A DNA stretch of 32,000 bases from Candidatus Nanoarchaeia archaeon. GTDB taxonomy: Archaea; Nanobdellota; Nanobdellia; Woesearchaeales; JANQNC01. Positions 1-32,000 of the stretch are shown here, piece by piece. The stretch lies in the NCBI GenBank assembly GCA_028279745.1, contig JANQNC010000001.1, forward strand, positions 480,001-512,000, in the 5' to 3' direction. The notes beneath the pieces were generated by a model. That model did no database searches and was not told the DNA's origin. It saw only the letters and a program-made list of their open reading frames with translations. The position numbers were made by a program, and so were the translations under genes. Position 1 is the stretch's first letter; the number at the start of each line of letters is the position of its first letter.

Positions 1-893
1 TTATTTATCAATTTAGCAGCTTTAGGAAGCAAAACTGTTTGGAACCCTAACAAAAAGAGAAAAACCCCCACAACTAACTGGTTAGCAACAGAGAAAATAC
101 CTACCTCTGCAAGTGATAAGAAGTAAGCCACAAAAAAAACAGGAACTCTTTTTGCCAGATTATAAAATGTAGACGCTAAAAACATCCATCTCCCAAAAGA
201 GAACATCTCTTTAAACATGCTTTTTTGATTACCTTTCGCATGAACAAACGATTTAGGGATCAAGAATAAAGAAAGCAGGAAAACAAAAAGAGTGTTTATA
301 CCATAGATCATAAAAATAACATTGACATTCATAAGTTTAAATAAAGAAAAAACAATAAGCAAAAATAGTGGGATCCCTTTCAATAACAAGGATTGAACAA
401 CATATGACTTAAACTTCTCATTTGCTCTAAGATATCCAAGGTAAAAGTAGGAGAATGAAAGGAACAAAACAGTGATAAAAGAAAAGATTAATGGTGTGTA
501 AAGCTCAGGCTTACCAAAAACCTCAAGCGCTATTGTCTTTGAAAAAAATATTCCTAACGCAGATATAACAAATATCTGGACAAAATTCCATTTAGCCAGT
601 ACTTTTATGACTAACCCTAACTTACTTTTGTTCTTTCTAGAGTACTGCCCGATAAATCTGACCATTATGGGGCTAAATGCATTCTGAAACAATACTGCCG
701 CTAAGTTTATTACAGCAATAAAAAAAGAATATATACCAAACTCTGCAGGAGGCAAGATTCTTGTTAAAAAATATATAGCGCCAATACCTAACAAAGCGAT
801 TATGACTGAATTAATAGTGATAATAAAAGAATTCTTAACTGTTCTAGTGTGGATTAAGTGGTCTACTTCATGAATCAAAGAGTCTAAAAACAT
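1..893 (-). CDS. Wzx-like (MOP superfamily) glycan flippase, N-terminal 297 codons; the C-terminus lies beyond the left edge
   Basis: Absent from the ORF track because it has no stop inside the window. My reverse-strand translation from ATG 893-891 stays open to position 1: MFLDSLIHEVDHLIHTRTVKNSFIITINSVIIALLGIGAIYFLTRILPPAEFGIYSFFIAVINLAAVLFQNAFSPIMVRF... It has multiple hydrophobic helices and the N-terminal R-x-L-x-P-x-E-[FY]-G pattern typical of Wzx/'polysaccharide biosynthesis protein' flippases. A TATA-like box at 914-923 lies about 26 nt upstream of the ATG. Confidence 0.8.
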   Translation of the reverse strand, partial: MFLDSLIHEVDHLIHTRTVKNSFIITINSVIIALLGIGAIYFLTRILPPAEFGIYSFFIAVINLAAVLFQNAFSPIMVRFIGQYSRKNKSKLGLVIKVLAKWNFVQIFVISALGIFFSKTIALEVFGKPELYTPLIFSFITVLFLSFSYFYLGYLRANEKFKSYVVQSLLLKGIPLFLLIVFSLFKLMNVNVIFMIYGINTLFVFLLSLFLIPKSFVHAKGNQKSMFKEMFSFGRWMFLASTFYNLAKRVPVFFVAYFLSLAEVGIFSVANQLVVGVFLFLLGFQTVLLPKAAKLIN

Positions 894-913
894 AGTTTAG
901 AACAGGGATTGTT

Positions 914-923
914 TATTTATAAA
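914..923 (-). promoter_or_regulatory. Archaeal TATA-like box (reverse strand TTTATAAATA) for the flippase gene; spacing predicts a leaderless or near-leaderless mRNA
   Basis: The box centre is about 26 nt upstream of ATG 893. It sits 1 nt after the stop codon (927-925) of the upstream gene. The same motif recurs at other transcription-unit starts in the window. Confidence 0.45.
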
Positions 924-924
924 C

Positions 925-2184
925 TTAACTGAAAAAGTATTTAGAAGTTTTAAAAAAATCCAAGTATGCTTTTTCAACAATTGAAGCGTTTTTCTTGACA
1001 TCACATTTATCTTTTATGAACGTTTCATTACTTATTGAAATTTTCTTCCTTTCTGATTTTTTTAGATTCAATATTTTTATTATACTGTTTGATATTAGTT
1101 TGTGGTTTGTTTTCTGTTTTGTGGTTCTTCCAGTAAAAAAGTTATCGAAAGCAGATTTTATGTTCTTTGGTGACACCACACCTCCAAAAGAGCCCCCTTT
1201 AGGGCCTTCTTTCTGACCAGCAAGAATAACAATAGAACCAGAAGCAAGAGCCTCCATCGCAACCCTATCAATACCAATAACAACATCTGCAGAACGATAG
1301 TAATCTTGAGGGTTGTTCTTGAATCCTAACAAATTAACCGCTTTTTTCCCAATATTACGGTTTACTTCTTCAGCTAATGCCTTGACTTCTGCTTCTTTAT
1401 GGCCCGAGCCAAGAATCATAAGCCTGACATTCTTATTTTTTGAGTAAATCTTAGGTATTGCTTTAATTGATTCAATAGCTGAAAGGTACTTGTCTTTAGC
1501 CAGCCTTCCAGAATGGAGAATAATAAACTCATTTTTCTTTCTTGGTAATTTTTTCCCTTTGCTATTAAACTTTGTGAGATCCACAAAAGGAGAGTAATTA
1601 ACTAATTTACTCTTCTTAACACCTTTTTTCAGTACAAAATCAGAATATTCCCTTGCGTGAGAAAAAACGTTCACAACTTCACTTTTAATTTTATTTGAAT
1701 TCAATGGTGGGAAAAGTTCTGAATAGTTGATTATGCCGTGGAGATTAACAAAAAGAGGCTTGTTTGTCAGTTTTGAAGCTATGTAACCCACTAAAGTTGG
1801 GTTGTTAAGATGAGTGTTTATTACGTCAATCTTGTTATCTTCCACTATCTTCTTGATCTTGTGTGTCGAGAAGAGTATCCCTGGTATGCCTGGCAATATG
1901 CTGTCTTTCCCTTTTTTTAGTAGACCCTTCAGAAAGTTCCAATTGAACTGCAAAAACGAATAGAAACTGTGATTTTTATCTGGCTGCAGTAAAAGATAAA
2001 GAAGTGATGACTCAAACGCAACAGGCAAAACATAATTCTTTATTCCTTTAATGTTTACTTTTCTTTGAGTGACCCAGTAAACCTTGTGGCCTCTCCGAAT
2101 AAGCTCTTGATCTAAAGTAGATATGTGAGTTAATATGCCCCCTTCAGTAGCTTCAAGTATCCTTAATATTCTTAGTTTTTTCAT
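925..2184 (-). CDS. GT-B fold glycosyltransferase, GT4-like with a degenerate E-x7-E motif
   Basis: 419-aa ORF. The N-terminus MKKLRILRILEATEGGILTHISTLDQELIRRGHKV has the GT4 N-domain glycine motif. The C-domain reads ADVVIGIDRVAMEALASGSIVI where EX7E normally sits. An ATGA start/stop overlap joins it to the upstream gene at 2181-2184. Confidence 0.75.
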   Translation of the reverse strand: MKKLRILRILEATEGGILTHISTLDQELIRRGHKVYWVTQRKVNIKGIKNYVLPVAFESSLLYLLLQPDKNHSFYSFLQFNWNFLKGLLKKGKDSILPGIPGILFSTHKIKKIVEDNKIDVINTHLNNPTLVGYIASKLTNKPLFVNLHGIINYSELFPPLNSNKIKSEVVNVFSHAREYSDFVLKKGVKKSKLVNYSPFVDLTKFNSKGKKLPRKKNEFIILHSGRLAKDKYLSAIESIKAIPKIYSKNKNVRLMILGSGHKEAEVKALAEEVNRNIGKKAVNLLGFKNNPQDYYRSADVVIGIDRVAMEALASGSIVILAGQKEGPKGGSFGGVVSPKNIKSAFDNFFTGRTTKQKTNHKLISNSIIKILNLKKSERKKISISNETFIKDKCDVKKNASIVEKAYLDFFKTSKYFFS

Positions 2185-3362
2185 TTTGTATTTGTTTTTT
2201 TATTTTTTATCGCTTTCACGTAAGCTTTCTTCAGTTTTTTTGCAAGTTGAGTCATAGAATACTCCTTCAATGCATTATTGCTCTTAACTCTTGATTTTTT
2301 CAGCTTGTTTATCAGTTTCGGGAACTCATTTATTTTTCCAACAGACACCAGATTAGATAATTTTTCATAACCTCTAATGCCAAAAGGAGTTGTTACAACA
2401 TCTAATCCTGCACCCAAGCACTCAATAATCTTAACATTTGAGCCAGAACCTGACACGACAGGGTTTAAAGCGATGTCTGCTGCAGAATAGTAAGGAGAAA
2501 CATCTTTTACCTTTCCTGCAACTATCACTCTTTCATCTTTTATTTTATTCATGCTTTCACATATGCTTCCAACAAACATAAATTTTACATTCTTACCTGT
2601 TTTAGGTACAACCTTGTTGATAATTATGTCCTTTGCTTTCTGATTGTGTTTCATGTTGCTTGCGACAAAAACTACAAGTTTTTCTTTTTCAGACACGCAT
2701 AGTTTTTTCCTTAGTCTGTTTCTTTCATTCCTTGTTTTCTTTTTTATTCCTAAGTTATCATACCCATTTGGAACTACAACAATCTTATCTCTACTAACCC
2801 CATACTCTTTTACATAACTTTTAGCATCTCTTTCACAGCAAGTTATTGCTAAATCACATTTTTCTAGAGATTCTTTCTCTGCTTTTTTTACTAGGCCAGT
2901 AAAATAATTCTTGAATAACGAGTTATCAATATACTTCTTCCAATATTCATACTCAAAATTCTGAGAATGATACACAATGGGTTTGTCTTTTGGAACCAGA
3001 TCGTACCATGATGCAAACCACGGGAAGTTAAATTGAACCAAATCGTGTTTTCCTTTGAAAAATTTTCTGTAAAAAGGTTTTGCAATCTTTAGAAGAGAAT
3101 ACAAAACTGGTTGAGATAAGATTTTCAAATCTATCAAAGGCTGGATGAAAAAAATACTGCTTGGAGTTCTGTTAATCGAGAACCCTTTGTTTATCTTGAA
3201 CTTGTCTTTTGAGTATAAATAAGAGCTTAATTCTATAGAATCAAAGTTTACGTTTTCTTTTGCAGAGTATTTGTTAAGCAAATATATCCTTTTCTTACCT
3301 CCTGCGTTGGGAGGGATAATCCTAAAAGGGCAAAAATCTAAAACTTTCAGCTTTTTGACCAT
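2181..3362 (-). CDS. GT4-family glycosyltransferase
   Basis: 393 aa. The C-domain NPVVSGSGSNVKIIECLGAGLDVVTT is the G-x-G-x-x-x-K-x-x-E variant of the GT4 donor pocket. Its ATG (3362-3360) shares one base with the stop of the upstream gene (TAATG). Confidence 0.8.
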   Translation of the reverse strand: MVKKLKVLDFCPFRIIPPNAGGKKRIYLLNKYSAKENVNFDSIELSSYLYSKDKFKINKGFSINRTPSSIFFIQPLIDLKILSQPVLYSLLKIAKPFYRKFFKGKHDLVQFNFPWFASWYDLVPKDKPIVYHSQNFEYEYWKKYIDNSLFKNYFTGLVKKAEKESLEKCDLAITCCERDAKSYVKEYGVSRDKIVVVPNGYDNLGIKKKTRNERNRLRKKLCVSEKEKLVVFVASNMKHNQKAKDIIINKVVPKTGKNVKFMFVGSICESMNKIKDERVIVAGKVKDVSPYYSAADIALNPVVSGSGSNVKIIECLGAGLDVVTTPFGIRGYEKLSNLVSVGKINEFPKLINKLKKSRVKSNNALKEYSMTQLAKKLKKAYVKAIKNKKTNTK

Positions 3363-4459
3363 TATAAATTTGCCTCCATCTTCTTAACAATCTTTTCCCA
3401 AGAATATTTATCCTTAAACTGTTTGTTAAGTTTGTACTTTTTACTTTTAGATAGGGTTGCTTTTATTTTTTTAGGGAATGCACTTATTTTATTCTCAATT
3501 GATAAAAGGTTACCTGAAACTTTTTTATCTATCCCTTCCGCGCCTTTTGAAGTGCTAAGTACTGGTTTTGAACACATCAGGCCTTCAAGGATTTTTAATC
3601 TGGTTCCCCCTCCAGACATTATAGGGGTTACGATCATATCTGAAAGATGTATGTAATCTTCTATTACGGGCACTTCCCCTGTAACAATCACGTTATCATA
3701 AACCCCTCTCTCAATTGGGGGGCTTGGACCAACCAGCATAAAAACAGTATTACTCATCAATTTATGTTTTGAAATCTTGTTTAATATTTTATTAAACGCA
3801 TCAAGATTTGGAGGATAGCTATAATTACCAAAAAACAGAACAACTTTCTTGTTTTTTAGCGAGTATTTCTTTTTTATTTTGTTTATCCTGCTTTTTACAG
3901 GAGGTTTTGGTGTTGGAGACCCATTAGGAATCTCAACTAGTTTAGTTTTAGGAATACCTTGTTTCTTTAGGAAATTCATATCCTCTTTAGATACACAAAA
4001 AATCTTATCTGCAGACTTGTAAGCTGATAACTCTACTGTTTTGAAGATTCCGTTCAACAAAGGAAACTTTTTCTGCTCCTTGAACCTTTTGTACTCAACG
4101 TTATGTAAATCCAGATAATAAGGCGTTCCTGTTATTGATTTTAGTATTTTTGCATAAATTGCAGTCCAAGGAAAAGATACAATAATCTTGTCAGGTTTTT
4201 CTTTTGATGTTGCACTCATTAGTTTCGATAACAAAAAAGGGTTAAAGAACTGAAACATCCGTATAGAAGGACCCACCGGTTTAAACTTAACATTCTTAAT
4301 ATTCTTTATCTTCTCTTTTGAATCTAGCTGAGCATAGTTATGAAAATAGTAATCCACTTTGTTATTTCTTGAAAGGTACTTCAAAATATTGTAAATCCTA
4401 ATATACGCTCCGCAACTGACTGATTTAATATCAAATGGAGTAATGTATAATAGCTTCAT
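3362..4459 (-). CDS. GT4-family glycosyltransferase
   Basis: 365 aa. It starts MKLLYITPFD and has TPIMSGGGTRLKILEGLMCSKPVLST in the C-domain. A Shine-Dalgarno GAGGGGG lies 4 nt upstream of the ATG. Confidence 0.85.
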   Translation of the reverse strand: MKLLYITPFDIKSVSCGAYIRIYNILKYLSRNNKVDYYFHNYAQLDSKEKIKNIKNVKFKPVGPSIRMFQFFNPFLLSKLMSATSKEKPDKIIVSFPWTAIYAKILKSITGTPYYLDLHNVEYKRFKEQKKFPLLNGIFKTVELSAYKSADKIFCVSKEDMNFLKKQGIPKTKLVEIPNGSPTPKPPVKSRINKIKKKYSLKNKKVVLFFGNYSYPPNLDAFNKILNKISKHKLMSNTVFMLVGPSPPIERGVYDNVIVTGEVPVIEDYIHLSDMIVTPIMSGGGTRLKILEGLMCSKPVLSTSKGAEGIDKKVSGNLLSIENKISAFPKKIKATLSKSKKYKLNKQFKDKYSWEKIVKKMEANL

Positions 4460-4460
4460 T

Positions 4461-5318
4461 TTACCCCCTCTTAGCGTGTTTTGACTTTTCTAAATAATAA
4501 CCCAACTCCTGAAAAACAAAACTAAAAAACAGTAAAGGAAAGATTAACACTATCTCTTTCTTAAACTTGTAAGTATCAAGAATATTTTTTGAAGACCAAA
4601 GTCGTAAGCTGATAAAATTCGAGACCTGTTTAACCTGCTGCTTAAAATGAAAATTAGCTCTCCCTCTTTTAATGTTCCACTTAACAAAAGAGTTCATAGT
4701 GCTTCTTGGTTTATGGAAAACAAGAACATCATTACAATACTTAATCTTTATCCCGTTGGTTTTTAGACGGTATGAAAGTTCTGCGTCTTCAGCGCCAGAC
4801 TTTAGGCTGTTATCAAACCCCTTAACCTTGTTAAAAACTTTTTTCCTGAATGCACAGTTACATGTAGAAAGATGATCAGTAAAACCTTTCGAGTCTACAT
4901 GCCACATCTTATCAAAACCAACATTAGCACCTCCAGGAAAACCCAGTGCAGATATTGAGTCTGCAAGCAGGTTCTTATGATGAATCTTGGTGTTGCCTGA
5001 AACAACATCGATCTTTTTGTTAGAAAATCTTTTCTTAATCTTTTTCGCCCAGTTAGGAGATGCAACTTCATCTGAGTCAATAAAAGCAACTAGGCTTCCT
5101 TTTGCAGTCTTTAAACCTTTATTTCTTGCAATTGAGAACCCGGAACCAAGCGGGACTGTTGCATATTTGAACTTAAAAGGTAGATCTGGTTTTTTTCTCG
5201 AGTTTGTCTCATTAACTAAAACAATCTCCTTGTAGTCTTGCCCCTCTAGAGACTCGAAAAGGTTAGTCATATCAGAGTCTATTCCTTTCGTTATAACAAT
5301 TATAGATAGTTGAGTCAT
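4461..5318 (-). CDS. GT2-family (GT-A fold) glycosyltransferase, membrane-anchored
   Basis: 285 aa. LSIIVITKG is the first beta-strand, LVAFIDSDEV is the DxD motif, and IVLIFPLLFFSFVFQELGYYL is a C-terminal hydrophobic helix. An ATGA overlap with the upstream gene lies at 5315-5318, with GAGGAG just upstream. Confidence 0.8.
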   Translation of the reverse strand: MTQLSIIVITKGIDSDMTNLFESLEGQDYKEIVLVNETNSRKKPDLPFKFKYATVPLGSGFSIARNKGLKTAKGSLVAFIDSDEVASPNWAKKIKKRFSNKKIDVVSGNTKIHHKNLLADSISALGFPGGANVGFDKMWHVDSKGFTDHLSTCNCAFRKKVFNKVKGFDNSLKSGAEDAELSYRLKTNGIKIKYCNDVLVFHKPRSTMNSFVKWNIKRGRANFHFKQQVKQVSNFISLRLWSSKNILDTYKFKKEIVLIFPLLFFSFVFQELGYYLEKSKHAKRG

Positions 5319-6193
5319 CTTCTCCTCATATCCGCCAAGAATCCAAACAAAAGAACCTGAAAACCAGTAACAATAAACAACATCATAGCAATCAAAGAAG
5401 GCACATGACCTTGAATTCCGGTAGTGAAATGCATCGTGGTAAAGTAAGCTGCTAAAATTCCTCCAACAATCAATAATGAAAAACCCGCAGCACCAAAAAA
5501 TTTCAGAGGCTCATAATCACGATAGGTTCTAAGGATTGTGACCCAAGCTTTAACTGCGTAGTCAATGGGCCCTTTCATCAAATGACTTTTATCTGCTCTC
5601 TTCTTGAAAGTTATAGGTGTCTCCTTAATAGAACAACCTTCTAAAGCTGCTTCAATAATCTGTTGTTGGGTGTAAGTGTACTTAGAGGTTATTGGAAGCT
5701 TTGCAATTTTTTTGTTAAACACTCTAAATCCCGTCTGTCCGTCAGTAATTTTTAGTTTTGTTATCCTGCTCAACACTTTTGAAAATGCTTTGTTACCCCA
5801 CCTTTTCATAGCAGGCATCTTCTCAATCTTACCCATAAACCTGCTTCCAAGAACCAGATCATACTTCCCTTTATTGTAAACATCCAATAGCTTGGGAATT
5901 TCAGAAGCAACATATTGGTTGTCTGCATCAAAATGAACTATTATGTCAGCACCCATCTTCAAAGCTTCTTCCATCTCTGTTCTGAATGCTGCTGCCAAAC
6001 CTCTATTTCTTGAGTGAGAAATCACTGTTGCTCTTTTAGAAGCAACTTCTGCAGTGTTATCCGTACTACCATCATTTACAACAAGAACTTTGTAATCGTA
6101 TTTATTAGCCATTACATCATGTATATCAGTAATGGCCTTCTCAATGGTCTTGCCTTCATTATATGCAGGAATAGTTACAACTATCAATTTCAC
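5315..6193 (-). CDS. Polyprenyl (dolichyl)-phosphate hexose synthase, GT2 (DPM1/GtrB/ArnC/AglD-like architecture)
   Basis: 292 aa. Motifs are VTIPAYNEGKTIEKAI, VLVVNDGSTDNT and HFDADNQY. Two C-terminal TM helices (FFGAAGFSLLIVGGILAAYF and LIAMMLFIVTGFQVLLFGFLA) complete the hallmark layout of polyprenol-phosphate sugar synthases. The track start GTG 6193 begins with the last base of a GAGGTG SD. TTG 6187, 5 nt after that SD, is an equally plausible start. Confidence 0.8.
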   Translation of the reverse strand: MKLIVVTIPAYNEGKTIEKAITDIHDVMANKYDYKVLVVNDGSTDNTAEVASKRATVISHSRNRGLAAAFRTEMEEALKMGADIIVHFDADNQYVASEIPKLLDVYNKGKYDLVLGSRFMGKIEKMPAMKRWGNKAFSKVLSRITKLKITDGQTGFRVFNKKIAKLPITSKYTYTQQQIIEAALEGCSIKETPITFKKRADKSHLMKGPIDYAVKAWVTILRTYRDYEPLKFFGAAGFSLLIVGGILAAYFTTMHFTTGIQGHVPSLIAMMLFIVTGFQVLLFGFLADMRRR

Positions 6194-6221
6194 ACCTCTA
6201 AACTATTCATAAGAACAGGCA

Positions 6222-6229
6222 TTTATAAA
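6222..6229 (-). promoter_or_regulatory. Palindromic TATA-like box TTTATAAA for the five-gene operon 6193->925
   Basis: The reverse strand reads GGCAAAATCTTTATAAAT. The box centre is about 26 nt upstream of the GAGGTG SD/start region. The stop codon TAA (6225-6223) of the upstream GT-C gene lies inside the box. Confidence 0.45.
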
Positions 6230-7866
6230 GATTTTGCCTCTTTTTTGAGGAAATAAGCACTAATTAGCGCAAAAAGAACAAGTATTGCTGAAATCCCCGC
6301 CAAAAGAGGTTTTGGAAAATCATCAGACAACCTAACCATCCAAAAATCAAATTTGTAATGGAGCTCTTTATCGTTAACATTTACTATTCCTTTATCAAAG
6401 ACTAACGCTTTTAGAACCTTAGCGTGAACTAAGATTGGAGATGCAGCAGGATCATACTGAATATTTTCAATAAACTTATCATCTTCGTTACCATACAAAT
6501 TTCTCTGCACATGAGCAGCACGTATATGATCTACAGTGAAACCAAGAACTTGAACAATAACTCCCAAGATTAAAACAAGAATAATGAAATTTCTCATCAA
6601 TCTGCTGTTCTTTTGCGAGAACAAACTCGCTATAGGAATCATCATCAAGATATGAATCGGGAATGCATACCTTGAACCCCAACCATGAGTTGTTAACTCA
6701 CTAACTATGAAGAATAAAAGGAAGATAAGCAGTGAAGAAATGATTAAAACTGAAACTTCTTTCTTTTCTTTGTAGAATTTGTTTATACCAAAAAAGAAAA
6801 GCAGTAATGGAGCGGAATAGAAGAAAATACCTCTCCCAACACTAAGTATCCTAACATAGAAATGATTCAGGAAGTTAGGATTTGATAAGAACAAAAGAAT
6901 AACTGCTAAAAAGAATAAGTAAACTAATTTAACAAAGTGATCAGAGATAAGACTTTGCATAGACACTTTCTTGTTTTTTAGTACGAAATATAGTGCGCCC
7001 ACTAATGCCAAACTCCCCACAATTAATGAAATTGATACTGGGTTGATTAAAGCAGTAACTTCACCACTTGAATAGCCTGTCTCAAACATGTCGCCATACT
7101 TTACGAAGTTATACACCACCCACATTATGAAAGATGGTAGTGCCGCTATAGAAAAGAGAGCTGTGTTTTTTAGGAATAAACCCAGGTCTGCAAATTTCTT
7201 AACATCTTTTTGTTTTGGTTTTGAAAGTAGGAAAAGAAATAAGATAAAAGCAGGAAATACAATTATTGATTCGAACTTGAAAAGGAAAATAAGACCTGTA
7301 AATAATCCTGACAACAGCAATGAAGATGTCTTGTTTGTATCTTTAAACTTAGCAGCAGCATATACTGCAGAGATAAAGAGCAACGCAACAACAACTTCAG
7401 ATCTTGAAAAAGAAGAATAGACCCAAGCCATAGTGGCAAACGCGTAAGTTAAAACAGTCAATAGTGCTGCTTTGGTTGAAAACTTAAGATATCTCAAAAA
7501 AGAGTAAAGAACAAGAACAGTGAATGCTGAGACAAACACATTAATCAAAGAAAGCACAAACTTGCTTACAAGATCAACATCCAATCCAACAGTATTTGCA
7601 GCAAACTTAGTTGCAGCATAGAATGGAACAAATAACAAAGTTGTTCCTAGAGGGAATTTAGAGTAATAAAGGCCGTCTTTTCCTTCCTTAAGATGCACCA
7701 TCATCTCCGAAGGTTCAACATCAAATCTTCCTTTATCAACAATAGATTTAGTAACTTGATACTTTGTTTCAGTATCCCAAGCATAAAAGTAGCCTCCTGC
7801 ACATAACAAGAAAACAGAAGAAACTAAGATAAATAACAATAATATGACTTTCTTTTCCCTATCCAT
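6223..7866 (-). CDS. Putative GT-C fold, polyprenyl-phosphate-sugar-dependent membrane glycosyltransferase (ArnT/PMT-like)
   Basis: 547 aa with many TM helices. There is an acidic motif right after TM1 (YAWDTETKY), and the YSKFPLGTTLLFVPFY segment resembles the PMT_2/ArnT family. No WWDYG motif is present, so it is not AglB. It sits immediately upstream of the Dol-P-hexose-synthase-like gene. Confidence 0.55.
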   Translation of the reverse strand: MDREKKVILLLFILVSSVFLLCAGGYFYAWDTETKYQVTKSIVDKGRFDVEPSEMMVHLKEGKDGLYYSKFPLGTTLLFVPFYAATKFAANTVGLDVDLVSKFVLSLINVFVSAFTVLVLYSFLRYLKFSTKAALLTVLTYAFATMAWVYSSFSRSEVVVALLFISAVYAAAKFKDTNKTSSLLLSGLFTGLIFLFKFESIIVFPAFILFLFLLSKPKQKDVKKFADLGLFLKNTALFSIAALPSFIMWVVYNFVKYGDMFETGYSSGEVTALINPVSISLIVGSLALVGALYFVLKNKKVSMQSLISDHFVKLVYLFFLAVILLFLSNPNFLNHFYVRILSVGRGIFFYSAPLLLFFFGINKFYKEKKEVSVLIISSLLIFLLFFIVSELTTHGWGSRYAFPIHILMMIPIASLFSQKNSRLMRNFIILVLILGVIVQVLGFTVDHIRAAHVQRNLYGNEDDKFIENIQYDPAASPILVHAKVLKALVFDKGIVNVNDKELHYKFDFWMVRLSDDFPKPLLAGISAILVLFALISAYFLKKEAKSL

Positions 7867-7879
7867 TTTCCTAGAAACA

Positions 7880-7903
7880 TTTATAAAATCCCGAATTTAA
7901 ATA
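7880..7903. promoter_or_regulatory. Two palindromic TATA-like boxes (TTTATAAA 7880-7887 and TTTAAATA 7896-7903) in the 59-bp divergent spacer between the two GT-C genes
   Basis: The spacer reads AGAAACATTTATAAAATCCCGAATTTAAATATTTTTGGGAAAAGGGGCAAATCATG. Box 7880-7887 predicts a + TSS near 7910, upstream of the SD AAGGGG (7914-7919). Box 7896-7903 predicts either a leaderless + mRNA at ATG 7926 or a - TSS near 7873 for ATG 7866. Confidence 0.4.
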
Positions 7904-7925
7904 TTTTTGGGAAAAGGGGCAAATC

Positions 7926-9839
7926 ATGACAATAAACTATCAAGAACTCGCAAGAAAAGCTTTAATTCTTATTGGGGTTATAGTTGCAGGACTTAGTTTG
8001 GTTAATATTCAAGGACTTATTGAAAAGTACTTAGGACGTGTGCCTCAAAGTATTTCACTAATTGCTTCAAATCCGCTGTTGATCTTAATATGCGGGGCAA
8101 CAATAATATTCTTTGCAGTTTACTTGTTCAATGATATTGTGAATAACAAACTTCCTAAGAAAAAATTTATCTTGCTAGCTGTTTTGATAATCTTGCTTGG
8201 TGTTGGGATTCGAGGGAACCTGGCATATAACGCTTTACTGTGGCAAGATGAGGGAGAGACTGCTGTTGACTCAATCAATCTTTATGAGACAGGCGCGCCA
8301 AGGGGATATTTTAAAGGATTACCGATAAATTATGGCAGCGTTAGAGAAGAGATAGACCATGAACTCTACAAATATGATCACAGCAATACTGACTCAAATA
8401 TCTATCATGGATGGTTAACTTTTGTTTTATCTGGGTTTATGTATATGCTTTTTGGATTTAACCATTTCTTGATGAGACTTCCTTTCCTAATACTGTTTGC
8501 AGTGTCTTGTGTTTATATCTTGAAAATAACAGACGTGCTTTTTGGGAAACAAGGAAAATATAATCTGTTTAAGTTGCTTGCATTGCTTCTTTACAGCATA
8601 AATCTAACCTTGATAACTCACGAGTACCAACTAAGGTATTATGCGCTTATTGTGACCCTAACTTTAATGTTCTGCTATCATGGAATACGCTTGTTTACAC
8701 TTAATAAGAATAAGAACAGGAATAAAATAATGCTGTTAGTTATTATGACCTTAATGTTCCACACGCACATGACCTTATTTTTATCTTTGAACATTGCGCT
8801 GTTTGCTTACTTATTTGCATTCTCAAATCTTAAGAAATATTCTAAAGAACTAATACTCTATATCTTAATCCAAGCAGCACAAATAATCATATTCTTTACA
8901 TATACAAACAAAATGAAGTATATCATCTCCGTATTAAGACAAATACTCACAACAAAACTTGCACTTGCTCTCCCCGCAGGAATAATCCTAGTGTTACTGT
9001 ACTTAATACTAAAACATAAGACAAACATATCAAGACATTCAGAAAAAATAGTGCTTGGCTTACTCGCAGTTGCGGGTATGGTCACATTGAATATGACACC
9101 AAAAAAAATATTCTTACCTGTTGGGATCACAGTAGCAAATGTTTACAATGGGTTGATTCTAGCTTTGATTGTGATCCTGTTCGTGTTCTGCCTAAAGATA
9201 AGGGAGAACAAAACATTAATACTTCTAATAATAACTTCATTTTCAATATTCGCATTTACAAACTTGTTAGTAACATATGGTTTTAGCACATTTAAGTTTA
9301 GAAATGTTATAAGCATGATCCCTTTATTGATTATCTTGTCAATCTATCTCTTGATAAAGTTCTTAGGTTTTGTTGACTTCTACTTCTTCAAAGGAAGTTA
9401 TGAAAAGAAAATGATATTCGCTGCGTTATTCATAGTTGGGCTGGTTTGTTTTATAACACAGGCAGCAACAGTCATAAAAGTAGAACAGTATAAAGGGTCT
9501 GCATTCATACAAGAAAGCATAGACTTTGTGAACCGCCAAGACATACAAAACGAAAAAGTATTTACCTCATACCATCATTTTCCGTTGCTTTTGTACACAA
9601 ACACAAACCTACACTACATATGGAATGTTAACCCTGATTTCTTAGCTGGAACAACTGAAAAGTTTTATGTTCTTGAACAACATGAGAACGATCTAAAATA
9701 TCAATGGGACTATTACTTCTGCAAACAACGGCGTAACTGCGTAGATGAACCGCACCAAGAGATAGGCTACAAATCTTTATTGGGAAACTGTTCAGTGTAT
9801 GAATACAAGTCAGGAACAAACATATACGAGTGCAACTAA
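7926..9839 (+). CDS. Putative GT-C fold membrane glycosyltransferase (ArnT/PMT-like) with a C-terminal extracytoplasmic Cys-containing domain
   Basis: 637 aa. LLWQDEGETAVDS after the second helix resembles the D-E motif of ArnT/PMT-type GT-C enzymes. More than 10 hydrophobic helices follow. The last ~130 aa are soluble with 4 Cys (FCKQRRNC...GNCSVYEY...YECN). No WWDYG motif is present. Confidence 0.55.
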   Translation: MTINYQELARKALILIGVIVAGLSLVNIQGLIEKYLGRVPQSISLIASNPLLILICGATIIFFAVYLFNDIVNNKLPKKKFILLAVLIILLGVGIRGNLAYNALLWQDEGETAVDSINLYETGAPRGYFKGLPINYGSVREEIDHELYKYDHSNTDSNIYHGWLTFVLSGFMYMLFGFNHFLMRLPFLILFAVSCVYILKITDVLFGKQGKYNLFKLLALLLYSINLTLITHEYQLRYYALIVTLTLMFCYHGIRLFTLNKNKNRNKIMLLVIMTLMFHTHMTLFLSLNIALFAYLFAFSNLKKYSKELILYILIQAAQIIIFFTYTNKMKYIISVLRQILTTKLALALPAGIILVLLYLILKHKTNISRHSEKIVLGLLAVAGMVTLNMTPKKIFLPVGITVANVYNGLILALIVILFVFCLKIRENKTLILLIITSFSIFAFTNLLVTYGFSTFKFRNVISMIPLLIILSIYLLIKFLGFVDFYFFKGSYEKKMIFAALFIVGLVCFITQAATVIKVEQYKGSAFIQESIDFVNRQDIQNEKVFTSYHHFPLLLYTNTNLHYIWNVNPDFLAGTTEKFYVLEQHENDLKYQWDYYFCKQRRNCVDEPHQEIGYKSLLGNCSVYEYKSGTNIYECN

Positions 9840-10354
9840 GTTCTTTTCTTAATAACTTTAGCAGGCACTCCTGCAACAACAGAATAAGGAGGGACACTTT
9901 TAGTGACAACTGAGCCAGCACCGATCACAGAGCCTTTGCCAACTGTGACCCCTGCAAGAATAATCGCTCTTGCCCCAATCCAGACATCATCTCCGATTAC
10001 AACTGGTTTAACTGTCTGGCTTTGCTTTCTTATAAGCTCCTTTTTTTTGAAAGAATGGTTGTGATCAAATATCATAACTTCAGGTCCAATCAAGACATCA
10101 TTACCAATCTTAATACTTTTGTGAGCTTCTGCAAAAAATCTTTCGTTTATCTCCACATTATCTCCAATATCGATTTTTATTGGCCCCCCAACATCACTAT
10201 GAGCTACTAGGTAAGCATTTTCTCTAATCAGAACATTACTGCCTATAGAAATCATGTTTGCATTAAAAGCTTTGATAGGTGTCTTTAACATGAAGCTAGC
10301 GCCGCAAGAAAAGAAGTTTCTAGCGTAAATCACACTTAAAATTCTTCTAAACAT
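9836..10354 (-). CDS. Hexapeptide-repeat (left-handed beta-helix) sugar O-acetyltransferase, WbbJ/LacA/WcaF-like
   Basis: 172 aa. It contains IGNDVLIGPEVMIFDHNH...VIGDDVWIGARAIILAGVTVGKGSVIGAGSVVTKSVPPYSVVAGVPAKVIKK. An SD GAGGT lies upstream, and 1 nt separates it from the upstream GT4 gene. Confidence 0.85.
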   Translation of the reverse strand: MFRRILSVIYARNFFSCGASFMLKTPIKAFNANMISIGSNVLIRENAYLVAHSDVGGPIKIDIGDNVEINERFFAEAHKSIKIGNDVLIGPEVMIFDHNHSFKKKELIRKQSQTVKPVVIGDDVWIGARAIILAGVTVGKGSVIGAGSVVTKSVPPYSVVAGVPAKVIKKRT

Positions 10355-10355
10355 C

Positions 10356-11489
10356 TTACCTCTTTTTGTAATTTTTCAACAACACATCTATCTGGGACTC
10401 CAACAGATACTTCTTTGCATATTTTTTGTTATGAGTCCCAATCCTCTTTGAAAGCTTTTTGTTTTTTAATAATTTCGTTATGCTCTTTGATAATGTGCTA
10501 ATATTGCCACACTTTACCAAAAAACCGTTCTTAGATGAAACCCAAGAAGGTATTGCGCCAACTTTTGTTGTGACAACAGGTTTACTTCTTGCCATGGCCT
10601 GAGCTAAAACTTGCCCAAAACCTTCATGCTTTGAAGGTAAAACAAAGATATCCGCAACATCCATCAGTTTTATGATCTCTTTTTCTTTACCAAAAGGTAC
10701 AGGACCCATAAAACTTACTTTCTTAGTTAGGTTTAGTTGGGATATTCTTGCTTTCAATGTTTTTGTAAAATCTTTATCTCTTGCACCAAATATAATCAGA
10801 TGAGAATCTGGACTTTTTTCGTTTACTTCTCCGAATGCTTCAACAAGAGTATCAACCCCTTTGTCTTTGCAGACTCTCCCCACAAATAAAACAACTTTTT
10901 TACCTTTGAACTTCTTCTTTAGTTGTGTGCTGTTAACTTTACCAAAAAAGTCTTTGATTATACCTGAAGGCAAGAAAACAGTCTTTTGCGCTCCTTTTTT
11001 GATACACCAACCTTTTGTATCGGGAATTCTGTAAAAAACAGTCTTAGCATTCCTGTAAATGAAGGGGGTGTAAAAGGTATCAAATAACCAATCTTGGAAG
11101 AATGATTTTGCATTTGCTGTTCTCGCAACACCAATTGGACCAAAACTAAGAACAGAATAAGGAATTTCAAGTTTTTTTGCAAGCTTGGCAGCAGAATAGA
11201 AAAAAAGATGCCCATGAGCAAAAAACTGAATTACATCTGGGTTAATTTTCTTGATTGTTTCTTCAAGTTTATCAAGTGATGTGAACCTGTGCATAAAATG
11301 TTTCTTTGAGGGTAAACGATGTACTTTAACACCTTTAATCGATTCAAATTTCTTTTTTTTATCTGATAAAGAAGATATTACATGAATGTTGTGGCCTTTT
11401 TTTCTTAAAATGTTAGAAATTTTGTTAATGTATATCTCTATACCCCCCACAAAAGGCATATAATGTTGAGTAATGAATAAAATTTTCAT
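10356..11489 (-). CDS. GT4-family glycosyltransferase
   Basis: It has a canonical EX7E region, PSKHEGFGQVLAQAMARSKPVV. I prefer ATG 11489 (MKILFITQHYMPFVGGIE...) over the track's TTG 11495. Confidence 0.9.
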   Translation of the reverse strand: MKILFITQHYMPFVGGIEIYINKISNILRKKGHNIHVISSLSDKKKKFESIKGVKVHRLPSKKHFMHRFTSLDKLEETIKKINPDVIQFFAHGHLFFYSAAKLAKKLEIPYSVLSFGPIGVARTANAKSFFQDWLFDTFYTPFIYRNAKTVFYRIPDTKGWCIKKGAQKTVFLPSGIIKDFFGKVNSTQLKKKFKGKKVVLFVGRVCKDKGVDTLVEAFGEVNEKSPDSHLIIFGARDKDFTKTLKARISQLNLTKKVSFMGPVPFGKEKEIIKLMDVADIFVLPSKHEGFGQVLAQAMARSKPVVTTKVGAIPSWVSSKNGFLVKCGNISTLSKSITKLLKNKKLSKRIGTHNKKYAKKYLLESQIDVLLKNYKKR

Positions 11490-11510
11490 AAGCAAATAAT
11501 AGGATAAACT

Positions 11511-11518
11511 ATTTAAAT
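11511..11518. promoter_or_regulatory. Single palindromic TATA-like box ATTTAAAT shared by two divergent genes
   Basis: The box centre (11514/11515) is 26 nt from the A of ATG 11489 (- strand) and 26 nt from the A of ATG 11541 (+ strand). The 51-bp spacer has no SD on either side. Confidence 0.5.
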
Positions 11519-11540
11519 ACCTTTTGCTTATAAATGAATA

Positions 11541-12431
11541 ATGGGTGTTTCAGTAGTAATAGTAGCAAAAAAAGGGGAAAAATACGTGTATGACTGTATA
11601 GATTCTATCAAAGCGCAGTCTACAAAAGCTAGTGAAACCATAGTTGTTTCTCAAGAAAAAATTAATGTAAACGGAATCAAGAATGTAGTTTCTAAAGCGA
11701 ATAGATCAAAGGCAAGAAACATAGGCTGGAAAAAAGCAAAAAGCAAGATTGTGTTGTTTGCAGAAGCAGACTCAATATTTGGCAAGAACTGGATAAATAA
11801 CATAGTCTCTGAATTCAAAAAAGGAGCAGATGCAGTGATAGATCGAAGAGCGGTATACAAACCAAAGACATTCATACAAAAATGCGGAGATGAATTTTTT
11901 TCATTGAGGTATTCAGATTACAAGCCCTTTTGTGCGCAAGCATACAAGAAAAATGTTTTGGAAGACACAAAAGGATTTGATGAGAAGATAGAATATTCAG
12001 AAGATACCGATTTAGGAACACGTATTCTTAAGAAAGGTTATAAGATTAACTTAGCTGAAAAAGCTTTTCAGTTCCATAAAGGGGAACCAAAATCTTTGAT
12101 GGGTGTGATGAAACGATCAATAACCTTTGGGAAAGAGAAGGCAAATACCTACTTTAAGAAATATCCAAAACAAGCACCTGTTTTTGATTCAATGATGATA
12201 ATCTTGTGGTTCTTGTTACTGCCTCTAGTTTTTGTCACATTATGGAGTCTTGTTTTGTTTTTCTTGATAGACCTTATGCTTTTTACAATATTTATCGCTA
12301 AATTATTAAGGCAACAAAAACATTACAAGCTAAAGATGAGATATTTAGTTGGGATAGCTACAATGAACTACTTCAAATGGTTCTTTACAAGAATAGGGTT
12401 TATGTATGGCAAACTGAGAGGTGGAAGATGA
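11541..12431 (+). CDS. GT2-family glycosyltransferase, membrane-anchored
   Basis: 296 aa. Motifs are VSVVIVAKKGEKYVYDCIDSIKAQ and VLFAEADSIF (a DxD-like EAD). The C-terminal hydrophobic segments are MMIILWFLLLPLVFVTLWSLVLFFLIDLMLFTIFIAKLL. Confidence 0.75.
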   Translation: MGVSVVIVAKKGEKYVYDCIDSIKAQSTKASETIVVSQEKINVNGIKNVVSKANRSKARNIGWKKAKSKIVLFAEADSIFGKNWINNIVSEFKKGADAVIDRRAVYKPKTFIQKCGDEFFSLRYSDYKPFCAQAYKKNVLEDTKGFDEKIEYSEDTDLGTRILKKGYKINLAEKAFQFHKGEPKSLMGVMKRSITFGKEKANTYFKKYPKQAPVFDSMMIILWFLLLPLVFVTLWSLVLFFLIDLMLFTIFIAKLLRQQKHYKLKMRYLVGIATMNYFKWFFTRIGFMYGKLRGGR

Positions 12432-13504
12432 AGATAACTTTTTTGGTTCCGACAGTTACAGGTATAAAAAAGATATTAAGAGCATACCCTTTTGCTAGTC
12501 TGTTATCCGAAAAAAATAAAGTTCAAATAATTGGACAAAAAAACAAAAAATCCGATAAGATTCGGTTCAAACAAACAAAAAACCTAAGAATAATCAAGCT
12601 GCCGGACAATAAAAAAGAAGCAGTAAACAAAATATTAACCCTCTCTGAGGATTCTGATGTGGTCTGTGTTACAAAACCCACTTACATAACTTCAAAAGCA
12701 GGTCTGATCCTAAAAAAGAAAGGTAAGAGGCTTGTTGTAGACATAGACGATGACGATGAGTCCTCAATCCAACTTGACAACGCCAACTTCTTGACCAAAC
12801 TAATAAAAAAGATAAAAATAAAACATAACTTCTCAATAATTAAAAAAGCAGATGAAGTCGTGGTTGCTTCAACCTACCTCAAAAAAAAATATGGCGGCAC
12901 AGTCCTGCCTGTACCTGTTGAAAATAAATTCTACACACAAGGGAACAAGATAAAAAAAAATACAGTATTATACTGCGGAGCCATACAAAGACATAAAGGG
13001 ATAGACAACCTTATAGAATCTATGAGACTCTTAAACAATGTCAGACTGATCATAGCAGGTTCGAAAAAGGCAGGATCGCCCATATTTGCAAAAGAAATCC
13101 AAGAGAGAGCTAAAAAAGTAAGTAAAAACATAACTTTCAAAGGACATGTCTCTTACGATAACATTGCCAAACTGATGAGAAGCGCAGAGTGTCTTGTGCT
13201 GCCTTTACCAAACAATCCAGTTCACAAGGCGCAAACCCCCATCAAGCTAATGCACTACATGGCGTCGGGAAGACCTTTAGTTGCAACTGATGTAGGAGAT
13301 ATAAAGAAAATATTAAAGAAGGGTAAGTGCGGAGTTATAGTGAAACCTGATGACATCAATGGCTTGGCAAAAGGGATTCAAAAAGTATTAAAAGACAAAA
13401 AATTTTCAAATGCTATAGCAAAGAATGCTAGACAAGAATCCCTTAAAAAGTACTCATTCCAAGCAACAAAAAAAAGAATAACCAAGATTTTCGGAGTAAA
13501 ATGA
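12428..13504 (+). CDS. GT4-family glycosyltransferase
   Basis: I prefer ATG 12428 (MKITFLVPT...). It is preceded by GAGGTG and forms an ATGA overlap with the previous stop, unlike the track's ATG 12377. The C-domain reads LVLPLPNNPVHKAQTPIKLMHYMASGRPLVATDVGD. Confidence 0.8.
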   Translation: MKITFLVPTVTGIKKILRAYPFASLLSEKNKVQIIGQKNKKSDKIRFKQTKNLRIIKLPDNKKEAVNKILTLSEDSDVVCVTKPTYITSKAGLILKKKGKRLVVDIDDDDESSIQLDNANFLTKLIKKIKIKHNFSIIKKADEVVVASTYLKKKYGGTVLPVPVENKFYTQGNKIKKNTVLYCGAIQRHKGIDNLIESMRLLNNVRLIIAGSKKAGSPIFAKEIQERAKKVSKNITFKGHVSYDNIAKLMRSAECLVLPLPNNPVHKAQTPIKLMHYMASGRPLVATDVGDIKKILKKGKCGVIVKPDDINGLAKGIQKVLKDKKFSNAIAKNARQESLKKYSFQATKKRITKIFGVK

Positions 13505-14652
13505 AAGTAAACTTTATACACTGGCAATACAGCACATTCCCAAAGGGATTTCCAAAAACCAGCACAGGAGGTGCAGAACTAGCAATTTGGGAGATAGCTA
13601 AAAGAGTTTCTAAAAAACATAAAGTAAGAATATTTTGTTTAAGTGACAAAAACAGCATAACCAAAACACAAGGGATTGAATTTGTTAGAATACAAGCTCC
13701 CCTCCTTCTAAGAAGCAAATGGGTAAGATCCGACTATTACTTTTTCAAAGTTATGAGACAGATAAACAAAGAAAGCGAGAGTGAAAAACAAATAGTGCAC
13801 TGCATAAGCTGCATAGAGCCTGTTGCATATACAAATAACAAAGTGAGCATTGTTCTAAACATGCATAATGAAATAAAAAAATATCTGCCTTACCCCTCTT
13901 TCAAAAGAGAATGGTATGAAAAAAGGATTAACAGACTAGATTATGCAACTGGAGTATCCAACTATATCACAAAATCCTTCCTTAACTACTTTTTGTACGA
14001 TAAAAATTATGCAAAAACAATCTATAACGGAGCAGACTTTAAAATCTTCAACCCGCGAAACAGTAATAAGAGAAAAGTATGTAAAAAGTATGGCCTAGAC
14101 AGTAAAAAACCTTTGCTTTACTTCGGAGGCAGAATAATAAGAAGAAAAGGCTTACACCTCCTTCTAGACGCAATAGAAGGACTCGATGTGAATCTAGTTA
14201 TAACAGGCATTGTAGGAAAAACAAGTTCCGACAAAGATTATTACGAAGAGATACTTAAAAAAGTAAAAAATAAAGAAAACATAAAGTTTTTGGGGGACCT
14301 GAAAAAGAAAGATAGAGGAATTATAATAAGCTCAGCAGACCTGTCTTTCTGCCCATCAATTTGGGATGATCCCTCTCCACTTATGTGCTATGAATCCCAA
14401 ACCGCAGGCACGCCCATAATCGGGTTTAAGTGGGGAGGAATACCCGAACTAATAGAAACTGGAAAGACTGGAATCGTATGTAACCAAAAAGAATTAAAAA
14501 AGTACATAGTTAACTTAACAAAAAATAAGAAAAAATTAAAAGAAATGTCTAAAAATGCATACAATAAATCAAGAAAAGAATTTGATTGGGACAAAGTTGC
14601 AAAAGAATACTTGCGTATTTATGAGAGATTAAAAAATGACACTATCAACTAA
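13501..14652 (+). CDS. GT4-family glycosyltransferase
   Basis: 383 aa. The N-domain has STGGAELAIWEIAKRVSKKHKV. The C-domain has LLYFGGRIIRRKGLHLLLDA and MCYESQTAGTPIIGFKWGGIPELI. An ATGA overlap lies at 13501-13504. Confidence 0.8.
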   Translation: MKVNFIHWQYSTFPKGFPKTSTGGAELAIWEIAKRVSKKHKVRIFCLSDKNSITKTQGIEFVRIQAPLLLRSKWVRSDYYFFKVMRQINKESESEKQIVHCISCIEPVAYTNNKVSIVLNMHNEIKKYLPYPSFKREWYEKRINRLDYATGVSNYITKSFLNYFLYDKNYAKTIYNGADFKIFNPRNSNKRKVCKKYGLDSKKPLLYFGGRIIRRKGLHLLLDAIEGLDVNLVITGIVGKTSSDKDYYEEILKKVKNKENIKFLGDLKKKDRGIIISSADLSFCPSIWDDPSPLMCYESQTAGTPIIGFKWGGIPELIETGKTGIVCNQKELKKYIVNLTKNKKKLKEMSKNAYNKSRKEFDWDKVAKEYLRIYERLKNDTIN

Positions 14653-15253
14653 ACTATTCCACCTAGACAGGATACTATTCAGCTCATTCAGAAGACTTAG
14701 ACTCCAACTTTTAGGTGTGAACGTGGGGAAAAATGTGTGTTTAGGAAAAGGAATTAAAGTATTCAAAGATGACACCTCCACAATAAAAGTGGGTGACAAT
14801 TGTGAACTAAGCGAGTTTATATCACTTTACGCAATAAAAGGGGGAGAAATAAAACTAAATAAGTCTGTAAAAATAAATAACCATTCTAGCCTATTCTCAA
14901 GAGGAGGTAAAATACTGATCGACGAAGGAACCACCATATCCTCAAACTGTGGGATAAACACTGAAAAATCAAAAGTTAAGATTGGAAAAAACACTTCCAT
15001 AGCACCAAAAGTTGACATAATGGATAGAGACCATGTGTTCAGCAAGAAAAATGTGTTAATAAAAAAACAAGGCCACATAAGCAAACCAGTAGAAATTATG
15101 GACGGGTGCTGGCTTGGAGTGAAGGTGACTGTGTTAAAAGGAGTTAAGATAGGTAAAGGTTCTGTAATAGGTGCAAACAGCGTGGTCACAAAAAATATCC
15201 CTTCTTATAGCGTTGCAGTAGGCGCACCTGCAAAAGTTATTAAAAAAAGATAG
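14636..15253 (+). CDS. Hexapeptide-repeat sugar O-acetyltransferase, paralogue of 9836..10354
   Basis: 205 aa. It contains IGKNTSIAPKVDIMDRDHVF...IMDGCWLGVKVTVLKGVKIGKGSVIGANSVVTKNIPSYSVAVGAPAKVIKKR. The C-terminal ~70 aa align with the other acetyltransferase. Confidence 0.85.
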   Translation: MTLSTKLFHLDRILFSSFRRLRLQLLGVNVGKNVCLGKGIKVFKDDTSTIKVGDNCELSEFISLYAIKGGEIKLNKSVKINNHSSLFSRGGKILIDEGTTISSNCGINTEKSKVKIGKNTSIAPKVDIMDRDHVFSKKNVLIKKQGHISKPVEIMDGCWLGVKVTVLKGVKIGKGSVIGANSVVTKNIPSYSVAVGAPAKVIKKR

Positions 15254-15254
15254 C

Positions 15255-17474
15255 TTATAACGATCCAGAATAAACTTTCTGCAACTTATCATTTACTGAT
15301 TTAAGAGAATAATCTTTCTCTGCCTTGCTCCTTGCCTGTTTAGAAAGTGAATTCCTTAATGACTTATTTTTCATCAATAATAAAAGTTTATCTTTAAACG
15401 ATTTTTCGTCACTTAGTTCGGCAGTAAATCCTGCACTCCCAACAATTTCTGGGATAGCAAACGTGTTTGATGCAACGACAGGCAGACCATAACTAAGCGC
15501 TTCCGTTACAACTATGCCAAACGGCTCGTTTAGTGTAGGGAAAAAGAATATGTCTGAGGAACCCATTAACTCTTTTACTTTTCTCTCTTTAACAAAACCA
15601 AGGTGTTTTATCTTTCTGTTACTATTTATTATCTTTAAAGTCTTCTTGCTTTTTGGAGTGCTGCCAGTTATGATAAGTTCTGCATTCACTCCTTTAGAAA
15701 TTTCATCAAACAGTTTAACTGCTAAATCTCCTCCTTTTCTCTCAAAAACGGAAGCAACAAAAAGAACTTTAATCTTCTTGTTTGGTTTTTTGTTAAGTTT
15801 TGGCAGATCTATACCACAAGGAACAATATTTATCTTTTTAGCTAACTGATCTTTATCTCCCTCTGAAAGTTGGTTAAGAAAATGGGTTTTAGCAGTATTA
15901 GAACGTAAAAGGATAGATTTACAACTTTCTTGTTTAAGCGCTCTCAAAAGAACATTCCACTCACTAGGGCACGACCTTTCTCTGTCTATTATGTCTGCAG
16001 AATACACCCAATGAATATCAGAAAAAATAACATTACCATCACAATGGATCAAGTCATAATTATTATCACTGTTTACTTTCATAACTTCAGGATAATCTTT
16101 TGACCTAAAATAAGGCAACAGCTTTAGCCCCGAGTATTTGAAAAAAGAACCTAACCAGTTTATTGAAGGTTTTGTCATCGCAAGATACTCCTTTCGCATA
16201 TTGTAAAGACAGGTAAAGTCTAATTTGCTGAAGTAGTTCCCTTCCCCAAACTTGTTCTTACAAAACGCAGGAAGGTAGTAATCAACTTTTTCTGGTCCTG
16301 TTGAGAATAAAGAAGAAATATATCTGTAATTTCCAGAACTCATCGTGTTAATATCCCACGGGAAAAGCATCACTTTTAGCTTTACTGAGTTGTATAGATC
16401 AGACAGCTTCTTCTCTATCACTTCCGCTGAAAAATTCTTGATAAGATATTTTTTTCCTTCCCCTCCCAGCCTTCTTCGGAGTGCTTTATTACTGATTAGT
16501 TTTTTGAGTTTGGTTTTTAGCTGTGCAAGGTTGTCTTTCTTTATCAAAAAACCCGTTTTTCCATCAACAACTTGTTCAGGAATCCCACAAACACTTGTTG
16601 CAATAACCGGTAAAGAATGGTTCATTGCCTCGAAAATACTTAAAGGAGTTCCTTCACCTCTGCTCGGCAAACAGAATATATCTGCAGACTTATAAAGCTC
16701 TGAGAGCTTTTTGTCCGATACAGATTCAAATATAGTAACATTTCTTATCTTCTCTGCCACAACTTCCATCTTTATATCTGGTTTGCCCACCAAAATAAGT
16801 TTAGCATCATCTTGAATATCTTTAAACGCATCTAGAATTAGGTCCGCGCCTTTTCGTCTTAGTTGATGGCCCACCATCAAAACAACTGGTTTTTTGTTAG
16901 CTTTTTTCTTAAACTGTTTTTCAATCTTAATAGGTTGAGGAATTACTGCAGTTTTAGACTTATCAAAGCCTGTATCTTTTATGAAACTGTCTCTTGCAAA
17001 CTCCGAGAAAAAAACAACTTTTTTACAGTTGGGGTGGTTTAATACTTTAAGATATTTTCTTGAAAAATGTTTAATCCAAAATTTTGATAGCTTATGCTTA
17101 TCACTCAAGCCCCAAATCCTAACTGAGTCGAAGGGGGTGTTGTCAAAAAAATGAATATTTGGCTTATTTGTCATAGCAATCTTATCGTAAACTTGAACAA
17201 TGTCCACATCTTTCGGAACTCTAATATTGGCAAAGTACGAACTAAGCATCTGGAAAGGTTTGACATAGTGGTTTCCAGTTACATAAGGCACCCTTATCCT
17301 AGAAATGTCTAAGGATGACTGTTCTACCTCAACTTTTCTTAAACTTTTTATTTTTGGAAAATTTTTAGGAACAAAATAAGAAAAACTATCTGATTTAATA
17401 TCTGCAAGCTTAAGAAAGTAGCCAGTGCTGCCTCCAAAATGCTTATCCGTATATCCCGTCAACAATATATTCAT
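15255..17474 (-). CDS. Tandem double GT4 glycosyltransferase (two complete GT-B modules in one 739-aa polypeptide)
   Basis: There are two separate EX7E regions: RGEGTPLSIFEAMNHSLPVIAT in the first half and NEPFGIVVTEALSYGLPVVAS in the second half. The module boundary is near aa 375 (about nt 16350). An ATGA overlap joins it to the flippase gene at 17471-17474. Confidence 0.85.
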   Translation of the reverse strand: MNILLTGYTDKHFGGSTGYFLKLADIKSDSFSYFVPKNFPKIKSLRKVEVEQSSLDISRIRVPYVTGNHYVKPFQMLSSYFANIRVPKDVDIVQVYDKIAMTNKPNIHFFDNTPFDSVRIWGLSDKHKLSKFWIKHFSRKYLKVLNHPNCKKVVFFSEFARDSFIKDTGFDKSKTAVIPQPIKIEKQFKKKANKKPVVLMVGHQLRRKGADLILDAFKDIQDDAKLILVGKPDIKMEVVAEKIRNVTIFESVSDKKLSELYKSADIFCLPSRGEGTPLSIFEAMNHSLPVIATSVCGIPEQVVDGKTGFLIKKDNLAQLKTKLKKLISNKALRRRLGGEGKKYLIKNFSAEVIEKKLSDLYNSVKLKVMLFPWDINTMSSGNYRYISSLFSTGPEKVDYYLPAFCKNKFGEGNYFSKLDFTCLYNMRKEYLAMTKPSINWLGSFFKYSGLKLLPYFRSKDYPEVMKVNSDNNYDLIHCDGNVIFSDIHWVYSADIIDRERSCPSEWNVLLRALKQESCKSILLRSNTAKTHFLNQLSEGDKDQLAKKINIVPCGIDLPKLNKKPNKKIKVLFVASVFERKGGDLAVKLFDEISKGVNAELIITGSTPKSKKTLKIINSNRKIKHLGFVKERKVKELMGSSDIFFFPTLNEPFGIVVTEALSYGLPVVASNTFAIPEIVGSAGFTAELSDEKSFKDKLLLLMKNKSLRNSLSKQARSKAEKDYSLKSVNDKLQKVYSGSL

Positions 17475-18946
17475 TTTAACAATGATTTAGTTAATCCCTT
17501 TGCGTCTTTAAATATATTTCTATCAATCAACCTAACCGAAGCAAAATAAACTAAAGCGCCAAGAATTATGAAAAGTATCAAAACAAACACTGATTCGACT
17601 GGAAGAACTTTTTTACCAAAATGGATTGCAGCCAACATAACCAAAGAAGATATCAAAGGTGCCTTTAATACTTTCATGAAATCTCCAAAAGAAGCACCGA
17701 GTACCCTCGCAACATAATAAAAATTAAGCCAGTGAACTGAAAGAGCAGCAAGAGTCAAAGCCAAGCAGGTGCCTGTAAGACCAAAAAGTTTCGTTAAAGG
17801 GTATATTATTGCAGCCAGCACTATCAGCTGTATGAAGGTGGTACGTCTTAAAAGTTTGGGCTTGCCAACTGCTTTAAAGACTTCACCAGTAGTTGCAATG
17901 AGACTTCTTGATAAACCATAAACGCACAAGATCATCAAAGGATAAACCATGGCATTCCATTTTGGGCTGTAAACAATAGGAACAAGTTCGGGCGCAAGAA
18001 TAAATATCCCAAAAGAAGCAGGGAAAGCTACTAACGCAATATATCTAAACACTTTAAAGTATGCTGCTTTCAGTCTTCTCTTGTTATCCTGTATTGAAGC
18101 ATAAGCAGGCAAAACAACTTGAGATACAACAAAAGTAACATTAAACACTGCAAAATTTGCTAGGTGGAACGCTAAAGTGTAAACCCCTAAAGAAACAGTG
18201 CCTAGGATCTTACCTACAAAAGCATCATCCCCCTCATTCAGCAAGAATAAGAAAATAGTGGAGAAAAACATGTACTTACCAAAAACAAAGAGATCTTTTA
18301 TGTAACGAAAAGGAACAGTAAGCATCGGCTTGACAGGAAAGAACAAGAAAAACACAAAGAAATCAAACAACGCAGCAAATATGCCTCCTATAACTAAAGA
18401 CCACACCCCAAAACCGAAGAACGCTAAAGAAACAACTACGATGAATGTGGTTAGATGATTAATAAAACCTAGAACAGATGCTCTCTTGAACTGCATACGC
18501 TTCTTAATCAAGGCAATTGCAGGATGCACAAAAGATTTTATTACTAGTGTCACTGCCATAACTCTTATTATGACTAAAGATGAAGGGTTACTGAAAAAAT
18601 TAGAAAAGAGTGGTGCGAGAAAAAAAACTAACAGAAAAACAACAGATGAGATAAATATAGAAGAGTAAAATAAAGCAGTATAATACTGCCGCTCATGCTT
18701 CCTCTTGTTAATGAATGCGTCTGCAAGACCCCACCCTCCAAGCAGATGGATTGAGTTTATGACTAAATGCCCAATCGCAACAAGACCAAAATCTTCAGGC
18801 ACCAATAATCTTGCAAGAATAATCGTGCTGATAAAAGACAGTACTTTATTAGAACCAAAAGAGATAAACCTCCACAAAATACCTTTCATAGTTTTAGCGG
18901 TTAAAGTAGAGCCTTCACTCAAAAACGATAATAAAAACTTAAACAT
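17471..18946 (-). CDS. Wzx-like (MOP superfamily) oligosaccharide flippase
   Basis: About 491 aa with 12-14 hydrophobic helices. The N-terminus reads KGILWRFISFGSNKVLSFISTIILARLLVPEDFGLVAIG. I prefer ATG 18946, which lies 5 nt after the SD GAGGTG, over the track's GTG 18952, which begins with the last base of that SD. Confidence 0.85.
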   Translation of the reverse strand: MFKFLLSFLSEGSTLTAKTMKGILWRFISFGSNKVLSFISTIILARLLVPEDFGLVAIGHLVINSIHLLGGWGLADAFINKRKHERQYYTALFYSSIFISSVVFLLVFFLAPLFSNFFSNPSSLVIIRVMAVTLVIKSFVHPAIALIKKRMQFKRASVLGFINHLTTFIVVVSLAFFGFGVWSLVIGGIFAALFDFFVFFLFFPVKPMLTVPFRYIKDLFVFGKYMFFSTIFLFLLNEGDDAFVGKILGTVSLGVYTLAFHLANFAVFNVTFVVSQVVLPAYASIQDNKRRLKAAYFKVFRYIALVAFPASFGIFILAPELVPIVYSPKWNAMVYPLMILCVYGLSRSLIATTGEVFKAVGKPKLLRRTTFIQLIVLAAIIYPLTKLFGLTGTCLALTLAALSVHWLNFYYVARVLGASFGDFMKVLKAPLISSLVMLAAIHFGKKVLPVESVFVLILFIILGALVYFASVRLIDRNIFKDAKGLTKSLLK

Positions 18947-18984
18947 ATACACACCTCTCTTTGATATATAATTACGACCAAAAC

Positions 18985-18992
18985 TTTAAATA
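18985..18992. promoter_or_regulatory. TATA-like box TTTAAATA (palindromic core TTTAAA) in the 72-bp divergent spacer
   Basis: The context is CCAAAACTTTAAATAG. It predicts a - TSS near 18961, giving a ~15-nt leader that carries GAGGTG. It predicts a + TSS near 19015, just before GTG 19019. Confidence 0.4.
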
Positions 18993-19018
18993 GTTATCGA
19001 ATAAATAATTATCAAGAG

Positions 19019-20170
19019 GTGTTAGAACTGAAAATCTGTTATGTTGCAACAACAATACATGTAAGCAAAGCACTTAAAGAAGGTCTGGGAGGGACTACAC
19101 ATACCTTCAACATAGCGCGAGAGTTTGTAAGACAAGGACATGAAGTTCATCTAGTGTCTGAGAAATACGAAGGCGATAAAGATTACGAGAAGATTTCTGG
19201 GATTCATGTACACCGATTACTTAGAGGAGTAATAAGTTCTTCAAAAAAAGTTAAAGCTAACCCGTTAAGAAAATTCTTAAGACCTTTAAAGAAAATATCA
19301 AACCTGTATTTAGGATATAAGATATCAGAAGTAGCAAATAAGTATGAATGTGATGTGATATTTGAAAGAGCACAATCACTAGGAACTGGAGCAATAGCAT
19401 CAAAAATAACTGGAAAACCGTTTTACATAGAAGTTGTAGATGACTGCTTCTCAAGATTTGCGGTCAATCAAGCAAAAAAAATATTCTCATTCACAAAAAC
19501 ATTCTTCAATGAAAAAAATAAGAAAAAAGTGAAGATAGTAGAAACTGGTGTAGATACGAAACTATTCAGACCCATAAAAACAAAAACAAAATATGACTTA
19601 TGTTATTGCGGATCGTTCAAAACAGTTGACGGAGTGGAGGACATAGTAGAAGCTGTGAAGATTCTTAGGGATACAAAGAATAAAAAAGTGAAAGTTCTAC
19701 TCATAGGAAAAGGAGAAAGATTTGAAGAAATCAATGATATGATAAAAGAATACGGATTAGAGAAACAATTTTATCTAACTGGACTTAAGGGATATGTGTC
19801 AACAGCAAGTCTCCCAAAACATATGTGCTCAGCAAAAGTATGCGTTGCGCCATTTAATGTAAAAAGAGCTGTCAGAGGCAATTATGAAAAATATGGATTT
19901 TATGCATCCCCTCTGAAGGTGCTTGAATATATCTCGTGTGGACAGCCAGTGATTGCGACAAACTACGCATTAATCAAAAGGATGTTGGGAGATAGAGGCA
20001 ATGCAGTCTTTAGAAGCAATAGTGTGAAAGATCTAGTGGATAAAATTAGTTTAATGTTGAAAAAGAAGAATTTGGCTGCAATAGGCAATAAAAATAGAAA
20101 AGCTTCACTAAAGTATGAGTGGAGCGAATTAACAAAGACATTTGCAAAAGAGTTCAAGGTGAAAAGATGA
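19019..20170 (+). CDS. GT4-family glycosyltransferase
   Basis: 383 aa. The N-domain has LGGTTHTFNIAREFVRQGHEVHLV. The C-domain has YCGSFKTVDGVEDIVEA and YASPLKVLEYISCGQPVIAT. GTG 19019 is the only canonical start in frame, so the start is uncertain. Confidence 0.8.
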   Translation: MLELKICYVATTIHVSKALKEGLGGTTHTFNIAREFVRQGHEVHLVSEKYEGDKDYEKISGIHVHRLLRGVISSSKKVKANPLRKFLRPLKKISNLYLGYKISEVANKYECDVIFERAQSLGTGAIASKITGKPFYIEVVDDCFSRFAVNQAKKIFSFTKTFFNEKNKKKVKIVETGVDTKLFRPIKTKTKYDLCYCGSFKTVDGVEDIVEAVKILRDTKNKKVKVLLIGKGERFEEINDMIKEYGLEKQFYLTGLKGYVSTASLPKHMCSAKVCVAPFNVKRAVRGNYEKYGFYASPLKVLEYISCGQPVIATNYALIKRMLGDRGNAVFRSNSVKDLVDKISLMLKKKNLAAIGNKNRKASLKYEWSELTKTFAKEFKVKR

Positions 20171-21222
20171 AAGTAGCATGGATAAGCGTAATGCCACCAT
20201 CACAAGATGGGCTAGCAGAATACTCTTTAAACTTGTTGGGTGAGATGAGAAAAGACAAGAAAATAGATCTTGTTGTACTAGCCCAGAAAAAACCAAAAAC
20301 AAAACTAAAAGGGCTAAAAGTTGTTAACTGTTGGGAGAAAAACAAAAAGATATCTGAACAGATCATCAAACAGTTGGAGAAAGAAAAACCAGACATCGTT
20401 CATGTACAGTTCCTAGCAGGAATGTTTGGGAAGAAAAACTTACCTTATCTTACTAAACTGTTTAAAGAACTTGAAAAGTACAAAACATTTGCAACAATAC
20501 ACTCAGATCTAGGGAGGATACCCTTGAAAAAAGTTTTCTCTAAGCTGTTCTTTTCAAATATAGACAAGTTTTTTGTGTTAAGCAAGAATCAGAAAGAACT
20601 GTTGGGTAAAGGATTTGGGGTGAAGGGTTCAAAAATAAAAAAAATACCTCACGGATGCTATATAAGAAAACCTTTGACAAGGAAGAGTAAGACAAAGAAC
20701 TTACTTTGTTTTGGGTTCATAAGAGAGAGTAAAGGTTTGAAAGAGATAGTGAGAGTGTTTAATGAGGTTAATGAAAAAGTTCCTGATTCAAGACTTGTAA
20801 TTGCAGGAAAGTGTGAAGATAGGAACTATTTGGGTGCGGTTAAGAAAGGAGTTAAAGGGAATGTTAAGATAGTCAACAAATTTCTGACTAATAGGGAAAT
20901 AACAAAACAATTTTCTGATGCAGACTTAGTGATAGATTTCCCAAAAGATGAAGGCGGGCCGTCAGGAAGCATAAACATGGCAGCAGCATACGGCAAAGGA
21001 GTGGTTTGTGCAGATACACAATATTTATCAGAATATGTTAGAGGAAGTAAAGCAGGTGTGTTAGTTAAGAAAGGAAGTTATGATAGTTTGAAGAAGAAAA
21101 TAGTTGTGTTGCTCAAGAGCAAGAAGAAAATTAATGCATTGGAGAAAAATGCAAGAACTTATTGTAAAAAGAACTCATTCAAAGAAGTTAGTAAATTAAT
21201 CTTAAAGGAGTATAAAAGATGA
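20167..21222 (+). CDS. GT4-like (GT-B) glycosyltransferase
   Basis: I prefer ATG 20167 (MKVAWISVMPPSQDGLAEYS...). It has the SD AAGGTG 5 nt upstream and an ATGA overlap with the previous stop. The track's ATG 20119 would overlap the upstream gene by 52 nt. The C-domain has LLCFGFIRESKGLKEIV and DEGGPSGSINMAAAYGKGVV. Confidence 0.75.
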   Translation: MKVAWISVMPPSQDGLAEYSLNLLGEMRKDKKIDLVVLAQKKPKTKLKGLKVVNCWEKNKKISEQIIKQLEKEKPDIVHVQFLAGMFGKKNLPYLTKLFKELEKYKTFATIHSDLGRIPLKKVFSKLFFSNIDKFFVLSKNQKELLGKGFGVKGSKIKKIPHGCYIRKPLTRKSKTKNLLCFGFIRESKGLKEIVRVFNEVNEKVPDSRLVIAGKCEDRNYLGAVKKGVKGNVKIVNKFLTNREITKQFSDADLVIDFPKDEGGPSGSINMAAAYGKGVVCADTQYLSEYVRGSKAGVLVKKGSYDSLKKKIVVLLKSKKKINALEKNARTYCKKNSFKEVSKLILKEYKR

Positions 21223-22322
21223 AGATAGCATTCATATCAGTCTATGCAGGAATAATCGAGGGAGGTGTTGAGAGACACACCCACAGGATTGCAAAAGAGC
21301 TGGCTAAAAAGAACGAGGTTACAATCTTTACAGTCGATAAACACAAGGGTAAAACGTATAAGAATAAAACTGTCGACAAAGTAAAATATGTAAGACTCCC
21401 AGTAAGTTTAGATCTAAGCTACAGATTAAAGGTGTGGCCTGCACTTTACAAAGAGTTACTGAAAGGATATGACATAATACAAGGATTTGGACACGGACAT
21501 CTTTATTTTTCAAAAGTAATCAAAGCAGCAAAGAAAACAAAAGCAAAACTGTTCTACACAATCTATGGGCCTGTAGAAAAAGAATCAAACTATTCTAATC
21601 TTGAGCGAATATTTATCAAGGTTCTTTTATCTGGAAATGACAGAAAAGTAGTTGAATGTGATAAAATATTCTTAAGAAACCCTGTTTTTGCAAAAGAATG
21701 GTTGATGGAATTGGGAGTCAGTTCTAGAAAGATTGTTGTAGATGTTGGCGCAATAGATAAAAAATATCTGGGACAAAAGAAAGTAAAGGAAAAAGAGAAC
21801 ACAATATTGTATAATGGAAGGATAGACCCACAAAAAGGACTTCAATATCTAATTGATGCAATGAAAGAAGTCATAAGTCATGAACCAAAAGCACAATTGG
21901 TTGTGACAGGCCCAGACCAAGACGGTTTTGAGAGACAGATGAAAGAAAAAGTAAGGAAAATGGGGCTTGTCAAGAATGTCAAGTTTTTAGGAAAAGTTAC
22001 AGAAGAAAAGTTAGTCAAACTGTTTGATCAAGCTACTGTGTTTGTGTTACCTTCAACATATGAAGGGTTAGGACAGTCTCTAATCAAAGCTATGGCCAGA
22101 GGAAAAGGGTGCATAGCATTCAACACCGGCTCGATACCTTGGGTGCTGGATAACGGGAAGTGCGGCGTGATTGTTAACGATGCAGGTGATTTTTCAGACA
22201 AAATAATTGAACTCCTAAGATATAAGAAAAAAAGAGCAAGCTTAGGTAAGAAAGCAAAACAAAGAGCAAAAATATTCACACATGAACAAACATTGAAAAA
22301 GATAATCAAAGAATACAAATAA
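21219..22322 (+). CDS. GT4-family glycosyltransferase
   Basis: 367 aa. It starts MKIAFISVYAGIIEGGVERHTHRIAKELAKKNEV and has a canonical EX7E region, PSTYEGLGQSLIKAMARGKGCIAF. The SD AAGGAG lies 8 nt upstream, with an ATGA overlap. Confidence 0.9.
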   Translation: MKIAFISVYAGIIEGGVERHTHRIAKELAKKNEVTIFTVDKHKGKTYKNKTVDKVKYVRLPVSLDLSYRLKVWPALYKELLKGYDIIQGFGHGHLYFSKVIKAAKKTKAKLFYTIYGPVEKESNYSNLERIFIKVLLSGNDRKVVECDKIFLRNPVFAKEWLMELGVSSRKIVVDVGAIDKKYLGQKKVKEKENTILYNGRIDPQKGLQYLIDAMKEVISHEPKAQLVVTGPDQDGFERQMKEKVRKMGLVKNVKFLGKVTEEKLVKLFDQATVFVLPSTYEGLGQSLIKAMARGKGCIAFNTGSIPWVLDNGKCGVIVNDAGDFSDKIIELLRYKKKRASLGKKAKQRAKIFTHEQTLKKIIKEYK

Positions 22323-22328
22323 CTAACT

Positions 22329-23249
22329 TTAGTTCTCTTCAAGAAGTGATTTAAGCGTTTCAACAATTGCAGATTCTGAGTTAAATTGAGGACTCCAACC
22401 AATATCTTTTAGCTTCTTAGCATCAAGCTGCATATGCCTAACATCACCAACCCAACCTTTATCTCCACCAGTAAAGTTGAAGTTAGGTGCTAAGTTCATT
22501 TGTTTAGAAACTAGTTCCGCTATCTTTTTTACATCAACATAGTCATCAGAACCTATATTGTAAATGTTAACCTTGTCATTTCCCTTATCCAGGCCAACAA
22601 GTATTGCATCAGTACAATCCCCAACATGAATATATGACTTTGTCTGGGACCCATCACCTAATATTTCAAGGTTTTCTGGATCTGCTCTAAGTTTCTTGAT
22701 AAAATCAAATAAAATTCCATGAGATTCTCTAGAACCAATAACATTTGCGAACCTATAGATCCAAGCCCGCATATCAAAAGTGTTGCAATATGCACAGATC
22801 ATGGCTTCATCAGAAAGCTTTGACGCAGCGTAAAGGGAGATTGGCACCAATGGACCATAGTCTTCAGGAGTAGGCATGACTGTTGCTTCGCCATAAACCA
22901 CAGAAGATGAAGTAAAAACAACTTTTTTTACGTTGTTAATCCGCATAGCTTCTAAAATATTATGGGTGCCGACAATATTCTCCTTAAAGTCAAGATTGGG
23001 CTCTTCAGGACCTTTTCTAACGTCAACTTCAGCAGCCAAATGAAAAACAACATCAACATCCTTAATATTATCTTTACAGAACTCCGCGTCTTTTATGTCC
23101 CCTTCAACAAATTTAGCTTTTTTGTTAAGGTTCTCTTTTTTTCCATTGCTCAGATTATCTACTACAATAACTTCATAACCCCAACTGATAAGCTTGTCAA
23201 CAAGATGACTTCCGATAAAACCTGCTCCACCAGTAACAATAGTCTTCAT
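22329..23249 (-). CDS. NAD-dependent nucleotide-sugar epimerase/dehydratase (extended SDR, UDP-hexose 4-epimerase-like)
   Basis: 306 aa. TGGAGFIGSHLVDKL is the Rossmann motif and YAASKLSDE is the Y-x3-K catalytic pair. The gene has its own TATA box and an SD (AGAGGT + 5 nt + ATG). Confidence 0.9.
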   Translation of the reverse strand: MKTIVTGGAGFIGSHLVDKLISWGYEVIVVDNLSNGKKENLNKKAKFVEGDIKDAEFCKDNIKDVDVVFHLAAEVDVRKGPEEPNLDFKENIVGTHNILEAMRINNVKKVVFTSSSVVYGEATVMPTPEDYGPLVPISLYAASKLSDEAMICAYCNTFDMRAWIYRFANVIGSRESHGILFDFIKKLRADPENLEILGDGSQTKSYIHVGDCTDAILVGLDKGNDKVNIYNIGSDDYVDVKKIAELVSKQMNLAPNFNFTGGDKGWVGDVRHMQLDAKKLKDIGWSPQFNSESAIVETLKSLLEEN

Positions 23250-23288
23250 ATTAAACCTCTTTTTTAAGAATTTTCTTAATTAGTTTTT

Positions 23289-23296
23289 ATTTAAAT
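23289..23296 (-). promoter_or_regulatory. Palindromic TATA-like box ATTTAAAT for the epimerase gene
   Basis: The reverse strand reads ATTTAAATAAAAACTAATTAAGAAAATTCTTAAAAAAGAGGTTTAATATG. The stop codon TAA (23293-23291) of the upstream small gene lies inside the box. Confidence 0.45.
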
Positions 23297-23590
23297 GTTT
23301 TTATTATTCTTTAACTTCTTTCTTACAAAATGAACTGCAAATAAAGCACCTACTGTGAACATAATATATACTGCCATGTCTGAAAACTCAGGAGTGTTAT
23401 AGAACTGCTGGCAAGTTCCCTCAGCACCATTAGGCCCTACAGGATAACCATTAACATCCAAACAAACACTACATTCGGAATCAACCTCGCAAGGATTATC
23501 TTCATATGTGCAAGGCAAGTTACATGCATCTTGAGCGATAACATTCGATAAAAGAACCAATGCTAAAAATAAAAATAAAAAATGTTTCAT
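23291..23590 (-). CDS. Small secreted six-cysteine protein with a PEF-CTERM-like sorting tail
   Basis: 99 aa. The signal peptide is MKHFLFLFLALVLLSNVIA|QD. The ~46-aa ectodomain has 6 Cys (C-x3-C-x6-C-x5-C-x2-C-x16-C). The tail is PEF + SDMAVYIMFTVGALFAVHFV + RKKLKNNKNI. A TAAAATG junction joins it to the upstream gene. Confidence 0.75.
   Translation of the reverse strand: MKHFLFLFLALVLLSNVIAQDACNLPCTYEDNPCEVDSECSVCLDVNGYPVGPNGAEGTCQQFYNTPEFSDMAVYIMFTVGALFAVHFVRKKLKNNKNI
23294..23392 (-). other. PEF-CTERM-like C-terminal sorting signal (motif, TM helix, basic tail)
   Basis: PEFSDMAVYIMFTVGALFAVHFVRKKLKNNKNI. Confidence 0.6.
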
Positions 23591-23591
23591 T

Positions 23592-23876
23592 TTACTTTTT
23601 CTTTCGTATTAATGTGAAAGCAGCTCCGCCCGCAACTATAGCCGCACCAATACCTAAAGTGGTAAGTTCCGGAACTTCTGATTCCTCACCAAAAGGCGGG
23701 TAACAGTAGTTAGTCTTATTTTCTCCTCCACAGTACCAACCCTCTCCACAGACATCATCACAGAAAAGGTCTCCACCTTCACCTGCAACACATATCTCAT
23801 CTCCAGGGATACATTGTGCAAAAGCAACTGAAGCAGCCAATAATACAAAAACAAAATATATCATTAGTTTACTCAT
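23592..23876 (-). CDS. Small secreted six-cysteine protein with a PEL variant of the PEF-CTERM-like tail
   Basis: 94 aa. The signal peptide is MSKLMIYFVFVLLAASVAFA|QC. The ~48-aa Gly/acidic-rich ectodomain has 6 Cys (C-x6-C-x9-C-x3-C-x5-C-x8-C) and one N-K-T sequon. The tail is PEL + TTLGIGAAIVAGGAAFTLI + RKKK. Confidence 0.75.
   Translation of the reverse strand: MSKLMIYFVFVLLAASVAFAQCIPGDEICVAGEGGDLFCDDVCGEGWYCGGENKTNYCYPPFGEESEVPELTTLGIGAAIVAGGAAFTLIRKKK
23595..23672 (-). other. PEF-CTERM-like C-terminal sorting signal (PEL variant)
   Basis: PELTTLGIGAAIVAGGAAFTLIRKKK. Confidence 0.55.
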
Positions 23877-23877
23877 T

Positions 23878-24936
23878 TTATTTACCTCCTAATCTTTTCT
23901 TTCTAACTCTTAAAAATCCAACAGCACCAATAGCTAAAGCAGTCCCTGCTGCTACTGTGCCCATCTCAGGAATCTCAAATCCAAAATCAAATGGTGTTTC
24001 TTCTTCACTCAAGTCAATAACATCATTACCACAGCTAAGGCTTGAATGCACAATAACTTTACCATCTGAAGGATCAGGATTGCCTATACAGCTAAGAGGA
24101 ATCTTAACCTCAATAACATAAGTGTCTTGACGACCCGCAAATATGCCTGAACCAGAAGCAGGATCAGTTCCTGAGTAACCTTCTAAAGGAATATTGTCTC
24201 GTTTAACATATGCGACTTCAGCACAGCCTTCTTGAATATTGTCACATTCGTCAACGTGAGAATGTCCGTTTTCATCTATTATAGTTCCATCAACCCAGTC
24301 AGGCTCCTCACAAATGTCACCCATTCTTAGAGATGGATCACTTCCATCCCCATAGTTTGTGTGGTTGTTCAAAACAATACCATATGTGTATGAGAAAGGA
24401 TTCAAAACTTTTATTTCCAGATCCCCCATCCAGTAAGGATCCTCCCCATCATAAATTATTCCTGGAGGCATAGATGTAATTATTGCAAAATAAGCGTTGT
24501 TTTCATCATTATCAAAATAAATTGCTTCAATATCAAACTGCTCACCAAAAACAGGCTCTAAAACATTAAACGGATTGGTGACGGGTTCATCATAATCCTG
24601 CTGATTAGCACCTTTACCTTTTATGTGGATACCTGTTGCGGAAAAGTTACTTGCTAAATCCGTAAAGTATGATGGTTGCCCATGTTGTTCAGGATCTCTG
24701 TTGTTCTCAACAACATAGTCAACTGTTGAATGAGAAGGCTTCCATGCCTGCCTTGCAGTGGCTTCACTGTTTGAACAAGTGTTCGTGCCATTGTTTAACT
24801 CACATAAACCAACTCTTATATCGTTGTCATTAAGCCCCCAGTCTTCAAGATCTCCATCAACTGTATATGAGGCTGCCAAAACTCCACTAATAGAAACTAC
24901 AAGCGCGAAAAGCACCATAAAAATTTTATTTTTCAT
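23878..24936 (-). CDS. Secreted acidic surface protein with a PEM variant of the PEF-CTERM-like tail
   Basis: 352 aa. The signal peptide is MKNKIFMVLFALVVSISGVLA|AS. The mature N-terminus YTVDGDLEDWG resembles the start of CBM9/DOMON-like carbohydrate-binding modules, but the similarity is weak. It has 8 Cys and the sequons NGT, NFS and NHT. The tail is PEM + GTVAAGTALAIGAVGFL + RVRKKRLGGK. An SD GAGGT lies 6 nt upstream. Confidence 0.8.
   Translation of the reverse strand: MKNKIFMVLFALVVSISGVLAASYTVDGDLEDWGLNDNDIRVGLCELNNGTNTCSNSEATARQAWKPSHSTVDYVVENNRDPEQHGQPSYFTDLASNFSATGIHIKGKGANQQDYDEPVTNPFNVLEPVFGEQFDIEAIYFDNDENNAYFAIITSMPPGIIYDGEDPYWMGDLEIKVLNPFSYTYGIVLNNHTNYGDGSDPSLRMGDICEEPDWVDGTIIDENGHSHVDECDNIQEGCAEVAYVKRDNIPLEGYSGTDPASGSGIFAGRQDTYVIEVKIPLSCIGNPDPSDGKVIVHSSLSCGNDVIDLSEEETPFDFGFEIPEMGTVAAGTALAIGAVGFLRVRKKRLGGK
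23881..23970 (-). other. PEF-CTERM-like C-terminal sorting signal (PEM variant)
   Basis: PEMGTVAAGTALAIGAVGFLRVRKKRLGGK. Confidence 0.55.
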
Positions 24937-24983
24937 ATTACCTACCTCTCAAGGTTATTAAGTGTCATTTCTGGCAGTTTAAG

Positions 24984-24991
24984 TATATAAA
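24984..24991 (-). promoter_or_regulatory. TATA-like box (reverse strand TTTATATA) for the three-gene cargo operon 24936->23291
   Basis: The box lies about 50 nt upstream of ATG 24936. It predicts a ~25-nt leader carrying the SD GAGGT (24948-24944). Confidence 0.4.
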
Positions 24992-25039
24992 ACTTGTGTA
25001 TTGCCCCTTACACTATTTATTGTTGATAAAATAGATAAT

Positions 25040-25047
25040 TTTATAAA
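25040..25047 (+). promoter_or_regulatory. TATA-like box TTTATAAA for the operon starting at 25090
   Basis: The context is GATAATTTTATAAACAAAATTTGTCAGGAATAGGTAAAGCAAGGAGGGTCTAAACAATG. It predicts a TSS near 25070 and a leader carrying the SD AGGAGG (25075-25080). Confidence 0.45.
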
Positions 25048-25089
25048 CAAAATTTGTCAGGAATAGGTAAAGCAAGGAGGGTCTAAACA

Positions 25090-26403
25090 ATGAAGATAAG
25101 TGTATTCGGATTAGGATATGTAGGATGTGTTAGTAGTGCAGCATTTGCACACATGGGACATAAGATAATAGGAGTGGATCTAAACAAAATAAAAGTAGGA
25201 TTAATCAATGACGGGAAAAGCCCAATAGTAGAAAAAAACCTCGGGAAATATATCAAGGCAGGCATAAAAAACAAAAGACTAAGAGCTACAACAGACACTG
25301 AAGATGCTGTTTTAAATTCAGATGTTTCTTTAATATGTGTGGGAACACCAAGCAAAAAGTCAGGAGGACTAGACTTAAAATATACAAAAGCAGTATGCGA
25401 GGCAATAGGTAAAACCCTAAAGAAGAAAAAAGGCAATCATATCGTAATATTCAAATCAACAATGCTTCCAGGAAGCGCAGAAGATGTACTGACACCTGTG
25501 CTAGAAAAAGCATCAGGCAAAAAAGTCGGAAAAGGATTTGATGTTGTAAGTAATCCAGAATTCCTAAGAGAAAGTACAGCAATATATGACTTTTTCAATC
25601 CACCATCAACAGTAATCGGTGCTAATAACAAAAAAGCGGCAGACACAGTAGAGAAAATCTACAAAGGAGTGAAAGGGCCTTTTGTAAAGACCACCATCAA
25701 GACAGCAGAAATGGTTAAGTATACAGACAACTGTTTCCACGGATTAAAAGCAGCCTTCGGAAACGAGATAGGTGACGTATGTAAAAAAGTTGGAGTGGAT
25801 GGACATGAACTAATGAGAATATTCTGCTTGGACACCAAATTAAATCTATCACCTTACTACTTCAAACCAGGGTTCCCCTTCGGAGGAAGCTGTTTGCCTA
25901 AAGATGTAAGAGGAATGAATGCAGAAGCTAAAAAAGTTGGTTTAAGTTTACCAATATTAAAAAACATAATCCCAAGCAATAGAAACCAAATAGATATCTG
26001 TACAAATATGATCCTTAACACAAAAAAGAAAAACATAGGTATCTTGGGGTTAAGCTTTAAGGCAGATACAGACGACATAAGGGAAAGCCCAATCATAGAC
26101 ATAATCCACAATCTAAGGAAGAAAAGGAAAAATGTCATGATATATGACAGCAATGTCTTAACAGCACAAAAGTTTGGTGCGAATAAAGATGTTATCGAGA
26201 AAGAAGCACCGCACTTAATGGATCACTTCACACATTCACTTGCTGAACTGGTGAGAAAATCTGATGTTATAGTGTTTGAAAACAAAGACAAAGAATTTGA
26301 GAAAGTTTTACCTATGATAAAAAAGAAACACATAGTTATAGACTTTGTTAGATTCACATCACCCGACAAAGTAAAAGGAGTTTACGAGGGACTATGCTGG
26401 TAA
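25090..26403 (+). CDS. algD: Nucleotide-sugar 6-dehydrogenase, GDP-mannose 6-dehydrogenase (AlgD)-like
   Basis: 437 aa. Its motifs match my recollection of Pseudomonas AlgD better than Ugd: ISVFGLGYVG, LINDGKSPIVE, ICVGTPSKK, NPEFLRESTAI, GFPFGGSCLPKDV (catalytic Cys), LGLSFKADTDDIRESP and the extreme C-terminus EGLCW (AlgD ends EGICW). Ugd-type enzymes read GTGYVG and GGSCFPKD instead. The symbol denotes the family, not proven specificity. Confidence 0.85.
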   Translation: MKISVFGLGYVGCVSSAAFAHMGHKIIGVDLNKIKVGLINDGKSPIVEKNLGKYIKAGIKNKRLRATTDTEDAVLNSDVSLICVGTPSKKSGGLDLKYTKAVCEAIGKTLKKKKGNHIVIFKSTMLPGSAEDVLTPVLEKASGKKVGKGFDVVSNPEFLRESTAIYDFFNPPSTVIGANNKKAADTVEKIYKGVKGPFVKTTIKTAEMVKYTDNCFHGLKAAFGNEIGDVCKKVGVDGHELMRIFCLDTKLNLSPYYFKPGFPFGGSCLPKDVRGMNAEAKKVGLSLPILKNIIPSNRNQIDICTNMILNTKKKNIGILGLSFKADTDDIRESPIIDIIHNLRKKRKNVMIYDSNVLTAQKFGANKDVIEKEAPHLMDHFTHSLAELVRKSDVIVFENKDKEFEKVLPMIKKKHIVIDFVRFTSPDKVKGVYEGLCW

Positions 26404-27167
26404 ACAAAAAAAATTTATTTTTTGTAATTTTTATTCTTTCAATTAGTCTTGTTCTTGCATATGAAGAACAACAAGGCCAAGACTCATACTTGGCAATATG
26501 GGCAGAACACCCATCATTTTATGCTAACTATACCGGCGTGGGAGACTGCACAATAAGATTTTATGACTATGATGCATGGACAAACCCAGTATACATGGAA
26601 GGAACAGACGGGTTATATCAAACAGAATACGAGTTAAGTGAAGGAGAACATGACTGGACAGTTTCTTGTTATGATGGAAATGAAAACTTACTTTTAACAG
26701 ATACCGTTAATGTAGGTGTTGAGGTTCTCGAAGAAGACGATTATGGAAAGATAGAATGGAAAAACGGCAATCCATTTGGAAAAGACGAGGAAGAATATAC
26801 TCTGGTTGACTATAGACTGGCAGCTGCAGACTCTTCAGTGCTAGATGAAGGAGTAGACACTTCAGCAAGAATCACACTTAAACAAACCGACATATACGGC
26901 AGACCAACACTATGTTACAGACCCGACTTCAGTGAATTTTTTACAGAGGTTACAGGGAATTGCAGAGACTGTGAAGCAGACGGAATATGCACTTTGATAA
27001 GCTACTCAGATGGTGAAGTTGTTTTTGATGTTACACACTTCTCAAGCTTCGGCGTTGATGGAAGTCCTGTTGCATATGAAGCACCAGAATTTTCAGTTAC
27101 AGGAATAATAGCTACAGTCATAATTGCAGGAATTGCACTATTTTTGTATCATAAAAAAACACAGTAA
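26394..27167 (+). CDS. Secreted acidic surface protein with a PEF-CTERM-like tail
   Basis: 257 aa. The signal peptide is MLVNKKNLFFVIFILSISLVLA|YE. It has 6 Cys and an NYT sequon. EGEHDWTVSCYDGNEN resembles the G-x-H-x-[WY]-x-V-x-[AC]-x-D-x-x-G-N strand motif of bacterial/archaeal Ig-like domains, but the similarity is weak. The tail is PEF + SVTGIIATVIIAGIALFLY + HKKTQ. The gene overlaps the dehydrogenase gene by 10 nt. Confidence 0.8.
   Translation: MLVNKKNLFFVIFILSISLVLAYEEQQGQDSYLAIWAEHPSFYANYTGVGDCTIRFYDYDAWTNPVYMEGTDGLYQTEYELSEGEHDWTVSCYDGNENLLLTDTVNVGVEVLEEDDYGKIEWKNGNPFGKDEEEYTLVDYRLAAADSSVLDEGVDTSARITLKQTDIYGRPTLCYRPDFSEFFTEVTGNCRDCEADGICTLISYSDGEVVFDVTHFSSFGVDGSPVAYEAPEFSVTGIIATVIIAGIALFLYHKKTQ
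27084..27164 (+). other. PEF-CTERM-like C-terminal sorting signal
   Basis: PEFSVTGIIATVIIAGIALFLYHKKTQ. Confidence 0.6.
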
Positions 27168-27187
27168 AAATAAGAAAAAGAGGGAAA

Positions 27188-28924
27188 ATGAAAAAGCTAA
27201 CACTGCTAATACTTGTATCATTATTCATTCTGCCAGCCGTGCTTGCATATAAAGTCGATCCTGACGAACTTACTTATACTGAAAAAGAAGTGGTGGGATA
27301 TTCCGCACTAAATATAAGAGGGATAGACAACCAAGGATACACACAAGGAAAATCATTCAAATGGAAAGTTGATATGTACTTGCCAGAAGAAACTTTTGTA
27401 TACGCACAACCAGTATCAAAAATAGTACTTAGGATAAGGAATGCGACAAAACCTTTCACTGTGCCGAAAGAGGCAGTGTTTACAGGGATGGAAAGGTATC
27501 CCTTAACAGGAAACTTTAGGACCGTTACAGGAATTAAAGACTTAGACGTAGTATATTACCATTCTATGTGGTCTGTTGGAGGAAATAGCATAGCTTCCAC
27601 ACCTCAACAAAATACTATTGCAGTCAACAACGGGAGATATCAAAAAGTTACAATACACCTACCTGAAAAACCCATACTCAAAAAGATAGGTGATGCTGAA
27701 AGACCAAAAGATGTCATCAAGATGGACGAGTCTACCTACTTCTTCCCACACATAGAACTGCCAGCAGTTGTATACTATGATCCCGGGAAAAAGTCTGCCG
27801 TGCAGAAAGGACTGATCCTAATCTTAATACTAGCAACCATCGCATTATTTACGCTAGCAAAATTCATACCCTCATTCAACATAAAATCAAAACACATGCT
27901 GCTTGCATTAATACTTACATTCTTACTTATGGCCCAATTCGCACAAATAGTCCCAAACCCAGAAAAAACAGTCCTAAACTTACAAAAATCAACAAAACCC
28001 TTTGAAACAGATAAAAAAGTGCTTTCGACATTTACCACCTATCTCTGGAACACAATAGGGTTAACAAAAACTATCGACTATGCAATCATAGGAAACAGCT
28101 ACAAATGCGGGAGTAAACAATACTTCTTAACAGAAAGAAGCGCTGAAAAAATATTTGTTGTGGACAAGTATGAAAACTACAGATGTTCGAGAAACCTATT
28201 TGAAAATTTCAACTCATCCAAAATAGAAGTGATGAGCATCGAAGAGATAGAAGAAGAACTAAGCAAAGAGGGCAGCTTAAGACATCCTTTCAAAAAGTTG
28301 TTCATAACAAATGCTAAACTGATAACATTCCTATCTGCAATACTGTTCTCTTTCTTAAGTGCATATCTAATATTGCTGGTAGTAGAGATTAAGAAAACAA
28401 AAATATGGCTTGCTGCAATAATAATGTTTGTTTCATATTTTTTACTCAAACTGTTCTATACCCTCATAGGCTACATTGCACATATGCCTGTAAGTTATCA
28501 CGGAAACCTTCCTTTCGGAATGACTTTAACCGCATTCTTCATGCCCGACACAGTCTTTGGAGGGAACACAGTAAGGCTTATCTTTTCTGTACTCGGGGTA
28601 CTTATATTAATTTTCTCAAGAATGTTTAGAAGAAAAATAAATATTGCGTTAGTTTTTGTACCTATACTTTTTATGATACTATTGTTGGCACTGCCACAAA
28701 CAGAGTTCATGGCAAAAAGAGAAGTAATAACCGTAATGTCTGGAGAAGGATTCTTGTATGACCAGAGAATAGGGAACGCCTTCTCTCTAAAAGAGATGTA
28801 TACTAAGATGAGGAACGAAGATTATAAACAAGTCCAAAATTATCTATGCACAAGAGATGATCTAAAAGACTCTCTCACACAAAAAGTATTAGCATGCGAA
28901 AGTAAAGGGGATGATACAAAATGA
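27188..28924 (+). CDS. Uncharacterised polytopic membrane protein with an N-terminal ~190-aa exported domain
   Basis: 578 aa. The signal peptide is MKKLTLLILVSLFILPAVLA|YK, followed by a soluble domain and 2 TM helices. A ~120-aa loop (with Cys in YKCGSKQ and YRCSRN) precedes about 5 more TM helices and an ~80-aa soluble C-terminus. I recognise no family motif. An ATGA overlap joins it to the next gene at 28921-28924. Confidence 0.75.
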   Translation: MKKLTLLILVSLFILPAVLAYKVDPDELTYTEKEVVGYSALNIRGIDNQGYTQGKSFKWKVDMYLPEETFVYAQPVSKIVLRIRNATKPFTVPKEAVFTGMERYPLTGNFRTVTGIKDLDVVYYHSMWSVGGNSIASTPQQNTIAVNNGRYQKVTIHLPEKPILKKIGDAERPKDVIKMDESTYFFPHIELPAVVYYDPGKKSAVQKGLILILILATIALFTLAKFIPSFNIKSKHMLLALILTFLLMAQFAQIVPNPEKTVLNLQKSTKPFETDKKVLSTFTTYLWNTIGLTKTIDYAIIGNSYKCGSKQYFLTERSAEKIFVVDKYENYRCSRNLFENFNSSKIEVMSIEEIEEELSKEGSLRHPFKKLFITNAKLITFLSAILFSFLSAYLILLVVEIKKTKIWLAAIIMFVSYFLLKLFYTLIGYIAHMPVSYHGNLPFGMTLTAFFMPDTVFGGNTVRLIFSVLGVLILIFSRMFRRKINIALVFVPILFMILLLALPQTEFMAKREVITVMSGEGFLYDQRIGNAFSLKEMYTKMRNEDYKQVQNYLCTRDDLKDSLTQKVLACESKGDDTK

Positions 28925-29742
28925 GATTCAAAAAACTATTGACTGCACTGTTACTTTCGTTCCCACTAGTGCAAGCTCAAGGAATAAGCAGCATGCTAGA
29001 CACGGCACAATACAGTAGAGGAATGATGCTGTTCTTCTTATGTTTAGCAATATTAATAGCATTCCCTTTCATCAACAAACAGATAAAAAGCATCATGCTT
29101 ATACCCTTCCTTTTCATCCTGGGAAGAGGGCTTATAAGGATTGGAGAACAAGACATAGTAAAAGCATTTACAAGTGTGCTTCCAGGACTAAAAGTGGGCG
29201 TGCCGCTTGCAATTGTTCTAGTTGTAGTGAGCGCAATACTTTTTGTGCCAGTGTATCTGTTACGTAAAGCAAATATAATAAAACCAGAGACAACTGACTC
29301 TTTAGAAAAATACTTCAAAGAAGGAACAAAAAAAGGCCACGACATAGAAAGCCTGAAAAAAGCACTGTACCTTCAAGGAATATCAAAAATAGATGTGGAT
29401 GATGCAGCACAAAGTGCAATATCTTCCCCATTACTTAGAAAAATAACTGAAAAAGTAAAAGGTAAGAAAAGCGTTACTTCACTAAAAGACTATTTTGACC
29501 AAGGTCTGAAAAAAGGCTACTCAGTTAGTGCTCTTAAAATGACTTTAGTTAAAAAAGGATTTGAACAAAGCGTAGTAGAAAAAGCTTCAGATAGATTCAA
29601 AAAACCAGAAAGCTACCTGGAAGAATACATACAAAAAGGACTGAAAAAAGGATTTAAGATCGAATCTTTAAAAAAAGCACTGTTAAAACAAGGTGTTGAT
29701 TCAAAAGATCTTGAAAATGCAATTAACAAGGTGACAAAATGA
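28921..29742 (+). CDS. Uncharacterised membrane protein with three C-terminal ~40-aa helical repeats
   Basis: 273 aa. The signal-like N-terminus MRFKKLLTALLLSFPLVQA|QG is followed by three hydrophobic helices. After LLRKANIIK come three repeats of the L-x-x-Y-[FI]-x-x-G-L-K-K-G-[YFH]-x-[IV]-x-[SA]-L-K-x-x-L-x-x-x-G type. Confidence 0.75.
   Translation: MRFKKLLTALLLSFPLVQAQGISSMLDTAQYSRGMMLFFLCLAILIAFPFINKQIKSIMLIPFLFILGRGLIRIGEQDIVKAFTSVLPGLKVGVPLAIVLVVVSAILFVPVYLLRKANIIKPETTDSLEKYFKEGTKKGHDIESLKKALYLQGISKIDVDDAAQSAISSPLLRKITEKVKGKKSVTSLKDYFDQGLKKGYSVSALKMTLVKKGFEQSVVEKASDRFKKPESYLEEYIQKGLKKGFKIESLKKALLKQGVDSKDLENAINKVTK
29299..29730 (+). repeat. Three protein-level repeats (aa 127-166, 187-226 and 231-270 of the 273-aa protein)
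   Basis: The repeats are SLEKYFKEGTKKGHDIESLKKALYLQGISKIDVDDAAQSA, SLKDYFDQGLKKGYSVSALKMTLVKKGFEQSVVEKASDRF and SYLEEYIQKGLKKGFKIESLKKALLKQGVDSKDLENAINKV. Confidence 0.8.
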
Positions 29743-30113
29743 AATTTTTAGACACTAAACTATTCGCAATCATCTCTAACCTTCCATTAATAGGCGGTCT
29801 AATGACCCTATTATTCATAATCTCAATAATAAACAATAAACAACTGCTTCCAGAGTCCACAAGGAAAGGAATAGCTATGCAGTTCTTTGCACCGCTGGTC
29901 TACTTTATAGGAAGACTGGTTTCATTCCTACTTTGGTTCTTCTTTGGGCTAATGATCCTAGAAAAAATAATATCCTGGATTTCACTAATATGGTTATTAG
30001 GGTGTTATATCTACATGCTGAAAAACGTGCTGACAATAATAAAAGACAAGAAAGCAGACTATGGTTTATTTGATGTTCCTTTAAAGGTCATAGAAAAGTT
30101 CTTATGGCACTAA
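29739..30113 (+). CDS. Small (124 aa) membrane protein with 3-4 TM helices, function unknown
   Basis: The sequence reads MKFLDTKLFAIISNLPLIGGLMTLLFIISIINNK...AMQFFAPLVYFIGRLVSFLLWFFFGLMILEKIISWISLIWLLGCYIYML. An ATGA overlap joins it to the upstream gene, with the SD AGGTGA upstream. It resembles DUF4870-type small membrane proteins only loosely. Confidence 0.6.
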   Translation: MKFLDTKLFAIISNLPLIGGLMTLLFIISIINNKQLLPESTRKGIAMQFFAPLVYFIGRLVSFLLWFFFGLMILEKIISWISLIWLLGCYIYMLKNVLTIIKDKKADYGLFDVPLKVIEKFLWH

Positions 30114-30973
30114 ATTTTAGAAGAACTTATCTTCTTCCATTCATCCTTAAGATTTTTGTTTTGCTTTAAGTCAAGATACGCACTTACCCATATGTACAAA
30201 TCTAAAAAAAGATAGGGCCAAGCGTAAATGCTAGTGAATAAATATCTAAGATCTGAAACTGACCTCTGTCGCTTAATGTTCATTCCTGCTTTAGTCATCT
30301 GCCACCAACCATATCTCACCCTTTTCTTCTCAACAATATAATCATTAAGCGTGTGAGCAGGATTGACTAGAACTTTTGCATCGGGCTCGTAGACTATGCT
30401 GTATCCTTTATTCTTTATATTCCAACCCAGAAGAGCATCTTCAACAGTATTTGATTTATCAATACTAACAAAAGCTTTCTTTCTTACTGCAAACAAATAA
30501 CCGTTAAGCGCAAACAAAGAACCTGCCTCTGATTCTTTTGATCTTCGTTCGTGCAAAACATCCCACCCAAACTTTTGAAGGTTAGCAAAGAAATTATCAC
30601 ACAGATAAGGAACTGTTCTGCCCATAACCGCACCTATTGAGCTATCATTAAAATGAGGCAGAAGCTTTTTTATAGAGCCTTGTTTTATTATCAAATCAGC
30701 ATCGGTGAAAACAACAAGCTCATTCCTCGCTTTTTTCATTATAACATTTTGAGCAGAACCTTTACCAGAACGGGCAGATTCTTCAATAAGTTTTATCCTC
30801 TTATCTTTTCTTGCATACTTTTTTACAACATCCACAGTATAATCTGTGCATGCAGAAGCAACCACAATAAGCTCATCAGTCTTATTTAGTTCGGGCAAAA
30901 TGCTACTTACTGCTCTCCCAATACTTTTTCCTTCATTATATGCACAGATCCCCACAGTAATGTTGTTAACCAT
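30110..30973 (-). CDS. GT2-family glycosyltransferase
   Basis: Motifs are ITVGICAYNEGKSIGRAVSSIL, LIVVASACTDYT and LVVFTDADLII (DxD). There is a C-terminal hydrophobic segment. I prefer ATG 30973 (MVNNITV...) over the track's TTG 30976. Confidence 0.85.
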   Translation of the reverse strand: MVNNITVGICAYNEGKSIGRAVSSILPELNKTDELIVVASACTDYTVDVVKKYARKDKRIKLIEESARSGKGSAQNVIMKKARNELVVFTDADLIIKQGSIKKLLPHFNDSSIGAVMGRTVPYLCDNFFANLQKFGWDVLHERRSKESEAGSLFALNGYLFAVRKKAFVSIDKSNTVEDALLGWNIKNKGYSIVYEPDAKVLVNPAHTLNDYIVEKKRVRYGWWQMTKAGMNIKRQRSVSDLRYLFTSIYAWPYLFLDLYIWVSAYLDLKQNKNLKDEWKKISSSKI

Positions 30974-30996
30974 CAAATAAAAAATGAAAAACAGAC

Positions 30997-31004
30997 TTTA
31001 AAAA
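30997..31004 (-). promoter_or_regulatory. TATA-like box (reverse strand TTTTTAAA) about 26 nt upstream of ATG 30973
   Basis: No SD lies between the box and the ATG. The spacing predicts a leaderless mRNA. Confidence 0.35.
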
Positions 31005-31041
31005 CATTTCTACTGAGAACGCAACAAAATCAAGCAAAACA

Positions 31042-31049
31042 TTTATAAA
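31042..31049 (+). promoter_or_regulatory. TATA-like box TTTATAAA upstream of the phosphosugar transferase gene
   Basis: The context is CAAAACATTTATAAATACAGCAAGGGGAAAAATAATG. The box centre is about 24 nt upstream of ATG 31069. An AAGGGG lies 7 nt upstream of the ATG, so the mRNA is either leaderless or has a very short leader. Confidence 0.45.
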
Positions 31050-31068
31050 TACAGCAAGGGGAAAAATA

Positions 31069-32000
31069 ATGAAGATGATCTGGATAAATATTGTTGCAGC
31101 ATTCCTAATAGCTTGCGTTTCATCACTGTTCTTCTTTAAAGTAATCACACGAAAACTTAAATCAAAAAAAATATTCAGACTAGACACAAACAAGTATTCA
31201 AAAGAAAGAAAAGTACCTGCACTAGGAGGGATAGCAGCGTTCATGGGATTCATATTTACAATAACAGTGATGATGGGTGTTTTTGCAATATTTGATAAGA
31301 ATGTAATTGACACAAACATACTAATGTTTGGCTTATTGACAGTAACCTTACTTGCCCTACTTGGAATGGTAGATGACATCCTAGAGTTTACAAGAAAAAG
31401 AACGAAACCTCTGATGGCAATATTCGCAACAATACCTTTAGTTGCAGCAAACTACACCAAACAAACAATAGTCAATGTCCCGTTCATAGGAAATGTAGAA
31501 TTTGGAATACTATACGCATTAGTGATAATCCCAATAATCATCGTATTCTGTTCAAATGCAGTCAACATCTTAGCAGGATTAGATGGATTGGTTCCGGGGA
31601 TGGGCGCAATAGCAACATTAGGGTTACTGATAATATCATACATGAAGTTTAACACAACTGCAGTATTATTTCTGACTACTCTACTTGCAGTGCAGATGAC
31701 TTTATACAAGTATAACCGTTACCCTTCCAGGATACTTCCCGGCAACATAGGAACCTTATTTATTGGGGGTGCAATAGCCGTAGGAGCAATAATAGGAAAC
31801 ATAGAACGGGCATTGGTAATAGTTATGGTACCCTATGGTCTTCACTTCTTGTTATACATACGAACCTGGTTTAAGTTTACACCAAAAGCGATGGGCGATT
31901 ACACAACAAAAAAAGGGGTGCTGAAAACAAGAGCAAAAAAGTCATATGGGTTGACAATCTTCTTGATGAAACACTTCAAAAACATGACTGAAAAAAGTAT
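31069..32000 (+). CDS. Polyprenyl-phosphate HexNAc-1-phosphate transferase (MraY/WecA/GPT family; archaeal AglH-like), 310 codons; the C-terminus lies beyond the right edge
   Basis: Absent from the ORF track because it has no stop inside the window. My translation reads MKMIWINIVAAFLIACVSS...VPALGGIAAFMGF...LLGMVDDILEF...FCSNAVNILAGLDGLVPGMG...YPSRILPGNIGTLFIGGAIAVG... The D-D motif, N-x-x-N-x-x-A-G-x-D-G-L and P-G-x-x-G-S/T-x-x-x-G are hallmarks of this family. Confidence 0.9.
   Translation, partial: MKMIWINIVAAFLIACVSSLFFFKVITRKLKSKKIFRLDTNKYSKERKVPALGGIAAFMGFIFTITVMMGVFAIFDKNVIDTNILMFGLLTVTLLALLGMVDDILEFTRKRTKPLMAIFATIPLVAANYTKQTIVNVPFIGNVEFGILYALVIIPIIIVFCSNAVNILAGLDGLVPGMGAIATLGLLIISYMKFNTTAVLFLTTLLAVQMTLYKYNRYPSRILPGNIGTLFIGGAIAVGAIIGNIERALVIVMVPYGLHFLLYIRTWFKFTPKAMGDYTTKKGVLKTRAKKSYGLTIFLMKHFKNMTEKS

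Follow-up and report, generated by a model that had tools for sequence, protein, structure and literature searches.

In the closest described surface-anchoring systems, the C-terminal sorting signal has a tripartite architecture with a motif that abuts the helix (10.1101/2023.06.07.544157). The PEF-CTERM signal has been assigned to archaeosortase C (ArtC) (PMC5244752), and the PEF-CTERM/ArtC system goes back to an in silico study of 2012 by Haft, Payne and Selengut, to which PMC5244752 and PMC6098224 refer. Genes of PEP-CTERM/EpsH systems are grouped with those for exopolysaccharides (PMC1569441), and ArtA/PGF-CTERM in Haloferax volcanii is the only experimentally characterised archaeal case (PMC7157517; 10.1101/2023.06.07.544157). 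Here we describe two adjacent genes, miniA and miniB, whose products are predicted to be unusually small cargo of a known surface-anchoring system of the exosortase/archaeosortase type.

The two genes lie in a 32-kb stretch of DNA, the whole of which was analysed (hereafter the window), exactly at the coordinates given in an earlier reading of the sequence alone (the sequence-only reading) and on the minus strand. They follow the gene of a 352-aa protein (cargo352) in the order cargo352, miniB, miniA, and the two junctions share the coding-strand sequence TAA-A-ATG, as previously noticed. Pfam and NCBIfam scans also place some 15 genes for glycosyltransferases and one for a flippase in the window. 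A TATA-like box in the 153-bp divergent intergenic region is probably the operon promoter of cargo352. The motif TTTAWAWW was found 21-55 nt upstream in 9 of the 13 operon starts, compared with 2.4% of random positions, which suggests an archaeal host; this promoter-motif pattern alone points to an archaeon and does not establish the "episymbiotic archaeon" proposed earlier. A 257-aa protein with the same type of C-terminal tail is encoded in a divergent operon, behind a UDP-glucose dehydrogenase gene. The coordinates of these features and of the mini-protein orthologues are collected in Table 1.

Table 1. Features of the operon, the fourth tail-bearing gene and the orthologues of the mini-proteins (positions in the window unless a locus is named).
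Feature	Position	Strand	Details
miniA gene	23291..23590	minus	99 aa; stop 23291..23293
miniA signal peptide	23534..23590	minus	
miniA six-Cys ectodomain	23393..23533	minus	QDACNLPCTYEDNPCEVDSECSVCLDVNGYPVGPNGAEGTCQQFYNT
miniA tail	23294..23392	minus	PEFSDMAVYIMFTVGALFAVHFVRKKLKNNKNI
miniB gene	23592..23876	minus	94 aa; stop 23592..23594
miniB signal peptide	23817..23876	minus	
miniB six-Cys ectodomain	23673..23816	minus	QCIPGDEICVAGEGGDLFCDDVCGEGWYCGGENKTNYCYPPFGEESEV
miniB tail	23595..23672	minus	PELTTLGIGAAIVAGGAAFTLIRKKK
cargo352 gene (operon gene 1)	23878..24936	minus	352-aa ORF
cargo352 parts			signal peptide; ~300-aa domain YFDNDENNAYFAIITSMPP ... SCGNDVI; tail IPEMGTVAAGTALAIGAVGFLRVRKKRLGGK
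Shine-Dalgarno GGAGGT of miniB	23884..23889	minus	within the final Gly-Gly codons of cargo352, then TAA-A-ATG
Purine-rich ribosome-binding site	24941..24950	minus	GAGAGGTAGG; 4 nt ahead of cargo352 ATG
TATA-like box	24984..24991	minus	TTTATATA; 55 nt upstream of cargo352 start codon
Gene of 257-aa protein, fourth with same tail type	26394..27167	plus	six Cys; ends AYEAPEFSVTGIIATVIIAGIALFLYHKKTQ
miniB orthologue, L003	2139..2423		six Cys and VPE[LF]TT kept
miniB orthologue, L006	693..980		six Cys and VPE[LF]TT kept
miniA orthologue, L003	2416..2709		six Cys and PE[FM]S kept
miniA orthologue, P0013 (= L006)	1954..2262		six Cys and PE[FM]S kept

MiniA and miniB share one build, consisting of a signal peptide, an acidic six-Cys ectodomain of 47-48 aa, a P-E-[F/L] motif, a membrane helix and a basic end. 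By inspection, both signal peptides start with an n-region that includes K, continue in a hydrophobic core of ~14 residues and end with small residues at -3/-1, and the rule-based pattern (K/R n-region, core, small -3/-1 residues, conserved Gln) was found in six of six mini-protein sequences. The predicted cleavage sites lie between VIA and Q in miniA and between AFA and Q in miniB, and given the small residues at -3/-1, cleavage most likely leaves an N-terminal Gln on both proteins. For miniA this site is likely one residue ahead of the domain start assumed in the sequence-only reading, whose quoted domain letters are correct. A lipobox, [LVI][ASTVI][GAS]C, is absent at the cleavage site from miniA, miniB and every orthologue, where the first Cys comes after Q, QDA, QTRD or QT. 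Each ectodomain contains exactly six Cys, spaced 3-6-5-2-16 in miniA versus 6-9-3-5-8 in miniB; at the 1.1% Cys content of the other window proteins, the probability of at least six Cys in 46-48 residues is ~1.4-1.8e-5. The ectodomains are strongly acidic (net charge -8 and -10) and unrelated to each other (BLASTP E 5.6; hhalign probability 2%), in agreement with the view that they are not duplicates.

To find similar tails, all six frames of the window were scanned for ORFs whose C-terminus runs from P-[ED]-hydrophobic through a hydrophobic stretch to a basic end. The scan returned exactly four ORFs in 32 kb (miniA, miniB, cargo352 and the 257-aa protein), all inside 4 kb and belonging to four unrelated families. 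All four tails have the same tripartite layout, with P-E-[FLM], 0-3 residues, a hydrophobic stretch of 17-20 residues and a KK/RK-rich end, and in the minis this layout is conserved in the orthologues. Within the window, the signal is hence common to several unrelated proteins of one genome. At its third position the motif has F, L, M or I across the four window proteins and the orthologues, so that the P-E-[F/L] described earlier holds for F and L and has to be widened to include M and I (P-E-Φ below). No Thr/Ser-rich linker precedes P-E-Φ in these tails. Neither the window tails nor those of close relatives matched a PEF-CTERM or PEP-CTERM model at E<=1 in NCBIfam and Pfam, a library that may not contain the PEF-CTERM model TIGR03024; the same scans did detect PEP-CTERM in bacterial homologues of cargo352. 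The LPXTG pentapeptide is absent, miniB reading VPELTTLG. Weak matches to TIGR01167, at 15.5 bits for a window protein (model positions 7-33) and 19.8 bits for the L003 orthologue (14-34 of 34), cover mainly the helix and the basic part of the LPXTG model, and Haft 2006 counts cross-hits of this kind as noise.

An archaeosortase or exosortase gene was not found in the 32-kb window by Pfam and NCBIfam scans or with a dedicated profile (best score 4 bits). The membrane proteins of 578, 273 and 124 aa encoded downstream of the 257-aa gene were considered as the sorting enzyme and rejected, none having exosortase/archaeosortase similarity. The membrane segments of the 578-aa protein are, by inspection, without Cys.

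Judged by profile matches and gene neighbourhood, homologues of cargo352 have links both to true PEP-CTERM tails and to genes of the archaeosortase family. From P0006 (66% identity) to P0011 (29%), the homologues carry PE[MFI] or PAF tails. Bacterial homologues in L001 (an Armatimonadia MAG) and L014 end in true PEP-CTERM, scoring 25.0 and 24.7 bits with TIGR02595 (cutoff 16), and PF07589 reached 30.4 bits (cutoff 20.7) on the bacterial PEP-CTERM homologues. In three independent loci (L004, L012, L013), distant homologues with PAF, PEF and PEY tails directly adjoin archaeosortase-family genes, the products of which pass the exosortase/archaeosortase signature TIGR04178 at 50-58 bits (cutoff 23). 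The best specific match of these enzymes is archaeosortase C, below the ArtC cutoff (37-54 bits vs 100), and a Cys, an Arg and a His are invariant in their alignment. Against ArtA models, the archaeosortase-family proteins encoded in the related loci gave no match (E 0.57). The homologues of cargo352 thus lend indirect support to the view that the P-E-Φ tails are a sorting signal of the exosortase/archaeosortase type, and it is through them that the "sortase-type anchor" of the sequence-only reading gains ground, while the window itself offers neither an enzyme gene nor a PEF/PEP-CTERM model match.

The latter two observations would also fit minis that are permanent single-pass (type I) membrane proteins, in which the helix stays, P-E-Φ is only a conserved juxtamembrane feature and the Gly/Ala-rich helix of miniB packs on another helix, for example that of cargo352. 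The tail of miniB, with its helix GIGAAIVAGGAA, is 59-75% identical between orthologues, compared with 35-38% for the ectodomain, and has a small-xxx-small pattern, as such packing would have it. The tail of miniA, however, is conserved no better than its ectodomain. Four proteins that are otherwise unrelated have the three-residue motif P-E-Φ at an identical place, which also argues against a permanent anchor, as do the true PEP-CTERM tails of bacterial cargo homologues and the archaeosortase-family neighbours in three loci. We consider permanent anchoring unlikely on balance, yet a serious contender.

The six Cys of each ectodomain would, as we infer, form disulfides. A knottin-, EGF- or defensin-like domain had been suggested, and this was not borne out by Pfam, by PDB sequence and profile searches or by Foldseek; the strongly acidic domains are also unlike cationic defensins. 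Pfam gave no match to the ectodomains at E<=0.1, PDB sequence and profile matches were heterogeneous and all at E>=0.017, and Foldseek of the models, which are of limited confidence, returned nothing below E=6 from the PDB. The AlphaFold check proposed in the sequence-only reading yielded weak models, with pLDDT 82 in one of five for miniA (~45 in the others) and 62 for miniB, in which short beta-hairpins are predicted.

Instead of three disulfides, the six Cys might bind metal as zinc-knuckle-like C-x2-3-C pairs. The C-x3-C and C-x2-C pairs of miniA are invariant, and its profile weakly matches RING fingers and cytochrome c CxxC regions at E 0.017-3, values that are not significant; none of the profile results is. 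Extracellular disulfide formation is less certain in anoxic settings, and the related contigs are metagenomic, some of them possibly anoxic. Metal binding is disfavoured by the extracytoplasmic location given by the signal peptide and by the spacing between the first two Cys of miniB, which varies from 3 to 7 and is atypical for a fixed metal knuckle. A CxxCH haem-binding motif was not found either: the miniA family has CSVCL, CPICK or CPACM, and as no His follows CxxC, there is no haem site. Metal binding thus appears rather improbable to us. Either anchoring model could accommodate metal binding, which is a matter of ectodomain chemistry.

Their small size, their six Cys and a sequence divergence faster than that of the flanking enzymes could also suggest that the minis are released and act as toxins resembling defensins or bacteriocins, or as signalling peptides, with the tail serving only as an export or maturation handle. 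Matches to snake three-finger toxins, evasin-3 and gamma-thionin were indeed seen, but they are non-significant and driven by composition, and no toxin family gave a significant fold or sequence match. Given also the acidity of the ectodomains, the lack of immunity, ABC-exporter or maturation genes nearby, and neighbours that encode enzymes of glycan synthesis and one more surface protein with such a tail, we regard such a role as very unlikely.

As judged from comparative sequence data, miniA and miniB are real, conserved and syntenic genes that are translationally coupled with cargo352. The cargo-miniB-miniA order is kept in three lineages, namely the window and the metagenomic lineages L003 and L006/L007/L008, and the L005 contig ends in the signal peptide of an ORF after the cargo gene, which is the start of a fourth miniB-like ORF. 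That the loci are orthologous follows from their flanking genes, whose products, a UDP-glucose dehydrogenase and an epimerase, share 88% and 81% identity. The sequence-only reading had called for searches of archaeal metagenome bins for Cys6 mini-ORFs with PEF tails; the searches made here gave syntenic orthologues in two further lineages. It had also named a lack of conservation of the six Cys as refuting: all six are retained in three of three members of each family at 40-55% identity, and P-E-Φ likewise persists. Indels among the orthologues are all in frame, and dN/dS is 0.12-0.35 for miniB (two computable pairs, window versus L003 being saturated) and ~0.32-0.34 for miniA. GGAGGT is present in the terminal cargo codons ahead of miniB at four of four loci (window, L003, L005, L006), and in the last three of these the ATG of miniB lies 1-2 nt past the cargo stop or overlaps it.

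In a word-indexed search of 5.8 billion proteins miniA and miniB matched only themselves, and neither matched a Pfam or NCBIfam family. An exhaustive HMMER search with miniA gave 13 non-self matches, among which P0013 is the sole true homologue. The giant proteins among them are eukaryotic NLR-type leucine-rich repeat and Big_2-like repeat proteins, whose scores are inflated because many repeats resemble "VGPNGA..QQFYNTP", and P0020 and P0022 were ruled out as repeat or composition matches. Viral contigs gave no match to miniB, and the single viral-contig match of miniA (L016) is spurious, lying in the antisense frame of a phage SSB gene. No mini-ORFs were found beside distant cargo homologues (L009-L013, L017) on the available contig sequence, which is often short, and the minis therefore appear to be confined to the close clade. 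We found no description of small Cys-rich proteins with a PEF tail in the literature; still, the "new class" announced earlier is an overstatement for two orphan families seen in some three or four uncultured lineages that are close relatives of one another. That both ORFs are chance open frames without expression, as the self-matches and the lack of a family might suggest, is already effectively refuted by the syntenic orthologues, the in-frame indels, dN/dS well below 1, the invariant Cys count and the conserved Shine-Dalgarno site.

Taken together, we think it reasonably probable that the minis come from a tightly coupled operon, are exported via Sec, are recognised at P-E-Φ by an ArtC-like enzyme and are re-anchored after removal of the helix. 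In this mechanism, cargo352, miniB and miniA would form one operon within a large glycan-biosynthesis locus, and Sec export of all three products would be followed by signal-peptide cleavage, probably after VIA or AFA. The C-terminal helix would first hold each product in the membrane, with the Lys/Arg cluster in the cytoplasm and P-E-Φ at the outer end of the helix, where it would be recognised by an enzyme of the exosortase/archaeosortase type that most resembles ArtC. We infer that this cognate enzyme is encoded elsewhere in the source genome and that the host is an archaeon. By analogy with ArtA/PGF-CTERM, the enzyme would cleave the tail, remove the helix and couple the C-terminus so formed to an acceptor in the envelope or to a lipid. 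Each mini would be reduced to an acidic six-Cys module of ~46-48 residues directly against the cell surface, presumably acting together with cargo352, most probably as its accessory partner in a glycan-rich envelope.

A bolder version, which we offer tentatively and think more likely wrong than right by a good measure, would make the minis acidic peptides of ~46 residues that are locked by disulfides and covalently attached to lipid on the surface of a cell with a small genome (1.3-Mb contig), probably an archaeon. No smaller archaeosortase cargo would be known. Together with cargo352, the minis would be fast-evolving modules for recognition or adhesion, or would organise the glycan coat, and their enzyme would represent a new ArtC-like subfamily that recognises P-E-Φ, outside the euryarchaeal groups with described archaeosortases.

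If the tails are processed, the minis would be much smaller than any other predicted substrate of an archaeosortase-type system, and such a system could then display bare Cys-rich mini-domains beyond S-layer proteins, adhesins and enzymes. Processing would also carry the P-E-Φ variant of the signal into an uncultured lineage with a small genome, and would imply an ArtC-like enzyme there. With three co-translated substrates of very different sizes and the same signature, the operon could offer a compact way to test the specificity of archaeosortases, and surface display could use the mini-domains as natural scaffolds. With tails that are simply permanent anchors, all that is left of the finding is a pair of small, lineage-specific membrane proteins.

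Among known small Cys-rich proteins, knottins (ICK), EGF-like domains, defensins and three-finger toxins resemble the minis in having six Cys in fewer than 50 residues, an extracytoplasmic location and short beta-hairpins (predicted for the minis), and differ from them in that no significant sequence, profile or fold match links them; the Cys spacings do not fit EGF, and defensins are cationic whereas the minis carry a strongly negative net charge. ArtA/PGF-CTERM is the source of the mechanistic model borrowed here (helix removal and covalent lipid attachment), but it has a PGF signature and acts on large S-layer glycoproteins that contain Thr/Ser-rich linkers. The PEP-CTERM/exosortase systems (EpsH, XrtA) of Gram-negative bacteria share with the window the tail architecture and the setting in an exopolysaccharide/glycosyltransferase locus (PMC1569441), and the true PEP-CTERM proteins of L001 and L014 are homologues of cargo352. 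Unlike them, the window proteins have P-E-[FLM] rather than P-E-P and match neither TIGR02595 nor PF07589, and the promoter architecture suggests an archaeal host, which would be without an outer membrane. From PEF-CTERM/ArtC, the window proteins differ in that no tail analysed here matches a PEF-CTERM model and the third position is F, L, M or I, in that the neighbour enzymes of the relatives fall below the ArtC cutoff and the window holds no enzyme gene, and in the size of the mature cargo, predicted to be only ~46-48 aa. They share with it a signal peptide, a P-E-F-type signature abutting the helix and a basic cluster, a signal common to several unrelated proteins of one genome, and, through the relatives of cargo352, adjacency to archaeosortase-family genes with ArtC as the best specific match.

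The two mini-proteins follow cargo352, a 352-aa tail-bearing protein, in the order cargo352, miniB, miniA. Both mini-ORFs lie exactly where the sequence-only reading had placed them, and the TAAAATG that it reported at both junctions (cargo352/miniB and miniB/miniA) reads as TAA-A-ATG on the coding strand. The GGAGGT Shine-Dalgarno of miniB is dual-coded by the conserved C-terminal Gly-Gly codons of the cargo in 4/4 loci, where the cargo ends in LGGK, LGGN or QGGK before the stop codon, and a consensus scan detected nothing terminator-like in the two intergenic junctions. The three genes are transcribed divergently from a UDP-glucose dehydrogenase gene, with a TTTATATA box 55 nt upstream of cargo352 and a purine-rich ribosome-binding site immediately 5' of its ATG.

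Coordinates of features in the window and in related loci (L numbers)
Feature	Sequence	Position	Strand	Remark
miniA	window	23291..23590	minus	99-aa ORF
miniB	window	23592..23876	minus	94-aa ORF
cargo352	window	23878..24936	minus	directly upstream of miniB and miniA
GGAGGT Shine-Dalgarno	window	23884..23889	minus	inside cargo352 end
GGAGGT Shine-Dalgarno	L003	about 2126..2131		
GGAGGT Shine-Dalgarno	L005	about 1245..1250		
GGAGGT Shine-Dalgarno	L006	about 679..684		
257-aa tail protein	window	26394..27167	plus	P-E-hydrophobic motif, helix, basic tail
578-aa polytopic membrane protein	window	27188..28924	plus	large N-terminal extracytoplasmic domain
273-aa membrane protein	window	28921..29742	plus	
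Glycosyltransferase ORF pairs	window	11541..12431/12377..13504; 19019..20170/20119..21222		overlap ~50 nt
Short divergent intergenic regions	window	7867..7925; 11496..11540; 18953..19018; 24937..25089		TTTAWAWW boxes 21-55 nt from start codons
Inserted gene pair	L006; L007	1065..1893; 934..1762		between miniB and miniA orthologues
cargo352-family member	L001	5066..6130		
cargo352-family member	L014	9743..10657		
cargo352-family members	L004	10001..10753; 13980..14798		
cargo352-family members	L009-L013			
Split cargo homologue	L017	301..570; 703..1308		two ORFs

Word-indexed homology searches with miniA and miniB returned the queries themselves only, and both, like cargo352 and the 257-aa and 578-aa proteins, were singletons in the protein look-up (5/5), all of them from a single NCBI contig of 1,301,350 bp. 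Homologues of cargo352 included P0006 (66% identity) and P0007 (56%), and on L003, the contig of P0006, the cargo is followed by 94-aa and 97-aa genes that are clear miniB and miniA orthologues. An exhaustive HMMER search with the 99-aa miniA gave one true homologue, P0013 (102 aa, 40% identity); its contigs L006, L007 and L008, a third lineage, carry cargo, miniB orthologue, an inserted gene pair, miniA orthologue and epimerase. The pair encodes a 119-aa protein, called HEPN-like by appearance and matching no Pfam family, and a 167-aa Polbeta/NTP_transf_2 nucleotidyltransferase, and resembles a HEPN/MNT toxin-antitoxin cassette. The repeat proteins P0012, P0014-P0019 and P0021-P0024 (eukaryotic NLR-type LRRs and Big_2-like arrays) were rejected despite E-values down to 1e-12, which sum weak repeat matches, a trap in reading such output for short queries. 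L005 stops 59 nt past the cargo with the beginning of another signal-peptide ORF.

The flanking enzymes of the compared loci are 88% and 81% identical, and the loci are therefore orthologous; with the cargo at 66% and the minis at 40-55%, the surface genes evolve much faster than their neighbours. Every miniA and miniB orthologue retains exactly six Cys, and the cysteine loss in homologues that the earlier reading had named as its own refutation was not seen. The spacings are 3-(4-6)-5-2-(15-16) in the miniA family, and miniB proteins share the core C-x3-C-G-x(2,3)-W-[FY]-C. Synteny, the retained cysteines, the conserved GGAGGT and a pairwise dN/dS of 0.12-0.35, with dS near saturation, together show that miniA and miniB are genuine, translationally coupled protein-coding genes. 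The minis turned up solely where the adjacent cargo homologue reaches 56% identity or more; none lay beside relatives at 26-38%, for which the contig sequence at hand was often short; they thus appear to be two lineage-restricted orphan families. Literature searches found no earlier description of them.

Both mini-proteins start with a typical signal peptide (K-containing n-region, hydrophobic core), likely cleaved at VIA/Q or AFA/Q, followed by an ectodomain of 47-48 residues with six Cys. Their tails consist of a P-E-[F/L] motif, then a hydrophobic helix and finally a terminus rich in Lys and Arg. A six-frame scan of the window found exactly four ORFs with such a tail, namely miniA, miniB, cargo352 and the 257-aa protein, all within 4 kb. 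P-E-Φ (Φ = F, L, M or I) marks the outer helix end in four unrelated proteins, and orthologues that are 40-55% identical retain it. The family of cargo352 is one of surface proteins that crosses domains (motifs YFDNDE..YFAI[IV]TS.. and SCGND[VI]I) that gave no match in a local Pfam scan; a precomputed listing places P0009 and P0010 in PF26596. Its members have PEP-CTERM in bacteria and PEF, PEY or PAF tails elsewhere, and many of their genes neighbour a dedicated gene of the archaeosortase family. The homologues in L001 (an Armatimonadia MAG) and bacterial L014 have bona fide PEP-CTERM ends passing curated cutoffs, and distant homologues with PAF, PEF and PEY tails (L004, L012, L013) directly adjoin multi-pass membrane proteins that pass signature model TIGR04178 (50-58 bits, cutoff 23) and align with invariant Cys, Arg and His. 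In L004 two paralogues flank the enzyme gene. The split 38%-identity homologue, on a contig of 2.2x coverage, is probably a sequencing frameshift or pseudogene.

Pfam and NCBIfam scans and a dedicated profile found no exosortase or archaeosortase homologue within the 32-kb window, and among the matches at E<=1 no PEF-CTERM or PEP-CTERM model was listed for the mini or cargo352 tails. Weak LPXTG_anchor matches covered mainly helix and basic tail, in stretches devoid of an LPXTG motif. The proposed sortase-type anchor is thus backed indirectly by the shared motif and by the PEP-CTERM and archaeosortase-adjacent relatives, and not by an enzyme in the window or a model match. We consider it probable that cargo352, miniB and miniA form one operon of Sec-exported envelope proteins, and that an ArtC-like archaeosortase, with its gene outside the window in the same genome, recognises their tripartite P-E-Φ tails. 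The main rival reading, in which the helices stay in place as permanent anchors, seems unlikely given this shared motif and these relatives, even though the miniB helix is better conserved between orthologues (59-75%) than the ectodomain (35-38%), which fits a helix-packing anchor. Archaeosortase processing would leave of each mini-protein a surface-tethered acidic module with six Cys and about 46-48 residues, which would probably work together with cargo352 in a glycan-rich envelope.

At the 1.1% Cys content of the other window proteins, the probability of six Cys within a stretch of 46-48 residues is about 1.4-1.8e-5. Because the ectodomains are extracytoplasmic, we infer that these cysteines form disulfides, metal binding being the alternative. 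MiniA and miniB show no detectable kinship outside the PE motif by sequence or profile comparison, in agreement with the view that they are not simple duplicates. Neither single sequences nor three-sequence profiles of the ectodomains gave a significant Pfam or PDB match; RING fingers, snake toxins and the CxxC regions of cytochrome c came closest (E-values 0.017-0.1), on scores that Cys composition drives, and were not taken as kin. Of five AlphaFold models of miniA one was confident (pLDDT 82) and shows two short strands; confidence was low for miniB (pLDDT 62), and Foldseek against PDB matched neither. The ectodomains in the window are also strongly acidic (net charge -8 and -10), which disfavours a defensin-like toxin, and the suggested knottin-, EGF- or defensin-like or toxin module found no support in these results. 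Each miniB orthologue has one N-glycosylation sequon, at varying position.

The window (G+C ~35%, no tRNA genes) is essentially one large glycan-biosynthesis locus, with about 15 glycosyltransferase genes, two PMT_2-type transferases, two hexapeptide acyltransferases, a Wzx-type flippase, the UDP-glucose dehydrogenase and an NAD-dependent epimerase. The overlapping glycosyltransferase ORFs are listed from the first in-frame start, and their true starts probably lie further downstream. The 578-aa protein, co-directional with the PEF-tailed 257-aa protein, has no family match, no exosortase similarity and no Cys in its membrane segments. The soluble part of the 273-aa protein contains three tandem ~35-aa repeats (…YF..G.KKG….SLKKAL..QG…) and gave weak RecX-HTH-like matches and nothing else. 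Of 13 operon starts, 9 have TTTAWAWW 21-55 nt upstream (random positions: 2.4%), and several boxes lie ~30 nt from the start codon, where archaeal TATA boxes of leaderless or short-leader mRNAs are expected; this placement suggests an archaeal host. The divergent intergenic regions are very short (45-153 bp), and in each of them at least one of the two neighbouring genes has such a box, an arrangement that resembles archaeal TATA boxes serving leaderless mRNAs. Another box, 46 nt before the start of the epimerase gene, overlaps the stop codon of miniA.

PEP-CTERM/exosortase-type systems have been linked to exopolysaccharide loci (PMC1569441), PEF-CTERM has been assigned to archaeosortase C (PMC5244752), and a tripartite tail with the motif abutting the helix has been described (10.1101/2023.06.07.544157). 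The minis appear to be unusually small cargo for a sorting architecture of this known kind, and their signature is a variant one. Bacterial cargo352 homologues carry PEP-CTERM, whereas the window tails carry P-E-Φ and match no PEF-CTERM or PEP-CTERM model; the enzymes of L004, L012 and L013 find their best specific match in archaeosortase C, yet score below its cutoff.

What the first reader, a model, noticed from the sequence alone, without database searches (positions are those of the whole stretch)
23291..27167. Four secreted proteins share a P-E-[F/L/M] + TM helix + Arg/Lys tail, an archaeosortase-type (PEF-CTERM-like) cargo cluster inside the glycan island with no sortase gene in view
Seen: all four have N-terminal signal peptides (..VIA|QD, ..AFA|QC, ..VLA|AS and ..VLA|YE). 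They end in YNTPEFSDMAVYIMFTVGALFAVHFVRKKLKNNKNI, SEVPELTTLGIGAAIVAGGAAFTLIRKKK, FEIPEMGTVAAGTALAIGAVGFLRVRKKRLGGK and YEAPEFSVTGIIATVIIAGIALFLYHKKTQ. Established: a short signature motif followed by a hydrophobic helix and a basic cluster at the extreme C-terminus defines exosortase/archaeosortase sorting signals such as PEP-CTERM, PGF-CTERM and PEF-CTERM (Haft, Payne and Selengut 2012). To my recollection PEF-CTERM is paired with archaeosortase C. Haloferax ArtA removes the PGF-CTERM of the S-layer glycoprotein, which becomes lipid-anchored. Exosortase systems are typically embedded in exopolysaccharide loci. Inference: these proteins are processed by an archaeosortase encoded elsewhere, or by an unrecognised enzyme nearby. 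They are the protein partners or substrates of the surrounding glycosylation genes. Three of them carry N-x-S/T sequons (NKT; NGT, NFS, NHT; NYT), and all have even Cys counts. The F/L/M wobble and the tiny size of two cargos do not fit any described subfamily neatly.
Basis: partly seen in the sequence, partly recalled or inferred. Interest (0 to 1): 0.8.

Follow-up and report, generated by a model that had tools for sequence, protein, structure and literature searches.

The report
Archaeosortase-type surface-protein cargo cluster
Four neighbouring genes in a sugar-chain gene island encode secreted proteins ending in the same short sorting tag, which related microbes pair with a membrane enzyme (archaeosortase) that clips and re-anchors surface proteins; this is an ordinary, previously unannotated example of a known system.

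Summary
Four real genes (23291-23590-, 23592-23876-, 23878-24936-, 26394-27167+) encode a signal peptide, an acidic Cys-containing ectodomain, x-P-E-[F/L/M], a TM helix and a basic end. No other window ORF has this tail. One correction: cargo 3 has 7 Cys, not an even number.

Cargo 3's globular domain belongs to a family annotated PF26596 "PEF-CTERM_ARCH". In 26 loci found through this cargo, a homologue lies within about 250 bp of an archaeosortase/exosortase gene in six (ArtC above cutoff in L007 and L025). L012, found through its sortase, shows the same pairing. The same domain carries curated-cutoff PEP-CTERM tails in bacterial-type homologues, so the tail changes with the sorting system. 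Tail variants PEF, PEM, PEY, PES and PAF occur naturally, so the F/L/M wobble is not exceptional.

None of the four tails reaches the TIGR03024 cutoff (best 13.3 vs 23 bits), but that model also misses tails next to bona fide ArtC. For cargos 1, 2 and 4 the only evidence is the tail and the clustering.

The window holds no sortase. I could not determine whether the 1.30-Mb source genome encodes one.

Verdict: new member of a known kind, modest interest.

The parts
23878..24936 (-). Cargo 3, 352 aa: signal peptide (1-21), acidic beta-rich ectodomain of the PF26596 'PEF-CTERM_ARCH'-type family, then the tail FEIPEMGTVAAGTALAIGAVGFLRVRKKRLGGK. First gene of a three-gene operon.
   Evidence: ORF; homologues with conserved tails; homologues next to sortases; AF2 model has a beta-rich core at 136-309, mean pLDDT 57.9
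23592..23876 (-). Cargo 2, 94 aa: signal peptide, 48-aa acidic ectodomain with 6 Cys and one NKT sequon, then the tail VPELTTLGIGAAIVAGGAAFTLIRKKK. It starts 1 nt after the cargo-3 stop codon.
   Evidence: the L010 orthologue has a nearly identical tail but a divergent ectodomain
23291..23590 (-). Cargo 1, 99 aa: signal peptide, 47-aa acidic ectodomain with 6 Cys, then the tail TPEFSDMAVYIMFTVGALFAVHFVRKKLKNNKNI. Last gene of the operon.
   Evidence: the L010 orthologue has APEMSS at the motif
26394..27167 (+). Cargo 4, 257 aa: signal peptide, 208-aa acidic ectodomain with 6 Cys and an NYT sequon, then the tail APEFSVTGIIATVIIAGIALFLYHKKTQ. Its start overlaps the end of the UDP-sugar dehydrogenase gene by 10 nt.
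   Evidence: best PEF-CTERM score of the four (TIGR03024 13.3 bits, cutoff 23); ranks first of 258 window ORFs with an independent tail profile; no homologues in any fetched locus
23878..23970 (-). Sorting-signal tail of cargo 3 (PEM + TM + RVRKKRLGGK + stop)
23592..23672 (-). Sorting-signal tail of cargo 2 (PEL + TM + RKKK + stop)
23291..23392 (-). Sorting-signal tail of cargo 1 (PEF + TM + RKKLKNNKNI + stop)
27084..27167 (+). Sorting-signal tail of cargo 4 (PEF + TM + HKKTQ + stop)
24937..25089 (.). 153-bp AT-rich divergent intergenic region between the cargo3-2-1 operon and the ugd-cargo4 operon. It holds TATA-like elements and Shine-Dalgarno-like sequences before both start codons, and is the presumed shared promoter region.
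   Evidence: sequence; function is inferred
25090..26403 (+). UDP-glucose/GDP-mannose dehydrogenase family gene, first gene of the operon that contains cargo 4
   Evidence: Pfam
27188..28924 (+). 578-aa membrane protein: signal peptide, an ectodomain of about 185 aa, and about 6 further TM segments. It lies 20 nt after cargo 4 and has no known family. It is not sortase-like.
28921..29742 (+). 273-aa membrane protein (signal peptide, 3 TM, three helical repeats of about 45 aa) with overlapping start/stop in the same operon; function unknown
29739..30113 (+). 124-aa protein with 3 TM segments, last gene of the same operon; function unknown
31066..32000 (+). MraY/WecA-type polyprenyl-phosphate sugar-phosphate transferase, running off the window end. 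The same family lies near the cargo and sortase in L005, L007 and L012.

Best explanation
The four genes encode Sec-secreted surface proteins that carry a PEF-CTERM-class tripartite sorting signal, with a relaxed third motif residue in this lineage (F, L or M).

Proposed sequence of events:
1. Export, and removal of the N-terminal signal peptide.
2. The C-terminal helix holds the protein temporarily in the membrane.
3. An archaeosortase of the ArtC / 'exosortase-archaeosortase family' type, encoded elsewhere in the roughly 1.3-Mb genome, recognises the x-P-E-[F/L/M] motif at the membrane surface.
4. Using its Cys/Arg/His site, the enzyme cleaves off the helix and basic tail and transfers the new C-terminus to a membrane lipid, or possibly a glycan acceptor.

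The two operons sit in a surface-glycan island, as the cargo and sortase do in several relatives. The proteins are therefore probably glycosylated components of, or partners for, the cell-envelope glycan. Cargo 3's beta-sandwich core may bind carbohydrate.

Shown here: the tail architecture, its conservation, membership of cargo 3 in a sortase-linked cargo family, and the absence of a sortase from the window.
Inferred: the steps after export (cleavage, lipid attachment, glycosylation), and that cargos 1, 2 and 4 use the same route.
For: - Architecture: only these four ORFs in the window have the tripartite tail.
- Cargo 3 homologues keep the tail across lineages: IPEMG, VPEMG, VPEFG, IPEFL.
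- Among 26 cargo-led loci, a homologue lies next to a sortase-family gene in L005, L007, L011, L018, L020 and L025, with fragments in L028.
- L007 and L025 sortases score 157.5 and 156.5 bits on TIGR03762 ArtC (cutoff 100). L005, L018 and L020 pass TIGR04178 (cutoff 23).
- Sortase-led locus L012 (30% GC): ArtC at 115 bits, followed directly by a PF26596 'PEF-CTERM_ARCH' protein 29% identical to cargo 3, inside a glycan island.
- The cargo-linked sortases keep invariant Cys, Arg and His.
- The same domain carries PEP-CTERM tails that pass TIGR02595 (22.8-27.8 bits, cutoff 16) in L009, L026 and L027. The L021 member passes TIGR03024 (23.3 vs 23).
- Motif variants PEF, PEM, PEY, PES and PAF occur on this domain. 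PEF and PEM swap between orthologues of cargo 1, and cargo 2's tail is far better conserved than its ectodomain.
- A tail profile built only from other lineages ranks cargos 4, 3 and 2 first to third of 258 window ORFs.
- Mechanism by analogy with ArtA: cleavage, Cys-173 active site, lipid attachment that depends on PssA/PssD (PMC6098224, PMC7157517).
Against: - No window tail reaches the curated PEF-CTERM cutoff (best 13.3 vs 23 bits; cargos 1-3 get no hit).
- Cargo 1 ranks only 6th (E = 1.2) with the independent tail profile.
- No archaeosortase from the source genome was found. Two word-indexed searches and 20 looked-up representatives from an exhaustive HMMER search gave nothing on the 1,301,350-bp contig. 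These searches cannot prove absence.
- Cargos 1, 2 and 4 have no homologues linked to a sortase.
- About 70% of cargo-led loci show no sortase within reach, and many of those contigs are short.
- ArtC itself has never been characterised biochemically, so the mechanism is borrowed from ArtA.
Confidence: 0.68

Rival explanations
1. The proteins are plain type-I membrane proteins. The C-terminal helix is a permanent anchor that is never cleaved, and PE[F/L/M] is only a conserved juxtamembrane motif, either inherited from a sortase-dependent ancestor or useful for helix capping.
For: No sortase was found in the window or, so far, in the source genome. The tails fail the curated PEF-CTERM cutoff. 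Cargo 2's Gly/Ala-rich helix is very strongly conserved, as expected of a helix that has a lasting role. Some archaea without archaeosortase keep TM-anchored S-layer subunits (PMC6098224).
Against: Four otherwise unrelated ectodomains share the motif at the same distance from the helix and from the protein end, without DNA-level duplication. Cargo 3's family is repeatedly next to sortases, and its tail changes with the sorting system (PEF vs PEP). Sorting signals are themselves strongly conserved.
Confidence: 0.2
2. The tails are processed by a new, unrecognised enzyme encoded nearby, for example the 578-aa polytopic protein co-transcribed with cargo 4, instead of a canonical archaeosortase.
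For: The 578-, 273- and 124-aa membrane proteins form one tight operon with cargo 4 and match no family or solved structure. No canonical sortase has been located.
Against: The 578-aa protein has no similarity to sortase profiles. Its four Cys lie outside the predicted TM segments, so there is no membrane-embedded Cys like that of exosortases. None of the three proteins has a homologue in the 28 related loci, whereas canonical sortases recur there. The cargo3-2-1 operon has no such neighbour in L010.
Confidence: 0.06
3. The tails are LPXTG-like signals for a classical (bacterial-type) sortase.
For: The isolated cargo 2 tail scores 17.9 bits on TIGR01167 (cutoff 15.9), and cargo 3 scores 14.9 bits.
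Against: The alignments cover only profile positions 7-33 or 10-33, that is the helix and basic end, not the LPXTG motif. Full-length scores fall below the cutoff. None of the four tails has an L-P-x-T-G sequence. Relatives pair with exosortase-family enzymes, not sortases.
Confidence: 0.02

Closest known systems
PEF-CTERM sorting signal / archaeosortase C (TIGR03024 / TIGR03762; Haft, Payne and Selengut 2012)
   Same: Signal peptide plus P-E-F-type motif, TM helix and basic end at the extreme C-terminus. Cargo 3's domain family sits next to ArtC that passes the curated cutoff (L007, L025, L012), and one member (L021) passes the PEF-CTERM cutoff. The system is embedded in glycan loci.
   Different: The window tails score 13.3 bits or less against a cutoff of 23. 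The third motif residue is F, L or M. Two cargos are tiny (mature ectodomains of about 47 aa with 6 Cys). No ArtC is in the window, and its presence in the genome is unverified.
Pfam PF26596 'PEF-CTERM_ARCH' protein family
   Same: Cargo 3 is homologous to annotated members: P0005 and P0006 (E = 1.6e-26 and 1.7e-24) and the L012 315-aa protein (E = 6e-25 in a small database). They share the conserved core YFAI..S, GD, YGI, YV.E and SCGND.
   Different: Cargo 3 itself carries no precomputed PF26596 annotation, and the model is missing from the local Pfam copy, so it could not be scored directly. Its tail is PEM rather than PEF.
PGF-CTERM / archaeosortase A (Haloferax volcanii S-layer glycoprotein)
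   Same: The same tripartite logic, and the only archaeosortase system with experimental proof of cleavage, the Cys/Arg/His site and lipid anchoring. Its substrates are glycoproteins.
   Different: The motif differs (PGF vs PE[F/L/M]) and so does the sortase subfamily. There is no Thr-rich linker here, and no PGF-CTERM HMM hit.
PEP-CTERM / exosortase (EpsH, XrtA) of bacteria
   Same: The bacterial-type homologues of cargo 3's domain (L009, L026, L027) carry PEP-CTERM tails that pass the curated cutoff. The system is classically linked to exopolysaccharide loci.
   Different: The window tails get no TIGR02595 hit, and the third residue is hydrophobic rather than Pro.
Firmicu-CTERM domain proteins / XrtG (TIGR04145 / TIGR03110)
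   Same: Weak similarity between the globular domain of cargo-3 family members and the Firmicu-CTERM domain (E = 1e-5 to 4e-3, below cutoff). The cargo-linked sortases also hit XrtG weakly.
   Different: All scores are below cutoff and cargo 3 itself gets no hit, so this is a lead and not a membership.

Membership tests
PEF-CTERM sorting domain (TIGR03024) | Tripartite C-terminus: signature motif, then a hydrophobic helix, then a basic cluster, ending the protein | tested here: met
   All four proteins: PE[F/L/M] lies 23-30 residues from the end, followed by 17 or more hydrophobic residues and 2-6 Lys/Arg
PEF-CTERM sorting domain (TIGR03024) | Score at or above the curated cutoff (23 bits) | tested here: not met
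   Cargo 4's isolated tail scores 13.3 bits; cargos 1-3 get no hit. Control: the tails of the L007 and L025 cargos beside bona fide ArtC get no hit, L012 scores 22.6, L004 scores 18.3, and only L021 passes at 23.3. The model is narrow.
PEF-CTERM sorting domain (TIGR03024) | N-terminal signal peptide (Sec substrate) | tested here: met
   By inspection: n-h-c regions and A-x-A-like sites in all four. No dedicated predictor was available.
PEF-CTERM / ArtC system | An archaeosortase (ArtC or family) encoded in the same genome | tested here: inconclusive
   None in the 32-kb window. Searches for a sortase on the 1,301,350-bp source contig found none, but they were limited by the word index, the candidate cap and only 20 look-ups.
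PEF-CTERM / ArtC system | Cargo family genomically linked to the sortase in other genomes | tested here: met
   Met for cargo 3 only: L005, L007, L011, L018, L020, L025 and L012/L013. Not met for cargos 1, 2 and 4, which have no distant homologues.
PEF-CTERM / ArtC system | Sortase-dependent removal of the C-terminal helix and covalent re-anchoring | not testable with these tools
   Needs proteomics or genetics. It has been shown experimentally only for ArtA/PGF-CTERM (PMC6098224, PMC7157517).
Pfam PF26596 PEF-CTERM_ARCH (cargo 3 only) | Homology of the globular domain to family members | tested here: met
   HMMER E = 1.6e-26 and 1.7e-24 to P0005 and P0006, which carry PF26596. BLASTP E = 6e-25 to the L012 PF26596 protein. 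A direct model score was impossible because the model is absent from the local Pfam copy.
LPXTG cell-wall anchor (TIGR01167 / PF00746) | L-P-x-T-G motif before the helix | tested here: not met
   None of the four tails contains the motif. The HMM alignments begin at profile position 7 or later, so they cover only the helix and basic tail. Full-length scores are below cutoff.
PEP-CTERM (TIGR02595) and PGF-CTERM (TIGR04126) | Hit to the curated model | tested here: not met
   No hit at E <= 10 for full-length proteins or isolated tails, whereas the bacterial-type homologues of cargo 3 do pass TIGR02595
Exosortase/archaeosortase (TIGR04178 / PF09721), for any window protein | Polytopic protein with a conserved Cys...Arg...His signature region | tested here: not met
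   Profile HMMs from 22 and 52 sortases, run with --max against all six-frame window ORFs: best 7 bits. NCBIfam gives no sortase hit for the 578-aa protein, and its Cys residues lie outside the TM segments.

The most novel reading that the evidence does not exclude
This AT-rich, small-genome lineage uses a relaxed PE[F/L/M]-CTERM signal that current models cannot see, and applies it to two unusually small cargos (mature ectodomains of about 47 residues, 6 Cys, strongly acidic). These would be the smallest archaeosortase substrates known, in effect lipid-anchored or released disulfide-knotted surface peptides. Alternatively, the genome lacks any canonical archaeosortase and a different enzyme reads the tails.
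Probability: 0.15. Interest if true: 0.55.

Novelty: new member of a known kind. Interest (0 to 1): 0.3.

Why it matters
If correct, this adds an unannotated set of archaeosortase substrates in a poorly known, AT-rich lineage with a small genome.

It also shows that the curated PEF-CTERM model misses many genuine tails, including some that lie right beside bona fide ArtC genes and some in ANME-1, a group reported to lack PEF-CTERM proteins. Surveys that rely on that model therefore undercount this anchoring route.

It provides candidate envelope proteins, one with a possible carbohydrate-binding fold, tied to a large surface-glycan locus. It also offers two very small Cys-rich cargos that would be convenient substrates for testing ArtC-type processing, which has never been studied experimentally.

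It does not reveal a new kind of system.

Tried and rejected
1. Exact-sequence look-ups of window proteins (cargo 3, cargo 4, P0001) in the contig index returned nothing. The source contig could not be read beyond the window.
2. The source genome was not among the hits of the genome-contig scan.
3. Sortase hunt in the source genome. A profile of three cargo-linked sortases gave 23 hits. An exhaustive HMMER search gave 1,188 hits, of which 150 were listed. Contig look-ups of 20 representatives, chosen by score and AT-rich composition, followed. None of these was on the 1,301,350-bp contig. The result is inconclusive, not negative.
4. The seven-sequence cargo alignment was too divergent for the locus scan; a four-sequence alignment worked.
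5. The local Pfam copy lacks PF26596, so cargo 3 could not be scored directly.
7. The single-sequence AF2 model of cargo 4 was unusable (pLDDT 40.6).
8. The 578-aa neighbour was rejected as a hidden sortase.
9. The LPXTG reading was rejected because the HMM matches exclude the motif.
10. Recent DNA duplication of the tails was rejected.
11. The sigma-70 promoter and intrinsic-terminator scan showed no enrichment and was uninformative. No tRNA or Rfam features were found.
12. Haft et al. 2012 (PMC3256604) is not held in the library. What I say about it comes from reviews that cite it and from my own knowledge.

Full report
**1. What is in the sequence**

The window is AT-rich (32-39% GC) and has no tRNA or Rfam features. 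It is almost entirely a surface-glycan island. The island holds:
- about ten GT4 glycosyltransferases, one of them a fused double GT4
- four GT2 glycosyltransferases
- two PMT_2 (GT-C) enzymes
- two hexapeptide acyltransferases
- MOP/Wzx-type flippases
- an NAD-dependent epimerase
- a UDP-glucose/GDP-mannose dehydrogenase
- an MraY/WecA-type sugar-phosphate transferase at the right edge

Three form a minus-strand operon with 1-nt gaps: cargo 3 (23878-24936), cargo 2 (23592-23876) and cargo 1 (23291-23590). The fourth, cargo 4 (26394-27167, + strand), overlaps the end of the dehydrogenase gene by 10 nt. It is followed, with short gaps or overlaps, by three uncharacterised membrane proteins of 578, 273 and 124 aa. 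The two operons diverge from a 153-bp AT-rich spacer.

Yes. Each protein has, in order:
- a typical signal peptide
- an acidic ectodomain (17-23% Asp+Glu, 0-5% Lys+Arg) with 6, 6, 7 and 6 Cys
- x-P-E-[F/L/M]
- a hydrophobic helix
- a Lys/Arg cluster, with the protein ending 23-30 residues after the motif

A scan of all six-frame ORFs in the window found this combination only in these four. The tail-coding DNA segments are not recent copies of each other: the Pro and Glu codons differ, and the only shared word is a 16-mer within the TM-coding parts of cargos 2 and 3. The motif is therefore maintained at the protein level in four otherwise unrelated proteins.

The genes are real. A metagenomic contig (L010) carries the same cargo3-cargo2-cargo1 operon at 69, 49 and 51% identity, with many synonymous differences. 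In cargo 2 the tail (VPELTT[L/I]GIGAAI[V/I]AGGAAF...RKKK) is nearly identical while the ectodomain has diverged. In cargo 1 the motif is PEF in the window and PEM in the orthologue.

The claim of even Cys counts fails for cargo 3, which has 7.

**3. Curated-model tests**

Neither the full-length proteins nor the isolated tails hit PGF-CTERM or PEP-CTERM. Only cargo 4 touches PEF-CTERM (TIGR03024), at 13.3 bits against a cutoff of 23.

The weak LPXTG hits for cargos 2 and 3 align only profile positions 7-33 or 10-33. That covers the helix and basic end but not the LPXTG motif, so they carry no weight.

The PEF-CTERM model is narrow. It gives no hit for the tails of the L007 and L025 proteins, which lie directly beside archaeosortase C genes scoring 157.5 and 156.5 bits (cutoff 100). 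It gives 22.6 bits for the L012 protein beside an ArtC of 115 bits, 18.3 for an ANME-1 protein (L004), and 23.3 (a pass) for L021. Failing this cutoff therefore lowers the formal membership claim but says little about function.

**4. Comparative evidence for cargo 3**

Cargo 3 has homologues that keep the tail: IPEMG, VPEMG, VPEFG, IPEFL, and one LPAFS. Two of them carry the precomputed Pfam annotation PF26596, whose name elsewhere in the tool output is 'PEF-CTERM_ARCH'.

Scans of species-representative genomes and of JGI metagenomes, plus two contig look-ups, gave 26 cargo-led loci. The named ones are Altiarchaeota, ANME-1/Methanophagaceae, Ca. Alkanophaga, Methanosarcinales, an uncultured archaeon and one 'uncultured bacterium'.

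A sortase profile finds an exosortase/archaeosortase-family gene next to the cargo homologue (within about 250 bp) in L005, L007, L011, L018, L020 and L025, plus fragments in L028. L007 has the arrangement cargo-ArtC-cargo. These sortases keep invariant Cys, Arg and His, the residues shown to matter in Haloferax ArtA (PMC6098224, PMC7157517).

Starting instead from a sortase, locus L012 (30% GC) has ArtC followed directly by a PF26596 protein 29% identical to cargo 3. That pair sits in a glycan island with a hexapeptide transferase, a UDP-sugar dehydrogenase, an MraY-like transferase, a GT4 and a flippase, much like the window.

Three homologues of bacterial type (L009, titled 'uncultured bacterium'; L026 and L027, unnamed metagenome contigs) carry VPEPS...-type tails on the same globular domain. 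These pass the curated PEP-CTERM cutoff at 22.8-27.8 bits against 16. A domain whose C-terminal tag changes with the sorting system of its host is good evidence that the tag is a sorting signal and not just an anchor.

On this one domain the motif appears as PEF (most common), PEM, PEY, PES and PAF.

**5. Cargos 1, 2 and 4**

These have no detectable relatives beyond the L010 orthologues of cargos 1 and 2. Their assignment rests on the shared tail, the operon with cargo 3 (for cargos 1 and 2) and the clustering.

A tail profile built from 20 tails of other lineages ranks cargos 4, 3 and 2 first to third among 258 window ORFs (E = 0.011-0.041). Cargo 1 ranks only sixth (E = 1.2). That is supportive but weak, as expected for a model of about 30 positions.

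Other loci also cluster unrelated PEF-tailed proteins near a cargo-3 homologue, for example L001 7338-8051.

**6. The missing enzyme**

No window ORF resembles a sortase.

The 578-aa polytopic protein co-transcribed with cargo 4 matches no NCBIfam, Pfam or PDB entry. Its four Cys lie outside the predicted TM segments, and it has no counterpart in any related locus. I found nothing to support it as the processing enzyme.

Window proteins map to a single 1,301,350-bp contig held by NCBI and Logan. That contig could not be read. I used its length as a fingerprint in searches for a sortase and found none.

Absence from the neighbourhood is not unusual. Most cargo-led loci with long flanks also lack a nearby sortase: L001, L003, L004, L006, L008, L009, L015, L016, L021 and L026.

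**7. Structure**

The AF2 model of cargo 3, built from a seven-sequence alignment, has mean pLDDT 57.9 with a moderately confident beta-rich core at residues 136-309. Foldseek against the PDB gives no match below E = 1e-3. The top hits are carbohydrate-binding or DOMON-like beta-sandwiches (CBM74, CBM9, BACUNI_03838).

Some family members also match the Firmicu-CTERM (XrtG cargo) domain weakly.

A glycan-binding role is therefore a lead only. The cargo 4 model was unusable.

**8. Conclusion**

The best explanation (confidence about 0.68) is a cluster of PEF-CTERM-class archaeosortase substrates embedded in a surface-glycan locus, with the sortase encoded elsewhere.

Shown: the tail architecture and its conservation, the family link between cargo 3 and sortases, and the tag swapping.
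Inferred: cleavage, lipid or glycan attachment, glycosylation, and extension to the three orphan cargos.

Rivals:
- permanent TM anchors (0.20)
- a novel nearby enzyme (0.06)
- LPXTG-type sorting (0.02)

This is a new, unannotated member of a known kind of system. Its practical value is to show how much the curated PEF-CTERM model misses, and to offer very small candidate substrates for the uncharacterised ArtC branch.

Noticed in passing
window 27188-30113 (+): Three uncharacterised membrane proteins are co-transcribed with cargo 4. One is 578 aa (signal peptide, an ectodomain of about 185 aa, about 6 more TM segments; no Pfam, NCBIfam or PDB match). One is 273 aa (signal peptide, 3 TM, three helical repeats of about 45 aa with weak RecX-repeat similarity). 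One is 124 aa (3 TM). None has a homologue in any of the 28 related loci.
   Followed up: partly
window 30966-31379 (-) and 31066-32000 (+): The 137-aa minus-strand ORF is probably spurious. It overlaps a plus-strand MraY/WecA-type sugar-phosphate transferase (TIGR00445, 68 bits) that runs off the window end. The same transferase family lies near the cargo and sortase in L005, L007 and L012.
   Followed up: partly
L004, L015, L016 (ANME-1-type loci): ANME-1/Methanophagaceae contigs carry tandem PEF-tailed paralogues of the cargo-3 family, although a 2017 review (PMC5244752) reported PEF-CTERM domains absent from ANME-1. The tails score 18.3 bits, below the 23-bit cutoff, so the reported absence looks like a threshold artefact.
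   Followed up: partly
L009 2680-3579, L026 9743-10654, L027 1687-2547: Bacterial-type versions of the cargo-3 globular domain carry PEP-CTERM tails that pass the curated cutoff. One surface domain is thus shared between archaeosortase and exosortase systems.
   Followed up: yes
P0005; L004 8793-9647; L021 5464-6399: The globular domain of the cargo-3 family weakly resembles the Firmicu-CTERM domain (TIGR04145, cargo of the Gram-positive exosortase XrtG), with E = 1e-5 to 1.5e-2, all below cutoff.
   Followed up: no
window 15255-17474 (-): A 739-aa protein made of two complete GT4 glycosyltransferase modules fused in tandem (two Glycos_transf_1 stretches).
   Followed up: no
L003 9412-9891; L001 5539-6027; L005 8368-8913: A membrane protein of about 160-180 aa, with weak similarity to YdjM-like metal-dependent hydrolases, recurs near the cargo-3 homologue in three loci (L003 and L005 are Altiarchaeota MAGs, L001 an uncultured archaeon). 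No equivalent is present in the window.
   Followed up: no
L012 7750-9390 and 13174-14733: In the AT-rich locus where ArtC and its cargo sit inside a glycan island, two large proteins (546 and 519 aa) without Pfam families flank the PIG-L deacetylase, sortase and cargo genes. They are not homologous to the window's 578-aa protein.
   Followed up: partly

Follow-up and report, generated by a model that had tools for sequence, protein, structure and literature searches.

Results

Organization of the locus

The window (the whole 32,000-nucleotide stretch of DNA analyzed) contains a plus-strand run of five genes that encode a UDP-glucose/GDP-mannose dehydrogenase recognized by Pfam (25090-26403), a secreted cargo protein of 257 residues that ends in PEF, a transmembrane (TM) helix, and a basic C-terminal tail (26394-27167), and three proteins denoted here A (578 residues, 27188-28924), B (273 residues, 28921-29742), and C (124 residues, 29739-30113). 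The ORFs were confirmed at the coordinates of the original prediction, as were the two ATGA overlaps that join the stop codon of A to the start of B (28921-28924) and the stop codon of B to the start of C (29739-29742). The cargo gene shares 10 nt with the end of the dehydrogenase gene and is separated from A by 20 nt that include GAGGG, and the A/B ATGA overlap is retained in the related loci L001, L003/L004, L006, L008, and L014. The A-B-C trio is real and uncharacterized, looks co-transcribed, and is the most novel item of the island.

Topology and conserved motifs of A, B, and C

On the basis of hydropathy and a usable AF2 model of A (pLDDT 79.3 and pTM 0.74 from a 25-sequence alignment), the protein was divided into a signal peptide (residues 1-20), a beta-rich ectodomain of ∼180 residues (∼21-198), TM1-2 (199-254), an alpha/beta ectodomain of ∼110 residues (∼259-368), TM3-6 (369-501), and a helical tail of ∼75 residues (503-578). 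The predicted layout of signal peptide, exported domain, TM helices, loop, and tail holds with small corrections: the roughly seven TM helices assigned earlier are six, with the signal peptide accounting for the seventh hydrophobic helix. The tail is placed outside because the positive-inside rule assigns the K/R-rich loops at residues 227-236, 400-405, and 477-485 to the cytoplasm. Conservation is found in short motifs: PNP at the outer end of TM2 (residues 256-258; 27953-27961, plus strand), in which N257 and P258 are invariant in eight diverse orthologues; HMPVSYHG and GGNTVR in the outer TM4-TM5 loop (residues 432-439 and 458-463; 28481-28576, plus strand), with P434, Y437, and H438 of the former invariant in orthologue alignments; and PQTEFMAKR immediately after TM6 on the outer side (residues 503-511; 28694-28720, plus strand), with P503, T505, K510, and R511 invariant.

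B possesses three TM helices and three cytoplasmic repeats, as predicted, and in addition its own signal peptide. Orthologue alignment identified the invariant motifs SRGM (residues 32-35), on the outer side before TM1, and RGLIRIGEQD (residues 69-78), at the outer end of TM2 (29014-29154, plus strand), the latter with R69, G70, R73, E76, and D78 invariant. The cytoplasmic tail consists of ∼41-residue helical repeats (R1-R3, residues 124-164, 185-225, and 230-271; 29290-29733, plus strand) with weak matches to three-helix RecX-like units, namely E 8e-4 and 19.7 bits against a cutoff of 216 in NCBIfam, E 0.056 for Pfam RecX_HTH1, and E 1.9 in a profile match to RecX of PDB entry 3c1d. One JGI homologue of B carries the automatic name OraA/RecX. 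A single repeat is present in L006, L007, and L008, and none in L015 or in the fused bacterial forms described below; where B is free-standing it has its own signal peptide in the window clade, L006-L008, and L011, whereas the B of L015 has none. The membrane core of the L006 protein matched DUF5656 (PF18900) with E 0.005 and 16.6 bits, under the gathering score of 23.3, and the window protein was not scored by this model. C contains three hydrophobic helices, the lower of the three to four predicted, and was detected by HMM solely in archaeal loci whose B bears a cytoplasmic repeat, being absent from the bacterial and L015 loci.

Searches of Pfam, NCBIfam, PADLOC, and PDB sequence profiles recognized no family in the trio, in agreement with the original prediction: A, B, and C gave no assignment in any of the four, and five A orthologues gave no Pfam match at E≤10. 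The Wzy/ligase, archaeosortase, rhomboid, and CPBP folds proposed for A all failed, as Foldseek comparison of its model with the PDB returned nothing at E≤1e-3. For rhomboid and CPBP proteases, A, B, and C had no Pfam or NCBIfam match, and none was among the Foldseek PDB matches to A; likewise, no member of the trio matched PF09721 or TIGR04178, the exosortase/archaeosortase models, at E≤1. In this Foldseek comparison, the only resemblance of the N-terminal ectodomain of A was to a non-catalytic beta-sandwich, as found in a CARDB domain (E∼1) and in the N-domain of an M1 peptidase (7v9o, E 1.6e-3).

Relatives of the trio and fusion of A to B

A profile search of 1.84 billion representative sequences recovered only 27 remote homologues of A with E values down to 1e-83. 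A, B, and C were found in unchanged order in three other metagenome contigs (57-68% amino acid identity), and more distant lineages contain relatives at 24-33% identity; the family is confined to DPANN archaea and CPR (Patescibacteria) bacteria. Gene contexts were compared at 12 related loci from about 10 lineages, mostly on short contigs. In Patescibacteria, A is fused through TPR repeats to the membrane core of B in a single polypeptide (P0008-P0011, P0013, and P0016; 1249-1691 residues), arranged as a cytoplasmic N-terminus, a TM helix, the A module, the TPR region, and the B core, in which both SRGM and RG.IRIGEQD are present. Strong Pfam TPR matches C-terminal to the A module were obtained for P0008, P0009, P0011, P0016, and P0017, and the TPR region of the fused proteins bears the extracellular-type modules CBM60 and TSP3. 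Pfam detected no TPR repeats in the window A, and the tail of the window-clade protein (residues 503-578) aligns solely to the part of its relatives that lies ahead of their TPRs; the window clade has lost the TPR region.

That the two proteins are fused in Patescibacteria shows A and B to function together. As part of the best explanation developed below, A-B would be the obligatory core and C an archaeal accessory subunit of one integral-membrane complex representing a previously undescribed protein family; we give this whole explanation somewhat less than an even chance. The same architecture could serve an envelope scaffold, anchor, or adhesin with no enzymatic role, in which A-B(-C) would be a platform docking surface-layer proteins, glycan chains, or host-cell ligands, a function that could be relevant to DPANN and CPR organisms as episymbionts. 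The large ectodomains, the TPR repeats, the CBM60 and calcium-binding TSP3 modules of relatives, the resemblance of the N-terminal ectodomain of A only to non-catalytic beta-sandwiches, the lack of a catalytic family detectable in A, B, or C by the searches made, and the restriction to DPANN and CPR are all consistent with such a platform. The strongest conservation, however, is seen not in the ectodomains or TPR repeats but where A and B pass from membrane to water, in short polar motifs, a pattern typical of a catalytic or lipid-binding site, and the genes are tightly linked to particular biosynthetic enzymes. We regard a purely structural role as unlikely.

Glycan genes around the A-B loci

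Glycosyltransferase clusters accompany A-B at every locus with usable flanks, and the predicted tie of the trio to glycan assembly survives the comparison with the 12 related loci. In the window, the trio converges on a gene for a 288-residue GT2 glycosyltransferase identified by Pfam (30110-30976, minus strand), and beyond it lies a PF00953 (Glycos_transf_4) polyprenyl-phosphate sugar-phosphate transferase of the WecA/MraY/AglH type (31069-32000, plus strand) that runs past the window end and has 334 residues in L002. Orthologues of the GT2 gene (42-65% identity) adjoin A-B in L001, L003, L006, L008, L010, and L012, and those of the PF00953 gene (38-71% identity) are nearby in L001, L006, L008, L010, L012, and L013. 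Neither was present within 10 kb in L005 or nearby in L015, where an exosortase and a PEY-tailed cargo are found instead, and no GT2 orthologue was found near A-B in L013. Between the two domains of life, identities are 42-47% for the GT2 and ∼38% for the PF00953 product, and by these sequence comparisons the glycan module appears to have passed from one domain to the other. ABC-2 transporter pairs and methyltransferases are encoded at the bacterial loci L010, L012, and L013; within 4-10 kb these loci gave no Wzy_C, LCP, PMT_2, or STT3 match, which leaves A-TPR-B as their sole large ectodomain-bearing membrane protein. The window also encodes two PMT_2 (GT-C)-like polytopic proteins (6223-7866, minus strand, and 7926-9839, plus strand). 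A Wzx flippase is present in the window as well.

The most tightly linked neighbor, the GT2, raises the question of whether A-B-C assists a synthase in translocation or as a co-polymerase; the trio would then form the channel, C would act as a small PgaD/IcaD-like subunit, and the TPR region would serve as a PgaA/BcsC-like scaffold. The 288-residue protein does resemble the catalytic domain of PgaC/IcaA/NodC without a membrane channel: it and its orthologues score best on NCBIfam PgaC_IcaA (79-85 bits; 80 bits over the catalytic domain only for the window protein) and also match NodC, its sequence shows by eye the motifs D, DAD, and VED as well as KRVRY, which resembles QxxRW, and the best PDB relative is 6yv7, which we take to be a minimal cellulose-synthase-like archaeal enzyme. 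These PgaC_IcaA scores are nevertheless far under the equivalog cutoff of 422, and the protein has a single C-terminal hydrophobic stretch rather than a channel-forming TM domain, so a PgaC/IcaA-type processive synthase was rejected for the GT2 itself. For the trio, a partnership of this kind is improbable: A and B have their conserved motifs on the outside, away from the cytoplasmic glycosyltransferase, the co-conserved PF00953 transferase and Wzx/ABC-2 exporters indicate lipid-carrier pathways rather than synthase-dependent secretion, L005, L013, and L015 have no GT2 orthologue nearby, and C is absent from the bacterial loci.

An archaeosortase-family gene and PE-tailed proteins

Two genes downstream of the trio, about 110 bp beyond the window end, lies a gene for a 335-residue member of the exosortase/archaeosortase family (window-equivalent positions 32108-33115) that scored 37.7 bits with PF09721 and 44.8 bits with TIGR04178 (cutoff 23). 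It passes this general signature only, failing ArtC (35.7 bits against a cutoff of 100), the known partner of PEF-CTERM proteins (PMC5244752), and every other named subfamily; candidate Cys, Arg, and His motifs (PCSGI, NILRV, and FHSN) were recognized by eye. The premise that the island has no sortase, polymerase, or ligase was thus wrong on two counts, given this gene and the two GT-C-like proteins of the window, and the trio is not needed as a sortase. The cargo encoded just upstream of A ends in ...EAPEFSVTGIIATVIIAGIALFLYHKKTQ, a tripartite shape, and the cargo-A gene order is retained in L001. Three further secreted proteins of 99, 94, and 352 residues (23291-24936, minus strand) carry PEF, PEL, and PEM followed by a TM helix and basic tails, and by direct reading the tripartite architecture holds for all four PE[FLM]-tailed proteins of the window. 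No NCBIfam sorting-signal HMM, including PEF-CTERM, matched the 257-, 352-, and 99-residue proteins at E≤1, and the 94-residue protein gave a weak LPXTG-anchor match (15.5 bits against a cutoff of 15.9). The 99-, 94-, and 352-residue proteins are likely substrates of the archaeosortase-family enzyme.

The leading idea of the original prediction was that the trio acts on its upstream cargo, that is, as an archaeosortase accessory that presents, modifies (e.g., by glycosylation), or anchors the PE-tailed protein. The window and L001 share the gene order cargo-A-B-C followed by the sortase two genes on, and the distant L015 locus, with an A only 26% identical, again pairs A-B with both components, its exosortase (35% identical to the window-clade enzyme) being the divergent neighbor of A and a 441-residue secreted protein ending in ...IPEY, a TM helix, and RK converging on B. 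Against this idea, sortase and PE-tailed cargo accompany A-B in these two archaeal lineages only: in L005, L006, L007, L008, L010, L012, and L013, the 7-10 kb around A-B contain neither an exosortase nor PE-tailed ORFs, and these flanks cover Iainarchaeum-type as well as Patescibacteria loci. Furthermore, the 335-residue sortase bears the family signature and by-eye Cys/Arg/His motifs, and an extra peptidase is unneeded. Exosortase systems sit in exopolysaccharide loci anyway, according to a passage of PMC6098224 that cites Haft 2006, and on that statement the co-location of sortase and A-B is possibly indirect. The accessory role is improbable, and what stands of the idea is that A-B may have a lineage-specific tie to sorted cargo, with the cargo serving, for example, as the glycan acceptor.

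Discussion

The trio sits among genes that build cell-surface sugars, and for this reason A-B-C probably acts at a late, outside-facing step of surface-glycan assembly and not as a sortase. All of the invariant polar residues (N257, Y437, H438, T505, K510, and R511 of A and S32, R33, R69, R73, E76, and D78 of B) are at outer helix ends or in outer loops according to the predicted topology. By analogy, this cationic His/Tyr/Asp/Glu set would be suited to bind the (pyro)phosphate head group of a lipid, the moiety on which WaaL, Wzy, and LCP enzymes carry out established chemistry. That there is an active site, what its substrate is, and which reaction it performs are inferred as follows. Synthesis would start in the cytoplasm with the neighboring PF00953 transferase and the GT2, and the glycan would be exported by the Wzx flippase in this window or by a Wzm/Wzt-type ABC transporter in the bacterial loci. 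The A-B-C complex would then work at the outer membrane face, moving the exported polyprenyl-phosphate-linked glycan from its lipid carrier onto a surface acceptor, and the TPR repeats that join A to B in most relatives would bind this acceptor or a partner protein or ligand.

A single membrane complex with an outer-face site, acting at a late extracytoplasmic glycan step and most likely by transfer or ligation, is our best explanation, a tentative one to which we assign a little under an even chance. The A-B fusion, the consistent topology, the outer-face motifs, the glycan context, and the conserved A/B ATGA overlap argue for it. Counting against it are the lack of sequence or fold likeness to a glycosyltransferase, ligase, or polymerase, the presence of only six TM helices in A and of no GT-C or Wzy-like architecture for A+B+C in Foldseek, the two GT-C-like window proteins that could themselves perform the terminal transfer, the lack of GT2/PF00953 orthologues within 10 kb in L005 and nearby in L015, the lack of TPR repeats in the window-clade A, and a gene context drawn from only about 10 lineages, mostly on short contigs. 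A bolder version is doubtful: A-B(-C) would represent a new class of extracytoplasmic glycan transferase/ligase without structural precedent, functionally analogous to WaaL/OTase/LCP enzymes, that in DPANN and CPR organisms attaches glycans from a lipid carrier to the envelope or to surface proteins, exchanged between domains along with the partner GT2 and PF00953 genes and using PE-tailed, archaeosortase-processed proteins as acceptors in the window lineage.

For DPANN archaea and CPR bacteria, which live on host cells to which they attach, the cell surface is of central importance; to our knowledge, most of their envelope genes lack annotation. The family described here is small and sharply defined, has no detectable relative of known function or fold, and is common to two domains. 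If it is a true terminal glycan-transfer or assembly machine, it would supply the missing ligase step of these loci and establish a membrane-enzyme fold not seen before; as a mere scaffold, it would still mark a glycan module apparently moved between archaea and bacteria. The picture of the island is also corrected, in that an archaeosortase-family enzyme of its own is encoded there along with PE[FLM]-tailed substrates, at least four in number.

Comparison with known systems

Exosortase/archaeosortase systems (EpsH and ArtA to ArtE, with C-terminal tripartite signals) are represented at the trio locus by a family member and the four tailed proteins, but the trio has no exosortase signature, the neighboring enzyme fails ArtC, and the tails are unscored by the NCBIfam PEF-CTERM model. 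Gtr systems combine the GT2 enzyme GtrB, the small membrane protein GtrA, and the GT-C protein GtrC, and the gene set examined here is analogous in shape, with a GT2, a multi-TM C of ∼120 residues, and a large polytopic A with outer-face motifs. In contrast to Gtr, C has no GtrA (PF04138) match (window C at E≤1; C of L001, L006, and L007 at E≤10), the GT2 prefers PgaC/NodC over GtrB-type models, C is missing from the bacterial and L015 loci, and B has no counterpart. GT-C enzymes with lumenal or periplasmic TPR repeats (TMTC-type and PMT_2-type) share with most A-B relatives a membrane module joined to extracytoplasmic TPRs and a glycan context. However, A, B, and C gave no PMT_2, STT3, or other GT-C HMM or fold match, whereas the PMT_2-like proteins of the window were readily detected, and the window A has no TPR. 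GT-C enzymes were taken to be recognizable by HMM or by fold, to have 11 or more TM helices, and to carry an acidic motif in their first outer loop; A was rejected as a member, having six TM helices, acidic residues (D169 and D297) that are not invariant across the family, and no HMM or fold match.

The O-antigen ligases and oligosaccharyltransferases (WaaL, PglL, and WsaB of the Wzy_C superfamily) and Wzy differ from the trio in that A has no Pfam Wzy_C match, no ligase or polymerase was among its top 50 Foldseek PDB matches, and the trio splits 6+3(+3) TM helices over two or three polypeptides with a large N-terminal beta ectodomain. The two nevertheless share conserved Arg, Lys, and His residues at the membrane boundary, loci with a PF00953-type transferase, glycosyltransferases, methyltransferases, and a Wzx or ABC exporter, and the same proposed position in the pathway, at the outer face with an exported polyprenyl-diphosphate-linked glycan.

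Gene organization of the A-B-C operon and the surrounding glycan island

The five co-directional ORFs of the original prediction were all recovered at their positions on the + strand. They encode a UDP-glucose/GDP-mannose dehydrogenase with three Pfam domains (25090-26403), a 257-aa secreted protein with the C-terminal end ...EAPEFSVTGIIATVIIAGIALFLYHKKTQ (26394-27167), and three membrane proteins, here termed A (578 aa, 27188-28924), B (273 aa, 28921-29742), and C (124 aa, 29739-30113). Both ATGA overlaps (28921-28924 and 29739-29742) were confirmed, and the 20-nt gap between the secreted-protein gene and gene A contains a GAGGG element. The C stop codon lies in a 4-nt overlap with a convergent GT2 glycosyltransferase gene (30110-30976, - strand), which is followed by a polyprenyl-phosphate sugar-phosphate transferase (PF00953) gene on the + strand that runs past the window end (31069-32000+). 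The source genome is a 1.3-Mb contig whose GC content is ∼35%.

The segment 925-22322 is an unusually dense glycan island with roughly twelve glycosyltransferases of the GT1/GT4 and GT2 types, among them a 739-aa double-GT protein (15255-17474, - strand). It also encodes two hexapeptide-repeat acetyltransferase-like ORFs (9836-10354, - strand; 14636-15253, + strand), and a MOP/Wzx flippase (17471-18952, - strand). Two polytopic PMT_2 (GT-C)-like proteins are encoded divergently, one of 547 aa (6223-7866, - strand) that also matches the Leptospira LA_3751/LA_3752 putative glycosyltransferase family and one of 637 aa (7926-9839, + strand); either may act as a terminal glycosyltransferase in this island. 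The trio had originally been proposed as an envelope-assembly module on the premise that the island has no sortase, polymerase, or ligase. That premise is wrong, as these two PMT_2-like proteins lie inside the window and an archaeosortase-family gene lies just past its end; these enzymes seemed to be lacking because the window edge cuts the locus.

Topology and searches for known families and folds

The layout of A was derived from hydropathy and from an AlphaFold2 model, which agreed with each other. The model was built from a 25-sequence family alignment (mean pLDDT 79.3, with most TM helices at 83-94; pTM 0.74) and replaced an unusable two-sequence model (pLDDT 35.8). Both approaches place a signal peptide at residues 1-20, a beta-rich ectodomain at ∼21-198, TM1 and TM2 at 199-226 and 234-254, an alpha/beta ectodomain at ∼259-368, TM3 and TM4 at 369-400 and 403-431, an outer loop at 432-458, and TM5 and TM6 at 459-483 and 486-501; a helical tail at 503-578 is predicted with low confidence by AlphaFold2. 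The signal peptide was thus as predicted, whereas six TM helices were found rather than the ∼7 originally counted besides it. The K/R-rich loops PSFNIKSKH, EIKKTK, and SRMFRRKIN are on the cytoplasmic side, which puts the two ectodomains, the loop at 432-458, and the tail on the outside in the predicted topology. Protein B was as described, with a signal peptide (MRFKKLLTALLLSFPLVQA) followed by three TM helices and three cytoplasmic repeats of ∼41 aa, and hydropathy of C gave three hydrophobic helices, the lower of the 3-4 TM helices proposed.

The view that no recognised family is present in the trio was borne out. Scans of the three proteins and of their orthologues against Pfam, NCBIfam, and PADLOC returned no meaningful match, nor did PDB sequence profiles of the trio. 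The matches obtained were at noise level (Adenine_glyco 0.067, AuxA 0.027, Claudin 0.066, DUF4870 6), and the B repeats gave weak RecX-like matches far under the cutoffs (Pfam, NCBIfam, and PDB profile). A methyladenine-glycosylase identity, scoring 13 bits inside an ectodomain, was dismissed as chance, and a defence system was rejected, there being no PADLOC match. Trimmed profiles of A, B, and C had zero matches among PDB sequences; the untrimmed family profile matched only TPR proteins, via the TPR region of relatives. Foldseek comparison of the good A model with the PDB returned nothing at E<=1e-3, the best match being the M1-peptidase N-domain of 7v9o (E 1.6e-3, TM 0.13), which was restricted to the N-terminal beta-sandwich, and the remaining PDB matches were GPCR-like noise. 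The BFVD search with the same model yielded nothing. Wzy/WaaL, GT-C, rhomboid, CPBP, and transporter folds were all missing from the fold-search results for A, so the fold assignments proposed for the trio fail for this protein. A literature search found no description of an A-B-C family. Uncharacterised membrane proteins are frequent in these genomes. The A-B family is without sequence or fold relatives whose function is known, and both the protein family and its fold are new; its biological role is hypothesized here from genomic context.

Relatives of A and B and their fusion in Patescibacteria

In a word-indexed search of 5.8 billion proteins, each member of the trio had no more than one or two homologues, which were 57-61% identical. 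Close homologues occur on the metagenome contigs L001 and L003/L004 in the same A-B-C order as in the window, and L001 also retains the upstream secreted protein; the three ORFs are thus real genes, conserved in sequence and in synteny. When 1.84 billion representatives were searched with a profile of A, 27 remote relatives emerged (E down to 1e-83), making this an extremely rare family, and the A-B family is restricted to DPANN and CPR. One additional protein of 1061 aa (P0034, Fz-domain, E 7e-5) was rejected as a spurious match to the tail. Scanning of GTDB genomes with the close-pair alignment gave nothing and with a 6-sequence alignment gave one match, a Ca. Iainarchaeum MAG (JAZDEL01), while the metagenome scan recovered L004 again and nothing else.

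Three forms were distinguished. In the window clade (window, L001, and L003/L004), A is of the 578-aa type without TPR, accompanied by separate B (three repeats) and C. In loci L006, L007, L008, L011, L014, and L015, A carries a TPR tail (∼650-750 aa) and a separate B gene comes next. In the relatives P0008-P0011, P0013, and P0016, the B core is joined to A in a single chain of 1200-1700 aa, in the order basic cytoplasmic N-terminus, TM, A module, long TPR region, and C-terminal three-TM segment; some have CBM60 or TSP3 calcium-binding repeats in the TPR region. The C-terminal segment is recognizable as the B core by SRGM and RG(I/L)IR(I/V)GEQD. The fused forms belong to Patescibacteria (relative P0012 is MBU1118973.1; the P0013 contig encodes RuvA, UvrB, Lon, and FemAB), and archaea carry the unfused forms (in L011 a primase gene of archaeal type, read by eye, lies upstream, and L001 has DUF2080). 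From this distribution, the window genome is most probably that of a DPANN archaeon.

Because A and B are fused in one polypeptide, they act together and constitute a functional unit. The fusion also agrees independently with the predicted topology: since the tail of A and the TPR/CBM region of the fused forms are outside, the start of B has to be outside as well, and this accounts for the signal peptide that most free-standing B proteins carry themselves.

Genomic context of the A-B loci

Every A-B locus with flanks is a glycosyltransferase cluster, placing the A-B unit in surface-glycan loci. Among archaeal loci with separate A and B, L001 has C, GT2 (61% identity), PF00953 (71%), an exosortase (57%), and a PE-tailed protein. 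The same genes are all present in the probably archaeal window taken together with L002, an overlapping Logan contig. L003/L004 has C and GT2 (65%, L003), and the contig ends before the PF00953, exosortase, and PE-tailed protein positions. The Iainarchaeum-type loci L006 and L008 have C, GT2 (48-49%), and PF00953 (40-42%) with no exosortase or PE-tailed protein. The likely archaeal L007 has C, with no GT2 in 7 kb and no PF00953, exosortase, or PE-tailed protein, and the likely archaeal L015 has an exosortase (35%) and a PEY-tailed protein and lacks C, GT2, and PF00953. The patescibacterial loci, all with fused A-B, lack C, exosortase, and PE-tailed protein: L010 has GT2 (47%), PF00953 (38%), and two ABC-2 pairs; L012 has GT2 (42%), PF00953 (38%), and one ABC-2 pair; L013 has adjacent PF00953 (39%) and one ABC-2 pair and no GT2; and L005 has neither GT2 nor PF00953. 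The exporter of the window is the Wzx (17471-18952); no exporter was seen in L001, L005, L006/L008, L007, or L015.

A radical-SAM/SPASM gene is shared by L006, L010, L012, and L013. At L013 2523-3584, the gene caller gave a 353-aa + strand ORF with no Pfam match; tblastn identified there a PF00953 orthologue on the - strand (39% identity to the window-clade protein), so the + strand call is likely a strand mis-call.

Protein C is restricted to archaeal loci whose B has the cytoplasmic RecX-like repeat, which is threefold in the window clade and single in the Iainarchaeum type; both are missing in L015 and the bacterial fusions. This joint presence and absence suggests that C works with the repeat domain of B. 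The GT2 and PF00953 proteins of this probable DPANN archaeon and of Patescibacteria are 42-47% and ∼38% identical, in the same adjacent order (L010 13583-15558; L012 18486-20520), which points to the passage of a glycan module between the two domains; A-B appears to have crossed domains together with these partners. The bacterial loci contain numerous GT1 and GT2 genes and methyltransferases, and their flanks gave no Wzy_C, LCP, PMT_2, or STT3 match, leaving A-TPR-B as the sole large ectodomain-bearing polytopic protein there. A role of A-B-C as a channel or co-polymerase for a PgaC/NodC-like GT2 would fit the 79-85 bits of GT2 and its orthologues on PgaC_IcaA, though far under the cutoff of 422, and its best PDB relative, 6yv7; we regard this role as improbable.

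An archaeosortase-family protein and PE-tailed proteins

L002 extends 5.4 kb beyond the window end and encodes, after the PF00953 gene, a 335-aa exosortase/archaeosortase-family protein (L002 14921-15928; window-equivalent 32108-33115). It reaches 37.7 bits with PF09721 and 44.8 bits with the TIGR04178 signature, whose cutoff is 23, contains PCSGI, NILRV, and FHSN Cys/Arg/His motifs read by eye, and falls under every named subfamily cutoff, including that of ArtC (35.7 bits; cutoff 100), the known partner of PEF-CTERM (PMC5244752). The best named match was exosortase E of the VPEID system (E 2e-15, under cutoff). Family members are also found in L001 (5595-6590) and L015 (2615-3508, - strand), and the three may represent a new subfamily whose partners in DPANN-like archaea are tails of the PE[F/L/M/Y] type. 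The locus thus has no need of the trio as a sortase, and this identity was ruled out by the adjacent bona fide family member.

Direct reading of tails identified four candidate sortase substrates in the window with PE[F/L/M], a TM segment, and a basic tail (26394-27167, + strand; 23291-23590, 23592-23876, and 23878-24936, - strand), two of them tiny (94 and 99 aa) and Cys-rich. Such tripartite tails are carried by archaeosortase substrates (PMC6098224). NCBIfam sorting-signal models left the four unscored, except that the 94-aa protein was borderline for an LPXTG anchor. L015 encodes a 441-aa protein with the C-terminal end ...IPEYDLPVLLLTIFLSSFAFLSIRK....

An exosortase and a PE-tailed protein lie beside A-B in the window clade and in L015, two archaeal lineages that are divergent from each other, and were absent from the A-B flanks of seven other lineages. 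This co-location may be indirect, because exosortase systems reside in exopolysaccharide loci anyway (Haft 2006, as cited in PMC6098224). That the trio is an archaeosortase accessory is a little less probable still than the channel role, and it is possible that sorted proteins serve as lineage-specific acceptors for A-B.

Proposed function and conserved residues

We tentatively propose, at somewhat less than even odds, that the complex acts at a late stage, outside the cytoplasm, on a polyprenyl-phosphate-linked glycan, which it most plausibly transfers or ligates to a surface acceptor. Synthesis of the glycan would begin with the PF00953 enzyme and continue with GT2 and other glycosyltransferases, and Wzx or Wzm/Wzt would export it, after which A-B(-C) would transfer or ligate it outside the cytoplasm onto an acceptor that may be held by the TPR repeats in most lineages. 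That A-B founds a class of its own among glycan ligases or transferases is a more doubtful proposition.

Across eight diverse orthologues, the invariant polar residues of A are N257 (in PNP after TM2), Y437 and H438 (in HMPxxYHG after TM4), and T505, K510, and R511 (in PQTEFxxKR after TM6), and GGNxxR (458-463) is almost invariant. Those of B are S32-R33-G34-M35 before TM1, R69, G70, R73, E76, and D78 at the outer end of TM2, and S85. All invariant residues of A and B are located at the outer membrane boundary, with the conserved polar residues facing outward. The ectodomain residues D169 and D297 of A are not kept in all orthologues, and the absence of the TPR region from the window clade shows that it is dispensable. 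A non-enzymatic scaffold or adhesin is an unlikely role for A-B(-C), if less so than the channel role.

The chemistry of WaaL, Wzy, and LCP proteins provides a model for a lipid (pyro)phosphate head-group site at the outer leaflet. By analogy, the cationic His/Tyr/Asp/Glu cluster of A-B at the outer leaflet would be that expected for such a site.
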